Assembly: GCA_977017645.1 (NCBI GenBank) | Contig: OZ360221.1 | Span: 112,654,001 to 112,718,000, forward strand | Source of the DNA: Torpedo marmorata | Taxonomy: Eukaryota | DNA length: 64,000 nt | Direction: 5' to 3' | Part shown: piece after piece, positions 1 through 64,000 of the stretch | How positions within the stretch are numbered: the first letter of the stretch is position 1 | Layout of the letters: each line of letters opens with the position of its first letter | The notes under the pieces: model-generated | Database searches by the model: none | Told to the model about the DNA's origin: nothing | The model's input: the letters and a program-made list of their open reading frames with translations, nothing else | Position numbers and translations under genes: made by a program

Positions 1-193
1 TCCTTTTCTTGTACTTTGATATTGCTGATTTGGAGTGACAATTATAAATCAAGTGTAGGATTAGTTCACTAGTATTATGTTGTTAAGCAGAGGAAATTCA
101 TCTTAATAATGAGATTGTTCTATTTGTTCAGAGAATAGTATAGGTGATGTGGTTTCCATGGTCTTATTTTGCACATTCTTTTTTTATAAAATG

Positions 194-414
194 TTTAGAC
201 ATACAGCACCCCATGCCGCACAATTACACCCAATTGACCTATAACCCCGGTACATTTTTGAAGGGTGGGAGGAAACTGGAGCACCTGGAGGAAACCCACA
301 CAGACACAGGGAGAACGTGCAAAGTCCTTACAGGCAGTGCAGGATTTGAACCCCGGTCCCGATCGCTGGCGCTGTAACAGCGTTGCACTAGCTGCTATGC
401 TAATTGTGCCGTCC
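194..414 (-). mobile_element. HE1-type tRNA-derived SINE (V-SINE)
   Basis: Reverse complement of the element at 30916 and 51109: tRNA-like head with B box GGTTCAAATCC and central GTTCTCCC.GTGTCTG.GTGGGTTT core. Confidence 0.85.
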
Positions 415-2270
415 CTACACCTCATGCACCTTTTCTGCACAATTGGTCACAGAGGCCCTGCTGGTTTGAATTTAATTTGGAGTGATCTGGATTCGAGATT
501 TTATGCTTGCTCCAGGTGATGATTTCACTCCATGCCTTCCTTCAAATTCCTGCTATGCAATGCCCTATAAGGCCTTGTGCATATGTCCATAAGAGTTTCT
601 ACCAGACCAAACAATGAATGTGAAGATTCCTTAGCTCTCTAATGATGGGGAGGTCTGGGTTACTTCTTGGTAGGTTGATTATGACAAATCACTGGAAGAG
701 CATAGACTAATCATTCCTCTGATTTGCTTTATTGTGGCACCTTGATATGTACACATTGGCTACCATATTTACCTAATTAACTGCACTTCTAAATCATTAT
801 TATGTTTTTATGTGAAATATTATGGGACATTCTGTGAGCCTGATTATATAAAAGCAAGTTGGTTCATTCCTGTGAAACTGCAATTTTTTCCCTTCAAATG
901 CTGGTGTTTGGTAAGTTGGGAGGTAACAGTAATTTGAAATTTCTATGTTTTATACATTCAGGATTCAGGTAATAAGCAAAAAGAAGCATTCATACACTAA
1001 GGAATACAAGGAAGAAAATATATCATTATTGCCAGGAGTTATTCTCATCAGAGGTTATAGAAAGGAATTTATTAATATACTTGCAGTTTAAAAAACAAAA
1101 ACACATGATGCAATATAAATGACCCAAAAATGTGCAATCATATTTTAATGAACATGTTTTTATTGAGAAAACCCTGATGGAGTTTAGAAATTTTTATTGT
1201 GACATGATTTAAATTGGAATAGACACAAAATTTGGCCACTGGGCATACATTTTAAAATGCCGCTTTCATACAATCTGATTAAAAAGCTCTCTGAATACCA
1301 AAACTTCAAAGAACAGAGTCATTTGTCTATTCTCTGTCCTGTGACAATACAGGAATGACTCCTAAATCAGGTATGATAATGCTGGACTACCAACGTAATG
1401 CAATAAAATGGCAAATGAAGTCCATTCTCAGAAGACCATTCATGGCACTTCAGTACAACCAATCTATTCCATGTACTCGTGAGTTCTGGATCAGCTGCTA
1501 GAATTTATGACTTGGGAACTGGTCTCGGGTTAGCACTAAATCCTTAGCAGTTTCTTTGCTGCAACCACATGTTCACTGGGGACAAAGCTAAGGCGGCCAA
1601 TTAAAATGAGTTCTAATGTGACCTTTAACAGCTGTCACAGTGATTATTGCTACAGTTATTTGTATGGATCTACTTTTAAACTTGCCGCTATTTTGATGTT
1701 GCAGATTTACATAAGGGCATCATTTTGTGCAAATCTTCAAATTCATTCTGAGATAAAGAAGCAAAGGATGTGGCAATTTTCTGATCTTCTAATACTTTAT
1801 TTGGAAAAAATTATTTGTGTGTTTTAAATATTGTGGCCTGTAGCAACCAGCCTGCCTACAGTAATGTCACAGCTGACACCCAGTAAAATACATTGATGTG
1901 TAGGCAAATGCATCCTGCTGAACTGCACTCATAATTTGATTATAAATTGCACACCAGGGATAGATGATTTATAGCTTGTCAACACCTTACTTGACTTGTG
2001 CTATAATTTCCCTTCATTAGGAGTCTTTCATTATTTTGTTTGCTTTTAACAAAATTAATGCATCTTCATGCTCAAAAATCGTACATGCATGGAGTGAGCA
2101 ATGAATTAATCTTTTGACCTTGGAAGTGAACATGCAAAATGTAGGTAAAAATGCATGAAGAATTCTTGAGTTATTACTGCTATTAGCAATCTGTAAATGT
2201 CAGTTCCTGCAGTAACTGTACTGTTAGACGTGTGCTGAAACACAATTCTATCTTGGCAAATCTTCTACAG

Positions 2271-2354
2271 GCTATCTTTGACCGAAACAGGAAGGACGAG
2301 TTACCAGGCCTTCAGCTGGAATGGATTGATGGGATATGCAAGCCATTGTTTGAG
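2271..2354 (+). CDS. PDE11A: Phosphodiesterase 11A, penultimate coding exon (end of catalytic domain)
   Basis: 84-bp phase-0 exon bounded by ctacAG and GTactt. It encodes [28 protein letters not shown], closely matching vertebrate PDE11A as I recall it ([28 protein letters not shown]). Confidence 0.92.
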
Positions 2355-2649
2355 GTACTTCGAACGAGTCAATACATTGTGATCTTTATATTGTGTTTTT
2401 TCTTCAGTTTTTTCATCTGACTTTCTTAAAAACATTTTTAAAATGTGAAAATAGTAGAAGAGATGTCCAATCCATCATTCTAAAAAAATTGCAATATTGA
2501 TCATAATAAGAATAAAAGTTTGCGTAATTTGGGCAGTGGATCAATTTTCCTTTGCATGATTATTTGAAATGATTCTCAAGCTGTGCCTAAATGATGCGGG
2601 AACAAGTACAATAGAGTTGAAAACTCTGTAGTTTGTCAGGATTTTGTCA

Positions 2650-3660
2650 GGCCACCTCCAACCCCGCGCGCAACAAGGACAGGATTTCCCTTGTCCTCAC
2701 CTACCACCCTACTAGCCTCCGCATCCAACATAACATCCTCCACCATTTCCGCCACCTACTTCATGATCCTACCTCGAGATGCATCTTCCCCTCTCCTCCC
2801 CTCTTCGCCTTCACCTCCGTGACTCCATCGTCTACTCCTCCCTTCTCACCAATCGCCCCCTTGACACCTACCCCTGTGACTGCACTTGCGCCACACCTCC
2901 ACCCTCACCACCATTAAGAGCCCTAAACAGTCCATCCAAGTGAAGCAACACTACACTTATGAATCTGCAGGGGTCATCTACTGCATCTGGTGCTTCTGTT
3001 GTGGTCTCCTCTACATCGGAGAGACTGGACACAGACTGGGAGTCCGCTTCATTCAGCACCTTGGCTCTGTCCACCACAATCGTGGGGATCTCCTAGTGGC
3101 AAGCCATTTCAATTCCCTGCCCCATTTCCATGCTAACATGTCTGTCCATGGTCTCATGCACTTCCAGACTGAGAACACCCACAAATTGGAGGGACAACAC
3201 CTCCTTGGCACCCTCCAACCGGATGGTGTTAACATCGACTTCTTTGGTTTCTGTTACCTCCCCTCCCCTCCCTTTCTATCCCTATTTCTCTTTTCCTCTT
3301 AATCTGTCTTTCCTTCTCTCTTCCCTTTTCCCTCTGTCTCCTTTCCCCCAGCTCTGCATTCACAGAGCCACCCCGTCCCAATAAATTCTCACCTTTCCTC
3401 TCCTGCCCTCCTATCCATGTCCAATTATCACCATTTGTCTGTTGGACTGTGCTCCTCCCTCTACCCTTTCTTTCCTTCTCCCCAGCTTTTTTACTCAGAC
3501 GCTTGCCTAGTTTTTACTCATACCTTGAAGAAGGGCTCAGGCCCGAAAAATCGGTTATATATCTTTATCTCCTATAGAAGCTACAAGACCTGCCGTTCCT
3601 CCAGCATTTCTGTGTTTTTACTACAATCACAGCGTCTGCAGATATTCGTGTTTCGCTCAG
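2650..3660 (+). mobile_element. Penelope-like element, 3' part (GIY-YIG endonuclease and terminal repeat)
   Basis: ORF 2886-3302 contains VIYCIWC..CGLLYIGETGHRLGVRF..H, VASHFNS and LGTLQPDGVNIDF, followed by a pyrimidine-rich tail and a hammerhead-like TTGAAGAAGGGCTCAGGCCCGAAA. Confidence 0.85.
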
Positions 3661-3959
3661 TTTGTCGAGTTTTGATTGGTTACATAATAATTCTGTGATA
3701 GCTGGCCTTGTGATGCCTGAATCACATCTGATTATAAGAACTTTACAATCATTATCGCATTTTGACTTAGAAAGATTGGGATCTTTGCATTTCAGGCTTT
3801 TTGGTTGTGGTTAGCTGTTGCATCAGTTGTATAACACAGTTTAGGAGCCAAGGATCACTGGTGAGGGAGTGAAGAAGGAAAACTAAAGGGGTGAAAACAA
3901 TTTACAGAGGGGAAACCTGAGGAATGAGGAACTTAGATTATGCTTAATACCTGATGATG

Positions 3960-4750
3960 ATTTTAAAACAGAAATCTCTGGAAACACTCAATAGGTCAGA
4001 ATGCATCTGTAAGAAGAGGAAAATTTCATGTTGAAAACCCTTCATCAAAACTGGGAGAGAGAGAAAACAAGTTAATTTTAAGCCACAGATAAGGGATGGA
4101 CAGGATAAAGGAGATTTTTCTGATAGGTTGAGAACAGGATTCCTATTGGGTAAGATGTATAGAAGTTACCTCATTGATCAATGCGAGAAAATGTGTAATA
4201 ATTTAGAGAATGAGAACAGAAACAAAGGAATATAAAAGCTGTAAAACCCAGAGTTGTAGGCATTGTGCAGCAGGAGGCTGTGTTGGGGGAAAGAGAAACA
4301 TTGAGCCAATCTGACAGATGGCTGACCTGCAGCAGAACTGATCAGTTCTGGTAGAGAGGTTGTAGAATTTGATATTGAACCTGGCAGGCTGCAATATGCC
4401 CCAGCAGAAGAGTGTCTTTTATTACTCATGTGCAGGTGGCCACAGACAAATAGGTGCAGAGTGGGTGAAAATCAAAAATACTGCAAATGCCAGAATCTGA
4501 ACCAAAACCAGAACATGCAAGAATACTCAGCAGATTAGGCAGCATATGTGGATTGAGAAACAATTAATCTTTTGGGTCAAGGACACCTTGTTCATTCTGA
4601 TGAAGGATTCTAGCCCCTTAATGTTTACTGCGGAAGAAAAAAAAGAGTTAAATTTGCAGGTTTGATGAAGGGACTTCAACCTCAAACGTGAGCAGTTTCT
4701 CTTTCCACAGATGCTGTCTGACATGCTGGGTATTTCCAACATTTTTTAAA
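3960..4750. mobile_element. Old Penelope-like terminal-repeat fragments in both orientations
   Basis: Degenerate copies of the tgctggaa.aactcagcagg...cagcatc motif and TGATGAAGG hammerhead-like cores on both strands. Confidence 0.5.
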
Positions 4751-5439
4751 AATTTTGTCCTCGATGAGAATGGGATAGAATGTTGAAGAGGCAGGCAGCT
4801 CCTTTCTCCTAATGGTAATTCACAGACCTGCTGACAATTATTGTTAAAGTCTTCACACTCAAACACCTATCACAGCCAAGTTTATTAAATTTATAGTGAT
4901 TGTATTTTCGTAGTAATGTAATGCTTCAATATTCTATCTTTAACCATGAGTTATCCTGTAACCCAAAGAATAAACTGCAACCAAAATCTCCATATATTGT
5001 TCATTGTGCACGGGATCTTCAGTTAATAGACTCAGTCTCATTTCCCAGAATCTTAGTCTCAGGTCCTGCATAGGCAACACATCACTGAACTGAGAGCCTT
5101 GGATAGAGACACTTGGATTTCACATCAAATCTGGAAGGCACACCAGTTAAACAAAACTAAATGAAGCTCTGGAATGTTTGGGGACTGCTTACAGGACATA
5201 TTGACCTGAACTCTGCTCAGAGGCAACATTTCAAGACCATTTCCTGATCTTAGTCTTTCATAAAGTGAAACAAATCACTGCACAGAAACAGGCCATTACT
5301 CCTCTGGCACAACTATGCAATGTGCACTTGATTCTCCCACTCCAAACTGTATTCCATTCCTTCTTGAAATGAAGTTTTTCTTTGCCTCAATTGCTCTAGG
5401 TGGTTAATAACCCTATAGATTAATAGCCCTCAGTTTAGA

Positions 5440-6125
5440 GAAATTTCCTCTCCCCATCCACACATTCCAAATCTCTGCTATCCCTTCATTTCCCCCATTC
5501 CTGGTGCCCATCTCTTCCTGATCTCTGCATTCCTCAGTCTCCATCTCTACCTGACCTCTTCATTCTTCAGTCTCCATCTCTTTCTCTGAAATCTTCTGTT
5601 CCCCATCTGCATCTTTTTCACTTCTTCCCATTTTTATTCTCCACCTCTCCCCTTGGGTCCCATGCTGTTAAATCTAACCCCACTTCCTCATTCCACAGTC
5701 TCTGACTCTCCCTCTAAGTTCTCCTGTTCCCATCTTATCTCATGAGCCTTCCCATTCCCAATCCACCCCAGTCCAATTCCACCTTTCCCAGTCCTTTCCA
5801 TTCTTAAGCTCTATTTCTCTGATTTCCCTCATTCTGCATCTCTACATTTCCCCTGATTTTTCCCGATTTCCCACCCTGGATCTCTCCTACATGTCCCTCA
5901 TTTCCAGTTACTAGCTTCTCATGATTCCCTCCCATCATTTCTCTGATTACCCCATTCTCAGCCTCCGTCCCTCCCAGCTTCCTAAGGATGATCTGTATTC
6001 TTTCTCTGACTCACCAGTTCTCAATTCCGTCTACTTGCTCTTTGTCTTCCATCTCCAGTTTCCACCCCTTCTCTCCTTGACCTTGAATCAATATTTCTTT
6101 CATCCTGACTCTTGAGCCCTGCTCC
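5440..6125 (+). repeat. Pyrimidine-rich low-complexity tract
   Basis: About 700 bp strongly biased to C/T with degenerate ctccatctc/cccattcc units. Confidence 0.6.
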
Positions 6126-6126
6126 A

Positions 6127-7005
6127 TGATCATAAGATCATAAGATAAAGGAACAGAAGTAGGCCACTCGGCCCATCGAATCTGCTCCGCAACTCCACCC
6201 TGAGCTAAACTGTTCTCACATCTAATTCCAATTTCCGGCCTTTTCCCCATATCCCTTGATACCCTGACCAATCAGATACCTATCAATCTCCCCCTTAAAA
6301 TCCCCCAATGATCAGGCCTCCACAGCTGTATGTGGCAATGAATTCCACAAATCCACAACCCCCTGGCTAAAGAAATTCCTCCTCATCTCTGTTCTAAATG
6401 GGTACCTTCTAATTCTAAGACTGTGCCCTCTTGTCCTGGATTCACCCACCAAGGGAAACATCTTATTTCCATCTACTCTGTCCAATCCTTTCAGTATTCG
6501 AAATGTTTCTATGAGATCCCCTCTCATTCTTCTATACTCCAATGAATACAGTCCAAGAGCCACTAAACATTCCTCATATGTTAGCCCTTGCATTCCAGGA
6601 ATCATCCTGGTAAATCTTCTCTACTCTCTCCAACATCATTACATCCCTTCTAAGATGAGGGGCCCAAAACTGAACATAGTACTCCAAATGAGGTCTCACC
6701 AGTGCCCCATAGAGCCTCATCAACACCTCTTTACTCTTATACACTATTCCTCTTGAAATGAATGTCAACATAGCATTCGCTTTCTTTACTGCCGATCCAA
6801 CCTGGTGGTTAACCTTTAGGTTATCCTGCACGAGGACCCCCAAGTCCCTTTGCACTTCTGAATTTTGAATTTTCTCCCCATCCAAATAATAATCTGCCTG
6901 TTTATTTCCTCTTCCAAAATGTACAACCGTGCATTTCTCAACATTGTATCTCATCTGCCATTTCTTTGCCCACTCTCCTAAGCTGTCCAAGTCTCTCTGC
7001 AACCT
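6127..7005 (-). mobile_element. CR1 LINE, 3' fragment
   Basis: Minus-strand ORFs with LVRPHLEYYVQFWAPH and LGLYSLEYRRMRGDLIETF; short tandem tail (cataagat)n. Confidence 0.92.
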
Positions 7006-7774
7006 TTTGGGATAAAAACACACCAAAATGCTGGAGGAACTCAGCCGGTCTTGCAGTGTCCATAGGAGATAAAGATATATTGCCAATGTTTCGGGCCTCA
7101 GTTCTTCAAGGAATAAGCAAAGAATAAGCAAAAAACAGGAAATCTCAGAATAGAGACAGTGCTGGCTCAGGGAGGATCTCCATGATTTGGGAGACAACCC
7201 ACTTTAACCTCCCAGATCTCCTCAATCCCACCCCATTTTGATACCCCCACACCACCTCCATGGTCCTAACATCCACCCCTAAATACTGGCATTCATGGCT
7301 GATTGCACACCATGTGGTCACTGATCCCTTATTGGGGAGTGACCTTGAAGCAACACATTGGTCACAGCAGCAAAATAGGACAAAAACACCTCACCCCTTC
7401 CCCTGAGATGGCCCAGGCAGCTGGGAACAACACATGGAGAAAGGACCCTTGCTTTTTCCAGCAATGCTGGTTGATTTTGACCCCCTTGTTTGAATTAACT
7501 CAATAGCAGTGCTGAGCAAATCTATGACAAGATATGAGGAAGTTGGGAAAGGGGAAAGAACAGCAGTTTTGTATAAATTTTCTTGGCACAAAACTCTGTC
7601 ATTCAAGAGCAAGACCACTGATCCACTAACCCTGTTGTTGTAGAGCGAGCAGGGAATTCTGTTAGGCAACTGATCATTGAGTGACTTGATAGAGTACGGA
7701 TGCTGGTAGGAGCAGAGAAAGGATTGGGGTAGAAATACAGGGTAGATTAGAGAGGGCATTAGAGAGGGCACTAC

Positions 7775-8932
7775 CACCCTTCACCTAGCCCTCACCCACC
7801 TGGAAAATAAGGACGCGTATGTTCGAATGCTGTTTATTGACTTCAGCTCGGCATTCAACACGATCATACCTCAGTACCTGATAGGGAAGTTGAGGGGGCT
7901 GGGCCTAAACTACACCCTCTGTAATTGGATCCTAGACTTCCTGACGGGAAGACCTCAGGCAGTCCGAATTGGAAACAGCACTTCTAAGGTCATTACATTG
8001 AGCACGGGGGCTCCCCAGGGCTGTGTGCTTAGTCCATTGCTGTTCACCCTGCTGACTCATGACTGTGCAGCAAAACACAGCTCGAATCTCATCATAAAGT
8101 TTACTGATGATACAACCGTGGTGGGCCTTATCAGTAAGAACGATGAGTCAGCATACAGAGATGAGGTGCAGTCGCAAATGGAATGGTGCGGAGCCAACAA
8201 CCTGCATCTGAATGTAAACAAAACAAAAGAGTTGGTTGTCGACTTCAGAAGGGCCCGGGGGGATCATTCTCCATTGACCATGGACGGCTCTACCGTTGAG
8301 GTCGTAAAGAGTACCAAGTTTCTTGGAGTGCACTTGGCAGAGAGTCTCACCTGGTCCCTAAACACCAGTTCCATAGTCAAGAAAGCCCAGCAGCGTCTTT
8401 ACTTCCTGCGAAGGCTGAGGAAAGTTCATTTCCCACCCCCTATCCTTACTACATTCTACAGGGTATGTATTGAGAATCTTCTGAGCAATTGCATCACCGC
8501 TTGGTTTGGTAACTGTACCATCTCGGACCGAAAGACGCTGCAGAGGATAGTGAGGTCAGGGGAGAAAATTATTGGAGTCTCTCTCCCCACCAAGACAGAC
8601 ATCTACAACACATGATGCATGAGGAAGGCTAAAAACATTGTGAAGGACTTCTCACACCCCTTTGGTAAACTGTTTTCCCCTTTGCCATCTGGAAGGAGGT
8701 ACCGAAGCACTCGGGCTCGTACGTCCAGACTGTGCAACAGTTTTTTCCCCCAAGCCATCAGGCTCTTCAATTCTTAGATATATATGTGTATTAGCATGTT
8801 ATAGTTTTTCTACTGTATTATGATATTTATGTACATCTGCCCATGGTCCTGGAGAAACGCTACCTCGTCTTACTGTGTATATGGTAATGAACGACAAATA
8901 AACGTGACTTGACTTGATTTGACTTGACTTGA
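7775..8932 (+). mobile_element. Rex1/Babar-type LINE, 5'-truncated RT
   Basis: ORF 7827-8615: [51 protein letters not shown]; ends in AATAAA plus (gactt)n tail. Confidence 0.9.
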
Positions 8933-10048
8933 ATTAGAGAACAGATTGAAGGGGCCACAGGACATTAGAGAAGATTTGGATGGAACTAGTGAGCAGAATG
9001 TAAGGAGGAATGAAATAGCGGATTAGAGAAGGATTGAACTGGAATTACGTAGCTGATTGGATGTTACAGGAGGGATTGGATGAAAATTAGAGATGGTTAA
9101 GGAGAGGTTCATATTAGTCAGAGGGAGGAGTGAGATTGTTTTCATTCAGAAATTAAATCAGAAGTGATAGAGACACAATTGGAGGTGGAGTGGAGGCAGA
9201 GAACATGGGATATGGGCATTGGAGCATTTTGGAAAAAAAATGGGCATATCAAATTCCCCGGCAACTGACCAGATAAAATTGAGGCCTTCTTCACAAAACA
9301 ATCTTTGCATGTGACATCAAAGTGGATTCCAGTGAAAATAGAAAATCCTGGAAATTCTCAGCACGTCAGGCTGCATCGAAAAGAGCTGACATGTTAGTTG
9401 TATGACTCTTCCCACACGTGCTGCCTGACCTGTTTATTTCCAGAATCTGCAGTTTTGAAAACACATTTTTAAAGTGGGTTGCCGGCTGTTTAATGTCATT
9501 GTATGTGCTGGCAGCTTTCTTGCATAGACACATCATATACGCAGAGAACATGTCTTTGAAGAAATACACTCTGCTGTGCTGCATAGCTCCCAGAATTCCA
9601 CTGTGTGCGGTAAAAAATGTGGTATGCGTTAAAATTATTAGCAACTGAAAAGCAGATTGGATAGACCCTCGGAATTTAGAGGTATTCAGGAGCTTGACTG
9701 TTCTTTGTATTTGCATGCTTGTTTAAAAATCTTAGAGTCATACACCAAAATGAATTGTTCTCTCTTTTTTTTTCTCTGATAAACTGCTCATTTTTCTAAT
9801 CTCTGCTGAATGGTGAAGGATATCTTTGTGTAAGGTTGCTCCATCCTGTGGCTAGAGAAGGAATAACATATCCAAATTGATCAAGAAAGGAAAAATAATC
9901 TTAGAGCAATTTGGATGAATTCACCTGGTCACACTCTCATTTGCTATTGCTACCTTCTGAGCAAACACCCATTTAACTTGTCTTCTGTGCAGTACTGCTA
10001 GATATTGAGAGCAAAGAACACCCTAGAGGCAAGGTTAGGATAATATGG

Positions 10049-10182
10049 AGTAAAACACAAAAGTCTGCAGACATCATGATTGAAGTAAAAACGCAATGCT
10101 GGAGAAACTCAGCAGGTCAAACAGTGTACTTTATATAGCAAAGATAAAGATGCATAAACCAACGTTTTGGGCTTAAGCCCTG
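10049..10182 (-). mobile_element. Penelope-like terminal-repeat fragment
   Basis: Reverse complement resembles 3530-3660 (gggct.a.gccc.aaacgttgg ... ctgctgagtttctccagcat ... ctgcagacttttgtg). Similar fragments at ~7012-7150, 14240-14317, 16317-16410 and 31825-32085. Confidence 0.65.
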
Positions 10183-11164
10183 CAAAAGAGAAAAAATGTT
10201 TTACAATACCTGTGGCACAGCCCTCAAGAACCCCAACACCGACCAGTCAATCCATGGTGATGTTTCACTCTGAGTTAAAAGGAATGACAATTAAAACAGT
10301 AGCTTTAATATCCCTCCCTCCCATTGAAAGAGATTGAATTGAATTATTTTGTGTCTGTTTGGTGTCCATTATTTGGCAGCAGTTTGATTGGAGAAGTTCA
10401 TTACTGGGGAGAATGTGATGAATTAATCTGACTCCAAGTTGCATTTTATTGAAACAGAATTCCCTGTATTTGTGGATGTGTTGCTTTTTACCAGATTGCT
10501 TGTGTGTCATTACCATACATAGAGGAATCTTAGGCAGAGTGGATTAGGCTTCTCCAATGGAACCCCCATGAGTCTTTGTTTGAATGAACACCTGTCATTG
10601 TTGAATTCACTTTCTTGATGCCATATTGATTTCTCCAGAAAACGTTGTTGCTGGAGCAGAGGCAGAGGATACAGAGAGCTTACATGTGCTCGTGAGTGCC
10701 AATGCATTCTGCTGGTACAGGGTTACAGTGTACATGAAAATTCTGGAAACATTCAGCAGGCGAGGCAACATCAGAATATAAAAGAGCTTTACAAACAGAA
10801 GCATCTCCTCACTCGCTCCATCATTCAATGAGATTGCAGTCTTTAACTTAAGCACCACTTTCCTGTCCAAATTCCATTTGGGAATGACACTGTGCTAATA
10901 AAAGGTCATTGATCTGAAATTTAATCTTTTTTATCTCTCTCTGCCATTCTCTCGACTTGCCTACCCTTCTCAGCATTTTCATGCTTTTATTTCAGATTTT
11001 CATCCTCCACAATATTTCACTTATGCTTTAAATTCAGGCTTCAGCTAACTTCTGCATTCTCCTATCTAAACAATGCCAGTGTAACTTTCACTAATGATCC
11101 TATCTTTAAAAAAAACACCTGGAGTCAAATCTACTCCATCTAAAACGGGTTGCTCTAATCCCTC

Positions 11165-11895
11165 AATTTAGTGGCTGGATTCTTAACCGTGTGGAGGAAC
11201 AAAGGGATTTTGAGGTCCATAGATCCCTCAAGGTTGCCACACAAGTTAATAGGGTGGTTAAGAAGGCATGCTGGCCTTCATTAGTTGGGGGATTGAGTTC
11301 AAGAGCCGTGAGATGATGTTGCATCTCTATAAAACTCTGGTTAGACCACACTTGGAGTATTGTGTTCAGTTCTGGTCGCTTCATTACAGGAAGAATGTGG
11401 ACGCTTTAGAGGGTGCAGAGAAGATTTCCCAGGATGTTGCCTGGATTGCAGAATGTGTCTTATGAAGCATGGTTGACCGAGCTAGGGCTTTTCTCTTTGA
11501 AGTGACGAAGGATGAGAGTGACTTAATAGAATTATACAAGATTATGCGAGGCATAGGTGGAATTGACAGCCAGCACCTTTTTCCTGGGACATCAATAACA
11601 AATACCAGAGGGCATCTGTTTTAGGTGAGTGAGTAAAGTTTAGGGGAGCCATCAGAGGGAAGTTTTTTTTTGCACAAATAGTGGTGGGTGCCTGAGATGC
11701 AATGCTGAGGGTGGTGGTGGAGGCTAGTACAATAGGGATGTTTAAAGGACTCTTAGATGGGCACATGGATGCAACAAATAAAGAGGGTTGTGAATGTGAG
11801 GTAGGGAAGGATTAGATTGTTGTGAGTAGGTTTACTTAAATCGGCAGAACATAACGTGCCAAAGGGCCTGTTCTGTGATGGTGTTCTCTGTTCAA
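11165..11895 (+). mobile_element. CR1 LINE, degraded 3' fragment
   Basis: LYKTLVRPHLEYCVQFWS motif and CR1-like 3' end (gggcctgttctgtg...ttct). Confidence 0.88.
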
Positions 11896-14317
11896 TTTCT
11901 TTCTGGTGCTAATTGTCCTGGCATATAGCTCTACAGCAACAATGGCAACTTTATCCAGTTATCTTTTGTGAGCTAAGAGTTGATTGTCACCAGGCCTTTC
12001 AGCTGTAAAGTGAATGTCACTGAATTTGTACCTGTTATAGCTTGACCCCAGGGGATATATACTTTACAACAAAAGACCCTCAATTATAATAACCATAGGT
12101 GTATATTTTAACCAGCTGAAGCAGGTCACAGTACCCTGACAACTGTACTTTATCGTGGGTGATCAATTTAGCACAGGTTCAGAATTAAACAGGGCTCCTT
12201 CTGGCTTGAAATAGTGATGAAAAATAATGATATTGTAATGATATAAAAATGATATAAAAGAATGATTTTCAGTATCATTACATCATATTTCTTATTGGTT
12301 TTATATTATTGTGAAGAAACCTATGTTGATACAAACTGCACCAATTGATTAATTTGGGAAATGTATGATAAAATGTAAATGAACAAAAGAAATATGATCG
12401 CAACATTGGTTTAGTAAGAAACATTCCTGAAAGACATCTCTGCTAATCTTTACAATGACTTTAACAGAGATAATCAAAAGCAAAGTTTCATATATTTATC
12501 TATTTTCTCTAATTTTCACATAATAGCAAGAGAACTTGCATAAGGTAGTGTTATAGTACAGCACAGTAGTAATTTGACAATTCTCCTGTAATAAGTATGA
12601 TTGATAATGATTGAAATGTTGAACTCTGGAAATTGTATAATGAAGCTTCAGATCAGGAAAAAGGATGCCATCCTTCTCAATTTTGGTAATTCTGAGTTGT
12701 ACATGTGGATATACTAAGGAGTTTTTATTTATAGTGAGGGTAGTATTCTGCAAGCCTTGATGCTGTCTTAATGCCTCCTTAGAAATTTGTGATATTTTAA
12801 TAATCTTATTATTTTGCATCAGCAAAACAGCAGTAAGAAAAATTGAAATGTTTATCCAGAAATTTCAATAAATAGTGCATTATCTATTACTGCCACATGT
12901 TTGAAAATCACAATTTTTTTTCTGGAATGAAAGAGATTTGCAACCATTTCTGGGTTGAATTGCACCACTATGGAAATACGACTGACTTCCTGTCATGAAT
13001 CATCCTTGCTCACCAGATGACATTTTCCTACCAGAGGCACATCAAATGACACCATACCTTTTGCTTCATGTTTCTGGGGAAATTAGTTTCAGGGGTGCCT
13101 TTGCGAAGCACAATATCTCTGTAGCAGATCTTGTAGGGACTTAGCAATTTCTAGGCCATTTAGTCTTGAATGCACTGAGTTTTTTTACTTCAGAATTTTA
13201 AACAATATGCAGTTTCTGAAGAGGAGGTGAAAATAGAATACTTTTCATTAGAATTCACGGCATTAAAATGAAAAAAAAGTGAGTGCTCAAATAAATAAAA
13301 TCTTTGATCTCAGACTCCCTCTGATCAACAATAAATGCACATTCTTGTATTTTGGAAGTTGTTTATTCATGTTTATAGATAACATGGCACCTTTTTTTGT
13401 GTTAATTATTCAGAGTCCCCTTGTACATTCTTTAGATGCTTTCAGTGTAGGAGCCCGTCTGCAAAGATTCATACTGATGATTTTGTTTGTGGAATAGGTT
13501 ATCTATAAATCTGAAAGCCTATTTTCAGTGAAGCCAATGTAGGCAGTCAGAAGGAAAAAAATCTTTGTTTATTTATGCATGTACTTTAACCATCAGAAGA
13601 GGTGATATTATTTTGAAAATTAACATTTAATGCAGGATGCATTAATGGAGATGCAGTGCTATGGGAGAGGTAAATAAAAACAAATTAAGAAAATGCAGAG
13701 AATGAAATAAAAGTAGATACATTTATGAAAACAGGGAAGCAATATTACATTGTGTATGTTACATGGGTTTAGTGCATATGAGATCTCAGATTGTCATTTG
13801 ACATCACACTCATTAGGACATAATTTCTCTGCATTTTCAGACTGAGGTTGTATGATTTCTTCTCATGGCACCTTCTCAAAATGTCTTTTGATGCATTGAA
13901 GAATTATGGGGCTTAAATTATGACTTAAAGGGAGAAAATGGACTGATGGGAATACTCTGAGGGCTACGATAGAACTGAAGGGCTGAATGGCCTCATGTCA
14001 GAAGAAATTGAGATGTTGACTTATAGGGGAGCGTAGAGTTAGAAATAGTTGAGCATAGGATGCATGATATTAAGGAGACCACCCAAGATAACAAATGAAC
14101 GTGAAAATGAAGTGTAGGGAGAAGTAAAGAGTTCAATGTTTAGCTGAGAAAGGAACAAGTGACAGTCTTGCTCGAACATCAGAAGAAAGCAATTTTGGCA
14201 CAAGAGATGAAGTAATTAAAACGAACAGCCTCCTGTCAAAGTAAAAACACAAAAATGCTGGAGGAACTCTGCATGTCTCACAGCATCCATAGGAGGTAAA
14301 GATATCCTCTATAACCA

Positions 14318-16315
14318 TATAAGATTGGGGATCTGATTCGGAAGAAGAGAGAGGTGTATAACAGGTATAGGCAACATGGAGCAAATGAGGTACTTGAGGC
14401 GTATAAAAATGCAAGAAAAACATCAAGAAAGAAATCAGGAAGGCTAAAAAAAAGACATGAGGTTGCTTTGGCAGACAATGTGAAGGAAAATCCAAAGGGT
14501 TTCTACAGGTATATTAAGAGCAAAAGGACAGTAAGGGACAAAATTGGTCCCCTTGAAGATCAGAGTGGTCGGCTTTGTATGGAGCCAAAAGAGATGGGGG
14601 GAGATCTTAAATGTTTTTTTTTCATCAGTATTCACTCGGGAAAAAGGCACAGAGTCGTGGGAAGTAAGGAAAACAAGCAGTGAGGTCATGGAACGCATAC
14701 AGTTTAAAGAGGAGGAAGTGCTTGCTGTTTTAAAGGAAATAAGGGTGGATAAATCCCCAGGGCATGACAAGATATTCCCACGGACCTTGAGGGAGGCTAG
14801 CATAGAAATTGCAGGGGCTCTGTCCGAAATATTTAAAATGTCCTTAGCCAAGGGTATGGTGCTGAAGGATTGGAGGGTAGCTCATGTTGCTCCGTTGTTT
14901 AAAAAAGGCTCCAAAAGAAACCCTGGAAATTATAGGCCGGTGAGCCTGACGTCAGTAGTAGGTAAATTATTGGAAGGTGTTCTAAGAGATCAGATATACA
15001 ATTATTTGGATAGCCATGGACTGATTAGGGACAGTCAACATGGCTTTGTGCGTGGTAGGTCGTGTTTAACCAATCTTATAGACTTTTTTGAGGAGGTTAC
15101 CAGCAAAGTTGATGAAGGAAAGGCTGTGGATGTTGTCTACATGGACTTTAGTAAGGCCTTTGACAAGGTCCTACATAGGAGGTTAGTCAGGAAGGTTCAG
15201 ACGCAAGGTATTCATGGTGAAGTCGTGAACTGGATTCGACAATGGCTGGACGGGAGAAGGCAGAGAGTAATGGTGGATGATTGCTTCTCAGATTGTGGGC
15301 CTGTGACTAATGGTGTACCTCAGGGATCAGTGCAGGGACCATTGTTGTTTGTCATCTATAGCAATGATCTGGATGATAATGTGGTAAACTGGATCAGCAT
15401 TTTTGCAGATGACACTAAGAGTGGAGACGTAGACAGCAAACAAGGTTTTCAAAACTTGCAGAGGGATCTGGACCAGCTGGAAAAATGGGCTGAAAAATGG
15501 CAGATGGAATTTAATGCAGACAAGTGTGAGGTGTTGCATTTTGGAAGGACAAACCAAGAAAGGACATACACGGTGAATGGTAGGGCACTGAGGAGTGTGG
15601 TAGAACAGAGGGATCTGGGAATACAGATAAATAATTCCCTGAAAGTGGTATCACAGGTGGATAGGGTTGTAAAGAGAGCTTTTGGCATATTGGCCTTCAT
15701 AAATCAAAGTATTGAATACAGGAGTTGGGATGTTATGGTAAAGTTGTATAAGACATTGGTGATGCCAAATTTGGAGTATTATGTGCAGTTTTGGTCATCT
15801 AGCTACAGGAAAGATATCAATAAGATAGAAAGAGAGCAGAGAAGATTTACTAGGATGTTGCCCGGACTTCAGGAACTGAGTTACAGGGAAAGGTTAAACA
15901 GGTTAGGACTTTATTCCCTGGAGCGTAGAAGAATGAGGGGAGATTTGATAGAGGTATTTAAAATTATGAGGGGGATAGACAGAGTAAATGTAGGTAGGCT
16001 TTTTCCACTGAGGGTAGGTGAGATACAAACAAGAGGACATGGGTTAAGAGTGAAAGGGGAAAAGTTTAGGGGGAACATGAGGGGGAACTTCTTCACACAG
16101 AGAGTGGTGGGAGTGTGGAATGAGCTGCCAGGTGAGGTGATGAATGTGGGCTCAATTTTAACATTTAAGAGGAATTTGGACAGGTACATTGATGGGGGAG
16201 GTATGGAGGGCTATGGACTGAGTGCAGGTCAGTGGGACTAGGCAAAAAGAAATGGTTCAGCACAGACTAGAAGGGCCAAAGTAGCCTGTTTCTGTGCTGT
16301 AGTGTTCTATGGTTC
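14318..16315 (+). mobile_element. CR1 LINE, 5'-truncated, with long open RT ORF (14544-16241)
   Basis: NYRPVSLTSVVGKLLE, VYMDFSKAFDKV, GVPQGSV.GP, FADDTK, RGDLIEVFKI; tail ctgtgctgtagtgttctatggttc. Splits a Penelope-like terminal fragment. Confidence 0.95.
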
Positions 16316-16879
16316 AAACCAATGTTTCGGGCCTGAGCCCTGCTGAGTTCTTCCAGCATTTTTGTGTTTTTATTTACTACAATCACAGTGTTTGCAGACT
16401 TTTCTGTTTCACAGCCTCCTTTCGAAGGCCTGGTACTCCCTCCTTTCTAGTACAAAATCAAAATAAGTGCTTCTGAAAGAGTTGAAGATAATGTAACAGT
16501 CTTGTTAAGCAATGAATGCAGTTAATTTTAAATGTTAAAGACAGAGATAGGCCCTTTATGGGGAACTCCCAACATAACTTGGAGTGATGATCTTTCCAGT
16601 TACAGTATATTCCATTTTGGGTTTGCTCCTTACTGGAAGGGATATGCTGTGCAATTGTTCCTGGGAGCTGGGAGAGCAGCTAAGTTGACTTTCTCTTGCT
16701 CTGAAATGTCAAAGTGTACAAAGTATGCACTAATGGCAGGAAGAATCAAGAGGAAGAATTTCTCCACTCGGGCATCCTGGCTAGTGAAAAAAATCCTTTC
16801 TCTTCGAAACTTGTTGACAAAGCCTTTTATTCACTTGCTGCAGTGGTGTTTCTGAATAGCACCTTAATAAACAGGGTAT

Positions 16880-17830
16880 CCCTGCTTTTTGTGATTTTTA
16901 TAAATGACCTAGATGAAGAGGTGGAAGGATGAGTCAGTAAGTTTGTGGATGATACGAAGGTTGGAGGAGTTGTGGATAGTGCTGAAGGTTGTCGTAGGTT
17001 ACAAAAGGATATAGAGAGGATGCAGAGTTGGGAGGAAAAGTGGCAGATGGAGTTCAATTCAGAGAAGTGTGAGGTGATGCATATTGCAAGGTTAAACCAG
17101 AAGGCTGAGTTGTGTTAATGGTCATTTACTTAAGAGTGTGGATGAACAGAGGGGCCTTGGGGTCCCAATCCATACATCCCTCAAGGTCGCTGCGCAGGTT
17201 AATAGGATAGTTAAGAAGGCCAATGGGATGCTGGGCTTCATTAATAGGGGATTGAGTTCAAGAGTCAAGAGGTCATGTTGCAACTCTACAAATCTCTGCT
17301 GAAACCACACAGTATTGTGTTCAGTTCTGGTCACCTCATTATAGGAAGGATGAGGAAGCTATGGAGAGGGTGCAGAGGAAATTTACCAGGATGTTGCCTG
17401 GATTGGAAAATATTTCTTATGAGGCAAGGTTTACAGAGCTGAGTCTTTTCTCTTTGGAGCGTAGAAGGATGAGAGGAGACTTAATAGAGGTCTCCAAGAT
17501 TATGAGAGGCATAGCCTTTTTCCCAGGGCAGGAATAGCAAACACCAGAGGACATATGCACAAAGTGAAGGGAGGGATGTTTTGGGGAGACATCAGGGGTA
17601 AGTATTTTACACAGAGAGTTGTGGGTGCCTGGAATGCCTTGCCAGGGTTGGTGTTGAGGCTGAAACATGAGGGGCATTTAAGAGACTCTTAGACAGGCAC
17701 ATGGATGTAAGAAAAATAGAGGGTTATGGGGTAGGGAGGGTTTAGTACTATTTTGTAAGGAATATATGGGTCGGCACAACAGCGACGGCCGAGGAGCCCG
17801 TACTGTGCTGTAGTGTTCTATGTTCTATGT
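16880..17830 (+). mobile_element. CR1 LINE, degraded 3' fragment
   Basis: FVIFINDLDEEVEG and KFVDDTK region through to (tgttcta)n tail, with stops and frameshifts. Confidence 0.9.
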
Positions 17831-18194
17831 TAATGTACAGATATGCTGGATTCATTCTTTTGTTCCATGATTTTCATCCAAATTTTCACTTTAAGTTTTA
17901 GATTCAGATTTTGCAAACCAAATTATAGTCATATTGCATGTTATGAAGATCTCTCTGGAGGAATTTATCATTACATCCAAAACTATGTCCTCTCAGAAGA
18001 GTGCTTAGCATTACAAAGTCATTACAAAGAAATCAAATGCATTTCTGTCTGTTCTATTCAATTACAGAATTTTAAATTCAAAATTCCCACATTGTATTCA
18101 ACTTTTTATGTTTATTCATTATTATATAATACATTCTGGCAGTTGGTGGGTATAACTGAATGAGACATACTGAAATATGAAATAATGAGACATA

Positions 18195-21160
18195 CAGAGT
18201 GAAGGTAGGGCCGCTTGAAGATAAAGGAGGCAATGTCTGCCTGGAGATTGGGGAGGTCCTAAATGAATACTTTGCTTCAGTGTTCACCAGAAAGAGGGAC
18301 CTTGGACAATGTGAATTCAGTACAGAACAAGCTTATGTGCTGGAGCAAGTTGAGAGTAAGAAAGATCATTTGCAGAATCTTCTTCAAAACATTAGGATTG
18401 ATAAGTTCCCGGGACCAGCACTCCCTGCTGCTCTCAAGCTCTACGACCATGTTATCACCCAGACTCGCTTCTATAGCCATGTGTCTTTCCTGGCTACTTG
18501 CCTCCGTTGCCACCTGGTGCCACGTGGATTCCAGCTCCAGTTCCAGGCCTCCAAGTTTGGTCCCCACCAAGATCTCACGTACCTGCGCTGCATTGACACC
18601 TGCTCTCTTCGCTTCTCTCACCGTATCCCACGATGTGCAGGTACCAGCGGACTCCGCTCTCTCGCTACCACAGCTCCATACCTCACCTGGCACGATCTAT
18701 TACGGACCTCTCCTACACTTCCGTCCTCTGTCAGATCCACGCATTCAACCACCGATTCTACACACACCTGGCGTCCATCAAGGATCAGAAGCTCGCGTCC
18801 ATGGAGACTGCCGGCTCATTGACCTCCAAAGTGGGTTTCCACCCTGGCCCCGGCGGCTTACAGGACAGAGCTCCTGACACAGGTCTCGAAGGCCCCAGTG
18901 ACCTACAGGAATGAGCCTCCATCGTGATCTCCCACCCTGGCTTCGGCGACCTACAGGACCGAGCCTCCAACATGAACTTTCACCCTGAAACCGGTGGCCA
19001 ACAGGATCAAGCCTCCATCGCGATCTCCCACCTTGGCCCCTGCGACCTATAGAACCGAGCCTCCATTGCAAACTCCCACCCTGGCCCCGGGGGCGCACAG
19101 GGCTCTCCCCCTCCACCCTCTGACTTCTCAACCCTCCCCTCCCTCCTTTGGACCCTTCCTATCCTCCACCTCCTGATCCACCCCATTCTCCTCCCCTCCC
19201 CAACATGTCTGTCCAGGGTCTCATGCATTGCCAGACTAAGACCACGCGCAAATTGGTGGAACAATACTTTATCTTCCGTCTGGGCACCCTCCTATCGGAT
19301 GGCATTAACATCGACTTCCCTGGCTTTTGTTAAACCCGCCCTCTCTCCTTCTTCCCCCGTCGCCTTTCCCCAGCTCTGTCTGTCTCTCTCTCTTTCTTTT
19401 TCCCTCTCTCCTTTCACAGAGCCAAAATCAATTCTCACCTCTCCTCTTATCATATCCATTTAACACCTTTTATTGGTCTGGACTCCTCCCCCAGCTGGCT
19501 TTGTCTTTATTCTGAGCCTCAGCAATATATCTTTACCTCCTATGGACACTGCAAGACAAGCTGAGTTCCTCCAGCATTTCTGTGTGTTTTTATTACAATC
19601 ACATCATCTGAAGACTTTTGTGTTTCACCCCAAACAAGATAAACCCCAGTTTACTTCAGGAAGTGAGGGAAGAGATTGTTGGGGCATTGGCTATGATCTT
19701 TGAGTCCTCCTTGGCCACAGGAGAGGTACCAGAGGATTGAAGAATGGTAGTCCCCTTGTTTAAAAAAGGTAATAGGAAGAATCCTGGGAATTATAGATCA
19801 GTGAGTCTTATGTCAATGGTTTGCAAACTATTGGAGAGGATTCTTAAGGACAGGATTTATGAGCATTTAGAGAAGCATAATCTGCTCAGGAATAGTCAGT
19901 ATGCCATTGTGAAGGGAAGGTCATGCCTCATGAGCCCAATTGAGTTTTTTGAGGAAGTAAAAAAAGAAATTGATGAAGGTAGATGTGGTGATATGGATTT
20001 TACTAAGGCATTTGATAAAGTCCCCCATGAGAGACTCATTCAGAAAGTCATGAGGCATGGGATCCATGGAACATTGGCTTTGTGGATTCAGAATTGGCTT
20101 GCCTGCAGAAAGAAGAGGGTAGTCGTAGATGGAATGTATTCTACCTGGAGGTCAGTAACTAGTGGAGTTCCACAGGGATCTGTTCTGGGACCCCTGCTCT
20201 TTATAATTAAATGACCTGAACGAAGAATTAGAAGGATGGGTCAGTCAATTTGCAGATTACACTAAGGTTGGTGGTGTTGTGAATAGTATAGAAGGTTGCC
20301 ATAGGTAACAACAGGATATAGACAAGATGAAGAGTTAGGTAGAGAAGTGACAGATGGAGTTCAATCTGGATAAGTGTGAAGTGATGCATTTTGGAAGGTC
20401 AAACTTGAAGGTGGAGTTGATTGTTAATGGCAGGATTCTTAATAGTGTGGAAGACAGAGGGACTTTGGCATCCAAATCCATAGATCTCTGAAGGTTGATA
20501 GGCTAGTTAAGAAGGCTTATGGTATGCTGGCCTTCATTAGTACGGGAATTGAATTCAAGAGTCGAGAGGTAATGTTTCAGCTCAATAAAACTCTGGTTAG
20601 ACCGCACTTGGAATATTGTGTTCAGTTCTGGCCAACTCATTTACAGGAAGGATGTGGAAGCTTTAGAGAGGGTGCAGAGGAGAGTTAGAATGTTGCCAGT
20701 TTTGGCGAACGTGTCTCATGAAGAAATGTTAACAGAGCTAGGGCTTTTCTCTTTGGAGCGAAGAAGGATGAAAGGTGACAATAGAGGTTGATAAGATTAT
20801 GAAAGGCAGATAGGATGGACAGCCAGCACCTTTTCCAAGGGCGACAGTAGCAAATAGCAGAGGAGATCTGTATAAGGTGAGGGGAGGAAGGTTTAAGGGA
20901 GATGTCAGAGGTAATCTTTTACACAGAGAGTAGTGGGTGCCTAGAATGCATTGGCAGGGGTGGTGGTGGAGGTTGGTACAATAGGGACATTTAAAAGATT
21001 CTTGTACAGGCACATGGATGAAAGAAAAATAGAGGGTTATGGGTGCGAGGAAGGGAAGGTTTAGATTGTTGAGTGGGTTTATATGGATCGGCACAACATC
21101 ATGGGCCGAAGAGCCTGCACTGTGCTGTAATGTTCTATGTTCTATGTGCTGTAATGTTCC
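18195..21160 (+). mobile_element. CR1 LINE interrupted by a Penelope-like insertion
   Basis: LNEYFASVFT...IRIDKFPGP before ~18418; resumes ~19629 with VVPLFKKGNRKNPGNYRSVSL...GVPQGSVLGP; (tgttcta)n tail. Confidence 0.9.
18418..19628 (+). mobile_element. Internally deleted Penelope-like element nested in CR1
   Basis: 5' coding remnant (RFYSHVSFLATCLRCHLVPRGFQL), about four ~48-bp tandem units (gacctacaggaccgagcctcca...ctcccaccctggc), then the endonuclease C-terminus (FRLGTLLSDGINIDF) and the same terminal repeat as 3300-3660. Confidence 0.75.
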
Positions 21161-21494
21161 ATTCTCAACCCTCCCCTCCCTCATTTTGACCCTTCCTATC
21201 CTCCACCTCGTGATCCACCCCATCCACCTCCCCTCCTTGACCTCAATAGTTACAAATTCCAACCTGATGACATCAGTTTGTACCATTAATAACAATGTAG
21301 CATTTCAAGAGTGCTTGAACTGTTTTAAGTCTTGTATTGAACCATTTGCCAGAACAACATCATATAAAATAAAATTTAAAGGACTGAATTTAATACATTA
21401 ACCTGCTTATGTTGAAATGTAATCTTCGGTGATCTGGTGAACTTTACAAAGATTATGTAAGCCTATTATCTAATTTTTTTTGCAGTGTTATGTT

Positions 21495-24400
21495 TTTTTA
21501 AAGTTTTTTTAAAAATATTTTATTTAAAATTTTTAAATCATAAGATACATAAAATAAAATATAAAATTATCAAAATACATGTGATACATTTTCACCCCCC
21601 TCCCTCCCTCCCCTCCCTAACCCTCCCACCCCTACTAATCTACTAAAATAAAAAGAAAGAAAGAAAGAAAGAAAAAGATAATGTCAATCTAAAAAAGAAC
21701 TATAAACTGATTTTATTGTGGAAGATAGGTTCGCCAGTCAGATCTGATATCCAGAGATCTTCACATCCTTAAACCAACAGTTTTTATATATGGGCTCCAT
21801 ATTTTCAAAAAGAAATGATATTTATTACGTAAATTATAAGTAATTTTTTCAAGTGGTAGAGCTGAATGAAGTTCTGCATGCCATCTTTCTAACCCTAAAT
21901 CTACATCAGATTTCCAAGTAATAGCGATGCATTTCTTAGAAACAGCTAAAGCAATTCGCAAAAATTCTATTTGATACATATTTAATTTCATCTTAATACT
22001 AATTCTTTTAATATCTCCAAACAAAAATATAATTGGAAGTGTAATACTCAATACTTTATCGAAAAATGTTTTAACTTTCAACCAAAAATCATATATCTTT
22101 GGACAAAACCATGTAAAATGTACAAAAGAACCTTCCTCTCTATTACATCTAAAACATAAACCTGATAATGTCAAATTAAATTTCTTTAATTTTTTAGGCG
22201 TTAAATATAATTGATGAAAGAAATTATATTGGACTAATCTATATCTAACGTTAATAATCTTTGTCATACTTAGTTTACATAATTGTTTCCAATGTTCTTC
22301 ATCTATTGTTACATTCAAATCTGATTCCCATTTTAATCTTGATTTATGAATTCCTACTTTAGGGATTTTTCTCTGAAACAATCTATACATTTGAGAAATA
22401 AATTTATTTACACCTCCATTAGTAACTAATAATTCTAGTTCACTCTGTCTTGGTAAAGTCAAACTATAACCTAACTTCCCAACTAAAAATGCTCTCATTT
22501 GATAATAAGCAAAAAGTGTATTGTTCAATATATTAAACTTATCTTTCATTCTTTGAAAAGTAATAAATTTACTAGCTTCAAAACAATCATTTATTTTCTT
22601 AATTCCCTTTTGGAACCAAATTTTAAATAATTGATTATCAACAGTAAATGGAATAAGTTTATTTTGATATAAAGGCATTTTTCGAGAAATCGACCCTTTC
22701 CCTCCTATCTCCCTATCCACTCTAGTCCATATTTCTAACAAATGTTTAAAAATAGGAGAATTCTTCCCTTTTGTTAATAATAATTTAGAATTCCATTTAT
22801 AAATAACTTCTTCTTTCAAATCTTCTCCTATATTATTTAGTTCTATTCTAATCCAAGCAGAAGACTTACCTAAATCAAACATTTCATTAACAAATTTTAA
22901 TTGAGCTGCTTTATAATAATTTTGAAAATTAGGAAGTTGCAAACCACCCATTTCATACTTCTAAGTTAACTTCTCCATACCTACTCTAGCCAATTTCCTT
23001 TCCACAAAAACTTCCTAATAATTAAATTTAAATCCTTAAAGAATTTTGAAAGGATTTTGTAAGGAATTGATTGAAAAAGATATTGAATTCTTGGAAAGAC
23101 ATTCATTTTAATACAGTTTACCCTTCCTATTAAAGTTATAGGTAAGTCCTTCCAACTTTCTAAATCTTTTTTTAATTTTCATTAAAAATTGTAAATAATT
23201 TAATTTATATAAATTAGGTAATTTTGTATCAATCTTTATTCCCAAATATTTAATTCCTTCCTTTGACCATTTAAATTGTGTAATTTCTTTACATTTACTA
23301 TAATCCCCTTGTCTCAATGCCATAATTTCACTTTTATCAGAATTAATCTTATAACCAGATATTTCCCTGTATTCTTTCAATAAAACATTCAATTGTAATA
23401 AAGAAGTAATAGGTTTTGTCATATAAATCAATACATCATCTGCAAATAAACTGATTTTATGCTCTTCTCTTCCAACTTTAATACCTGCAATCTTAATATC
23501 TTGTCTAATTAATTCTGCCAAAGGTTCTATTGCTAAAATAAACAATGCTGGCGACAAAGGACATCCTTGTCTAGTCGACCTAGTCAAAGAAAATTTTGAA
23601 GAAATGTGTCCATTTGTCACCACTTTAGCAGATGGTTCTTTATATATAGTTTTAATCCAATTAATAAATGTAGTTCCAAAACCAAATTTCCCCAATACCT
23701 TAAATAAATAATTCCACTAATCTATCAAAAGCCTTTTCAGCATCTAATGTTAATACTAATGCTAGGTCATCTTTTTTTTCCACATTAATTAAACTAATTA
23801 ATCTAGCTATATTATCTTTTGAAAACCAGCTTGATCTACATGGATTAAATCTGGTAAATAATTAGCTACTCTATTTGCTAAAATTTTTGCCATTATCTTA
23901 TAATCCACATTTAACAATGAAATTGGTGTATATGATTCTGTTTTCAACACATCTCTATCTTTTTTAGGTATAACTGTAATTATTGCATTCGAAAATGTTT
24001 CCGGTATTTGTTTCAACACATCCATATATGGAGGTATCAATAAATATTTAAACTCCTTATAAAATTCTGATGGGAAACCATCCTCCCCTGGAGATTTACC
24101 ACTCGTTAAAGAACTAAGAACATCATTAACTTCCCTCATTGAAAAAGACAAATCTAAAAGTTCTTTACTTTGAGTATTTAATCTAGGTAACTTAATTTTA
24201 GATAGAAATTCATTAATTTTAGAATCATCTTTATCAATCTGAGATTTATATAAGTTCAAATAAAAATCCTTAAAAGAATCATTTATTTCTCGAGGTTTAT
24301 ATGTTATTTCCTTAGAATTCTTTTTTATAGCATTTATAATTCTAGAGGTTTGATCTTTCTTTAATTGCCATGCCAACACTTTATGTGCTCTTTCTCCCAA

Positions 24401-24694
24401 TTCATAATATCCTTGCTTAGTTCTTTCAATTAATTTTTCCATTTTATATGTTTGTAACATATTATAATGCAATTTTTTCCCAATTAAATTTTTCCTTTTT
24501 TCTTCTGATCTATTTTTTTGCAAGTCCTTCTCCAAGAATTCAATCTCCCTCTCCAAATTATCCACCTCCCGAACATATTCCTTCTTAACTTATTATTTGG
24601 CCTCTTAAATAAGCCTTTAAAGCTTCCCAAATAATACATTTATTATCAATCGAATTAGAATTAATCTGTAAAAATTCTTGAATTTCTCTTCTTA
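21495..24694 (-). mobile_element. L1-clade LINE, 5'-truncated and frameshifted ORF2
   Basis: TRQGCPLSP, ISLFADDVLIY and CFRC..EGSFVHFTWFCP motifs; A-rich tail; flanking direct repeat gcagtg(t/c)tatgtt at 21482-21494 and 24695-24707. Same family as 55164-61079. Confidence 0.93.
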
Positions 24695-24913
24695 GCAGTG
24701 CTATGTTGTGGATAAATATTTATCTCCCTTCAGATTTTTCCTTCGATCCTGAAGGCTGTAATTCCTCATTGCCCATTTGATGTTCAGAAATATAGAAGAA
24801 TGCAGAATGTTTCAGCATGCAGAGGTCCTCCTTAACATGTTTCTAAGTTGTTTCTAACCCAGCTGTCAGCCAAATGGTCAATTTGATTGTGAGTAGAGGC
24901 TAGTCATGGTTCC

Positions 24914-25163
24914 TGTGGTAAACCACTTTTGTATGTATTATAGCCTGAGGCAAGGATGACCATGACCTGTCTGTCTGTCCCGGTGACTCCTCCCCCTTTA
25001 CCTGGAATAAAGGCCTTGAGCCAGCAACTCCTCCCCAGTTCCGGGACAATCCAGCAGGGATCAACCAGGTCAAGGTATAGCTAGCCCTGGCTTTGATTCT
25101 GTTAATAAAAGCCTGTTAATTCCTGCACTTCCAGACTCGCGTCTGTTATTGATAGGCATATCA
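24914..25163 (+). mobile_element. Solo LTR of the Gypsy family at 32918-37653
   Basis: TG...CA, 250 bp, closely similar to that element's LTRs; 5-bp TSD GTTCC on both sides. Confidence 0.95.
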
Positions 25164-26919
25164 GTTCCTTAGGAATAGATTTTGTAAATCAGGAGCCTGG
25201 AGAATTCTGTAGCTGGGAGGTGACAGAATAAATGTTTCCTTCAGTGAGAAGCTGGCAGTCCTAAATTGTCACCTTAGGAGTCCTTTGTCTCTAAGAATCT
25301 TATGGAAGCAATGAATTTAATGCATTGAATTGTGGACATCTGATTTAAACATGTTAGTTAAGTGTCTTGGTGCAGTAGGACACTCAAAAGACCTAATACC
25401 TGATGGCATTAAAAGAGCAATAATTGGTCATGCAGCATTTTGGTGACCTCACCTCAGTTTGAACACAACGCCCTGCCTCTTACATTGCTGAGATTGATTT
25501 GTTGGCCCATGTTCGCATGATGTGCCAGTTCTTCTCTTGAATTTACACATTTTATACTGAGGGGAACATTTAGAGTAAAAATTGACATTGCTAAAAGTTT
25601 TAGATGGAAGGAAAATAGAAAGATATGCCATCTGATGTTTTACTTAAAATGAAGTTTCCCTTTAATGCCCCCCACCACCACCAAGAACAATAGTTTAAAT
25701 CTATTCATTTTTACAAATAGGGGAAATTCATATGACCTTGTAATCATGTGTCATAAAAATCTATGCTGTTAGCATATGGTAAATGTAGAAATGGCTTTGA
25801 CAAGTGGTTTACTGAAAATTCATTGGCTATAATGTAGAATGAGGTGTTCAAAAGCCTTGTAGAAAGATTTAACAGATTATCATAGCTATTACTGTTCTAT
25901 GTCTCATGATAAACCCGTCATTCATGCAATTACAGAGTGTATGATGATGTCTCTGGTGAAAGCAAATACAGGAAATTGTAGCTGGTATTCCATATTTCCA
26001 TCTCAATAATCTTATACAACACTTCTGTGCACCACAAAAACATCTGCTCAATATTTAAGCCGGCAGTTGTTTCACTGACAGAGTTGGATAAGTTGTGAAG
26101 ATGAGGAAGCTAAGCATAGCCTCCATTCCAAAAAAAATCTCAATTAAGTGGAAAGGACACCTGTGAGTTTTATAATGCTGCTAAAAAGGCAGCTGGTCAA
26201 TTTTATTGCTTAACATGTAAAGTTTAATTGCTTCTTGTAGTTGCATAGTTCACTGTGTACATTAATACACCATTTCAGAATCTGTCTCTGTTCTTCATAC
26301 TCAGTTTTAGAATTATATTTCAAGTACACACTATTTTAGAATTTTCACCAATGAAATGTGAATGTGCTGCTGATAAGTTTAAAACAACAGCCAAATATAT
26401 CTTCAGTAATGTTGACAAGGACACCTGGATTCACCATCTGCCCTTTTTTTCAAAATAATATCTTGGGATGTCACTTGTCCCGGTGAGAGAATTGTTGAGT
26501 CCGAAATGTAATATCTCATCTGAGGGGATGTCAGTTTAGAACTTTGTGGTCAATTCTTTTGAGTGAGATATCTATTCATAACCTCTGGATATTATGGAAT
26601 GAATGTTACTCACAGAATCCTCATATTCCAGGGTCTAAATACATTTTATTAATGGAATGTTGAAAACACATAGAAAATTTTGGAAAATTGGAGGTTTGGG
26701 GTTTAAAATGTTATAATTCTGGGTATGCTTACTAATGGTTGACAAGTTAACTGGTTTTTCAGAGTAGTCTATCAGTAAAGATGATGGAAGTTGGCTGATT
26801 GAATTTAAATATTGACGTTCCTGTAAATGCATTTCAGAGATGGTTTTGCCTGCAGGATGGCTGAAAAGCTATTAGTTCACTGATCCACTCACCCTTTTTA
26901 TCTGCTCCTCACGTTCCAG

Positions 26920-27072
26920 GCACTGGCTGAACTGAATGGAAGGATTCAGCCTTTGGTGAATGGAATCAATGCAAATAAGACTAAGTGGGAGGAGCTTTAT
27001 ACAAAGTACCGTCAGTCCCATGGTGTCGCAGATGCTGCTAATTGCACACTGAAGATTGAAGTAATCAACTAG
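26920..27072 (+). CDS. PDE11A: Phosphodiesterase 11A, terminal coding exon
   Basis: Polypyrimidine tract and ttccAG acceptor. Encodes ALAELNGRIQPLVNGINANKTKWEELYTKYRQSHGVADAANCTLKIEVIN*, in phase with the 2271-2354 exon and resembling the PDE11A C-terminus (AL..N....P....NRSKWEEL). Absent from the ORF track because it is short and has no start codon. Confidence 0.85.
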   Translation, partial: ALAELNGRIQPLVNGINANKTKWEELYTKYRQSHGVADAANCTLKIEVIN

Positions 27073-29675
27073 TGCAATTCAGACCTAAACGTGTTTCTGG
27101 CCTGACCTTATACAACATTAGACAATTTGACCCTCTAGCAGATGGAATGTTAATGAAAATGATGCAAATGCTGAGAATCATCAATATTACTTTGGCTGCA
27201 GAATGAACCCTTAGCAACATTACCATAAATCCCATCTGCGTGGCTTCTGAAGAAAAGGTGCAAAATCATGTTGTCCTCTGATCAGATCTTGGATATTGAA
27301 TAGAGCTCAACACTGCAAATATTCAACAAGAAAATTGGCAATCGCCAGTCATGGACCATTTCACATGTATCCCATCATGCCTCGCAATGTTTGCTACTGA
27401 AGAGCATCCAGCAATTACTGTGGTGATTAAAATCATAATCTGCCATCTGCTACAGCAACATTGTTTCAGTGCTTCAAAAGAAATGTGCTAGTGCCTGGAC
27501 AGCTTTATTAAAGTGAATTTGAGTTAACTCTGTTGGCAGCAGGGTACGCTGTCAGACTGACAATGGCTTGTTGATTTTCAATGCAAGATGCTCTCCTGAC
27601 AAGTAACTGCTCTCAGAACTCAGAATTCTGGGGTAGATCCAAGGGACTCCATTTAAAATGTCATTCCAGAAGCATTTCTGAATATCAATTGAGGCATCAA
27701 TTCCTCATCAGTTTTCTGCAGCATTGATCATGTGTCTGAATCGGTCTTTTAATGGGGTGCTTTAATGCTGCATGTACAATCTTCTCCTTAGGGCAGAGTG
27801 GGTATCTTTAGTGGTCACCAGTGTCACAGATCACACAGAATTATGTCGTCATGTGATTTGTAGCCTGTTCTCTCATTTCCCATTGTTGCGTTTTCAACAT
27901 CAAATTGCTATTCTTCAGCCACATGCGACTGATCAAAGTGTGTTCATTTGGTAGGAATAGAAGGTATATACTGTAACTGATTTGGTTTAAGGACACATTT
28001 CCAGATGTTTACAGATATGTAAAGCAAACTTAATGTTCCACCAGTGATAGTGAGAGAAAGCAGTGCGTAGTTTGAGAGTGAGCCTGTCACAATAAGATGA
28101 AATGTTCAGTTTGATATATGATAATCTCATAGTCTAACAGTAGCAGAATTAAAATAATTGACTTCAGTACCTGTGGGAAAATGAGAGAAAATCATGTAAT
28201 TGTGATTTGGCAACTCCGCTCCAAGACTTGCGCGGATCATGTGAGCAGCCTCTTGATTGTAGTGCTGGAAGAAGGAGTGCTGCACTGTTGAAGATGATAC
28301 ATTGTGGATGAAATGTTCAACCTAAGCACTAGCTCTTTGTTCAGTTTGAAGTTAGAATTTAGGTGTAAATATTCACTGAGGAACAACATCACCAAAAACA
28401 CGTTACTTGGCAATTTGCTGTGTGTGGCATCCAGATGTGCCCAAATTGATGGTCATCTTAAACTCTCATCTGTTCAGTTTTTTAGATTCACTAAAAGTAT
28501 TACATGGTATTGAAATAAAATAAGCATTTCATTCCATTGCTACATCATTGGTTGGAATAATAAATAAAAATAATCAAATGATTCATGCAAAAAACAGAAA
28601 CAAAATGCATAGCAGAACCTTTAAAAATAGTACATACACATTATAATGGTGATATTTTTGGGAGTGCAATGTGAATTCTTTGGAAAATAGCTGATCAACA
28701 GGAATGGATGTGTTCAGCATGAGCCAATTATTCTCAAGCATTCATTTTGGTTTATGAGATAGCTGCAAAGCTCTTTTGAATTGGTTCAGTAGAATAAACT
28801 GACGTAAAGACTAAATCCTGCATTAAATACCTTAAGCAATGCTTGAATGAATGATATAACTGCTATGATTGATATAACTGATGACCAAAATGCACTGAGG
28901 AGAGCATACATTAACTATTATGCATATAATTTTAAAACACAGTTGTTTAACTAGAAGAAGTGAAGTACCACAACTTAAAAAACATCACAGTATCATTAAC
29001 TGAAGGAAGAGCTGCATTTATGAGCATGTGTTTAAAAAAAACTTGCAAATTCCTGACAAATTAAAATGGATGGCTAGAAAGCTATTTCTTTAAATTTAAA
29101 ATGAATCAAAATGATACAAATATTTTCTTCTCATGTTATCCAAGTAAGGAATGTTAACATTTTTGGGAGATTACATGTCATTATGCATGTTTCAATCCCT
29201 TTAACAATCTTGATAGAACATTTTATACTCATTGTACTTGCACTGTAATTTTACAGCATGAAATTGGTTTCAACTACATTTTTGACTATTTATTTAGAGA
29301 TGTTTAATTTGGACAAGTCAGTCGTAGATTCAGATCCTTGTTTATGTAGCTGTTGAATTAACATTTAATGAGGCTTTGATTAATTGTTTTCATACAAGAG
29401 TATTGCTTCACAGGGCATTTGTTTCTTCTACATATATACTCACATTGTAATATCAGTACTTTTATAATAGTTTGTTTGTTGAATAGGTTTGTTGTTGGTT
29501 TTAATTGCACATGTTTATTTGTTATGTGTATAGCACTATTTTTTTAACTTCTGGTTGGATGCTAATTGTATCTTATTGGCTTGTTTTGCACTGGTACAAT
29601 GACATTAAAGTGAATCTAATCTAATCTAATCTAAGATTTATTTACGGTAATTCCCTCTGGTCCATTGGAATAAAA
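27073..29675 (+). other. PDE11A: Probable PDE11A 3' UTR; 3' end uncertain
   Basis: AT-rich stretch after the stop codon with few young repeats. Candidate AATAAA signals near 28514, 28563, 28793 and 29669. Confidence 0.5.
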
Positions 29676-30784
29676 AAACTATGGCATCAAATCAAATGTG
29701 TATTGTTTAATAACTGCCCAACCAAATCAACTACAATGCAATCAAAGTAATTGTTTAAGTCACGAATGGTATTCAAGTGGGGAGAAAATCTCAGTTTATC
29801 TGATACCATATTGAATAATTTCTTAATCAGAATGAAAATCCTGTGCCTCATATAATTAAAATCATTTTAATTTATAGAGTCATAGAGTTATGCAGCATGT
29901 AAACAGGCCTTTCAGCCCAACTAGTCCATGCCAACCAAAATGCCTTTCTGAGCTAATCCCTTTCACCTGTGTTTGGTTCATACCACTTCAAACCTTTCCT
30001 ATCCCTGTACCTGTCCATTGTAATTGTCCCTGTCTCTGCTATTCTTCTGACAGCCTGTTCCTTCTACCCATCACCCTCTGTGTGGAAAAGCTTGACCCTC
30101 AGATTCCCTTTAAATTTTTCCTCCTTTCTCTTAAGCCTATGCCCTCTACTTCTAGACTCCCCTACTCTGAGAACAAAACTGTGACCATCTACATAATCCA
30201 TTCCCCTAGTGATTTAATAAACCTGTAAGGTCACCTTTCAAGTTCCTTCATTCCAGATAAAATAATACCAGTTTATTTCCTTATAACTCAAGCCCTCTAG
30301 TCCTAGCAATATCCTTGGGAAACTTTTCTGCACACTCTCTAGCTTAATCCTTCCTGTACCATGGTAAACAGACCTGCACACAATACTGTAGGTGCAATCT
30401 CACCAGTCTTGTTCAGATATGACATCCCAACTCCTGCATTCAATGCCCTGACCGATGAAGGAAAGTGTGCCGTGCCTTCTCATCACCTCATCCACCTGTG
30501 TCACCACTTTCAGATAACTATCTACTTGTACCCCAAGGTCTGTCTGTTGCAAAACATTCTCTAAGGCCCTTCCTTCCATTCACTAATCTTGTTTTTAACT
30601 TCCCAAAATGCATCACTTTGAATGTGTCTGAGTTAAATTCTATCTGCCATTCCATTGAACACTTTCCCAGTTGACACCCTGTTGTCATCTTAGACAACCT
30701 TCTTCACTGTCCACCATACCACCAATTTTGGTGTCATTCACAAGCTTACATGCCTTCTCCATTCATATCCAAAGCATTAATATA

Positions 30785-30915
30785 CTGTAAAACCCCCTGG
30801 TATCCGGCACCTATGGGGATTGGTAGATGCCAGATAAGTGAATTTTCTGGTTGCTTGAGACTGCGTGCTGCGTAATTGGCGAACTAACAGCGAGGAGTGC
30901 CAATTTTAAACCCCT
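30785..30915 (+). mobile_element. Possible Tigger/pogo-like MITE end
   Basis: Begins TA-ctgtaaaaccccctggtatccgg at a break in the CR1; no matching second end seen. Confidence 0.35.
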
Positions 30916-31165
30916 GCAGCACGGTTGGCGTAGTGGTTAGTGCAACGCCTTTACAGCGCCAGCGATTGGGACCGGACCTGGGTTCGAATCCCGCACTGTC
31001 TGTAAGGAGTTTGTATGTTCTCCCCGTGTCTGTGTGGGTTTTCTCAGGGGGCTCCAGTTTCCTCCCACCCTTCAAAAACGTACCGGGGTGTAGGTTAATA
31101 GGGTGTAAAATGGGCGGCACGGACTCGTAGGGCCGAATTGGCCTGTTACAGTGCTGTATGACTAA
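30916..31165 (+). mobile_element. HE1-type tRNA-derived SINE
   Basis: A box TGGCGTAGTGG, B box GGTTCGAATCC, V-SINE-like core and CR1-like tail ggcctgttacagtgctgtatg. Confidence 0.88.
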
Positions 31166-32917
31166 TGGTGTGCTATCTTTTTCCATCACTATTTTAAAAC
31201 TAATAGAATGATGGTCACTGGTCCCAAATAATCCCCCACTGACACTTCAGTCACATGCCCTGCCTCATTTCCTAAGGGGTCAAGTGTTTAGCCCTCTCTA
31301 GTAGGGCCATCTACATATTGCTTAAGAACACTTTCCTGGACAAACTTAAGAATTTCTGCCCCATCCATGCTCTTTGCACTGTGTCAATATTAATGAATGT
31401 AAAATTGCCTTCTATTACAACCCAATTATTCCTATAGCTCTGTGTTCTTCTAACATAGTTGCTCCTCTAATTCCTGCTGACTATTAGTGGGCCAATAATA
31501 CAATGCCACCAAAGAGATCACCCCCTTCTTATTTCTAAGTTCTCCCAATGGAGCCTCATTGGACATCCTCCCAGGAATTTTCTAAGTACTGCTATGACAT
31601 TTCCCCCTGATCAAAAACACAACACCCTCTCCTCTCTTTCGTCCACCTCTGCTCTGGCACATTGAGCTGCGAGTCCTAACCATCCCTCAACCATGTTTCT
31701 GTAATAGTTTTTATATCACAATACTATGTTCCGATCCATGCCCTGATCTCATTTGCCTGAGCAGCCAGGCTTCTTGAATTAAAATAAATGCAGCTTAACC
31801 TTCCTCGCTTCCTGTCCCAGCTACTGCAATACACAAAAGTGCTGGAGAAACTCAGCAGGACATGCAGCATCCACAGGAAATAAAAGCTAACCAGTGTGTC
31901 AGGGCAGAGACCTTTGTCAGGAATTAGGATAAACAGGTAGCTGCCTGAATATAACAATGGGGAGGGGGTGGGGGGAAGAGAGGTGAGGAGGAAGGAAAGG
32001 GAAGGGGGGAGGTGCACAGGCTAACAGGTGGGTGGGAATAGGTGGATACAGATGAGAGTGTAGAAGAGAAAGAAGCCAAGAAGTGATTGGGGTGAGGGCT
32101 CCTGGACTTGCTCGCTTTAATTTATATATTTTCTTCAACTTTCTTATCTGCCACATGACTACTTTGGGTCCCACACCCATCTCCCTGCCAGATGACTTTA
32201 AACATTCTCAGGTTGGTCTCTTCCAGGGTATTGGTTCCCTCCAGTTCAGGTGCAACCCATCCTTCTTCCAAGGTGCCTCTGATGCAGAAGAGATCCAAAT
32301 GGCCCAAAAATCTGAATCCCTCTCCCTCCTGCACCCAATTCTCAGCCACACATTCACCTGGCCTATCCTTAGAATTCTTGCCCTCACTTGCATGTAACAG
32401 AGGGAGTAGTACAGAGATTCTGAGGTCCTGCTTTTCAACCTACCTAATTCCCTATATTCACTCTTCAGAACCTCATCCCTTTTTCTACCTATGTCGTTGG
32501 TACTAATGTGTGCAATAACCTCTGGCTGCTCACTGCTACCTTTGCAAATGGTCTGCAACCACTCAGATACATCCTTGCCTCTAGCCCCCAGGAGACATCA
32601 TGCCATTTTGGAGTTTCATTGGCAGCCACAGCCGTCTCCTTTCTGCACCCCACCCCCGAACTATCAAATCCCCTAACAGCACTCTTTAATTCTACGCTTT
32701 GCTGAAATGCATCAAAGTCAGTTATTGAACCTCAGAGCTGGCTGCTGTTGCTGCTGCTCTCCTCTGAAAGGTGATTCCCCAACAGTATTCAAAATGATTC
32801 ACTTGTTACTGAGTGGAATGATCACAGAAGAACACTGCACTCCATGTCCTGTCTAACCCCTCTGTCTTTCCTGGCAGTTACACAACTACCCACTACTTAT
32901 ATATTCAGTGTGACCAC

Positions 32918-35900
32918 TGATATGCCTATCAATAACCGACACGAGTCTAGAAGTGCAGGAATTAACAAGGCTTTTATTAACAGAATCAAAGCCAGGGCTG
33001 ACTATGCCTTGACCTGATGATCCCTGCTGGATTGTCCCGGAACTGGGGGAGGAGTTGCTGGCTCAAGGCCTTTATTCCAGGTAAAGGGGGAGGGGTCACC
33101 GGGACAGACAGACAGGTCATGGTCATACCTGCCTCAGGCCATAATACATACAAAGTGGTTTACCACATTCACCCCTTCTTTTAGAACAAGTCCGACGGTG
33201 GGGTGAAGTGGAAAACTGTAAAAAGAGAAGAGAAAAAAAAAATACAAAATACATAGATAATATACAGTTTTTACAGGTCGAGTTTCGCCGGCGGCCGGAT
33301 TTGCCGCCGTGACCTCCGTAGCGCCAGCGGGGATGGTAGTGGTTGTGGAATGAGGGTACGAGTGAAAATACGTGATGCCCGCGGGGATGATTGTGGCTGC
33401 GGGATGGGAGTAGGTACAGTAGGGTGGATCTGGGGCTGGTTCGCCTCCTGCCTGGCTAGTGGCCAGTACAGCTGTGACGGGGACAACGTCGTGCTGGGAG
33501 GCGGATGGTCCGGAGGGGGCAGCTGCGACCCGGCGTTCCCGCTGTCGGGGACCTCTTCAGACGCTCCTGCAGGCGCCAGGTCCCGTATTGACACCGTGTC
33601 TTCCCGCCCATCGGGGAGAACCACGAATGCGTACTGCGGGTTTGCATGGATCAGCTGCACCCTCTCGACTAAGGGCTCGTACTTGCTACTCCGAAGATGT
33701 TTGCGGAGTAGCACCGGCCCCGGGGACGTCAGCCAGGCAGGGAGTGTAGTCCCGGTGGTCGATTTTCTGGGGAAGGAAAAGATACGTTCGTGAGGGGTAG
33801 TGTTAGTGGCGGTACATAAGAGGGATCGTATAGAGTGGAGGGCGTCCGGGAGAACCTCCTGCCAGCGAGCCACTGGCCACCCTTTTGCTTTGAGGGCCAG
33901 TAGTGTCGCTGTCCATACTGTGGCGTTCTCCCTCTCCACTTGTCCGTTCCCCCGTGGGTTGTACGCCGTGGTCCTGCTGGTAGCGATGCCTCGGGTCTGC
34001 AAGTGCTGTCGCAGCTCCCCGCTCATGAACGCGGACCCCCGGTCGCTGTGGACATAGCTGGGGAACCCGAACACGGTGAAAACCTGGTGGAGAGCCTTGA
34101 TAGCCGCCGCCGCCGAGGTATCTGGGCAGGGGATGGCAAAGGGGAACCGCGAGTACTCATCAATGATGTTGAGGAAGTACACATTGCGGTTCGTGGAGGG
34201 GAGGGGGCCCTTGAAGTCTATACTGAGACGTTCGAACGGGCGGGTGGCTTTGACCAGCTGTGCTCTGTCGGGGCGGTAGTACTGCGGTTTGCATTCCGCA
34301 CAGACTCGGCAGCTGCTGGTCATGGTCTTGACCTCATCCAGGGAGAAAGGCAGGTTCCGTGCTTTAATAAAGTGTAACAGCCTGGTGACTCCTGGGTGGC
34401 AGAGGTCATTATGTAGGGCGTATAACCGGTCGATCTGCGCGCTGGCGCACGATCCCTGGGATAGAGCGTCAGGGGGCTCGTTGAGCTTCCCGGGCCGGTA
34501 AAGGATGTTGTAATTGTAGGTGGAGAGTTCTATTCTCCACCTCATGATTTTATCATTTTTAATTTTACCCCGCTGCTGGCTGTTAAACATGAAAGCGACG
34601 GAGCGCTGGTCCGTCAGCAGGGTAAAATGTTTTCCGGCGAGATAGTGCCTCCAGTGCCGGACAGCCTCGACAATGGCCTGGGCCTCTTTCTCTACCGCGG
34701 AGTGCCGAATTTCGGGGCCTTGAAGGGTGCGGGAGAAAAACGCTACCGGTCTTCCCGCCTGGTTGAGGGTAGCAGCCAGTGCGAAGTCCGAGGCGTCACT
34801 CTCTACCTGAAAAGGTTCCGACTCGTCCACCGCGTGCATCGCTGCTCGGGCGATGTCCCCTTTTATGAGGTCGAAAGCCTCACGTGCCTCCGCTGCCAGG
34901 GGAAACTTGGTGGATTTGACGAGGGGTCGGGCTTTGTCCGAGTAATTTGGGACCCACTGTGCATAATAGGAGAAAAACCCGAGGCATCGTTTAAGTGCTT
35001 TGGGGGTAACGGGGATCGGAAGTTCCAACAGGGGGCGCATGCGGTCGGGGTCGGGTCCAATCACCCCGTTTTCCACGACGCACCCCAGGATAGCGAGTCG
35101 GGTAGTCCCGAACACGCATTTCTCCTTGTTATATGTGAGGTTCAGCGTCTCGGCCGCCTGTAAGAACTTCCGAAGGTTCCTGTCGTGATCCTGGCGATCA
35201 TGACCACAGATGGTGATGTCGTCCAGGTACGGGAAGGTGGCAGTGAGCTTGAACTGATCAATGATCCTGTCCATCTCCCTTTGGAACACGGATACCTCAT
35301 TTGTTACCCCGAAGGGGACGCGCAGAAAATGGAATAATCTGCCGTCCGCCTCGAAAGCGGTGTATACTCGGTCCTCCCGGCGGATTGGGAGCTGGTGGTA
35401 AGCCGACTTAAGGTCGATGGTGGAGAAGACTTTGTATTGAGCAATCTGGTTGACCATGTCCGCGATCTTTGGCAGCGGATAGGCGTCCAGTTGCGTGAAC
35501 CGGTTGATGGTCTGGCTATAGTCCACCACCATCCGGCTCTTAGCCCCGTTCTTCACCACGACTACCTGTGCTCTCCAGGGGCTGTTACTGGGTGCAATGA
35601 TCCCTTCCCCCAGCAAACGCTGCACCTCCGCCTTAATGAATGCCCTGTCCCCTGCACTGTATCGCCTACTTTTAGTTGCGATGGGCTTACAGTCAGGGGT
35701 CAGGTTGGCGAAGAGTGGCGGGGGTTGGGTCTTTAGTGTGGAGAGACCACAGGTAGTCTGGGGCGTATTAATTAAATATTGGGGGTTAGTCACAACGATT
35801 GGGGGGTGGGGCCCATCATAGTGCATGGTGACGCTACGCAGGTGGCTTTGGAAGTCCAATCCCAGCAATACAGGAGCACACAAACGGGGCATGATTAACA

Positions 35901-37653
35901 ACGAAAACTCCCGATATTCCGTGCCCTGTACCACTATATTCGCCACACAACGCCCCCGGATGTCTGTTGTGTGCGTTCCAGACGCCATGGCCACCCTCTG
36001 GCTTACCGGTACAATGGTGAGGCCACAGCGCTGGGCAGTGTCTGGGTGTATAAAACTTTCTGTACTGCCTGTGTCGAACAGGCAGGTGGTCTTATGCCCC
36101 TCAACGAGAATGTCCATCATGGATCTGGACAGTTGATGGGGCGCGTTCTGGTCCAGCGTCACGGATGCCAGGGTCGAGACGAAGTCTTGATCTTGATCCG
36201 GTGGTAGCTCCCGTGGCTCGTACGTGTCGCTACGAGGGGGTGGAGCCGGGAGTGCTGGAAGTGCTGCGGTGAGATTATAAAATGGCCGCGCCGGAAATGT
36301 AGAGATCGGATGTGTGGACCAAGATGGCCGCCTCCAGTCCTCACACGAGGTCTCCTCAGGAAGTGACGTCGGGTAAGATGGCCGCCCCCTCCCGTCGCAC
36401 GTGGCGCTGCTGGAAAACTGAAGTGCTGCGTGCTGTGATGGCTGCCTCCAGACCTCACACGAGGTCTCCGCCGGAAGTGGAGTCGAGTAAGATGGCCGCC
36501 CCCGTACCTCGCACGCGGCGCTGCTCGGACCCGTGCGCGACTTGGAGCGGCAGACCTTAGCATAGTGGCCTTTCTTGCCACAGCTAGAACAAGTCGCGTC
36601 TCGGGCCGGGCAGCGCTTGCGCGGGTGCTTGTCGAGCCCGCAGAAGTAGCACTTCTCGGGCTCCCGGGAGATAGCGGCAGCGGTTAACTCACGGGTAGCG
36701 GCGGGCTCTCGGGCAGCGGCGGCAGCGGCCAACTCACGGATAGCGTCGGCGGCGGCGAGCGGGTCCCGGTAGACGGCAGCAGCCGTCGCGTTGCTTGTAG
36801 GGCTGACGGTTGGGGCGATCCAAGAAGCAGGCTGCGCCTGCATAGCGTCAGCGTTCTTTAGGGCTGAGTCCAGATTCAGGATGTTCTGGACAGTCGATTT
36901 CAGGGTCAGGTCGGCGTGTTCCAGCAATCGCTGGCGGATGTAGCCCGACCTGATCCCTTTTATGATAGTGTCCCTTGCCAGAATCTCGGAGTGTTGCTCA
37001 GCCGTCAGGGCTCGACAGTCACACGCTCGTACCAGGAGCATCACGTCCTGGATATATTCAGAGACCGACTCTCCGGGTCGCTGGTACCACTGCGATATCC
37101 GGTGCCTTGCGAAAATCTCGTTCGCAGGCGTCATGTACAGCGTTCGGAGGGCGAGCAAGGCATCATCAAAAGTCCCACAGTCTCTGACGGCGCCATACAC
37201 TCGCTTGCTTACCCTGGACATGAGGATATCGAGTTTCTGCTCGTCGGTAGCCGCTCCGGACGACCTCACGTAGGCTGTGAAGCAGCGTTGCCACAGTTCG
37301 AAATCGCTTGCAGCGTCTTGGGCCAGGGGGTCGATGTCTAGCTTGTCTGGCTTTAACAAATTCTCCATTGATTCGTATTTTTTGTTGAAACTGTTAATAA
37401 AATTGATATGCCTATCAATAACTGACACGAGTCTAGAAGTGCAGGAATTAACAAGGCTTTTATTAACAGAATCAAAGCCAGGGCTGACTATACCTTGACC
37501 TGATGATCCCTGCTGGATTGTCCCGGAACTGGGGGAGGAGTTGCTGGCTCAAGGCCTTTATTCCAGGTAAAGGGGGAGGGGTCACCGGGACAGACAGACA
37601 GGTCATGGTCATACCTGCCTCAGGCCATAATACATACAAAGTGGTTTACCACA
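32918..37653 (-). mobile_element. Full-length young Ty3/Gypsy LTR retrotransposon
   Basis: 250-bp LTRs at 32918-33167 and 37404-37653 (2 differences seen by eye); TG...CA termini; 5-bp TSD ACCAC; polypurine tract next to the 3' LTR (33168-33182); single long ORF. Confidence 0.97.
33271..37368 (-). CDS. Gypsy Gag-Pol polyprotein in a single frame (Gag, 2 zinc knuckles, PR, RT, RNase H, IN)
   Basis: CYFCGLDKHPRKRC and CSSCGKKGHYAKVC; LFDTGS; YLDD; SDAS; H..CHPG...CRVC; SIDFKGP, HSDRG, GQVER. First ATG downstream of the LTR is at 37368. Confidence 0.93.
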   Translation of the reverse strand: MENLLKPDKLDIDPLAQDAASDFELWQRCFTAYVRSSGAATDEQKLDILMSRVSKRVYGAVRDCGTFDDALLALRTLYMTPANEIFARHRISQWYQRPGESVSEYIQDVMLLVRACDCRALTAEQHSEILARDTIIKGIRSGYIRQRLLEHADLTLKSTVQNILNLDSALKNADAMQAQPASWIAPTVSPTSNATAAAVYRDPLAAADAIRELAAAAAAREPAATRELTAAAISREPEKCYFCGLDKHPRKRCPARDATCSSCGKKGHYAKVCRSKSRTGPSSAACEVRGRPSYSTPLPAETSCEVWRQPSQHAALQFSSSATCDGRGRPSYPTSLPEETSCEDWRRPSWSTHPISTFPARPFYNLTAALPALPAPPPRSDTYEPRELPPDQDQDFVSTLASVTLDQNAPHQLSRSMMDILVEGHKTTCLFDTGSTESFIHPDTAQRCGLTIVPVSQRVAMASGTHTTDIRGRCVANIVVQGTEYREFSLLIMPRLCAPVLLGLDFQSHLRSVTMHYDGPHPPIVVTNPQYLINTPQTTCGLSTLKTQPPPLFANLTPDCKPIATKSRRYSAGDRAFIKAEVQRLLGEGIIAPSNSPWRAQVVVVKNGAKSRMVVDYSQTINRFTQLDAYPLPKIADMVNQIAQYKVFSTIDLKSAYHQLPIRREDRVYTAFEADGRLFHFLRVPFGVTNEVSVFQREMDRIIDQFKLTATFPYLDDITICGHDRQDHDRNLRKFLQAAETLNLTYNKEKCVFGTTRLAILGCVVENGVIGPDPDRMRPLLELPIPVTPKALKRCLGFFSYYAQWVPNYSDKARPLVKSTKFPLAAEAREAFDLIKGDIARAAMHAVDESEPFQVESDASDFALAATLNQAGRPVAFFSRTLQGPEIRHSAVEKEAQAIVEAVRHWRHYLAGKHFTLLTDQRSVAFMFNSQQRGKIKNDKIMRWRIELSTYNYNILYRPGKLNEPPDALSQGSCASAQIDRLYALHNDLCHPGVTRLLHFIKARNLPFSLDEVKTMTSSCRVCAECKPQYYRPDRAQLVKATRPFERLSIDFKGPLPSTNRNVYFLNIIDEYSRFPFAIPCPDTSAAAAIKALHQVFTVFGFPSYVHSDRGSAFMSGELRQHLQTRGIATSRTTAYNPRGNGQVERENATVWTATLLALKAKGWPVARWQEVLPDALHSIRSLLCTATNTTPHERIFSFPRKSTTGTTLPAWLTSPGPVLLRKHLRSSKYEPLVERVQLIHANPQYAFVVLPDGREDTVSIRDLAPAGASEEVPDSGNAGSQLPPPDHPPPSTTLSPSQLYWPLARQEANQPQIHPTVPTPIPQPQSSPRASRIFTRTLIPQPLPSPLALRRSRRQIRPPAKLDL

Positions 37654-39322
37654 ACCACCTCACTAAAGCTCCTGTCTATGATGCTCTCAGCATCTTGGAT
37701 ATTCCTGAGTAAGTTCAAATGCATCTTCAGCTGCTTCCTGCAGGTAAAGGGTTCATGTTCTGCAAGAGAAGATGACAACTGCTCTGACTGCCACCTCTAA
37801 AACCACTATGATTACAGAAGAAAGTATAAGAACATGCTCTATATTCCCACTATGCAGACTCCACTTTGAACCTTCTCCAAAATTCAGCACATGCACAATA
37901 AACACATCCACTCTCACAATGGCTGCTGCAAAATAATTGGTCTGCTATATACGTAAATTTATAAGGCAATATGGCTTTGCTTTGAAGCACATGTGGCAAG
38001 GTATCAAAACAATAACAGACCACAAGAGAACCTTGTGAGTTAATGACAATGACACCTCCCTTCCAGACGCACTGAACAACGTCTACATATGGTTTGACGA
38101 GAAGAACAGGCTGACACCAAAGAAAGCTCCTTCTCCCCTTGAAGAGCAGGCCGCTTGTATAGCTGGTGCTGAGCTGAGGAGGATCCTATCCAGGATGAAT
38201 CCATAAAAGGTAGTGGGACCAGACAATGTACCCAGCCGGGTACTGAAGAACTGTGCTGACCAACTGACAGCGGTCCTTACAGAGATCTTTAACACATCCT
38301 TGCAGCAGTCCATCGTCCCTGTATGTTTCAAGGCAGCCACCATCATCCCAGTACCAAGGAGGGTGACAGTAACAGGCCACAATGACTATCGCCCAGTGGC
38401 ACTAACCAGATTTCAGATTTCAGATTTATTGTCAGAGTACATATATGACATCACATACAACCCTGAGATTCTTTTTCCTGCGGGCAAGGCAGAATTACCA
38501 CTTATTCGTAGTGCAAAAAAACTGTACACAGCGTATACATGTAAACAAATAAAGAAATGTAAACAGATAACAAATGTAAACAAACTGACTGTGCAATATA
38601 GAGAGAATTTAAAAAATCAATAAAGTGCATAAGTAAAACTCCTTAAATGAGGCCCTGATTGAGTTTGTTGTTGAGGAGTCTGATGGTGGAGGGGTTGCAG
38701 CTGTTCCTGAACCTGGTGGTGCGAGTCTTATGGCACATATACAGGTACCTCTTTACTGATGGCAGCTGTGAGAACAGAGCGTGTGCTGGGTGGTGTGGAT
38801 CCTTGATGATTGCTGCTGTTCTCCGGCAGTGGCGTTCCCTGTAGATGTTCTCGACAGTGGAGAGGGTTTTGCCTGTGATGTCCTGGACTGTGTCCACTAC
38901 CTTTTAGAGAGCTTTACGCTCAGGGGTATTGGTGTCCCCATACCAGACCATGATGCAACCGGTCAGCACACTTTCCACCACACATCTGTAGAAATTTGCC
39001 ATGGTTTCTGATGTTATACCAAACCTCCGCAAACTCCTGAGGAAGTAGAGGCACTGATGTGCTTTCTTCACGATGCCGTTAGTGTGTTGGGTCCAGGAAA
39101 GATCCTCCGAGATAGTGACTCCCAAGAACTTAAATTTGCTCACCCTCTCCACCTCTGATCCCCCAATGATCACTGGATTGTATACCTCTGGCTTTCCCTT
39201 CCTGAAGTCAACAATCAGCTCCTTAGTTTTGGTAACATTGAGTGCAAGGTTGTTGTTGGTGCACGATTTGGCCAAGTTTTCAATCTCCCTCCTTGTATGC
39301 TAACTCATCACCTTTCTTTATA

Positions 39323-39937
39323 CAGTACAGTACCCCATATCTGAAACGCTTGGGACCAGACGTTGTTCGGTTTTGGGTTTTTTTGGTTTTCAGAACAAAA
39401 CCGAAAAAACCCCAAAACACCACAGTAGCATCAGCAGAATACTTGTATCTGCTCATATGCGTAAGCAGAAATAATGTTTAATATGTACCAAAAAAATCTT
39501 GATCTCTGCTGCCCGTCCCCGACACCTCCCAACCGCCGCTGGTCCCCGACTACGGTCCCCGCTCCTGCCCGGGAGCCCGAGGTCCCCACTCCTGCCCAGG
39601 AGCCCGAAGTCCCCGCTCCTGCCCGGGAGCCGGAGGCGACTTCTTCGATGCGGACGGCACCGCACCCGATGTTGAGAATGAAGTCGCTGACTCCGGCTGC
39701 AGCCGATGCTGAAGACATGGACCCAGCTCCGTTTGGCATCTTCCCAGCCAGAAGCAAAGATTTCATTTTTTTTTACTGTTCTTGTAATCAAACCGATGCC
39801 AACAGAACGTCAGAGCCCCACATGGGCAAGTCAGGTGGTGAATTTTTTCAACTTGTGACGTCATGTCGGCGCTAAAAAAAAGTTCATTTTTTGGATCTTT
39901 TCGGTATTCAGAACTTCGGATACGGGGTACCCGACTG
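39323..39937. mobile_element. Tigger/pogo-like MITE
   Basis: Imperfect TIRs (cagtacagtaccccatatctgaa / ttcggatacggggtacccgactg) with TA TSD. Removing it restores the host RT frame VGCIKKGDE. Contains internal 27-bp GC-rich tandem repeats. Confidence 0.85.
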
Positions 39938-40309
39938 TACAACCCACTATCGTGGCATTGTCGGCAAATTTGTGGATGGTGTTATTGTCGTACCGAGCCG
40001 CACAGCAGTAGGTGTAAAGTGAGTAGAGCAGGGGGCTAAGAACACAGCCCTGTGGTGCTCCGGTACTGATGGAGATTGTGGAGGAAATGTTCTTACCAAT
40101 CCTCAATGATTGTGGTCTGGAGGTGAGGAAATCTGTGATCCAATTACAAAGTGGGCTGTTGTCCAAGATCTTGGAGTTTGCTGGTCAGTTTTGAGGGAAT
40201 GATGGTGTTAAATTCTGAACTGTAGTCCATAAAGAACATCCTGATGAATGTATCTTTACTGTCCAGGTGTTCCAGGGCTTTGTGTAGAGCCAGTGAGATG
40301 GCATCCACC

Positions 40310-40556
40310 TGTGGTAAACCACTTTATATGTATTGTGCCCTGAGGCAGGTATGACATGACCTGTCTGTCTGTCCCAGTGACCCCTCCCCTTTTACCTGGA
40401 ATAAAGGCCTTGAGCCCGCAACTCCTCCCCCAGTTCCGGGACAATCCAGCAGGGATCATCAGGTCAGGTCATAGTCAGCCCTGGTTTGATTCTGCTAATA
40501 AAAGCCTGTTAATTCCTGCACTTCTCGACTCGTGTTGGTTATTGATAGGTACGTCA
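40310..40556 (+). mobile_element. Solo LTR of the Gypsy family at 32918-37653
   Basis: TG...CA, same LTR sequence, 5-bp TSD CCACC. Confidence 0.95.
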
Positions 40557-43119
40557 CCACCGTAGATGTGTTGCTACGATAGGCGAACTGAAACGTATTC
40601 ATGTCACCGCTCAGGCAGGAGCTGATATGCTTCAACACCAGCCTTTCAAAACACTTCATCACTGTTAATGTAAGTGCTACTGGTCGATAGTCATTAAGGC
40701 AGGTTACTACACTCTTCTTGGGCACCAGTATGATTGATGCCTGTTTGAAACAGGTGGGTGCCACGCCCTGCTGGAGTGAGATATTGAAGATATCCGTGAA
40801 TACATTGGTAAGTTGGTCAGCACAGATTTTTAATGCTTGGCCAGGTATTCCGTCCGGGCCGGATGCTTTCCTCGGATTCACTCTCCTGAAGGCAGCAAAC
40901 ACGTCCTCCTCAGATACAGACAGGATGGGATCATCAGGGGACGTGCAGATGCGGAGGGGTTACTTCGCAGTTACTGTCGTCAAATCGGGTGTAGAAAGCA
41001 TTGACTTCCTCTGGGAGCGAAGCTTTGCCATCTGCTACTTCACCGGATTTGGTTTTGTAGCAGGTTATGTAATTTAGGCCCTGCCACAGCTGTCCGGTGT
41101 CCCTTGGTGTTTCCATTTTCATCCGGAATCTCCACTTCACCTGGGAGATAGCTATTTGCAGGTCATACCTGCTCCTTCTGTACTGATCTGGATCTCCGGA
41201 CTTAAATGCCTGTGATCTAGCTCTCAGCAGGTTATGGATTTCATTGTTCATCCAGGGCTCTGGTTGGGGAAAACCCTGAATGATTTGGCGGGGACACACT
41301 CATCCACAGCTGTTTTTATAAAGTCTGTGACAGCCCTGGTGGCATCGTTCAGATTTTCAGCTGAGTCCTTGAACACCGCCCAATCTGCTGACTCGAGGAA
41401 GTTCTGTAACCATTCTTCAGCCTCCTGTGACCACCTTCTAGCTGTCCTGATCTCTGGAGCCTCTCTTTTTAGGCTCTATCTGTATGAAGGCAGAAGGACC
41501 ACAGCCAGGTGATCCGACTTGCCAAAGTGTGGTCTCGGGAAAGAACGGTAGGCCTTCCTTATCTTGGTGTAGCAGTGATCGAGTGTGCTGGGTCCTCTGG
41601 TACAGCAGGTTACATGCTGGTGATAGTTGGGTAGGGTTTTCTTGACACAGGCCTGGTTAAAGTCGTCGACTAAGATTTGTAGTACGTCGGGCCTGGCCGT
41701 CTCTTGTTTACTAACCACATCATGCAGCTCCGCAAGTGCCTGTTTGTAATCGGCATCGGGAGGGATATAAACTCCGGTAAGAATCACTGATGGGAACTCT
41801 CGGGGTAGATAGAAGGGTCTGCATTTAATTGAGATTTTCTCTAAGGCAGTAGAGCAGGAGGTCGACATAACTCCAATGTCCGTGTACCACCCAGTATTAA
41901 CGAAAAAGCACACACTGCCCCCTCTTCCTTTTCCAGAATCTGAGTTCAGATCCAGTCTATGAATGATGAAACCGTCTGGTCAGAACCTGCACCATTATGA
42001 AATGCTTTGAGCTTCTGGTAACGGAACATGTCAAAGCACACCTCCCAGAGACATTGGACCCATTTCAATTCACCTACAGACAGAAGCATTCACTGATGAT
42101 GCTATAGCCTTGTCCCTCCCTCCGTCCTGACCCACCTGGAGAAAGACACCTCAGATGCCAGTCTGCTGTTCATTGACTTCAGCTCGGCGTTTAATACAAT
42201 AATACCCGAGAGGCTGGAGGAGAAGCTGTCCTTGCTAGGACTCAACACACCTCTTTGTAACTGGATTCTGCACTTCCTAATGGAAAGACAGCAGTCTGCC
42301 TGGGTTGGCAGTAGAACGTTCAGCACCATTACGCTGAGCACTGGCAAATCTCACTGCTCAGTCCGCTCCTGTGCATGCAACTGACCCACGTCTGCAAAGG
42401 CAGATACATTTCCAACAGAGTCATCAACTTTTCTGATGGCACAACAGTAGTTGGCCTCATCAGCAACAACGATGAACTCATGAACTGGTGCGAGAATAAT
42501 TACCTGCGTCTCAAAGTGGATAGGACAAAGGAGATGATTGTGGACTTCAGGAGGACCAGGAACACCCACCCTCCACTACACATTAATAGCTCGGTAGTGG
42601 AGAGAGTGGAGACCACCAAGTTCCTTGGAGCCCACTTAAGAAGTGACCTATCCTGGACTCAAAACATCTCCTCAGTTGTCAGGAAGGCCCAACAGTAACT
42701 GCGCTTCCTTAGAAGGGTGAGGCGGGCAAGGCCTCCAGCCACCATTCTGTTCTACAGGAACTCTATCGAGAGCGTCCTGGCCGGCTGTATCACAGTGTAG
42801 TACAGTTGCTGTAGAGCTTCAGATCGGAGGTCAATCCACAGGACCATAATCACTGGGGTCACCATCCCGCCCCCCACCTCCCCCCCCAATCCCCCCTCCC
42901 CCCATCAATGGGATTTACCGGCATCATTGTTGTGTGGGAAGGGAAAGGTTCAGTGGGTTCAAAGAATAGTGGGTCTGGACACAGGCTGAATGCAGAAACA
43001 ATATTTATTGTAACACACATAAGTAAGGGGATCGCAACATGGACAACATACGCAAGTATTCTCAATCACACAACACAGTGCAACCAGTCACATCGCACTT
43101 ACTTCCGATACACACACGA

Positions 43120-43306
43120 CTGGTCAGTACTTGGAGAGGAGACCGCCTAGGAACACCAGGTGCTGTAGGTTTCTGTGAGGGGCGCTGGACAAAGTAGCGA
43201 CTCTCTGTCTGCCTTACAGTAGACAAAAATTAAAGAATTTCATGTATGTTACATTCTAAATGTAATATTATGTGACAATAATGGAACCTTTACCTTTACC
43301 TTTACC
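43120..43306 (+). mobile_element. 5'-truncated 5S-rRNA-derived SINE (SINE3-like)
   Basis: ctggtcagtacttggagaggagaccgcctaggaacaccaggtgctgtaggttt matches the 3' ~50 nt of vertebrate 5S rRNA; followed by a LINE-like tail and (tttacc)n. Confidence 0.82.
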
Positions 43307-43482
43307 AGTAACAGTTTACACTCTTACAAGCACAGTACAATCTGGTCACATCAGACTTAATACTATGGATACTAGCAACTGTTTATACAGGCTTATCACA
43401 ACTAAGGATTACAACGCGCTACCCGCCGTTCCTTGTCTAACGTGGGCACAGCTCAGATGCTATCTACAACTACAACAGTATA

Positions 43483-43856
43483 CAGGTGGTCCCCGACATA
43501 CGTCCGAGTTCCGTTCTGACCAATAGGTTGGATCTCGAAATGGACGTTAGTCGGACATATGTTACTCCGGGCCTGTGCTCACCTCCCCCACCTCGGACAC
43601 CGGGTCTGCCACCGCCTTCGTGTCCCGAAAATAAAACACATTCGGCGGCAGCGGTGTCTCAGCGCCCTCCCGGCCCGTGGCCGCTGCCATGTTGGTCCGT
43701 CAAAATAAACAGCCCCTGGATCCCCGGGACCTGACGCGTAATTTTTATATTTACATCTATTTTTTTCTTTATTTTTTAAAATTTATACAGTATTATTTTT
43801 CGGTCGTATGTATGGATGGTCATAAGTCGCCTAGGTCGTAATTAGGTGACCACCTG
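43483..43856. mobile_element. Tigger/pogo-like MITE
   Basis: TIRs CAGGTGGTC.CC / GGTGACCACCTG with TA TSD at 43481-43482 and 43857-43858. Confidence 0.85.
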
Positions 43857-44309
43857 TACAACAGCCCCGATCCCTCTGTAGTGCACATCTTACAAACGAC
43901 TCCTCCAGCATTCTCCACAGCAGGGTTCATCTCAGAGCTGAAGAGCAAAAGAGGAAGAGTTACTGCACATGGTGGAATTTGTAGTGCAGTAAGCTGGAGG
44001 GTCCGGCCCAGGTAATCACCAGGTGATTAAAGGGGCTAATGGTCAGGTGTGCACTAATGGGTGGGCAGAGTCCAACCTTGATTGGCAGGTGATGCGACCT
44101 CTGACTAGGTTCCAGGCGGAGAGATCACGTGACCCTCCACAATCCACACTCCCACCAGGTTCCAGACATAGAGGTCACATGACCATCCACAATCCACACT
44201 ACATTCAACCCCTCCAAAGTCACACCACTCGCCAATCATTAAAAAAACAAGTAAAAACATTATTACAAAAAATAAATGAATACATTGTTACATAAGGTAA
44301 ATACATTGT

Positions 44310-45288
44310 TACAGTACAAGTGCCTGGTGAATAAACAGATAGACACAACAGAAGAGTGAAGGTATTGTTTCAGAAAATGACAACCGCTTACCAACTCCCC
44401 ACAGACCAAAAGGGCCCTTGTTCTCCCCATGGAGTGTCGTGCTGCAGGATCTGGCCTTCTATCTGTTTGTTTTTTTTGTCAGTCACTGACTCTCATATGT
44501 GGTCTTGCTGATTTGCCAGGGACGTTTGTGCACCACGTCTCACTGACAACAGCACCGGTACCACCTTCGTCTGTGAGCAGGTAGTGCAAGGTCATTCGGC
44601 TTTCCCTTCATCCAAAGTACCACAGCCCTTTCTTTGGCCAGCATTTTCACTGTGGCTATTCATCCAGGTGCTCCCCCATTGTTTGGAGGCACACATCCCA
44701 GATGGCTGCCGCTGTGCTGTCCCGTGGGAAGCCAGGGGTCGGCCCGGCAGACACGCATCCAGGGCATAATGATATTCTTGTAGGAGTACCCCCGTTAGCT
44801 GGGCTGTGGACTGTCAACCACCTCGTGCCAGGATGGCGTTCCTGGTCACATTCCCACTGTTCGCTTGGACCACATTGCCAAGGCGTGCTCCCTTTGTGCA
44901 CCCACTGGGAGAGTCAGGATTGTTTGTGTGCCGAATTGTATGGAGGGGAAAAATAAACCAGTTCCTGACGCACCCACCCCATCAAGGATTATTGGAAGTG
45001 AGGTGGTTAAGTGGTGAGGGGAGTCGAAGAACACCGTCATTACCGAAACATTTTGATTGAAGAGTCCATACAAGCAGCGCCTGTAGCTGTCGTCAAGTGG
45101 GGTCGGCATAGGTGGAAATCCTCAGCTGCGTGTGCCGGTGCAGTAATGCAGGTGCCGCAGTCTGGTGAGGTGGTGCTTCGTGCATATTCGTAGGCTTCCA
45201 CAGTGCCGATCAGCGTAGGCTGGAAGAGGAGCAGCTTGAAGGGTAGGCTTCTTCTGTTGGGTGGGGGGTTCTGGGAGAACTCACTCAC
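44310..45288 (-). pseudogene. Decayed, internally deleted gamma-type env
   Basis: Hydrophobic leader LPFKLLLFQPTLIGTVEA; CXXC (DCGTC, 45148-45159); ISD/CX6CC-like ESRMTLHYLLTDEGGTGAVVSETWCTNVP (44518-44604); terminal hydrophobic stretch. Confidence 0.7.
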
Positions 45289-46835
45289 TTCTGGTGAGTT
45301 GGTTAGTGTGGCAACATGAAAGGTTCGATTCGCCCGGTATCACGACCCATCGCGTTTCGCCTGGACCAAGCGCAATGATCTTTTTTTCAGCGGACCCTGT
45401 GGCTGCTGCATCCACACTCTATCAGACTCCTCGGGGTCTTGCATGTCGATTTCATCAGTTTTGGGAGCATCGGAGGATGCCAGGTGGCGTAAGAGTGGGG
45501 AACTCCCCTGCCCAATCTAACTGGTCTACTGCCTGCTGGAGCACACGAAGCCACCCCTGCAATGTATGTTCAGGCGTCAGTGTGTGAATTTTCTTTTTAA
45601 GTAGACTATTTCTACGTTCTATTAAGTAAGTTGCCTGTGGGTGGTCGGGGATGTGCAGCAGCCATGAGATACCATCCTCCACTGCTCAATTCTGTATTTT
45701 AGTCCCCATGAAGTGAGTTCCTTGGTCAGACTGTACGGTACTCCATAAATGGAAGAGAGGTATTGTAGCCCTTTAATGGTACTGTCCTGGTCGGCCCTCT
45801 GGCAGGGCACCACCACCAGAACACCCGAGTTTGTGTCGACCATTGTGAGCATGTATTGCTTTTTATTTTGGCATGGGAGCGGCCCAACGTAGTTGACCTG
45901 CCATACCTGGCCTGCTCCCGTGCCATGGCAAATGTGACCCGGTGGACGTGATGGCCAGCCCCGTGGTTTGGCCTGCTGGCAGGTGGAGCAATTGTCCACC
46001 GTGGTTCTAGCCTTGTCATGCATAAGTGCCACCACTACACCCTCTGCCCACCGTTGCGTGCCGTGGGAACCCAGATGCCAGCTCTTGAGGTACGCCCATG
46101 TTGCCAGTGCACTGACGTCAGTGTGATCGGGGTGCAGGGTGGCTGAGCACATTTGTGCTGCGCAGTCCATGGCAGCACTGTGCACAGCCTCCGCCGTATC
46201 TCCGTTGGTGTGCGCGTCCACATGGTGGACCATTGGCACTCTCTGCCCAGCCTGCTCCCAGATAAACCACCAGTGCTGCTGACCCCAGAGCGGGCGACTC
46301 TGAATCTTCCAGCCCGTGTCGTGCCACCGGGCCATCATACAGCCATGCCGTTGGCCACTGCCCAGGAGACAGTGTAAATACGGATAGGGTCTGTGGTTTC
46401 TTGGAGGGTGAGTGCTACTGCGGCCAGCTCAGCCAGCTGACTGGATCCTCCCATCCCCTCTTGTGTAAGTGTCTTACCCAGGCTACGGGGGAGGGGTGTA
46501 CTTGCAGGGACCTGTGGAGGGGGAGCGTCACTTTCGGGGAGGGACACGACCTGCTCGTGCAGTCAGCTCACCCCCTCAGAGCTGGCTTTGGCGCGGTCCA
46601 CGATGTACCACTTCCACTTTCCTATGGAGGACCTCTGGGCATGTCCCTCCTTGTGGGCAGCATCGGCGGACTTGACCCTGGCATGATGGGGAGGTGAGGT
46701 CGGAGTGTGATGGTCTCGGTAGCTGTTTGGTGCTCGGTGGCGAGGAGCACTAGGTAGCATACTAGCAGCTGATGCTCGAATGGGCTGTAGCAGGACGCGG
46801 CCTCAGGAAAGGTCTTGGTCCAGAAGATGTTTCCT

Positions 46836-47019
46836 NNNNNNNNNNNNNNNNNNNNNNNNNNNNNNNNNNNNNNNNNNNNNNNNNNNNNNNNNNNNNNNNN
46901 NNNNNNNNNNNNNNNNNNNNNNNNNNNNNNNNNNNNNNNNNNNNNNNNNNNNNNNNNNNNNNNNNNNNNNNNNNNNNNNNNNNNNNNNNNNNNNNNNNNN
47001 NNNNNNNNNNNNNNNNNNN
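46836..47019. other. Assembly gap (184 N)
   Basis: Run of N. Confidence 1.
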
Positions 47020-47029
47020 AGAGTCTATT

Positions 47030-47760
47030 TAAAAATTAAAAACATTACTTATATAGAAACATATATTCCTCATAGAGCTATGGCACAGAAAAGAAGTGAT
47101 GTATTCCCTGTCCCTGAGTTATCCCACTACAATTTTCTTCTCCCTAGTATATACAAGTGAGGATTCCTTTCAGACCTCCTCTACATCCTCTGACTCCACT
47201 CACAAATTGCCATTTTTATGCCAAGAGGTCCTTATTCTTTTTCTGGTTACCCACTTGTCCTAATACAATTCATAAAATTATTCTCCCATTTACTTCACAC
47301 CTGCTCTTTGCCCTCCCAATTTCTTTTTAAGTACCTTTCAACATTATATATACACTTCCATTTCCTTTCCATTTCACTTTTAAGTAACTCCCACTTGACT
47401 GCAAATACTTGCTCCTAGTCGACTTTTGCCTGTACCTGTTTTATTGTATTGAATCAGCCTTTGCCCAATTCAGGACCTTTATTTCATGTTCATCTTTATC
47501 AAAGCCCAATCTACCTTGAAACTTATGGTTATGGTTTATTATCTACAAAATGCACTCCCACTGACCCTGCAGCCACTTGCCTGACGATGTTACATTGACT
47601 CTGATACTAGTTCTGATCTGGAAAATGTACCTTCGTACTGGCTCAAAATGCACATCTGGATGAACCTTAAAAATTCCATCCCTCTAAGCCTTTCACACAG
47701 GAAAATCCCAGTTAATATTGGAGAAGCTTAAATGCCCAACCACTATAATATGATTATTCT
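47030..47760 (-). mobile_element. Old CR1 endonuclease-region fragment
   Basis: Degenerate similarity to the CR1 remnant at ~31290-31450 (ccagttaatattggagaagcttaaatgccc); no long ORF. Confidence 0.45.
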
Positions 47761-47764
47761 TTAT

Positions 47765-48781
47765 TATCCTTGACTTTCTCATCGGAAGACCACAGTCAGT
47801 ACAAATTGGAAACAACGTCTCCTCCTCACTGATTATCAACACAGGCGCACCCCAAGGATGTGTGCTTAGTCCACTACTCTACTCGTTATACACCCATCAC
47901 TGTGTGGCCAGGCACAATTCCAATGCCATCTACAAGTTTGCCGATGTCACCACAGTTGTCGGCAGAATCACAAACAGCAATGAGGAAGCGTACAGGAGGG
48001 AGATAGATCAGCTCGTTGAATGGTGTAACGACAACAACCTTGAGCTCAATGTCAGCAAAACCAAGGAGATGATTGTGAACTTCAGGAGGAAGTCAGGGGA
48101 ACACAACCGAGTCCTCATCGAGAACTCAGTAGTGGAGAGGGTCAAGAACTTCAAATTCCTGGGTGTCAACTCTCCGAGGATCTGTCCTGGAGCATCCACG
48201 TTGATGCAATCACAAAGAAGGCTCGTCAGCGGCTATACTTTGTGAGATGTCTGCGGAGATTCGGTATGTCACCGAAGACTCTCGTAAACTTCTACAGGTG
48301 TACCGTGGAGAGCATTCTGGCTGGTTGCATCACTGCTTGGTATGGAAGCGCCAACTCTCAGGACAAGAGTAAACTCCAGAGGGTTGTTAACTCAGCCTGT
48401 GACATCACAGGCACCAAACTTCACTCCATCGAGGATATCTACATGAGGCGGTGTCTTAAAAAGCAGCCTCTATCCTCAAAGACCCCCACCACCCAGGCCA
48501 TGCCCTCTTCACTCTGCTTCCATCGGGAAAAAGGTACAGGAGCCTAAAGACAAGCACTCAACGGCACAAGGACAGCTTCTTCCCCGCTGCCATCAGATTC
48601 CTGAATAATCAATGAACCAAAGACACTGCCTTACTTTTCGTGCACTATTATTTATAATTTTTATAGTAATGTCGTAAGATGGTTAATATGAATGTTAATT
48701 GCACTATGATGCTGCCGCAAAACACCGAATTTCATGACTTGTTCATGACAATAAATTCTGATTCTGATTCTGATTCTGATT
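47765..48781 (+). mobile_element. Rex1/Babar LINE, 3' fragment
   Basis: [44 protein letters not shown]; tail tgacaataaa(ttctga)n. Confidence 0.9.
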
Positions 48782-48974
48782 CACTTCACTATGATTTGCC
48801 TACCTATCTACTCATACCACAAATGTGCTCATGAGGATCACGCATCAAACTGAAGATAAATCGGCAGCCATAGTGCTTATTTGAGTATTTCATTGTTTTT
48901 TAAACTTGATGGTGGTTGTGATAAGCTAAAATAGTTAGTTCTGGGAAAGAGAACACATTGTTATTTGAGGTCTC

Positions 48975-49803
48975 TAGTACCAGCACTCCAGGGTGAATGC
49001 CACTGGCGCGGACCTGCAGGGAGCGTGGGAGCGGAGATACAGCGCTCCCGCGGGGTCCAGCCACCCAGTCGACTGCCGTCGGTTCCACACGGGCTTTGAA
49101 CGGCCCGTTGAGGGAGCCAACGGTGGTTTTATTTAAGATCCCGCAACCCACGGGGTCTGCGCCCAAGATGGCAGCACCTTTTAACCGGCAGCAGCCACGA
49201 GGGGCTGCAGACTCTGGGGAAGCAGAGGACTGGAGCAGGGCACCAGAGGACGGGAAGATCACCCCCCCCCATCTGAGAAGGAGAAGCGGAGGAGACGACC
49301 CATGGGATGGTGACCATGGCAGCGGACCAGTGGGGGGCTCTGAGGCTGAAGGATCAGTGCATGCGACGGGCTGCTGGCGACTCGAGGCGAGGAACCCGCG
49401 GAGGCTGTGGGCTGCTGGAGACTGCTGTCGGGGGACTCACGCCGGGCTGCGGACTGCTGGAGGCTGGCTCGAACTGACTGGAGGAGTACCAGGTATCGGA
49501 ACCGGGATGCGAGGGGGTGCCGAGGGCGCCCTGACTGTGTCGGAGGTTCGGATCTGGAGCTCGGGTTGCCATGGTTTGGACTGGACTCTGTATAATCTAC
49601 GGACACTCGGTGACTCTGGGGGGACTCTCTTTTGCTTCTCTTTCTCTGACTGTAAGGAATGTTAGAGGCGCTTTAGGCAATTTCTGCCGGTGGCGAATCT
49701 GTCTGCCTTGCAGCAGGCAAAAATAAATTTCATGGAATATGACACTGTCTTATTACTATGACAATAAATTGAATCTTGAATCTTGAATCTTGAATCTTGA
49801 ATC
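48975..49803 (+). mobile_element. GC-rich non-autonomous retroelement with LINE-like tail
   Basis: CpG-rich body ending tgacaataaat(tgaatct)n. A related minus-strand copy lies at 51560-51742 plus 63219-63630. Confidence 0.65.
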
Positions 49804-50419
49804 AATTTGCTTCAGCATAACTCTAAATGGATCATGCGAATTCACAAGGGTGTCATTAAGCCTGCAAACATTTTCTTTTTTTCTAACAAACCAAGTTGTT
49901 TGAACCAACTTCATGTAAGACCCATGAAGACTGTTCTATCGGACAAAGATAGATTTCTCTAATAACCAAATTGCAAATAGTTTCTGTTAGGTGCTTGAAA
50001 GCAGGAGTTAAAAGGTTTAAGAGTAAATTACCTGCTCTCTGATGTAATTGATTTACAATCAGAAATAGGCAGAGGATTTGAAAAAAAAAACATGTGGTAT
50101 TTGACTTGGCTTAATGATTATTTTCAAATATACTTTTCACCAGTTCCCACCAATAATTGCTTTATGAAAATTGAATATAGAGTTGACTGAGTTATAAAAT
50201 TTATTTGGTTGCACCTGATGGGTTAAGGTGCTTCTTAAAACTAACAATCACCGATTAAGGAATCTTTAAATGATCAGAATGCTATAATGTTTTCTTAACA
50301 TGATAAATTCATGTTCAAGAGCTCTGGGAATCTCACTGAGCAAGGTCCTGCACCAAGAGCAGAGCTTCAGAAACTTCACTTTAATTAGATTTACATAGAT
50401 AAAGAATGCTTGGCAAATA

Positions 50420-50720
50420 GATGCCTTACAGATGAGCCATTAAACCATCCCATCTGTTCCCTGAAATAGATGTAAAAAAATCCTGGCCACTATTTGAAGA
50501 AGAACAAGTGAGCCAGCCAGTGCTCTGGCCAACACTTAATCCTCAACCAACATCATCAAAAACAGATTAACTGGTTACTATCCAGCTGTTATTTCTGTAG
50601 CTTTTCTGTGCTTACATTGACAGCTAGATCTGCCAAATATTTCAGTGGTGACTACAATTCAAGTGTATTTCATTGACTGTGAAATAGTTTGGTATCTCTT
50701 TAAAGTGATGGTGCCACATT
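50420..50720 (+). mobile_element. Ancient DeuSINE-like (SacSINE1/AmnSINE-related) relic
   Basis: cagatgag..ttaaacc...ccactatttgaagaagaac...ctggccaacacttaatcctcaaccaacatc...aaacagatta resembles the Deu core as I recall it. Confidence 0.6.
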
Positions 50721-51108
50721 ATTGCAGGATTACATGACCACAAAGAATCTAATGCCTGTTGTGCCTGAAACATCATTATGTTTTTAAACATTTTCCACTG
50801 TTGCCAATGCACCTTGCACATTTCTGAGTAACATAAAACAGTGTTACATAAAGATAACTATTGTACTGGACTCCTGCTATATGGTAACATTAACAAAATT
50901 TATGTCATTGCATAGATAACAAGATTATATTGATGAGTCTGGGTTTGTCCTCAAAAAGCATTTGTAATTGTAGGCATCAGGGGGAAAATCTATTAACAGC
51001 CTTTAAAATGCGGATAAACTAAAACCTTTCTCTATAAAGCTACTATCGTTGTGCTTATGACTCGACATTAAACGTTCCATTATCAAACAATTTGTGTGAC
51101 TTTTAACA

Positions 51109-51360
51109 GGCAACATGGTTGGTGTAGCAGTTAACGCAATGCCTTTACAGCGCCAGCGATCAGGACCGGACCGGGGTTCGAGTTCCGCGCTGTCTGTAAG
51201 GAGTTTGTACGTTCTCCCCGTGTCTGCGTGGGTTTTCCCTGGGGGCTCCGGTTTCCTCCCACCGTTCAAAACGTACTGGGGGTGTAGGTTAATGGGATGT
51301 AAATTGGGCAGCATGGGCTCGAGGGCCGAAATGGCCTGTTACTGTGCTGTATGTCTAAAT
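51109..51360 (+). mobile_element. HE1-type tRNA-derived SINE
   Basis: Same element as 30916-31165. Confidence 0.88.
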
Positions 51361-54300
51361 TTTAAAAATTGAATGAACATGGTACATTCAAAGGGGAAGT
51401 TTGCTTTAATCAAAACGACGATAGGTGTGATATTTGGATTGGAAAGTATGCAGAGCTGAGAACTAGGGGTTCAACTTGCTGGAGTTCTAACTATTCCACA
51501 TCCTGTGTTCTTTCCAAAATCAGCTAGAATTAAAAAGTGAGTAACATCTAGAATTAGAAAGATCAAGATCAAGATTCAATTTATTGTCATGTAATAAAAA
51601 CTGTGTCATATTACACAAAATTGCCTTTTGCCTGCTGTAAGGCAGACAGATTCGCCATCGACAGAAATTGCCTGAAGGGCCTCTTACAGTCAGAGAAAGA
51701 GAAGCAAAAGGGAGTCCCCCCAGAGTCACTGAGTGTCCGTGGTGTCGTGTATTTTCCCTTTGGAAATAACCTCACTCGAGCGAAGCTGTAAGCATGTCTT
51801 TATTCATTTGAAGATGGCGCCAAACTGAAACTCTCCCCACAATGCACACCGCTTACCTGACGTCACCAGTACATGCGCGTTCCCACAATGCTCTGCGTAC
51901 CTGACATCAAGCGCGCATGCGCGTTCCCATAACACTCTTCCCCCTCAAACAAATGTTTTGTTCTTACTGGTAAATAAGTATAAAGTTAAAATTAACAATT
52001 CTGACACTACATAGAATTTAACGATGTTAACACTACAGAGAATTTAACTATAACTTCCACTAATCATGGTAACTATAGATCCCGCGCTACTGAAAACATG
52101 CAAAGTCTTTAAGTCATTGAACATAGTCTTTTAGATGTACTGGAGGGTGTATTTCTCTCTTGGATCTTCTCGGGGATGAAGAACACCGAGCTGGAGAACG
52201 ACTTTTCAACTCTTCTGGAGCAGATAACGTGCTGGCTGGCACTACTAGCTGTGTGTCTGGTATTTGACTGGCATCTTGCTCCTGTGCCGCCGGTACCGGG
52301 GCTATCTCAGGGGCATCATCGTCGGGTTGTGCCCAAACTGGAACGTCTGGGGGATCATCCGCAATCAGAACAGAGATGGAGTCCACGATTGCTCTTAACT
52401 GGTCGATGTGTTGTTTCCATATCTTGTCCCCTACAAGTACCGAATATGAACATGGACATAGTTTCTTTAGGAGCACGCCTTTTATACATGTTTCTTTATT
52501 CTCCCGGTAATCCCTTACTAATACTCTTTCTCCGATCTCCAGAGCTCTTGTTGGCTTACTCGGGGATGTCAACTGTTGAATACGAAGTCCGATGTTTGGG
52601 TGCACTGCAGTAAGTCGGGTTCTCAAGTTGTGTCCAAACATCAATTCTGCCGGCATGCAATTTGTAGTGGAGTGCAGTGTTGTTCTGTATGATAACAGAA
52701 AGTCTGCAATTTTATGGTTCCATGATATGTTACATGACTTCTTTGCTTTCATTGCTCTTTTAAACGTCTGCACGAAGCGCTCTGCTTCCCCATTAGTACT
52801 AGGATGGTAGGGTGCAGATATTATGTGTCGCACATTGTTGCCTCGCAGAAACTGTTTGAAAGCATCTGACACAAATTGAGGTCCATTGTCTGAAACCAGT
52901 TCTATGGGTAATCCATACCCTGTGAACACACCTCCTAGTTCCTCAATTGTTTTCTCCATTGTCGTTGTCCGCATTGGCACTACTATAAGCCATTTGGAGT
53001 GTGCATCAACAATAATCAGGATATTTTCCCCCATAAATGGACCAGCGAAATCAATGTTAATTTGGTGCCATGGTTGCGATGGCCATTTCCATGGGTTAGC
53101 TTCGGCCTGGGGTGCCTTCGGTTGCATTTCTTGGCAGATGTGACATCTCCGCACCATCTGTTCAATGTCACTGTCCATCGATGGCCACCAGACATGCATG
53201 CATGCCAGCGCCTTCATCCGGACCATTCCTGGATGATTGGTGTGGAGCTCTTTTAGCACGGCCTCTTGCCATTTCTTGGGGATGATTGTTCTTGTTCCCC
53301 ACAACAGGCAACCCTCTTCAATTTATATTTCATTTCGCCACATGTGATAAGATTTCAATTCGGGGGTAATACTGTCGGCCTCTGGCCACCCATTCAAGGT
53401 GAAGTATAGAATCTTCGACATTGTAGCCTCTTTCCGTACCTCTTTGCTGATAGCCTTCGCTGTAACAGGCAAGTGGTGAAGTTGTTCCTGGTTGATCGCT
53501 GTGGCTTCTGCCATCCCATTAATGTTCCCTTCCGCCTGTTCTGTCTCAGGCAGAGGTAAGCGCAATAATGCATCCACATGGCCGTTCTTGTCTGCCGGAC
53601 GATGCTTTAGGTCATAATCATACGCTGCAAGCTCCATCGCCCATCTTTGAATTCTCTCCGCCGCTAACACAGGAATGCCTTTCTTGGGGCCTAAGATCAA
53701 GCTCAGTGGTTTATTGTCCGTCACTAAAGTAAACTTCCTACCATATAGTTATTGGTGAAATTGTTTAAGTCCAAAGATTATGGCCAGTCCTTCCTTCTCC
53801 AGTTGTGCATAGTTCCGTTCACAGGCTGTCAAGGAGCGGGAAGCAAATGCAACCGGTTGTTCTCCCTTTTCTGTGACTTGTGACAATACCGCACCTAAAC
53901 CAACAGGTGAAGCATCAACAGCAAGGGTCACTTCTTTGTCTGGGTCATAATGAACGAGAACATTGTCCCTTCAGGTCAGCAGTTTCTTCAAGCGATTGAA
54001 AGCTTTGTAGGTTTCTGCAATCCAGCACCATTTCTGGTCTTTTTTCAACAATTGGTTGAGCGGGTTGCACAGCGTTGACATGTTAGGGATGTGCTTTTGG
54101 TAATGGTTAACCAAACCTAAAAATGATTGTAACTCAGCTCGATTTGATGGGCAAGGTGAACTGCGGATGGCTTCGGTGCCAGCTGTATCCATCCTGACTC
54201 CTTCACGGTCAATCGTAAATCCCAAATACGTCACTGAGGGTACCATAAATACACACTTGTCTTGATGCAGTCGGACTTTAGCCTGTTCTAACCTGGCTAG

Positions 54301-55355
54301 GACTTTTTCCAGGTTTTTTAGGTGCTCTGCATCGTCCCGACCCATTATGATGATGTCACCTGGGTAACATCCAACATTTAGTCCTTGCAATAGTTTGTCC
54401 ATGACAGCATGAAATATCTCTGGAGCTGATGATATCCCATATGGCATCCTGGTGTAAGTGAACAATCCCAGGTGAGTGTTGATAGTCACATACTTCCTAG
54501 ATTCGGGGTCCAATTTGACTTGTTGATATTCTTGTGATAAGTCCAATTTTGTGAAGTTTTTCCCACCATTCAGAGCTTGAAATAATTCCTCCACTCTCGG
54601 AATGGGATGTCCGGGAACTTTCAGCGCTTGGTTAATTGTGACCTTATGGTCCCCACAAATTCAAATTTCACCATTGGGTTTTCTGACCGGCACAATAGGA
54701 GCTGCCCAGTCGCTGTACTGAAGTTTCTCGAGAATTCCTTCATTTTCTAATCTGTTGAGCTCCATTTCAATTCCTTTTTTTATCGCAAAAGGTACCGTTC
54801 TTGGCTTAAAGAACTTAGGTTTTGGCTTCTGGTTCCAATTGCAATTTTACCTGGACTCTCTGAATTTTTCCCAGGTCCTTCTCAAAAACTGTCTGATACT
54901 TCTGAAGCACCTGCTTCAGCTTTGATTTCTTTTCACCCACAGTTTGTACATTCTTCACCTCAACAATTTCCTTCCAATCCAGTTGGTCGTGCGACAACAA
55001 ATCCCTTCCAAACAAGGCGGGTCCTTTCTTTGTTTGTCCCTTATACTCGATGTCTACTTTACATTTCCCTAGCACTTTGACTTTCTCTCCGGTAACCGTC
55101 TTTAACACTATGTCCGACCGTTTCATTTCAAGTTTGGCCAGTAGTTTGTCTTTCAGATCTTTCTTTTTTTAAAAATATTTTATTTAACATTTTTAAATCA
55201 CACAGTACACAGTTTAAAATGCAAATTTATCAAATTACATGTGATACATTTTCACCCCCCCCTCCCTCCCTCCCTCCCCTCCCTAACCCTCCCGAAAAGA
55301 AAGAAAGAAGGAAGAAAAAGATAGAGTAAGGAGAATGTCACTCTAAAAAGAACAA

Positions 55356-58300
55356 CTATAAACTGATTTTATTGTGGAGGATAGGTTCACCAGTCAGATC
55401 CGATGTCCAGAGATCTAAAATCCTTAAACCAACAGTTTTTATATATGGGCTCCATACTTTCAAAAAGAAATTATATTTATCACGTAAATTATATGTAATT
55501 TTTTCGAGTGGTATACATGAACGCAATTCTGCATGCCATCTTTCCAACCCTAAATCTACATCCGACTTCCATGTAATGGCAATACATTTCTTAGAAACGG
55601 CTAAAGCAATACGTAAAAATTCTGTCTGATACATATTTAATTTCACTTTAACACTGGTTCCTTCAATATCTCCAAACAAAAATATCATAGGATCCATTGG
55701 GAGTGTAACTCCCAATACCCTATCCAAAAACTTTTTAACCTTCAACCAAAAATCATACACTTTTGGACAAAACCATGTGGAGTGTACAAAGGAACCTTCC
55801 TCACTATTACATCTAAAACATAAACCAGATAACGTCGGATTAAATTTCTTTAGTCTTTTAGGCGTTAAATACAATTGATGAAAAAAATTATATTGCACCA
55901 ATCTATATCTAACATTAATAATCTTCATCATACTTTGTTTACATAATTTTTTCCAGTGTTCTTCATCTATTGTTACATTCAAATCTTTTTCCCAATTTAA
56001 TCTTGATTTATGAATTCCTGTTTTAGGAAATTTCCTCTGTAACAATCTGTACATTTGAGAAATAAATTTAGGCACACCTCCATTAGTAACTAATAATTCC
56101 AATTCAGTCTGTCTTGGTAAGGTCAAACCATGACCCAACCTTTCAACTAAAAATGCCCTAATTTGATAATAAGCAAAGATTGTATTATTTGCTACACTAA
56201 ACTTATCTTTCATTCTCTGAAACGTAATAAATTTACCAGCTTCAAAACAATCATTTATTTCCCTAATACCCTTTTGGAACCAGATTTTAAATAATTGATT
56301 ATCAACAGTAAATGGGATAAGTTTATTTTGATACAGAGGCATTCTTCGAGAAATTGATCCTTTCGCTCCTATTTCTCTATCCACTCTATTCCATATTTCT
56401 AACAAATGCCTAAAAATAGGAGAATTTTTCCCTCTAATTAATAATAATTTAGAATTCCATTTATAAATTACTTCTTTCAAATCCTCTCCTATATTATTTA
56501 ATTCTATTCTCATCCAAGCAGAGAGCTTCCCTAAATCAAACAATTTGTTAATAAATTTTAGTTGGGCTGCTTTATAATAATATTGAAAATTAGGAAGCTT
56601 TAGACCACCCATTTCAAAATTCCAGGTTAATTTCTCAAATCCTACTCTAGCCAACTTTCCTTTCCACAAAAATGTCCTAATAATTAAATTTAAATCCTTA
56701 AAAAATTTCTGAGGGATTTCATAAGGAATTGATTGAAAAAGATATTGAATTCTCGGAAAAACATTCATTTTAATACAATTTACCCTTCCCATTAGAGTTA
56801 TAGGTAAATCCTTCCAACTCTCCAGATCTTTTTTTATATTCACAAATAATGGTAAATAATTTAATTTATACAAATTGGATAATTTTGTATCAATCTTTAT
56901 TCCCAAATATTTAATTCCTTCCTTTGACCATTGAAATGGTGTAATTTCTTTACAATCACTATAGTCCCCTTGTGTTAAAGGCATAATTTCGCTTTTATCC
57001 GAGTTAATCTTGTAACCAGATATTTCCCCAAATTCCTTCAATAAAACAGACAATTGTATTAGAGAATTAATAGGTTTTGTCATATATATCAATACGTCAT
57101 CTGCAAACAAACTAATTTTGTGTTCTTCCTTACCAACTGTAATACCTGCAATCTTAATATCTTGTCTAATTAATTCGGCTAAAGGTTCTATTGCTAAAAT
57201 AAACAATGCTGGCGATAAAGGACAACCTTGTCTAGTAGACCTAGTTAAGGAAAATTTTGAAGATATTTGTCCATTTGTGACCACTCTAGCAGACGGTTCT
57301 TTATATATAGTTTTAATCCAATTAATAAATGTATTTCCAAATCCGAATTTTCCCAGTACCTTAAATAAATAATTCCACTCTAATCTATCAAAAGCCTTTT
57401 CGGCATCTAATGTTAATACTAATGACAGTTCTTCTCTTTTTTGTGCCACGTTTATTATACTAATTAATCTAGCGATATTATCTTTTGAGTATCTGTTTCT
57501 AATAAAGCCTGCTTGATCTACATGGACTAAATCTGGTAAATACTTAGCCACTCTATTTGCTAAAATTTTCGCCATTATTTTATAGTCCACATTTAACAAC
57601 GATATTGGTCTATATGATTGTGTTTTCAACAAGTCTCTATCTTTTTTCGGTATAAACGTTATTAATGCATTTGAGAAGGTTTCCGGTAGAGAATGAGTCT
57701 CCGTTATTTGTTTTAACACCTCCATATAAGGAGGTATCAATAAGTCCTTAAATTTCTTATAAAATTCTGATGGGAAACCATCCTCCCCCGGAGATTTCCC
57801 ACTTGTTAAGGAATTAAGAACCTCATTGACTTCCCTCATGGTGAATGGTGAATCTAAAGATTCTTTACTACGTGTATCTAACCTGGGCATCTTAATTTTG
57901 GATAAAAATTTGTTAATTTTAGAATCATCTTCATCGGCTTGAGATGTATATAAATTCAAATAAAAATCTTTGAAAGAGTCATTTATTTCTCGCGGTTTAT
58001 AAGTGATTTTCTTAGAATTCTTTTTTATAGCCGTTATAGTTCTAGAGGTTTGTTCTTTCTTTAATTGCCAGGCTAAAACTTTATGAGCTCTTTCTCCCAG
58101 TTCATAATACCTTTGCTTAGTTCTTTCAATGAGTTTCTCCAATTTATATGTTTGTATCGTATTATAATATAATTTTTTTCTCAATTAAATCTTTCTTCTT
58201 TTCTTCTGATCTCTTTTTTTGTAGATCCTTCTCCAAAAACTCAATCTCCTTCTCCAAATTATCCAATTCCTGAATATTTTCCTTCTTAACTTTTGCTGAA

Positions 58301-59202
58301 TAACTTATTATCTGACCTCTTAAATAAGCTTTCAAAGCATCCCAAATAATAAATTTATTTTCAATGGAATCTGCGTTAATCTGTAAACATTCTTGGATTT
58401 CTCTTCTTATATATTTACAAAAATCCACTCTCTTTAGTAAAGAAGAGTTAAACCTCCATTTATATATAATTTTTTCTTTTTCTGGAATTATGCATGACAT
58501 TAATAAAGGCGAATGGTCAGAAATTAATCTAGCCTTATATTGTACTTGAGTCACCCTATCTTGTAATTGTGATGACAGCAAAAACATGTCTATTCTAAAA
58601 TAAGAATCATGTCTAGAGGAATAAAAAGAGTAATCTTTTTCTCTCGGATTCAACTTCTTCCAAATGTCAATTAGATTCAGGTCCTTCATCATAGTGAGAA
58701 TTCTTTTAGCAGTTTTAGTTCTAATGATTGATTTGGATGTTTTATCGATTACTGGGTCTAGACAACAATTAAAATCTCCACCAATTAAAATATTATCGTA
58801 TGCCTCTGACAAATGCATAAAGGAATCTTGAATAAATTGATCATCTTGCGTATTCGGCACATATATATTCATAAGAGTCCACATTTCTGAATGTATCTGA
58901 CAGTTTATTAAGTCATATCTTCCTGACCCATCAGTAACCACCGAATGTATTTTAAAGGGTAGCTTCTTATTAATTAGTATAGCAACCCCTTTAGCCTTGG
59001 AATTAAATGAAGACGCTACCACTTGACCAACCCATTCTCTTTTCAACTTCTGATGTTCTAAATCAATCAGATGCGTCTCTTGTAATAAAGCTATGTCCAC
59101 ATTTAGTTTTTTGATGTATGCTAAAGTTTTCTTCCTTTTAATCGGATTATTGAGCCCATTTATATTGATACTAACTACATTTATTAATTTACTGTCCGCC
59201 AT
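55356..59202 (-). pseudogene. L1 ORF2 (APE endonuclease, RT, Cys-rich end) split by one frameshift near 58170
   Basis: SININGL, LQETH, GGDFN, ISDHSP in 58162-59202; DAEKAFDR, TRQGCPLSP, FADD, CFRC..H..WFCP in 55356-58184. The break falls at an A run. Confidence 0.92.
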
Positions 59203-59584
59203 TGCTGATATATAATAACTTTCTCTCCCTCAGATCTGCTGGCTCCCCCTTCCACATCTGTAAACTATTTGACATCTCCTTAGAAAGAAAAAGAGAAAAG
59301 GATATAAAAAGAGAATAGAGAACTAGAGAACCCACTATATATAATACTGGTAAATTTACACCAGTACTACCCCCCTCCATTGCTCGGGAAGTGGCCCTCG
59401 CCACTAAAATGACGCGTGACTAGGTCGAGGAAGACAAGAAGTCCACCTCCCCATACAGATTTCAAACAAATTATGTTATCGTCTCTTCGTCTAACAACTT
59501 CAAGATCTCTATTAATTTAATCCTCATCGGTTACTACCCCATTTTCTTGCTCCAAAACTCTTGGCGAGAGCAATTTTGAGCCAG

Positions 59585-60969
59585 TCAGATGATTTGGTGA
59601 TGCTCCGTAAAACCTTGACCTTTCTTTAAGTCCGGAAGTATATTTGCATGTTGTAAAGCTTCTTGGGGGTCAGTAAAGAAAATTGATTGGTTCTCTGCAG
59701 ACTGAACTTTCAATGTCGCAGGATACCTAAAAGAAAATTTATAACCTTTTCCCCACAAAATCGCTTTTGCCGGATTAAATTCCTTCCGTTTCTTTATGAT
59801 TACCGAACTCAAATCCGCGTTAAAAAATACCCTACTTTTATCGATTATCAACGGGCCCTGCTGAATTCTTGCCTTTTGAATAGCCAATTTCAATATTTTT
59901 TCTTTATCTTGATATCTGAGGCATCTAATTAGAATTGAGCGTGGCCTTTGATCAGGATACGGTTTTCTCCTGCTATCTCTGTGGGCTCTGTCCAGTTCAA
60001 GTCCATCCGGAAAATTATCCTTTCCCAAGGTCTGCGGAATCCATTCTTGAAAAAATGTTGTTGGATTTGTTCCTTCAAAATCCTCGGGCAGTCTTACAAT
60101 TTTAATATTGTTTCTTCGACTCTGGTTCTCTAACACATCTAATTTTTGTAAAAGTTCATTCTTTTGCAGCTCCCAACCCGTGAACGAATCTTCCACTTTG
60201 TCCACTCTGTCCTTATAGTCCACCAAATCCTCGTCATGTTCCTCAACCTTCTCTTCAATTTTCTTAACCCTCAATAGCACTTTATCCACAATGTTTGAAT
60301 GTTTTTTCATATCCTGCTTAACAGCTTTTATTTCCTCCCTGACCTCTTTAAATTCATGTTGCATACGTTGATTCAGTGATGCAACTTCTTTTGTTAATCT
60401 ATCTATTGCTTCAATAAGTGTCTTTGCTAATCTTGCCCACCTAAAAGCACTGGAGCCTCCTCTTCATCACTTACTTCTTCCTGCCCCTCTCCCTCCATCT
60501 CTTGTAATCCTCCTTCCAATTCGTGGTCTACCTCTTCCTCTCTTCCTCTCTCCCCTGGATCTGCCTACGGTTAAGCATCCTGCTCAGCTTCACAGCTGAG
60601 CGTTTGCGATAATCTTCTGCCACTGTCAGCTGTGGCTGACAGTTCGCGAGCGTTCTCGCGCGTGCGCGTCATTTCGCGCACGCGCGGCGGTTCCACCGGA
60701 AGTTGTACAACCGGAAGTTGTAGTTCTTTACATTTTCTCCGGGCACCAGCGCCATTTTCCCCAGATCCCCGGGAGGACGGCGCTGGTGTTCCAGTTACCT
60801 TTGCCGTCCTCTTCTGCGTCTTCCTCGGGGGGAGAGGAGCTTGATCCCAAGGCTCCAACACTAAGGAAGGCCGATTTTCTTCTTGATTTAGACTTTCTTT
60901 AAACATCGATTTCCTTAACTTTTCTTCCTTCATTTTCTTGGTAGACATTTCTGAATCTTCCCTCATCAC
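59585..60969 (-). pseudogene. L1 ORF1 (coiled coil, RRM, CTD) with a disrupted N-terminal part
   Basis: LENQSRRNNIKIV.LPE, LDRAHR, RYPATLKV in 59585-60364. The upstream ORF 60571-60969 is probably its N-terminus, separated by stops and a frameshift. Confidence 0.8.
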
Positions 60970-62074
60970 TTTAACTTTATTTTTAATAACTATAATTTCC
61001 TTTTAATCGATTTTTAATTAATTCTGATGGGAGAGGTGTAATTACACGTCTCCACCTCACGTTATCACGTGACACCCCCGTCTTTCAGATCTTTCGACAT
61101 TAATGACACAGCCGCCCTTGTGTCGAGTTCCATCTGGACCAATTAATTGTTAACTTTAATACGAACAAAAATTTCTGACCTGCGATCAACTACACTACGG
61201 GTGTACTTTACTGCCAATGCTCCGTTATCCTCGGAGTCGCTTTGGTACTCTGGCTCACTGCTGGAACTTTTGTCGTTTCCCCTGAAGTTTTTTATTTTGG
61301 AAGATTGTTTTTTATACTTCAATTTCTGGTTTTTTTCTTCCCTCAGTAACCCTCTTTTTCTCTATTTTCTTTCTGTCTTGGACACTTTGACTTGATGTGT
61401 CCCTCCTTGACACACAAATAGCACTTGTCCCTTTTGTGATAACAGTTATCAGGGCTGTGGTTATTCCTACCACAGCGGAAGCATTCTCGTCGGTCCATTC
61501 TCTTCACCACGTGCTCCCCTTGTATAATATCTATGTTACGATCGGCCATTTCGAAACTCAATGCTATCTCATAGGCGGACTTAATGTCCAAACTTTTCCT
61601 GCTCAACAATCATTGTTGGGCATGGCGGTCAGCCAAACTGATTACCAACATGTCTCTCAGGGCCTCGTCCAAAAAATTTCCAAAACTACATGTCTCCGAC
61701 ATATTACGCAATTGGGTAAAATATTGGCTCACCGTTTTGCCTGTCTTTTGCTTTCGGGTGTAGAATTTGTATCTTTCTGCAATCACCACTGGTTTTGGGG
61801 ACAGATGCTCTCCAACCAGGTCACATAACTCTTCACAAGACTTGGTATTTGGTGTTGCCGGTGCCAATAGAGTCTTGATCAGACTGTATGTTCTGCTCCC
61901 CACCTCGGTTAAAAACATTGCCTGTTTTCTCTTTCAGGTTTCTGTATCCCTTACATCATGGGCAATGCAGTACATATCGAATCTATCCACATAGTCATAC
62001 CAGTTTTCCGTTTCTTTATATTCTCCAAATCGTCCTTCTGTCATTTTAACTACCGGTACTTATTATTCAGTAAC

Positions 62075-62868
62075 TGTGGTAAACCACTGTTTGTGTATAT
62101 TATGTACTGCTGTCTGTCCCGGCGACTCCTCTCCCCTCCTTTGGGTGTCCAGGTAATCCCTCCCCTTTTCTCACCCGAATAAAGGCTTGTGTGCCACGGC
62201 TCCGCCCACAGTCCGGGATAGATCTGCAGGTCCACTGTAGGTCTGTTTTTATGTCTATTAAAGCCTATGGTTCGTTAACCCTCTTATAGTCTCTTGAGTG
62301 CTAATTGATAGGCATATCAATTTAATAGACATAAGAAAAGTTATGGAAGGCGCCCTCCGACCGGACCGACTGGACATCGACCCTTTAGATCCTGATGCTG
62401 GCCATGCATTCGAACACTGGCTACGCTGCCTCCGATCGTTCTCAAAAGAGGTCAAGGCCGAAAGCGACGAGCAGAAACTAGAGGTCCTTGTATCCAGGGT
62501 AAGCCCTCGGTTGTATTCAACCATCTGGAAATGCGGAACGTACGACGAGGCGATGGAGGCACTGAGAAAGATCTATGTGACCCCTGTTAATGAGGTCTAC
62601 GCAAGGTACAGACTATCGTTGTGAAAACAGCGGGCCGGGGAGTCAATAGTGGACTTTGTCAGGGACATCCAGTCCCTAGTGCGAGCGTGCGCCTGTAAAG
62701 CGCTGACCGAAGAACAACATGTTGATCTGCTGGAGAGGGACACCTTTATTATGGGGATGAGGTCGGTATACGTACGCCAGCGGCTGCTGGAGCACTCCGA
62801 CCTCGATCTCCGTTCTGCGGTGGCGATGGCTCGCACGCTGGAGTCCGCGCTGCAGAACTCCGACCACT
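62075..62868 (+). mobile_element. Truncated Gypsy (5' LTR 62075-62319 plus gag start), divergent relative of the 32918-37653 family
   Basis: LTR shares the termini TGTGGTAAACCACT...TTGATAGGCATATCA; gag MEGALRPDRLDIDPL...YVRQRLLEHSDL is homologous to MENLLKPDKLDIDPL...YIRQRLLEHADL; flanked by GTAAC on both sides. Confidence 0.9.
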
Positions 62869-63639
62869 GTAACAAAGTAAATCCAGAATTTATTCTCACT
62901 TTTTTGTCGTCTTCCTCTCGAGTTTCTTCCATTTTCCTTTCTTTCTGCTGCCGAGCATGTGCTTCCGTCTCACTGTAGACCGACGTCGTTCCTTTTTTTT
63001 TCACTCAATTTCCACCTCTGCCCGAAATTCTGTCGATCCCGTCGCCCGGAGTTTATCCTCCTCGCCACTTTGTCGTGTATTTTCCCTTTGGAAATAACCT
63101 CACTCGAGCGAAGCTGTAAGCATGTCTTTATTCATTTGAAGATGGAGCCAGACTGAAACTCTCCCCACAATGCACACCGCGTACCTGACGTCACGCGTGC
63201 ATCCGCGTTCCCATAACACGTGGATTCACCTCCAGTGCTCCCGCAGCCTCCGCAGCCACATAGAGTCCAGTCCAAACCATCGGCAAATCTAGCTCCAGAT
63301 CCGAACCTCCGACATGATTAGGAACCCTTCAGCGTCCTTGGCACCCTCTCGCATCCTGGTTCCCATACCTGGTACCCCTTCAGCCGGTCTCAAGCCAGTT
63401 TCCAGCAGGCCATCGCCTGCTGTGAATCCCTCTACTGCAGTCGCCAGCGTGGGTTCCTCTCCTCGAGTCACCAACAGCCCGCCACCTGTGTGTTCCTCAG
63501 ATGCAGAACCCCTCAATGGTCTGCCACCGTAGGTCATCTCCTCTGCTTCTCCTTCTCAAATGGGGGGTATCTCCCCATTTTCTGGTGCCTTGCGCCAGTC
63601 CTCCGCTTCCACAGAGTCTTCAACCCCTCTTGACAATTG

Positions 63640-64000
63640 CAGGCCTCAATTACCACCCTGTGGCACTGACCTTCACCATTATGAATTGCTTCGAGTGTCT
63701 GGTGATGGAACGCATCAGAGCACACCTCCCAGAGACGCTGGACCCATTTCAATTCACCCTATAGAAGAAACCGTTCCACAGACGATGCTATAGCCTTCAC
63801 TCTGTCCTGACTCACCTGGAGAATGATGCCTCATTTGCCAGGCTGCTGTTGATTGACTTCAACTTGGCGTTTAATATGATCATTCCACAGAGGCTGGTGG
63901 AGAAGCTGTCCTCGCTGGGACTCAACACCCCTCTCTGTAACTGGATCCTGGACTTCCTAACCGAAAGACCACAGTCTGTCCGAGTCGGTAGCAGAATATC
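63640..64000 (+). mobile_element. Rex1/Babar LINE RT fragment running off the window
   Basis: NYHPVALTFTIMNCFE...LDPFQF, then [12 protein letters not shown] and CNWILDFLT. Confidence 0.85.

What the first reader, a model, noticed from the sequence alone, without database searches (positions are those of the whole stretch)
42928..46835. Class III (ERV-L/HERV-S-like) endogenous retrovirus in an apparent cartilaginous fish
Seen: the minus-strand pol remnant reads FWTKTFPEAASCYSPFEHQLLVCYLVLLATEHQTATETITLRPHLPIM / HKEGHAQRSSIGKWKWYIVDRAKASSEGVS. It continues with an RNase H (SSQLAELAAV, IYTVSWAVANG, WKIQSRPLWG, VHHVDAH), an integrase, and a C-terminal IIALGPGETRWVV. Known (from memory): these match ERV-L pol signatures such as FWSKALP...YSPFERQLLACYWAL, HAQQHSIIKWKWYIRDRARAGPEG and YTDSWAVANGL, and a tether followed by a separate RNase H marks a true retrovirus, not a Gypsy. 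Inference: ERV-L/S-like viruses are mainly described from amniotes, and the chondrichthyan ERVs I know of are epsilon-like or foamy-like, so this may be an undescribed deep or cross-species lineage.
Basis: partly seen in the sequence, partly recalled or inferred. Interest (0 to 1): 0.82.

Follow-up and report, generated by a model that had tools for sequence, protein, structure and literature searches.

The report
Fossil ERV-S-like retrovirus in electric ray
This is the broken back half of an old, dead retrovirus in an electric ray's genome, one of many copies of a family that likely spread by copying itself inside cells after losing its envelope gene; its type (ERV-L/ERV-S-like) is already known from frogs, mammals and likely sharks, so it adds a host rather than a new kind of virus.

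Summary
The host is an electric ray: RAG1 is 94% identical to Narcine. At least 40 copies exist, all old (LTR pairs differ by K2P 0.11-0.14). Other copies show a YIDD-type RT, a tRNA-Ser primer site, TGT…ACA LTRs of about 700 bp and 5-bp target duplications. That is the anatomy of frog XtERV-S; the serine primer and class I env also match HERV-S. RT trees place the family among ERV-L/S-like elements, apart from epsilon and Gypsy, in a ray clade with a stingray protein and four sister families of this genome. RT-IN has no shared stops, while env lesions are shared, so the family likely spread after env died. The lineage is not new to cartilaginous fish: Xu 2018 lists a whale-shark ERV beside HERV-L/HERV-S, and white-shark RefSeq proteins carry the same signatures. 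No named foamy, snakehead, HERV-L or XtERV-S sequence was in my trees. This scan had not reported it before. Verdict: new member of a known kind.

The parts
46480..46835 (-). pol remnant: tether (degenerate first RNase H), frameshifted
   Evidence: RT_RNaseH_2 weak on copy L012 (E 0.052) and above cut-off on relative P0122
46200..46479 (-). pol remnant: retroviral RNase H, lacking about 120 nt that hold its first catalytic motif
   Evidence: Pfam RNase_H E 7e-10 on copy L021
45283..46199 (-). pol remnant: integrase (HHCC, core, C-terminal domain); pol stop at about 45283 shared by 9 of 12 copies; no dUTPase follows
44310..45340 (-). env remnant of gamma (class I) type: signal-peptide-like stretch, CXXC, SU pieces, immunosuppressive domain, membrane-proximal part; furin site/fusion peptide segment not detected; frameshifted
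   Evidence: tblastn with sister-family env pieces, best E 2e-11 at 44604-44376. No Pfam hit on the remnant itself. Signal-peptide reading is by eye
44204..44215 (-). polypurine tract
   Evidence: same place in 7 other copies shown
42928..44203 (-). 3' LTR, TGT…ACA, about 700 nt once two later insertions are set aside
43485..43856 (.). 372-nt secondary insertion in the LTR
   Evidence: joint skipping 376 nt seen in three runs
43112..43296 (.). 185-nt secondary insertion in the LTR, a young high-copy repeat (96% match in L035)
46836..47019 (.). N run at the 5' break of the element; unrelated LINE DNA follows

Best explanation
This is a dead, 5'-truncated provirus of an old multi-copy class III (ERV-L/ERV-S branch, clade Huo) retrovirus family in an electric ray, built like frog XtERV-S, and the family likely multiplied by retrotransposition inside germ cells after its envelope gene had already been wrecked. 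Shown: the family's layout is LTR, tRNA-Ser primer site, gag, pro, RT, tether, RNase H, IN, env remnant, PPT, LTR (about 7.2 kb), with 5-bp target duplications and many solo LTRs. RT-IN has one frame free of shared stops, while env carries lesions common to the copies. Inferred: an enveloped ERV-S-like virus entered the ray germ line; a derivative with a broken env copied itself with its own Gag-Pol in one burst; the copies then decayed neutrally; this copy later lost its 5' half and gained two insertions in its LTR. It most likely has no function today.
For: Family: 40 of 40 scored candidates match, main pieces 74-89% apart from the window itself (1129 first-look candidates); LTR search 40 scored of 4213 candidates. 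Primer site matches a tRNA-Ser(TGA) gene of the same genome. 5-bp TSD: 9 exact and 12 within one mismatch of 16 solo LTRs with intact ends (of 24 solo, 29 examined); 0 of 16 for 4 or 6 bp. RT trees: host copies sit with a stingray protein (UFBoot 98-99) inside an ERV-L/S-like clade (92-95), apart from WEHV1 and Gypsy. The window's own tether-IN piece falls in the same family. RT identity is 52-59% to stingray, 44-50% to HERV-L-like P0015, 26-31% to WEHV1, 20-23% to Gypsy. Age and burst: LTR pairs K2P 0.114, 0.135, 0.136 (3 copies); 190 pairwise distances among 20 copies, median 0.153, star-like tree (terminal 1.52 vs internal 0.146). Pol: in 11 copies one frame has no majority-shared stop over about 900 codons, while the other two have 24 and 35. 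Env: the furin/fusion segment of the sister env is matched in 0 of 12 copies; the CXXC-to-ISD distance is 547-593 nt in 6 measurable copies against 801; the same out-of-frame shortening before the ISD is in 7 of 8 measurable copies; cysteines of the CX6CC motif are missing in all 5 aligned copies.
Against: No named HERV-L, MuERV-L, HERV-S, XtERV-S, snakehead or foamy sequence could be put in the trees; calling P0063 and P0015 HERV-L-like rests on the baboon source label and on motifs I recall. Backbone supports inside the class III clade are weak and change between trees (49-100). The PR-RT junction and gag could not be shown to be in frame in the progenitor (too few measurable copies; frame change in column space at a C run), so autonomy is not proven. 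The env remnant has no Pfam hit and only a non-significant PDB hit (E 1.6); its identity rests on the sister family. Only 20 of an unknown number of internal copies were read.
Confidence: 0.8

Rival explanations
1. Same identity, different spread: the env-broken family was carried by particles or envelopes supplied in trans by an env-bearing sister family (family B) and spread by reinfection, or it was fully non-autonomous.
For: The genome holds a sister family at about 64-73% nucleotide identity whose env keeps CXXC, furin site, ISD and CX6CC. Gag and PR frames of the window's family were not shown open.
Against: RT-IN has no shared stop over about 900 codons, which suggests selection on the family's own enzymes until the burst. 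In two copies PR and the RT start read in one frame.
Confidence: 0.12
2. It is a deep, chondrichthyan-specific lineage that co-diverged with sharks and rays and is ancestral or sister to amniote ERV-L/S.
For: Electric-ray families and the stingray protein form one clade (UFBoot 99, 88). With the slow rate assumed by Han 2015 (2.2e-10 per site per year) the LTR pairs would date to about 260-310 My.
Against: White-shark relatives group with a toadfish element and amphibian elements (UFBoot 100 and 96), not with the ray clade, whose sister there is a lizard element (100). The ray clade is nested, not basal. Xu 2018 report frequent host switching in clade Huo. At the mammalian rate the age is only 26-31 My.
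Confidence: 0.06
3. It is a foamy-like, snakehead-like, Loki or Gypsy element with a chance resemblance to ERV-L.
For: Those references were not named in my trees. Chondrichthyan ERVs of snakehead-like and epsilon-like type are published (PMC4422223).
Against: RT hits class III-like proteins at E 1e-48 but solved foamy RT only at 1e-12, no better than MLV-type RT. YIDD, the serine primer and a gamma-type env are ERV-L/XtERV-S traits and not foamy ones in PMC8278194. Gypsy identity is 20-23%.
Confidence: 0.02

Closest known systems
XtERV-S of African frogs (Yedavalli 2021, PMC8278194; read abstract, first two parts of the text with Table 2, and passages)
   Same: LTR about 700 bp bounded by TGT…ACA, tRNA-Ser primer site, 5-bp TSD, ERV-L-type gag/pol with YIDD and tether, no Gag zinc knuckle, class I-type env with CXXC near the start of SU. 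The sister ray env has CWIC at 39, furin 234, ISD 302, CX6CC 319 of 412 aa, against 40, 251, 327, 344 of 441.
   Different: Old and dead rather than intact; no dUTPase after IN; env broken in the family's progenitor; separate ray clade. The XtERV-S sequence itself was not compared.
HERV-S (Vargiu 2016, PMC4724089, passages; primer from PMC5210030, passages)
   Same: Class III pol, class I env, no dUTPase, serine primer.
   Different: Host; no named HERV-S sequence was aligned here.
Rh_ty_ERV3 of the whale shark (Xu 2018, PMC6001957; parts 1-3 of 5, S2 Fig labels, first ~400 letters of the S2 Data entry)
   Same: Chondrichthyan host, listed beside HERV-L/HERV-S in clade Huo; gag homologous (about 25 of 60 residues by eye).
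   Different: A different family; its pol and 3' end were cut from view, so whether it belongs to the ray clade is untested.
ERV-L (HERV-L, MuERV-L)
   Same: RT 44-50% identical to HERV-L-like P0015; YIDD; 5-bp TSD; TGT…ACA; likely env-less amplification.
   Different: ERV-L has a dUTPase after IN and no env (PMC8278194, PMC4724089); this family has an env remnant and no dUTPase.
Hemitrygon akajei XP_072911374.1 and Carcharodon carcharias XP_041058168.1 / XP_041060598.1 (RefSeq, uncharacterized)
   Same: Same pol signatures; the stingray protein is the nearest database relative (57-59% RT to this family, 71-74% to sister family B).
   Different: Not annotated as ERVs; the white-shark element lies in another sub-clade (43% to the window).

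Membership tests
Retroviridae (ERV, not Ty3/Gypsy) | RT groups with retroviruses; tether plus separate RNase H; env | tested here: met
Class III ERV-L/ERV-S branch (clade Huo) | RT clusters with ERV-L/S-like elements apart from gamma/epsilon | tested here: met
   UFBoot 92-95 for the clade; references labelled by host only
Class III ERV-L/ERV-S branch (clade Huo) | Placement against named HERV-L, MuERV-L, HERV-S, XtERV-S, snakehead and foamy sequences | not testable with these tools
   no call returned these as named, usable sequences; viral-contig scan empty
Class III ERV-L/ERV-S branch (clade Huo) | YIDD active site | tested here: met
   (motif or a one-residue variant at one column in 8 of 11 copies)
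Class III ERV-L/ERV-S branch (clade Huo) | 5-bp TSD and TGT…ACA LTR ends | tested here: met
   9 exact, 12 within one mismatch of 16
Class III ERV-L/ERV-S branch (clade Huo) | No CCHC zinc knuckle in Gag | tested here: met
   0 in 9 of 9 copies scanned; copies are decayed, so this is weak
ERV-S type (HERV-S, XtERV-S) | tRNA-Ser primer binding site | tested here: met
   (4 copies shown: one exact over 16 nt, three with 1-3 changes); also in runs X2, X3
ERV-S type (HERV-S, XtERV-S) | Class I (gamma-type) env | tested here: met
   remnant homologous to TLV_coat-positive env of the sister family
ERV-S type (HERV-S, XtERV-S) | gag-pol read-through stop; pro in frame with pol | tested here: inconclusive
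ERV-L proper | dUTPase after integrase, no env | tested here: not met
   pol stops at about 45283 and env overlaps its end; relative P0122 does have a dUTPase
Epsilonretrovirus-like (clade Mu) | RT groups with WEHV | tested here: not met
   26-31% identity, separate clade
Spumavirus-like (clade Tu) | RT closest to foamy RT; foamy-type env; usually tRNA-Lys primer | tested here: not met
   no foamy row in the tree

The most novel reading that the evidence does not exclude
The window's family belongs to an unreported, ray-specific radiation of enveloped ERV-S-like retroviruses (at least five families in this genome plus a stingray relative) that entered the germ line before electric rays and stingrays split. 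It would be among the oldest datable retroviral lineages, and would show that the class III pol plus gamma-type env design is ancient and marine, with env loss and intracellular spread arising independently of mammalian ERV-L.
Probability: 0.2. Interest if true: 0.6.

Novelty: new member of a known kind. Interest (0 to 1): 0.32.

Why it matters
It adds electric rays to the hosts of ERV-S-like retroviruses and gives a clean natural example of env decay preceding a burst of copies, beside a sister family that kept env landmarks. XtERV-S was presented as an unusual transitional form; finding the same design in rays suggests it was widespread. The single window copy is an ordinary fossil with no sign of function.

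Tried and rejected
Reading the 1 kb after integrase as a novel accessory ORF: rejected once sister-family env pieces matched it. Pfam and PDB searches of the env remnant alone: nothing significant. Protein atlas: not answered twice. Viral-contig scan for named retrovirus references: 122 pattern hits, none confirmed. The first TSD count was off by 3 nt in register and was redone. Motif-spacing test of pol frames had too few copies in 7 of 20 intervals and was replaced by the shared-stop count. Orthology of this insertion in four runs with four coded organism labels: no listed contig bridges the LTR-flank junction (table cut), so no verdict. No RNA holder listed. Search for the missing 5' half in the window and next 30 kb: none. 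Literature searches found no paper on this family or on electric-ray ERVs; Repbase, Dfam and most subscription journals could not be searched, and the supplement of PMC6001957 shows only the first ~400 letters of each sequence. Earlier scan notes: one unrelated shark ERV of snakehead type, no sequence match.
Full report
Observation. A caecilian class III Pol aligns across 46825-45515 in four pieces at E 1e-74. Pfam gives sub-threshold integrase hits on the window and above-threshold RT, RNase H and rve hits on other copies. The element ends exactly at 42928. Upstream of the 184-nt N run lies LINE DNA; the 5' half is absent from the window and the next 30 kb.

Host. The genome is 6.2 Gb. Its RAG1 core is 94% identical to Narcine bancroftii, 89% to a stingray and a skate, 85-88% to sharks and at most 81% to bony vertebrates. 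The host is therefore a batoid, most likely an electric ray.

Family anatomy. A DNA search scored 40 of 1129 candidates and all matched, main pieces at 74-89% apart from the window itself. I read 20 copies as 10-kb stretches. The full element is about 7.2 kb: LTR of about 700 nt, primer site, gag, pro, RT, tether, RNase H, IN, about 1 kb more, PPT, LTR. The primer site is complementary to a tRNA-Ser(TGA) gene of the same genome. Of 29 LTR loci examined, 24 were solo; of the 16 with both ends intact by my filter, 9 have an exact 5-bp duplication and 12 are within one mismatch, against 0 for 4 or 6 bp (one excluded locus also had an exact 5-bp match). No CCHC knuckle was found in 9 of 9 gag regions. 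The window's LTR carries two later insertions, and its RNase H lacks about 120 nt that 16 of 20 other copies show.

The env remnant. The 1 kb after IN gave no Pfam or significant PDB hit. A TLV_coat search of the genome returned 78 matches; 10 of the 12 fetched lie beside pol DNA 64-73% identical to this family. Their TM pieces match the window at 44604-44376 (best E 2e-11). With one such env as ruler, the furin/fusion-peptide segment is matched in 0 of 12 copies, the CXXC-to-ISD distance is 547-593 nt in the 6 measurable copies against 801, and one out-of-frame shortening is shared by 7 of 8 measurable copies. In contrast, 11 copies with long pol coverage have one frame free of majority-shared stops over about 900 codons of RT-IN, the other frames having 24 and 35. 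Env was thus already broken in the progenitor while RT-IN was not. Gag and the PR-RT junction could not be settled.

Age. Three LTR pairs differ by K2P 0.114-0.136, or 0.09-0.11 without CpG sites. Twenty copies have a median pairwise distance of 0.153 on a star-like tree. With the two rates quoted in PMC4422223 (first of two parts read) that is 26-31 My (mammalian) or 260-310 My (assumed shark). PMC10587355 (passages) gives 7e-10 per generation for a shark but no yearly rate. The age is only bracketed.

Phylogeny. Homologue searches returned relatives from frog, caecilian, killifish, medaka, toadfish, bichir, turtles, lizard, birds, baboon, bat, stingray and white shark. Of 255 stored proteins, 177 spanned the RT core and 87 remained after de-duplication; with 10 of 16 host copies and the window's Gypsy, FastTree put the host copies with the stingray protein (support 1.0) in an ERV-L/S-like clade (1.0). 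IQ-TREE on 48 hand-picked rows agreed (98 and 92). Adding 11 loci of other families from this genome (42 rows) gave one ray clade (99) holding the window's family, families B-E and the stingray protein. A tree of the RT end, tether, RNase H and IN start, anchored on P0122, with two rows dropped for short overlap, included the window copy itself: it falls in its family (90) in the ray clade (88), sister to a lizard element (100), while white-shark elements group with a toadfish element and amphibians. Shark and ray elements are therefore not one clade here, which fits host switching. Backbone order varies between trees. The only named virus in the trees is WEHV1; foamy is excluded by scores and features, not by a tree.

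Mechanism. Shown: layout, primer, TSD, shared env lesions, open RT-IN frame, star-like copies, solo LTRs. Inferred: an enveloped ERV-S-like virus entered the germ line; an env-dead derivative amplified by intracellular retrotransposition; copies decayed; most were reduced to solo LTRs by recombination. That env loss favours intragenomic spread is stated in the review PMC10536682 (passages), which cites Magiorkinis 2012 (not read). Help in trans from family B remains a rival.

What is known. XtERV-S (PMC8278194) has a 705-bp TGT…ACA LTR, serine primer, 5-bp TSD, ERV-L-type gag/pol and class I env. HERV-S has a class I env and no dUTPase (PMC4724089, passages). Xu 2018 state that clade Huo infects all major vertebrate lineages and list a whale-shark ERV beside HERV-L and HERV-S; I saw label order and the start of its sequence only. 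PMC11089739 (passages) reports that most chondrichthyan ERV RT loci are clade III, a group that may also include foamy- and snakehead-like elements. PMC10699275 (first part), PMC5210030, PMC1224870 and PMC10435555 (passages) added no account of this family. Searches found no paper on it; repeat libraries could not be checked.

Verdict. What is likely unreported is the ray radiation, its ERV-S-type anatomy, and env loss before amplification. Interest 0.32.

Noticed in passing
G000 loci L076-L107: At least four more ERV-S-like families (B-E) at about 64-73% nucleotide identity to the window's family. Family B carries a TLV_coat-positive gamma-type env and groups with the stingray protein (UFBoot 100). 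The RT search showed 116 matches from 110 scored candidates; the env search 78 matches.
   Followed up: partly
window 32918-37659 (-): Young Ty3/Gypsy element with a 1425-aa open frame and LTRs 98% alike; related solo LTRs at about 24928-25166 and 40310-40556. Used as outgroup.
   Followed up: partly
window 55356-60463 (-) and 21761-24589 (-): Two copies (about 88% alike) of an AT-rich L1/Tx1-like LINE; the first has open stretches of 942, 355 and 292 aa. Family name by recall.
   Followed up: no
window 52114-54660 (-): A second, decayed Gypsy-type pol with RT and integrase pieces.
   Followed up: no
L033 (G000:C11:193462300-193472299): Aligns to the window without the RNase H gap, so it may share the ~120-nt deletion; it also has a 58-nt tandem array inside integrase.
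   Followed up: no
L022 and L029; L039 and L040: Two pairs of copies are closer than the rest (K2P minimum 0.072; support 1.0), possibly later duplications or sub-families.
   Followed up: no
P0127 (Logan protein, 1374 aa): An ERV-L/S-like Pol that by eye carries inserted kinase-like segments (thymidylate- and thymidine-kinase-like motifs, recalled) and a dUTPase-like end; an odd gene-capture candidate.
   Followed up: no
P0416/P0142 (white shark RefSeq): White-shark class III Pol groups with a toadfish element and near amphibian elements, a possible cross-class transfer.
   Followed up: partly

Follow-up and report, generated by a model that had tools for sequence, protein, structure and literature searches.

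A gamma-type env remnant, damaged in every family copy examined, behind a class III pol in Torpedo marmorata

Introduction

The combination of a class III pol with a gamma-type env is already published, for XtERV-S, for ERV-S and for one lineage of an anamniote survey. The class III provirus XtERV-S of Xenopus tropicalis is described as having a TM of gamma type and a serine primer site, and a glycosylation site at the heptad-repeat "stutter" marks the XtERV-S/spiny-rayed-fish subgroup of gamma-type TM (PMC8278194, available portion). Table 2 of the same paper gives the reverse transcriptase (RT) motif YIDD for ERV-L and XtERV-S and YVDD for foamy virus and MLV, and its Discussion presents ERV-S as class III with env sequences and no identifiable dUTPase. 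The anamniote env survey, in its accessible part, reports gamma-type env in six cartilaginous fishes and describes ERV-SA.a-Ppe, a lineage that joins a class III Pol to a gamma-type env (10.1101/2021.11.23.469661); "Ppe" probably stands for the sawfish Pristis pectinata. Class III-containing retroviruses occur across vertebrates, sharks included, according to the available text of two further papers (PMC6001957, PMC4977317). For IAP and others, a degraded env with subsequent spread inside the genome has been described (PMC10536682), and 295 open syncytin-like envs have been listed from 16 chondrichthyans, with none in placental sharks and no embryonic expression in the catshark (10.64898/2026.05.06.723177).

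Here, we analyze a window of Torpedo marmorata DNA, by which we mean the whole stretch of 64,000 nucleotides. A first-pass annotation of the window had reported a hidden, internally deleted gamma-type env behind an ERV-L-like pol, and had seen in intact family members candidates for syncytin-like co-option.

Results

The window copy and its parts

The element lies on the minus strand from 46829 to 42928. This pol-bearing copy is old, truncated at its 5' end and frameshifted, and it is without coding potential; none of its gag, protease, RT or 5' LTR lies within the window. Its parts are the following.

45281..46829, minus strand: pol fragment (RT connection/RNase H and integrase), frameshifted, 5'-truncated beside a stretch of N (Pfam, identity to relatives)
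45160..45249, minus strand: degenerate env signal-peptide region, without start codon (aligned to sister env codons 27-64)
45148..45159, minus strand: SU CXXC motif, retained (translation)
44699..45147, minus strand: SU remnant, frameshifted (tblastn block 45023-44916, 47% identity to sister env, 48 bits)
44605..44698, minus strand: region with two family-wide deletions, in which a short piece of the heptad start remains (alignment occupancy, anchor distances)
44506..44604, minus strand: degenerate immunosuppressive domain (ISD) and CX6CC-equivalent loop (39% identity to sister env over 33 aa)
44290..44501, minus strand: membrane-proximal block and broken membrane anchor/tail (45% identity to sister env over 42 aa)
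42928..44204, minus strand: 3' LTR, ~680 nt not counting the two younger insertions that interrupt it (identity to the 5' LTR of copy L047)

In the pol fragment, Pfam matched rve (E 3e-5) and Integrase_H2C2 (E 0.017) at 45622-46428. The fragment is 34-50% identical to a frog class III-type pol, P0010 (E 2e-42), and 82-86% identical in DNA to other copies. The 3' LTR matches the L047 5' LTR in three pieces at 85-89% identity, starts with TGT, ends with ACA and is immediately preceded by a purine-rich tract. One of its two insertions (43483-43856, 374 nt) has 9-nt terminal inverted repeats flanked by TA, and we take it to resemble a Tc1/mariner-type miniature element; the other (43112-43303) is 96% identical to a repeat copy in L059. 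Elsewhere in the window, 32918-37659 holds a young Gypsy-type LTR retrotransposon with 256-nt LTRs that are 98% identical and one open minus-strand gag-pol frame of 1,425 codons, in which protease, RT, RNase H and integrase were all matched.

The env remnant is real

Minus-strand 45249-44290 is a real remnant of a retroviral gamma-type env. It begins ~30 nt after the integrase stop of the element (45283-45281, minus strand, by translation). When the env of the sister copy L024 was compared with the window by tblastn, five collinear blocks were found, from the signal region to the membrane-proximal block, with E-values of 9e-13 for the SU part and 1e-8 for the TM part. The four best blocks score 48, 38, 34 and 31 bits, against 25 bits for the best of 200 shuffles. 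Envs of unrelated hosts also match the ISD block, namely, those of stickleback (P0004; pairwise E 2e-5, 42% identity) and stingray (P0001; 4e-12). Five collinear blocks far above the shuffles, together with these stickleback and stingray matches, establish that the remnant is real, as the first-pass annotation had claimed.

That annotation had also suggested an env HMM search, and here the window's own translations gave no direct match: among the seven from the env region, Pfam matched no env family at E≤1. The homology is therefore demonstrated via relatives, and it is through the sister env that the remnant is homologous to gamma-type TM and SU and counts as gamma-type by descent. One could take the silence of Pfam, and the fact that the quoted motifs sit in different frames, as signs of chance look-alikes in a stretch that never derived from env. 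We regard this as practically negligible, given the five collinear blocks far above shuffles and the correct position of the stretch between integrase and the purine tract and LTR.

All motifs quoted in the first-pass annotation were found by translation on the minus strand, spread over three different frames, and its ISD-like peptide lies at 44604-44518 (minus strand). The exact CX6CC spacing that it reported is not there: the window as read contains no CX6CC. Its hydrophobic peptide (44368-44312, minus strand) does fall on anchor-homologous DNA but was probably read out of frame. When the DNA was aligned pairwise, at near 60% identity and hence with an uncertain frame, the anchor in the sister's frame had two stops and a 7-base gap, and both stops recur in five of five readable copies.

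Three families in the genome

Family A consists of the window copy and 33 further loci (34 rows), collected as relatives by the stretch 44000-45400, which gave 32 further near-full-length matches of 79-85% identity among the best 40 of 4,344 candidates. The A copies come from the top of such ranked lists, so rare undeleted A copies could have been missed. A Pfam TLV_coat search of the genome returned 78 matches, and 19 of the 20 loci examined share pol, env or LTR DNA with the window element. Close relatives of L024 in this genome whose env is complete form family B, and family C is a third, likewise env-complete group at 49-63% protein identity.

The L024 env is an open frame of 412 codons from its Met (Pfam TLV_coat, E 1.7e-19), and its best relative of solved structure is syncytin-1 (E 1.9e-14). 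A short env is natural to the lineage, as the stickleback relative has 414 aa. Families B and C keep the furin site, the fusion peptide, the ISD and CX6CC, the last in 20 of 20 B rows, and with complete envs in both sister families the enveloped ancestor proposed for the element is supported. Family B, with 3,015 candidates from the SU query, seems at least as numerous as family A; hence, the loss of env did not obviously make A the larger family.

Several side observations concern these relatives. Family C (L081-L099) is the nearer to A in integrase and LTR, and some of its copies lie on small contigs with near-identical scores, which suggests segmental duplication. Codons 298-304 of the L024 env hold an N-glycosylation sequon in heptad repeat 1 that the fish relatives P0003 and P0004 share. 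Stingray gene models carrying automatic names after syncytin or PABLB env are 81-82% identical, and a gene model of the sawfish Pristis holds an env piece at 70% identity to the sister env. In two public models (P0001 and P0007), pieces of the lineage are fused to other sequence, a gag end with an env middle in stingray and an env TM piece before a TBX22-like gene in sawfish; these fusions are probably prediction artefacts.

Env lesions are common to family A

The env damage of the window copy is not private decay but is common to all copies examined. Neither the furin/fusion anchor nor that for the second part of heptad repeat 1 occurs in any of the 34 A rows, whereas 18 of 20 B rows have these anchors with scores of at least 66 bits. 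The distance from SU to ISD is 361-428 nt in the 33 measurable A rows and 509-600 nt in B, where 16 of 20 rows could be measured. At sister codons 256-288 and 311-328, fewer than 15% of the 34 A rows are occupied in the alignment, and smaller gaps occur elsewhere. Deletion 1 (~33 codons) comprises the furin site and fusion peptide, and deletion 2 (~18 codons) comprises most of heptad repeat 1; the env is indeed internally deleted, to the modest extent of ~60 codons. A second copy search started from SU sequence that lies upstream of both deletions, so as not to be biased toward deleted copies, and the furin anchor was absent in all 29 other rows that it gave (21 new loci and 8 repeats). All 40 scored matches of the junction stretch were of the short, deleted form.

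A start Met at the sister's position occurs in none of 32 readable A rows and the ISD aspartate in none of 34. The first CX6CC cysteine is likewise absent from all 34 rows, and the second and third are present in 3 and 28, respectively; the single CX6CC match among A rows is off-site and in another frame. The longest stop-free env stretch in the 34 rows is 91-193 codons, and stops precede the anchor. Of the features of a functional gamma-type env, family A retains the SU CXXC, whose cysteines are kept in 26 of 28 and 27 of 29 readable copies; the furin site and fusion peptide, the ISD with CX6CC, and an open frame with signal peptide and anchor are gone. The first-pass annotation had reached its LDYLL-like motif and cysteines through single-base reversions, and had named as evidence against itself the lack of an HMM match together with a family that does not restore them. 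Since the other A copies do not restore the motif or the cysteines, and no direct HMM match was obtained, this is the outcome within family A.

Class of the backbone

The RT site, outside the window, reads YIDD in the sister copy L053 and in the A copy L047. The integrase finger is HX4HX28CX2C, with the 28 spacing in L043 (family A) and in L053, L055 and L056 (family B); the window copy keeps the spacing and lacks the first His. No gag Cys-His box was found by Pfam in two gag frames (E≤0.1) or seen in translations, and the LTRs end in TGT...ACA. In Table 2 of PMC8278194, these states of finger, box and LTR ends are listed for ERV-L and XtERV-S and others for foamy virus and MLV. No dUTPase was found in the three frames before env; the frog protein P0010 gave a weak dUTPase match. 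The primer site, taken from other copies because the window copy has no 5' end, was read in 12 A and 3 B rows and agrees over 20 nt with the 3' end of a tRNA-Ser(CGA) gene of the host; a looser form of the host tRNA pattern search gave 10 matches, 4 of them called tRNA-Ser. Of the named relatives of the RT, the closest come from stingray (72%), frogs (52-57%) and birds (45-56%), and in a ranking of solved structures MLV and foamy RTs score about equally, which does not separate gamma from foamy. An open 836-codon YIDD frame beside a sister provirus (L088:6434-8941, minus strand) was rejected as an intact pol, being Penelope-like (RT and GIY-YIG).

A class III pol, a serine primer site, env sequences and no dUTPase occur together here, which is the ERV-S pattern and not that of ERV-L proper, with its dUTPase after integrase, leucine primer and no env. 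Judged by these motifs, the backbone is better described as class III, ERV-S-like rather than ERV-L proper. The "ERV-L-like pol" of the first-pass annotation was therefore correct as to class III and not as to ERV-L proper, and its pairing of a class III pol with a gamma-type env stands.

Comparison with described systems

The likeness to XtERV-S, as far as the available portion of PMC8278194 describes it, extends to a class III gag-pol with YIDD, HX4HX28CX2C and no Cys-His box; to LTRs of ~700 nt with TGT...ACA ends and a serine primer site; and to a short gamma-type env that starts at the pol stop and has an N-terminal CWIC, CX6CC and the heptad-repeat glycosylation site. XtERV-S differs in the dUTPase after its integrase, its Ser(AGA/TGA) primer and its intact genome, whereas the lineage here has no dUTPase, matches a host tRNA-Ser(CGA) and, in family A, carries an env that is dead family-wide. 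With ERV-S/HERV-S, compared by published description, it has in common class III, env sequences and no dUTPase; that group differs in its mammalian hosts. The name of the ERV-S/HERV-S family reflects a serine primer. ERV-SA.a-Ppe, known here by its description, may be the present lineage in a sawfish, although its authors, in the accessible text, call their class III group SnRV-related. With ERV-L and IAP, family A shares the loss of env function and, probably, intracellular amplification. ERV-L differs in having no env sequence, a dUTPase and a leucine primer, whereas here ~1 kb of env DNA is kept in both the pol-bearing and the pol-less form. A pol-less non-autonomous derivative has its parallel in the ERV-L/MaLR pair of mammals. 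Repeat libraries, subscription journals and survey supplements aside, our search found no paper that describes, for a ray, a class III family with a dead env and a derivative lacking pol; the survey supplements may hold the present families.

Spread, selection and a pol-less form

The env tree is a star, with A tips of 0.05-0.12 and a stem to B of 0.54; the integrase tree agrees with the star and places A nearer C. LTR-pair distances have a median of 0.125 in A (range, 0.081-0.172; 17 rows) and of 0.058 in B (6 rows); the B rows were those with the best Pfam scores, and B may therefore seem younger than it is. The A median leaves out two of 19 apparent LTR pairs (L048 and L070), which proved to be other repeats. 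Target duplications are 5 bp in three of four testable copies.

All dN/dS values were framed on a single B copy, contain the decay that followed insertion and derive from blastn blocks, which favor conserved parts; on this basis, A versus B gives 0.18 for gag, 0.19 for RT, 0.21 for RNase H-IN, 0.42 for env SU and 0.47 for TM, and gag-pol, at ~0.2, was under purifying selection. Over shared codons, SU stands at 0.42 in A versus 0.16 in the env-complete C (bootstrap 0.006), and A equals C in gag (0.17/0.17) and RNase H-IN (0.21/0.21); the TM block shows no difference (0.53 vs 0.48) over 25 codons only. Within B, env is under purifying selection (0.18 SU, 0.32 TM), as expected for spread by reinfection. 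At synonymous sites of SU, the A env is closer to B (0.66) than the C env is (1.26), though the A integrase groups with C; env exchange or alignment bias are possible reasons.

pol is present in 11 of the 34 A rows, absent in 20 and unclear in 3. The pol-less copies are a non-autonomous derivative: 19 of 20 share the gag-side breakpoint, and 16 of 20 show both ends of a 3.4-kb deletion. An ESM Atlas search with an A gag piece gave only gag-like leads below 0.9, including a cluster named after Fv1 at 0.86, which we do not count as evidence.

Discussion

The window holds the dead env of a multicopy ERV-S-like ERV that was probably amplified by retrotransposition in germ cells after env function had been lost. 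The starting point is a class III gag-pol with a serine primer site ahead of a short gamma-type env, the arrangement still complete in families B and C. In every A copy read, the env start codon, the furin site, the fusion peptide and the greater part of heptad repeat 1 are gone, as are the ISD aspartate, the first cysteine of CX6CC and, apparently, the frame of the anchor. The same damage in all examined copies makes it likely that the family spread within the genome after env had died. We hypothesize that the lesions became fixed in one master while gag-pol was still selected, so that new copies would have arisen without cell entry. A 3.4-kb deletion would then have produced the form that amplified as LTR, gag, env remnant and LTR, a step suggested by the shared breakpoints; the pol for this form was most likely borrowed from pol-bearing copies. 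The window copy is one old pol-bearing member, truncated at its 5' end, frameshifted and devoid of coding potential.

The main rival accepts the same dead env and lets family A spread by reinfection, its particles pseudotyped by an intact B or C env. Sequence alone cannot separate retrotransposition from such complementation by a sister env, and the means for it are in the genome: env-complete relatives with the common serine primer site, a B env that evolved under purifying selection (0.18 SU, 0.32 TM), and a C copy whose LTRs are as diverged as those of A (0.119). However, B looks younger than A (LTR median 0.058, n = 6, from rows picked by best score, versus 0.125, n = 17), the gag-pol of A itself stayed selected, and A forms a single star-like burst. 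We therefore consider pseudotyping rather unlikely, if the foremost of the alternatives. A slimmer chance is that the remnant was kept for a cis-acting RNA signal (export, packaging or a 3' splice region) that mobility would need. The 1-kb remnant is nearly whole (at least 93% of the reference stretch) in 32 of 34 rows, among them 19 of 20 pol-less copies, despite the 3.4 kb lost just upstream, and its synonymous distance to B (0.62-0.74) is below that of gag-pol (1.1-1.4). But retention is partly built in, as the rows were chosen by similarity to the remnant itself; two rows (L072 and L080) lack its 5' part; a single deletion event accounts for the shared structure without selection; and the low synonymous distance may come from env exchange or alignment bias. 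Retrotransposition of an env-dead family thus remains our preferred reading.

Could the locus or a family member serve the host as a syncytin-like or restriction gene? The sister families do contain complete gamma-type envs, one with an open frame of 412 codons, and the automatically named stingray models are 81-82% identical. The chondrichthyan syncytin-like candidates are also gamma-type envs of cartilaginous fishes, rays included, but they have open frames of at least 400 aa, a furin site and CX6CC, and those of the catshark are tied to an epsilon-like pol (10.64898/2026.05.06.723177). The window copy has none of the features by which these candidates were defined: it is multiply frameshifted, has no open env frame, and lacks the start codon, furin site and fusion peptide, so for this copy co-option is already refuted. 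No intact member was seen in family A. In the sister families, a full-length open env without stops was found once among the 150 matches listed, and the LTR distance of that copy gives a chance of staying open of ~0.02 to 0.3 per copy; one open survivor is thus no sign of selection. The same survey found placental sharks to be free of candidates and saw no expression in catshark embryos. Co-option anywhere in the family, the prospect raised by the first-pass annotation, is very improbable in our view.

In summary, the locus opens no new question and offers no syncytin candidate. A bolder reading, which we hold to be unlikely, is that one cartilaginous-fish genome independently replayed the path from ERV-S to ERV-L to MaLR, with the dead env kept as an RNA signal in both later stages; if true, its stages would run from class III families with an envelope, through an autonomous retrotransposon whose env is dead, to a passenger without pol. 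The coexistence of env-complete, env-dead and pol-less forms makes the families a tidy dataset on env loss and non-autonomy in class III.
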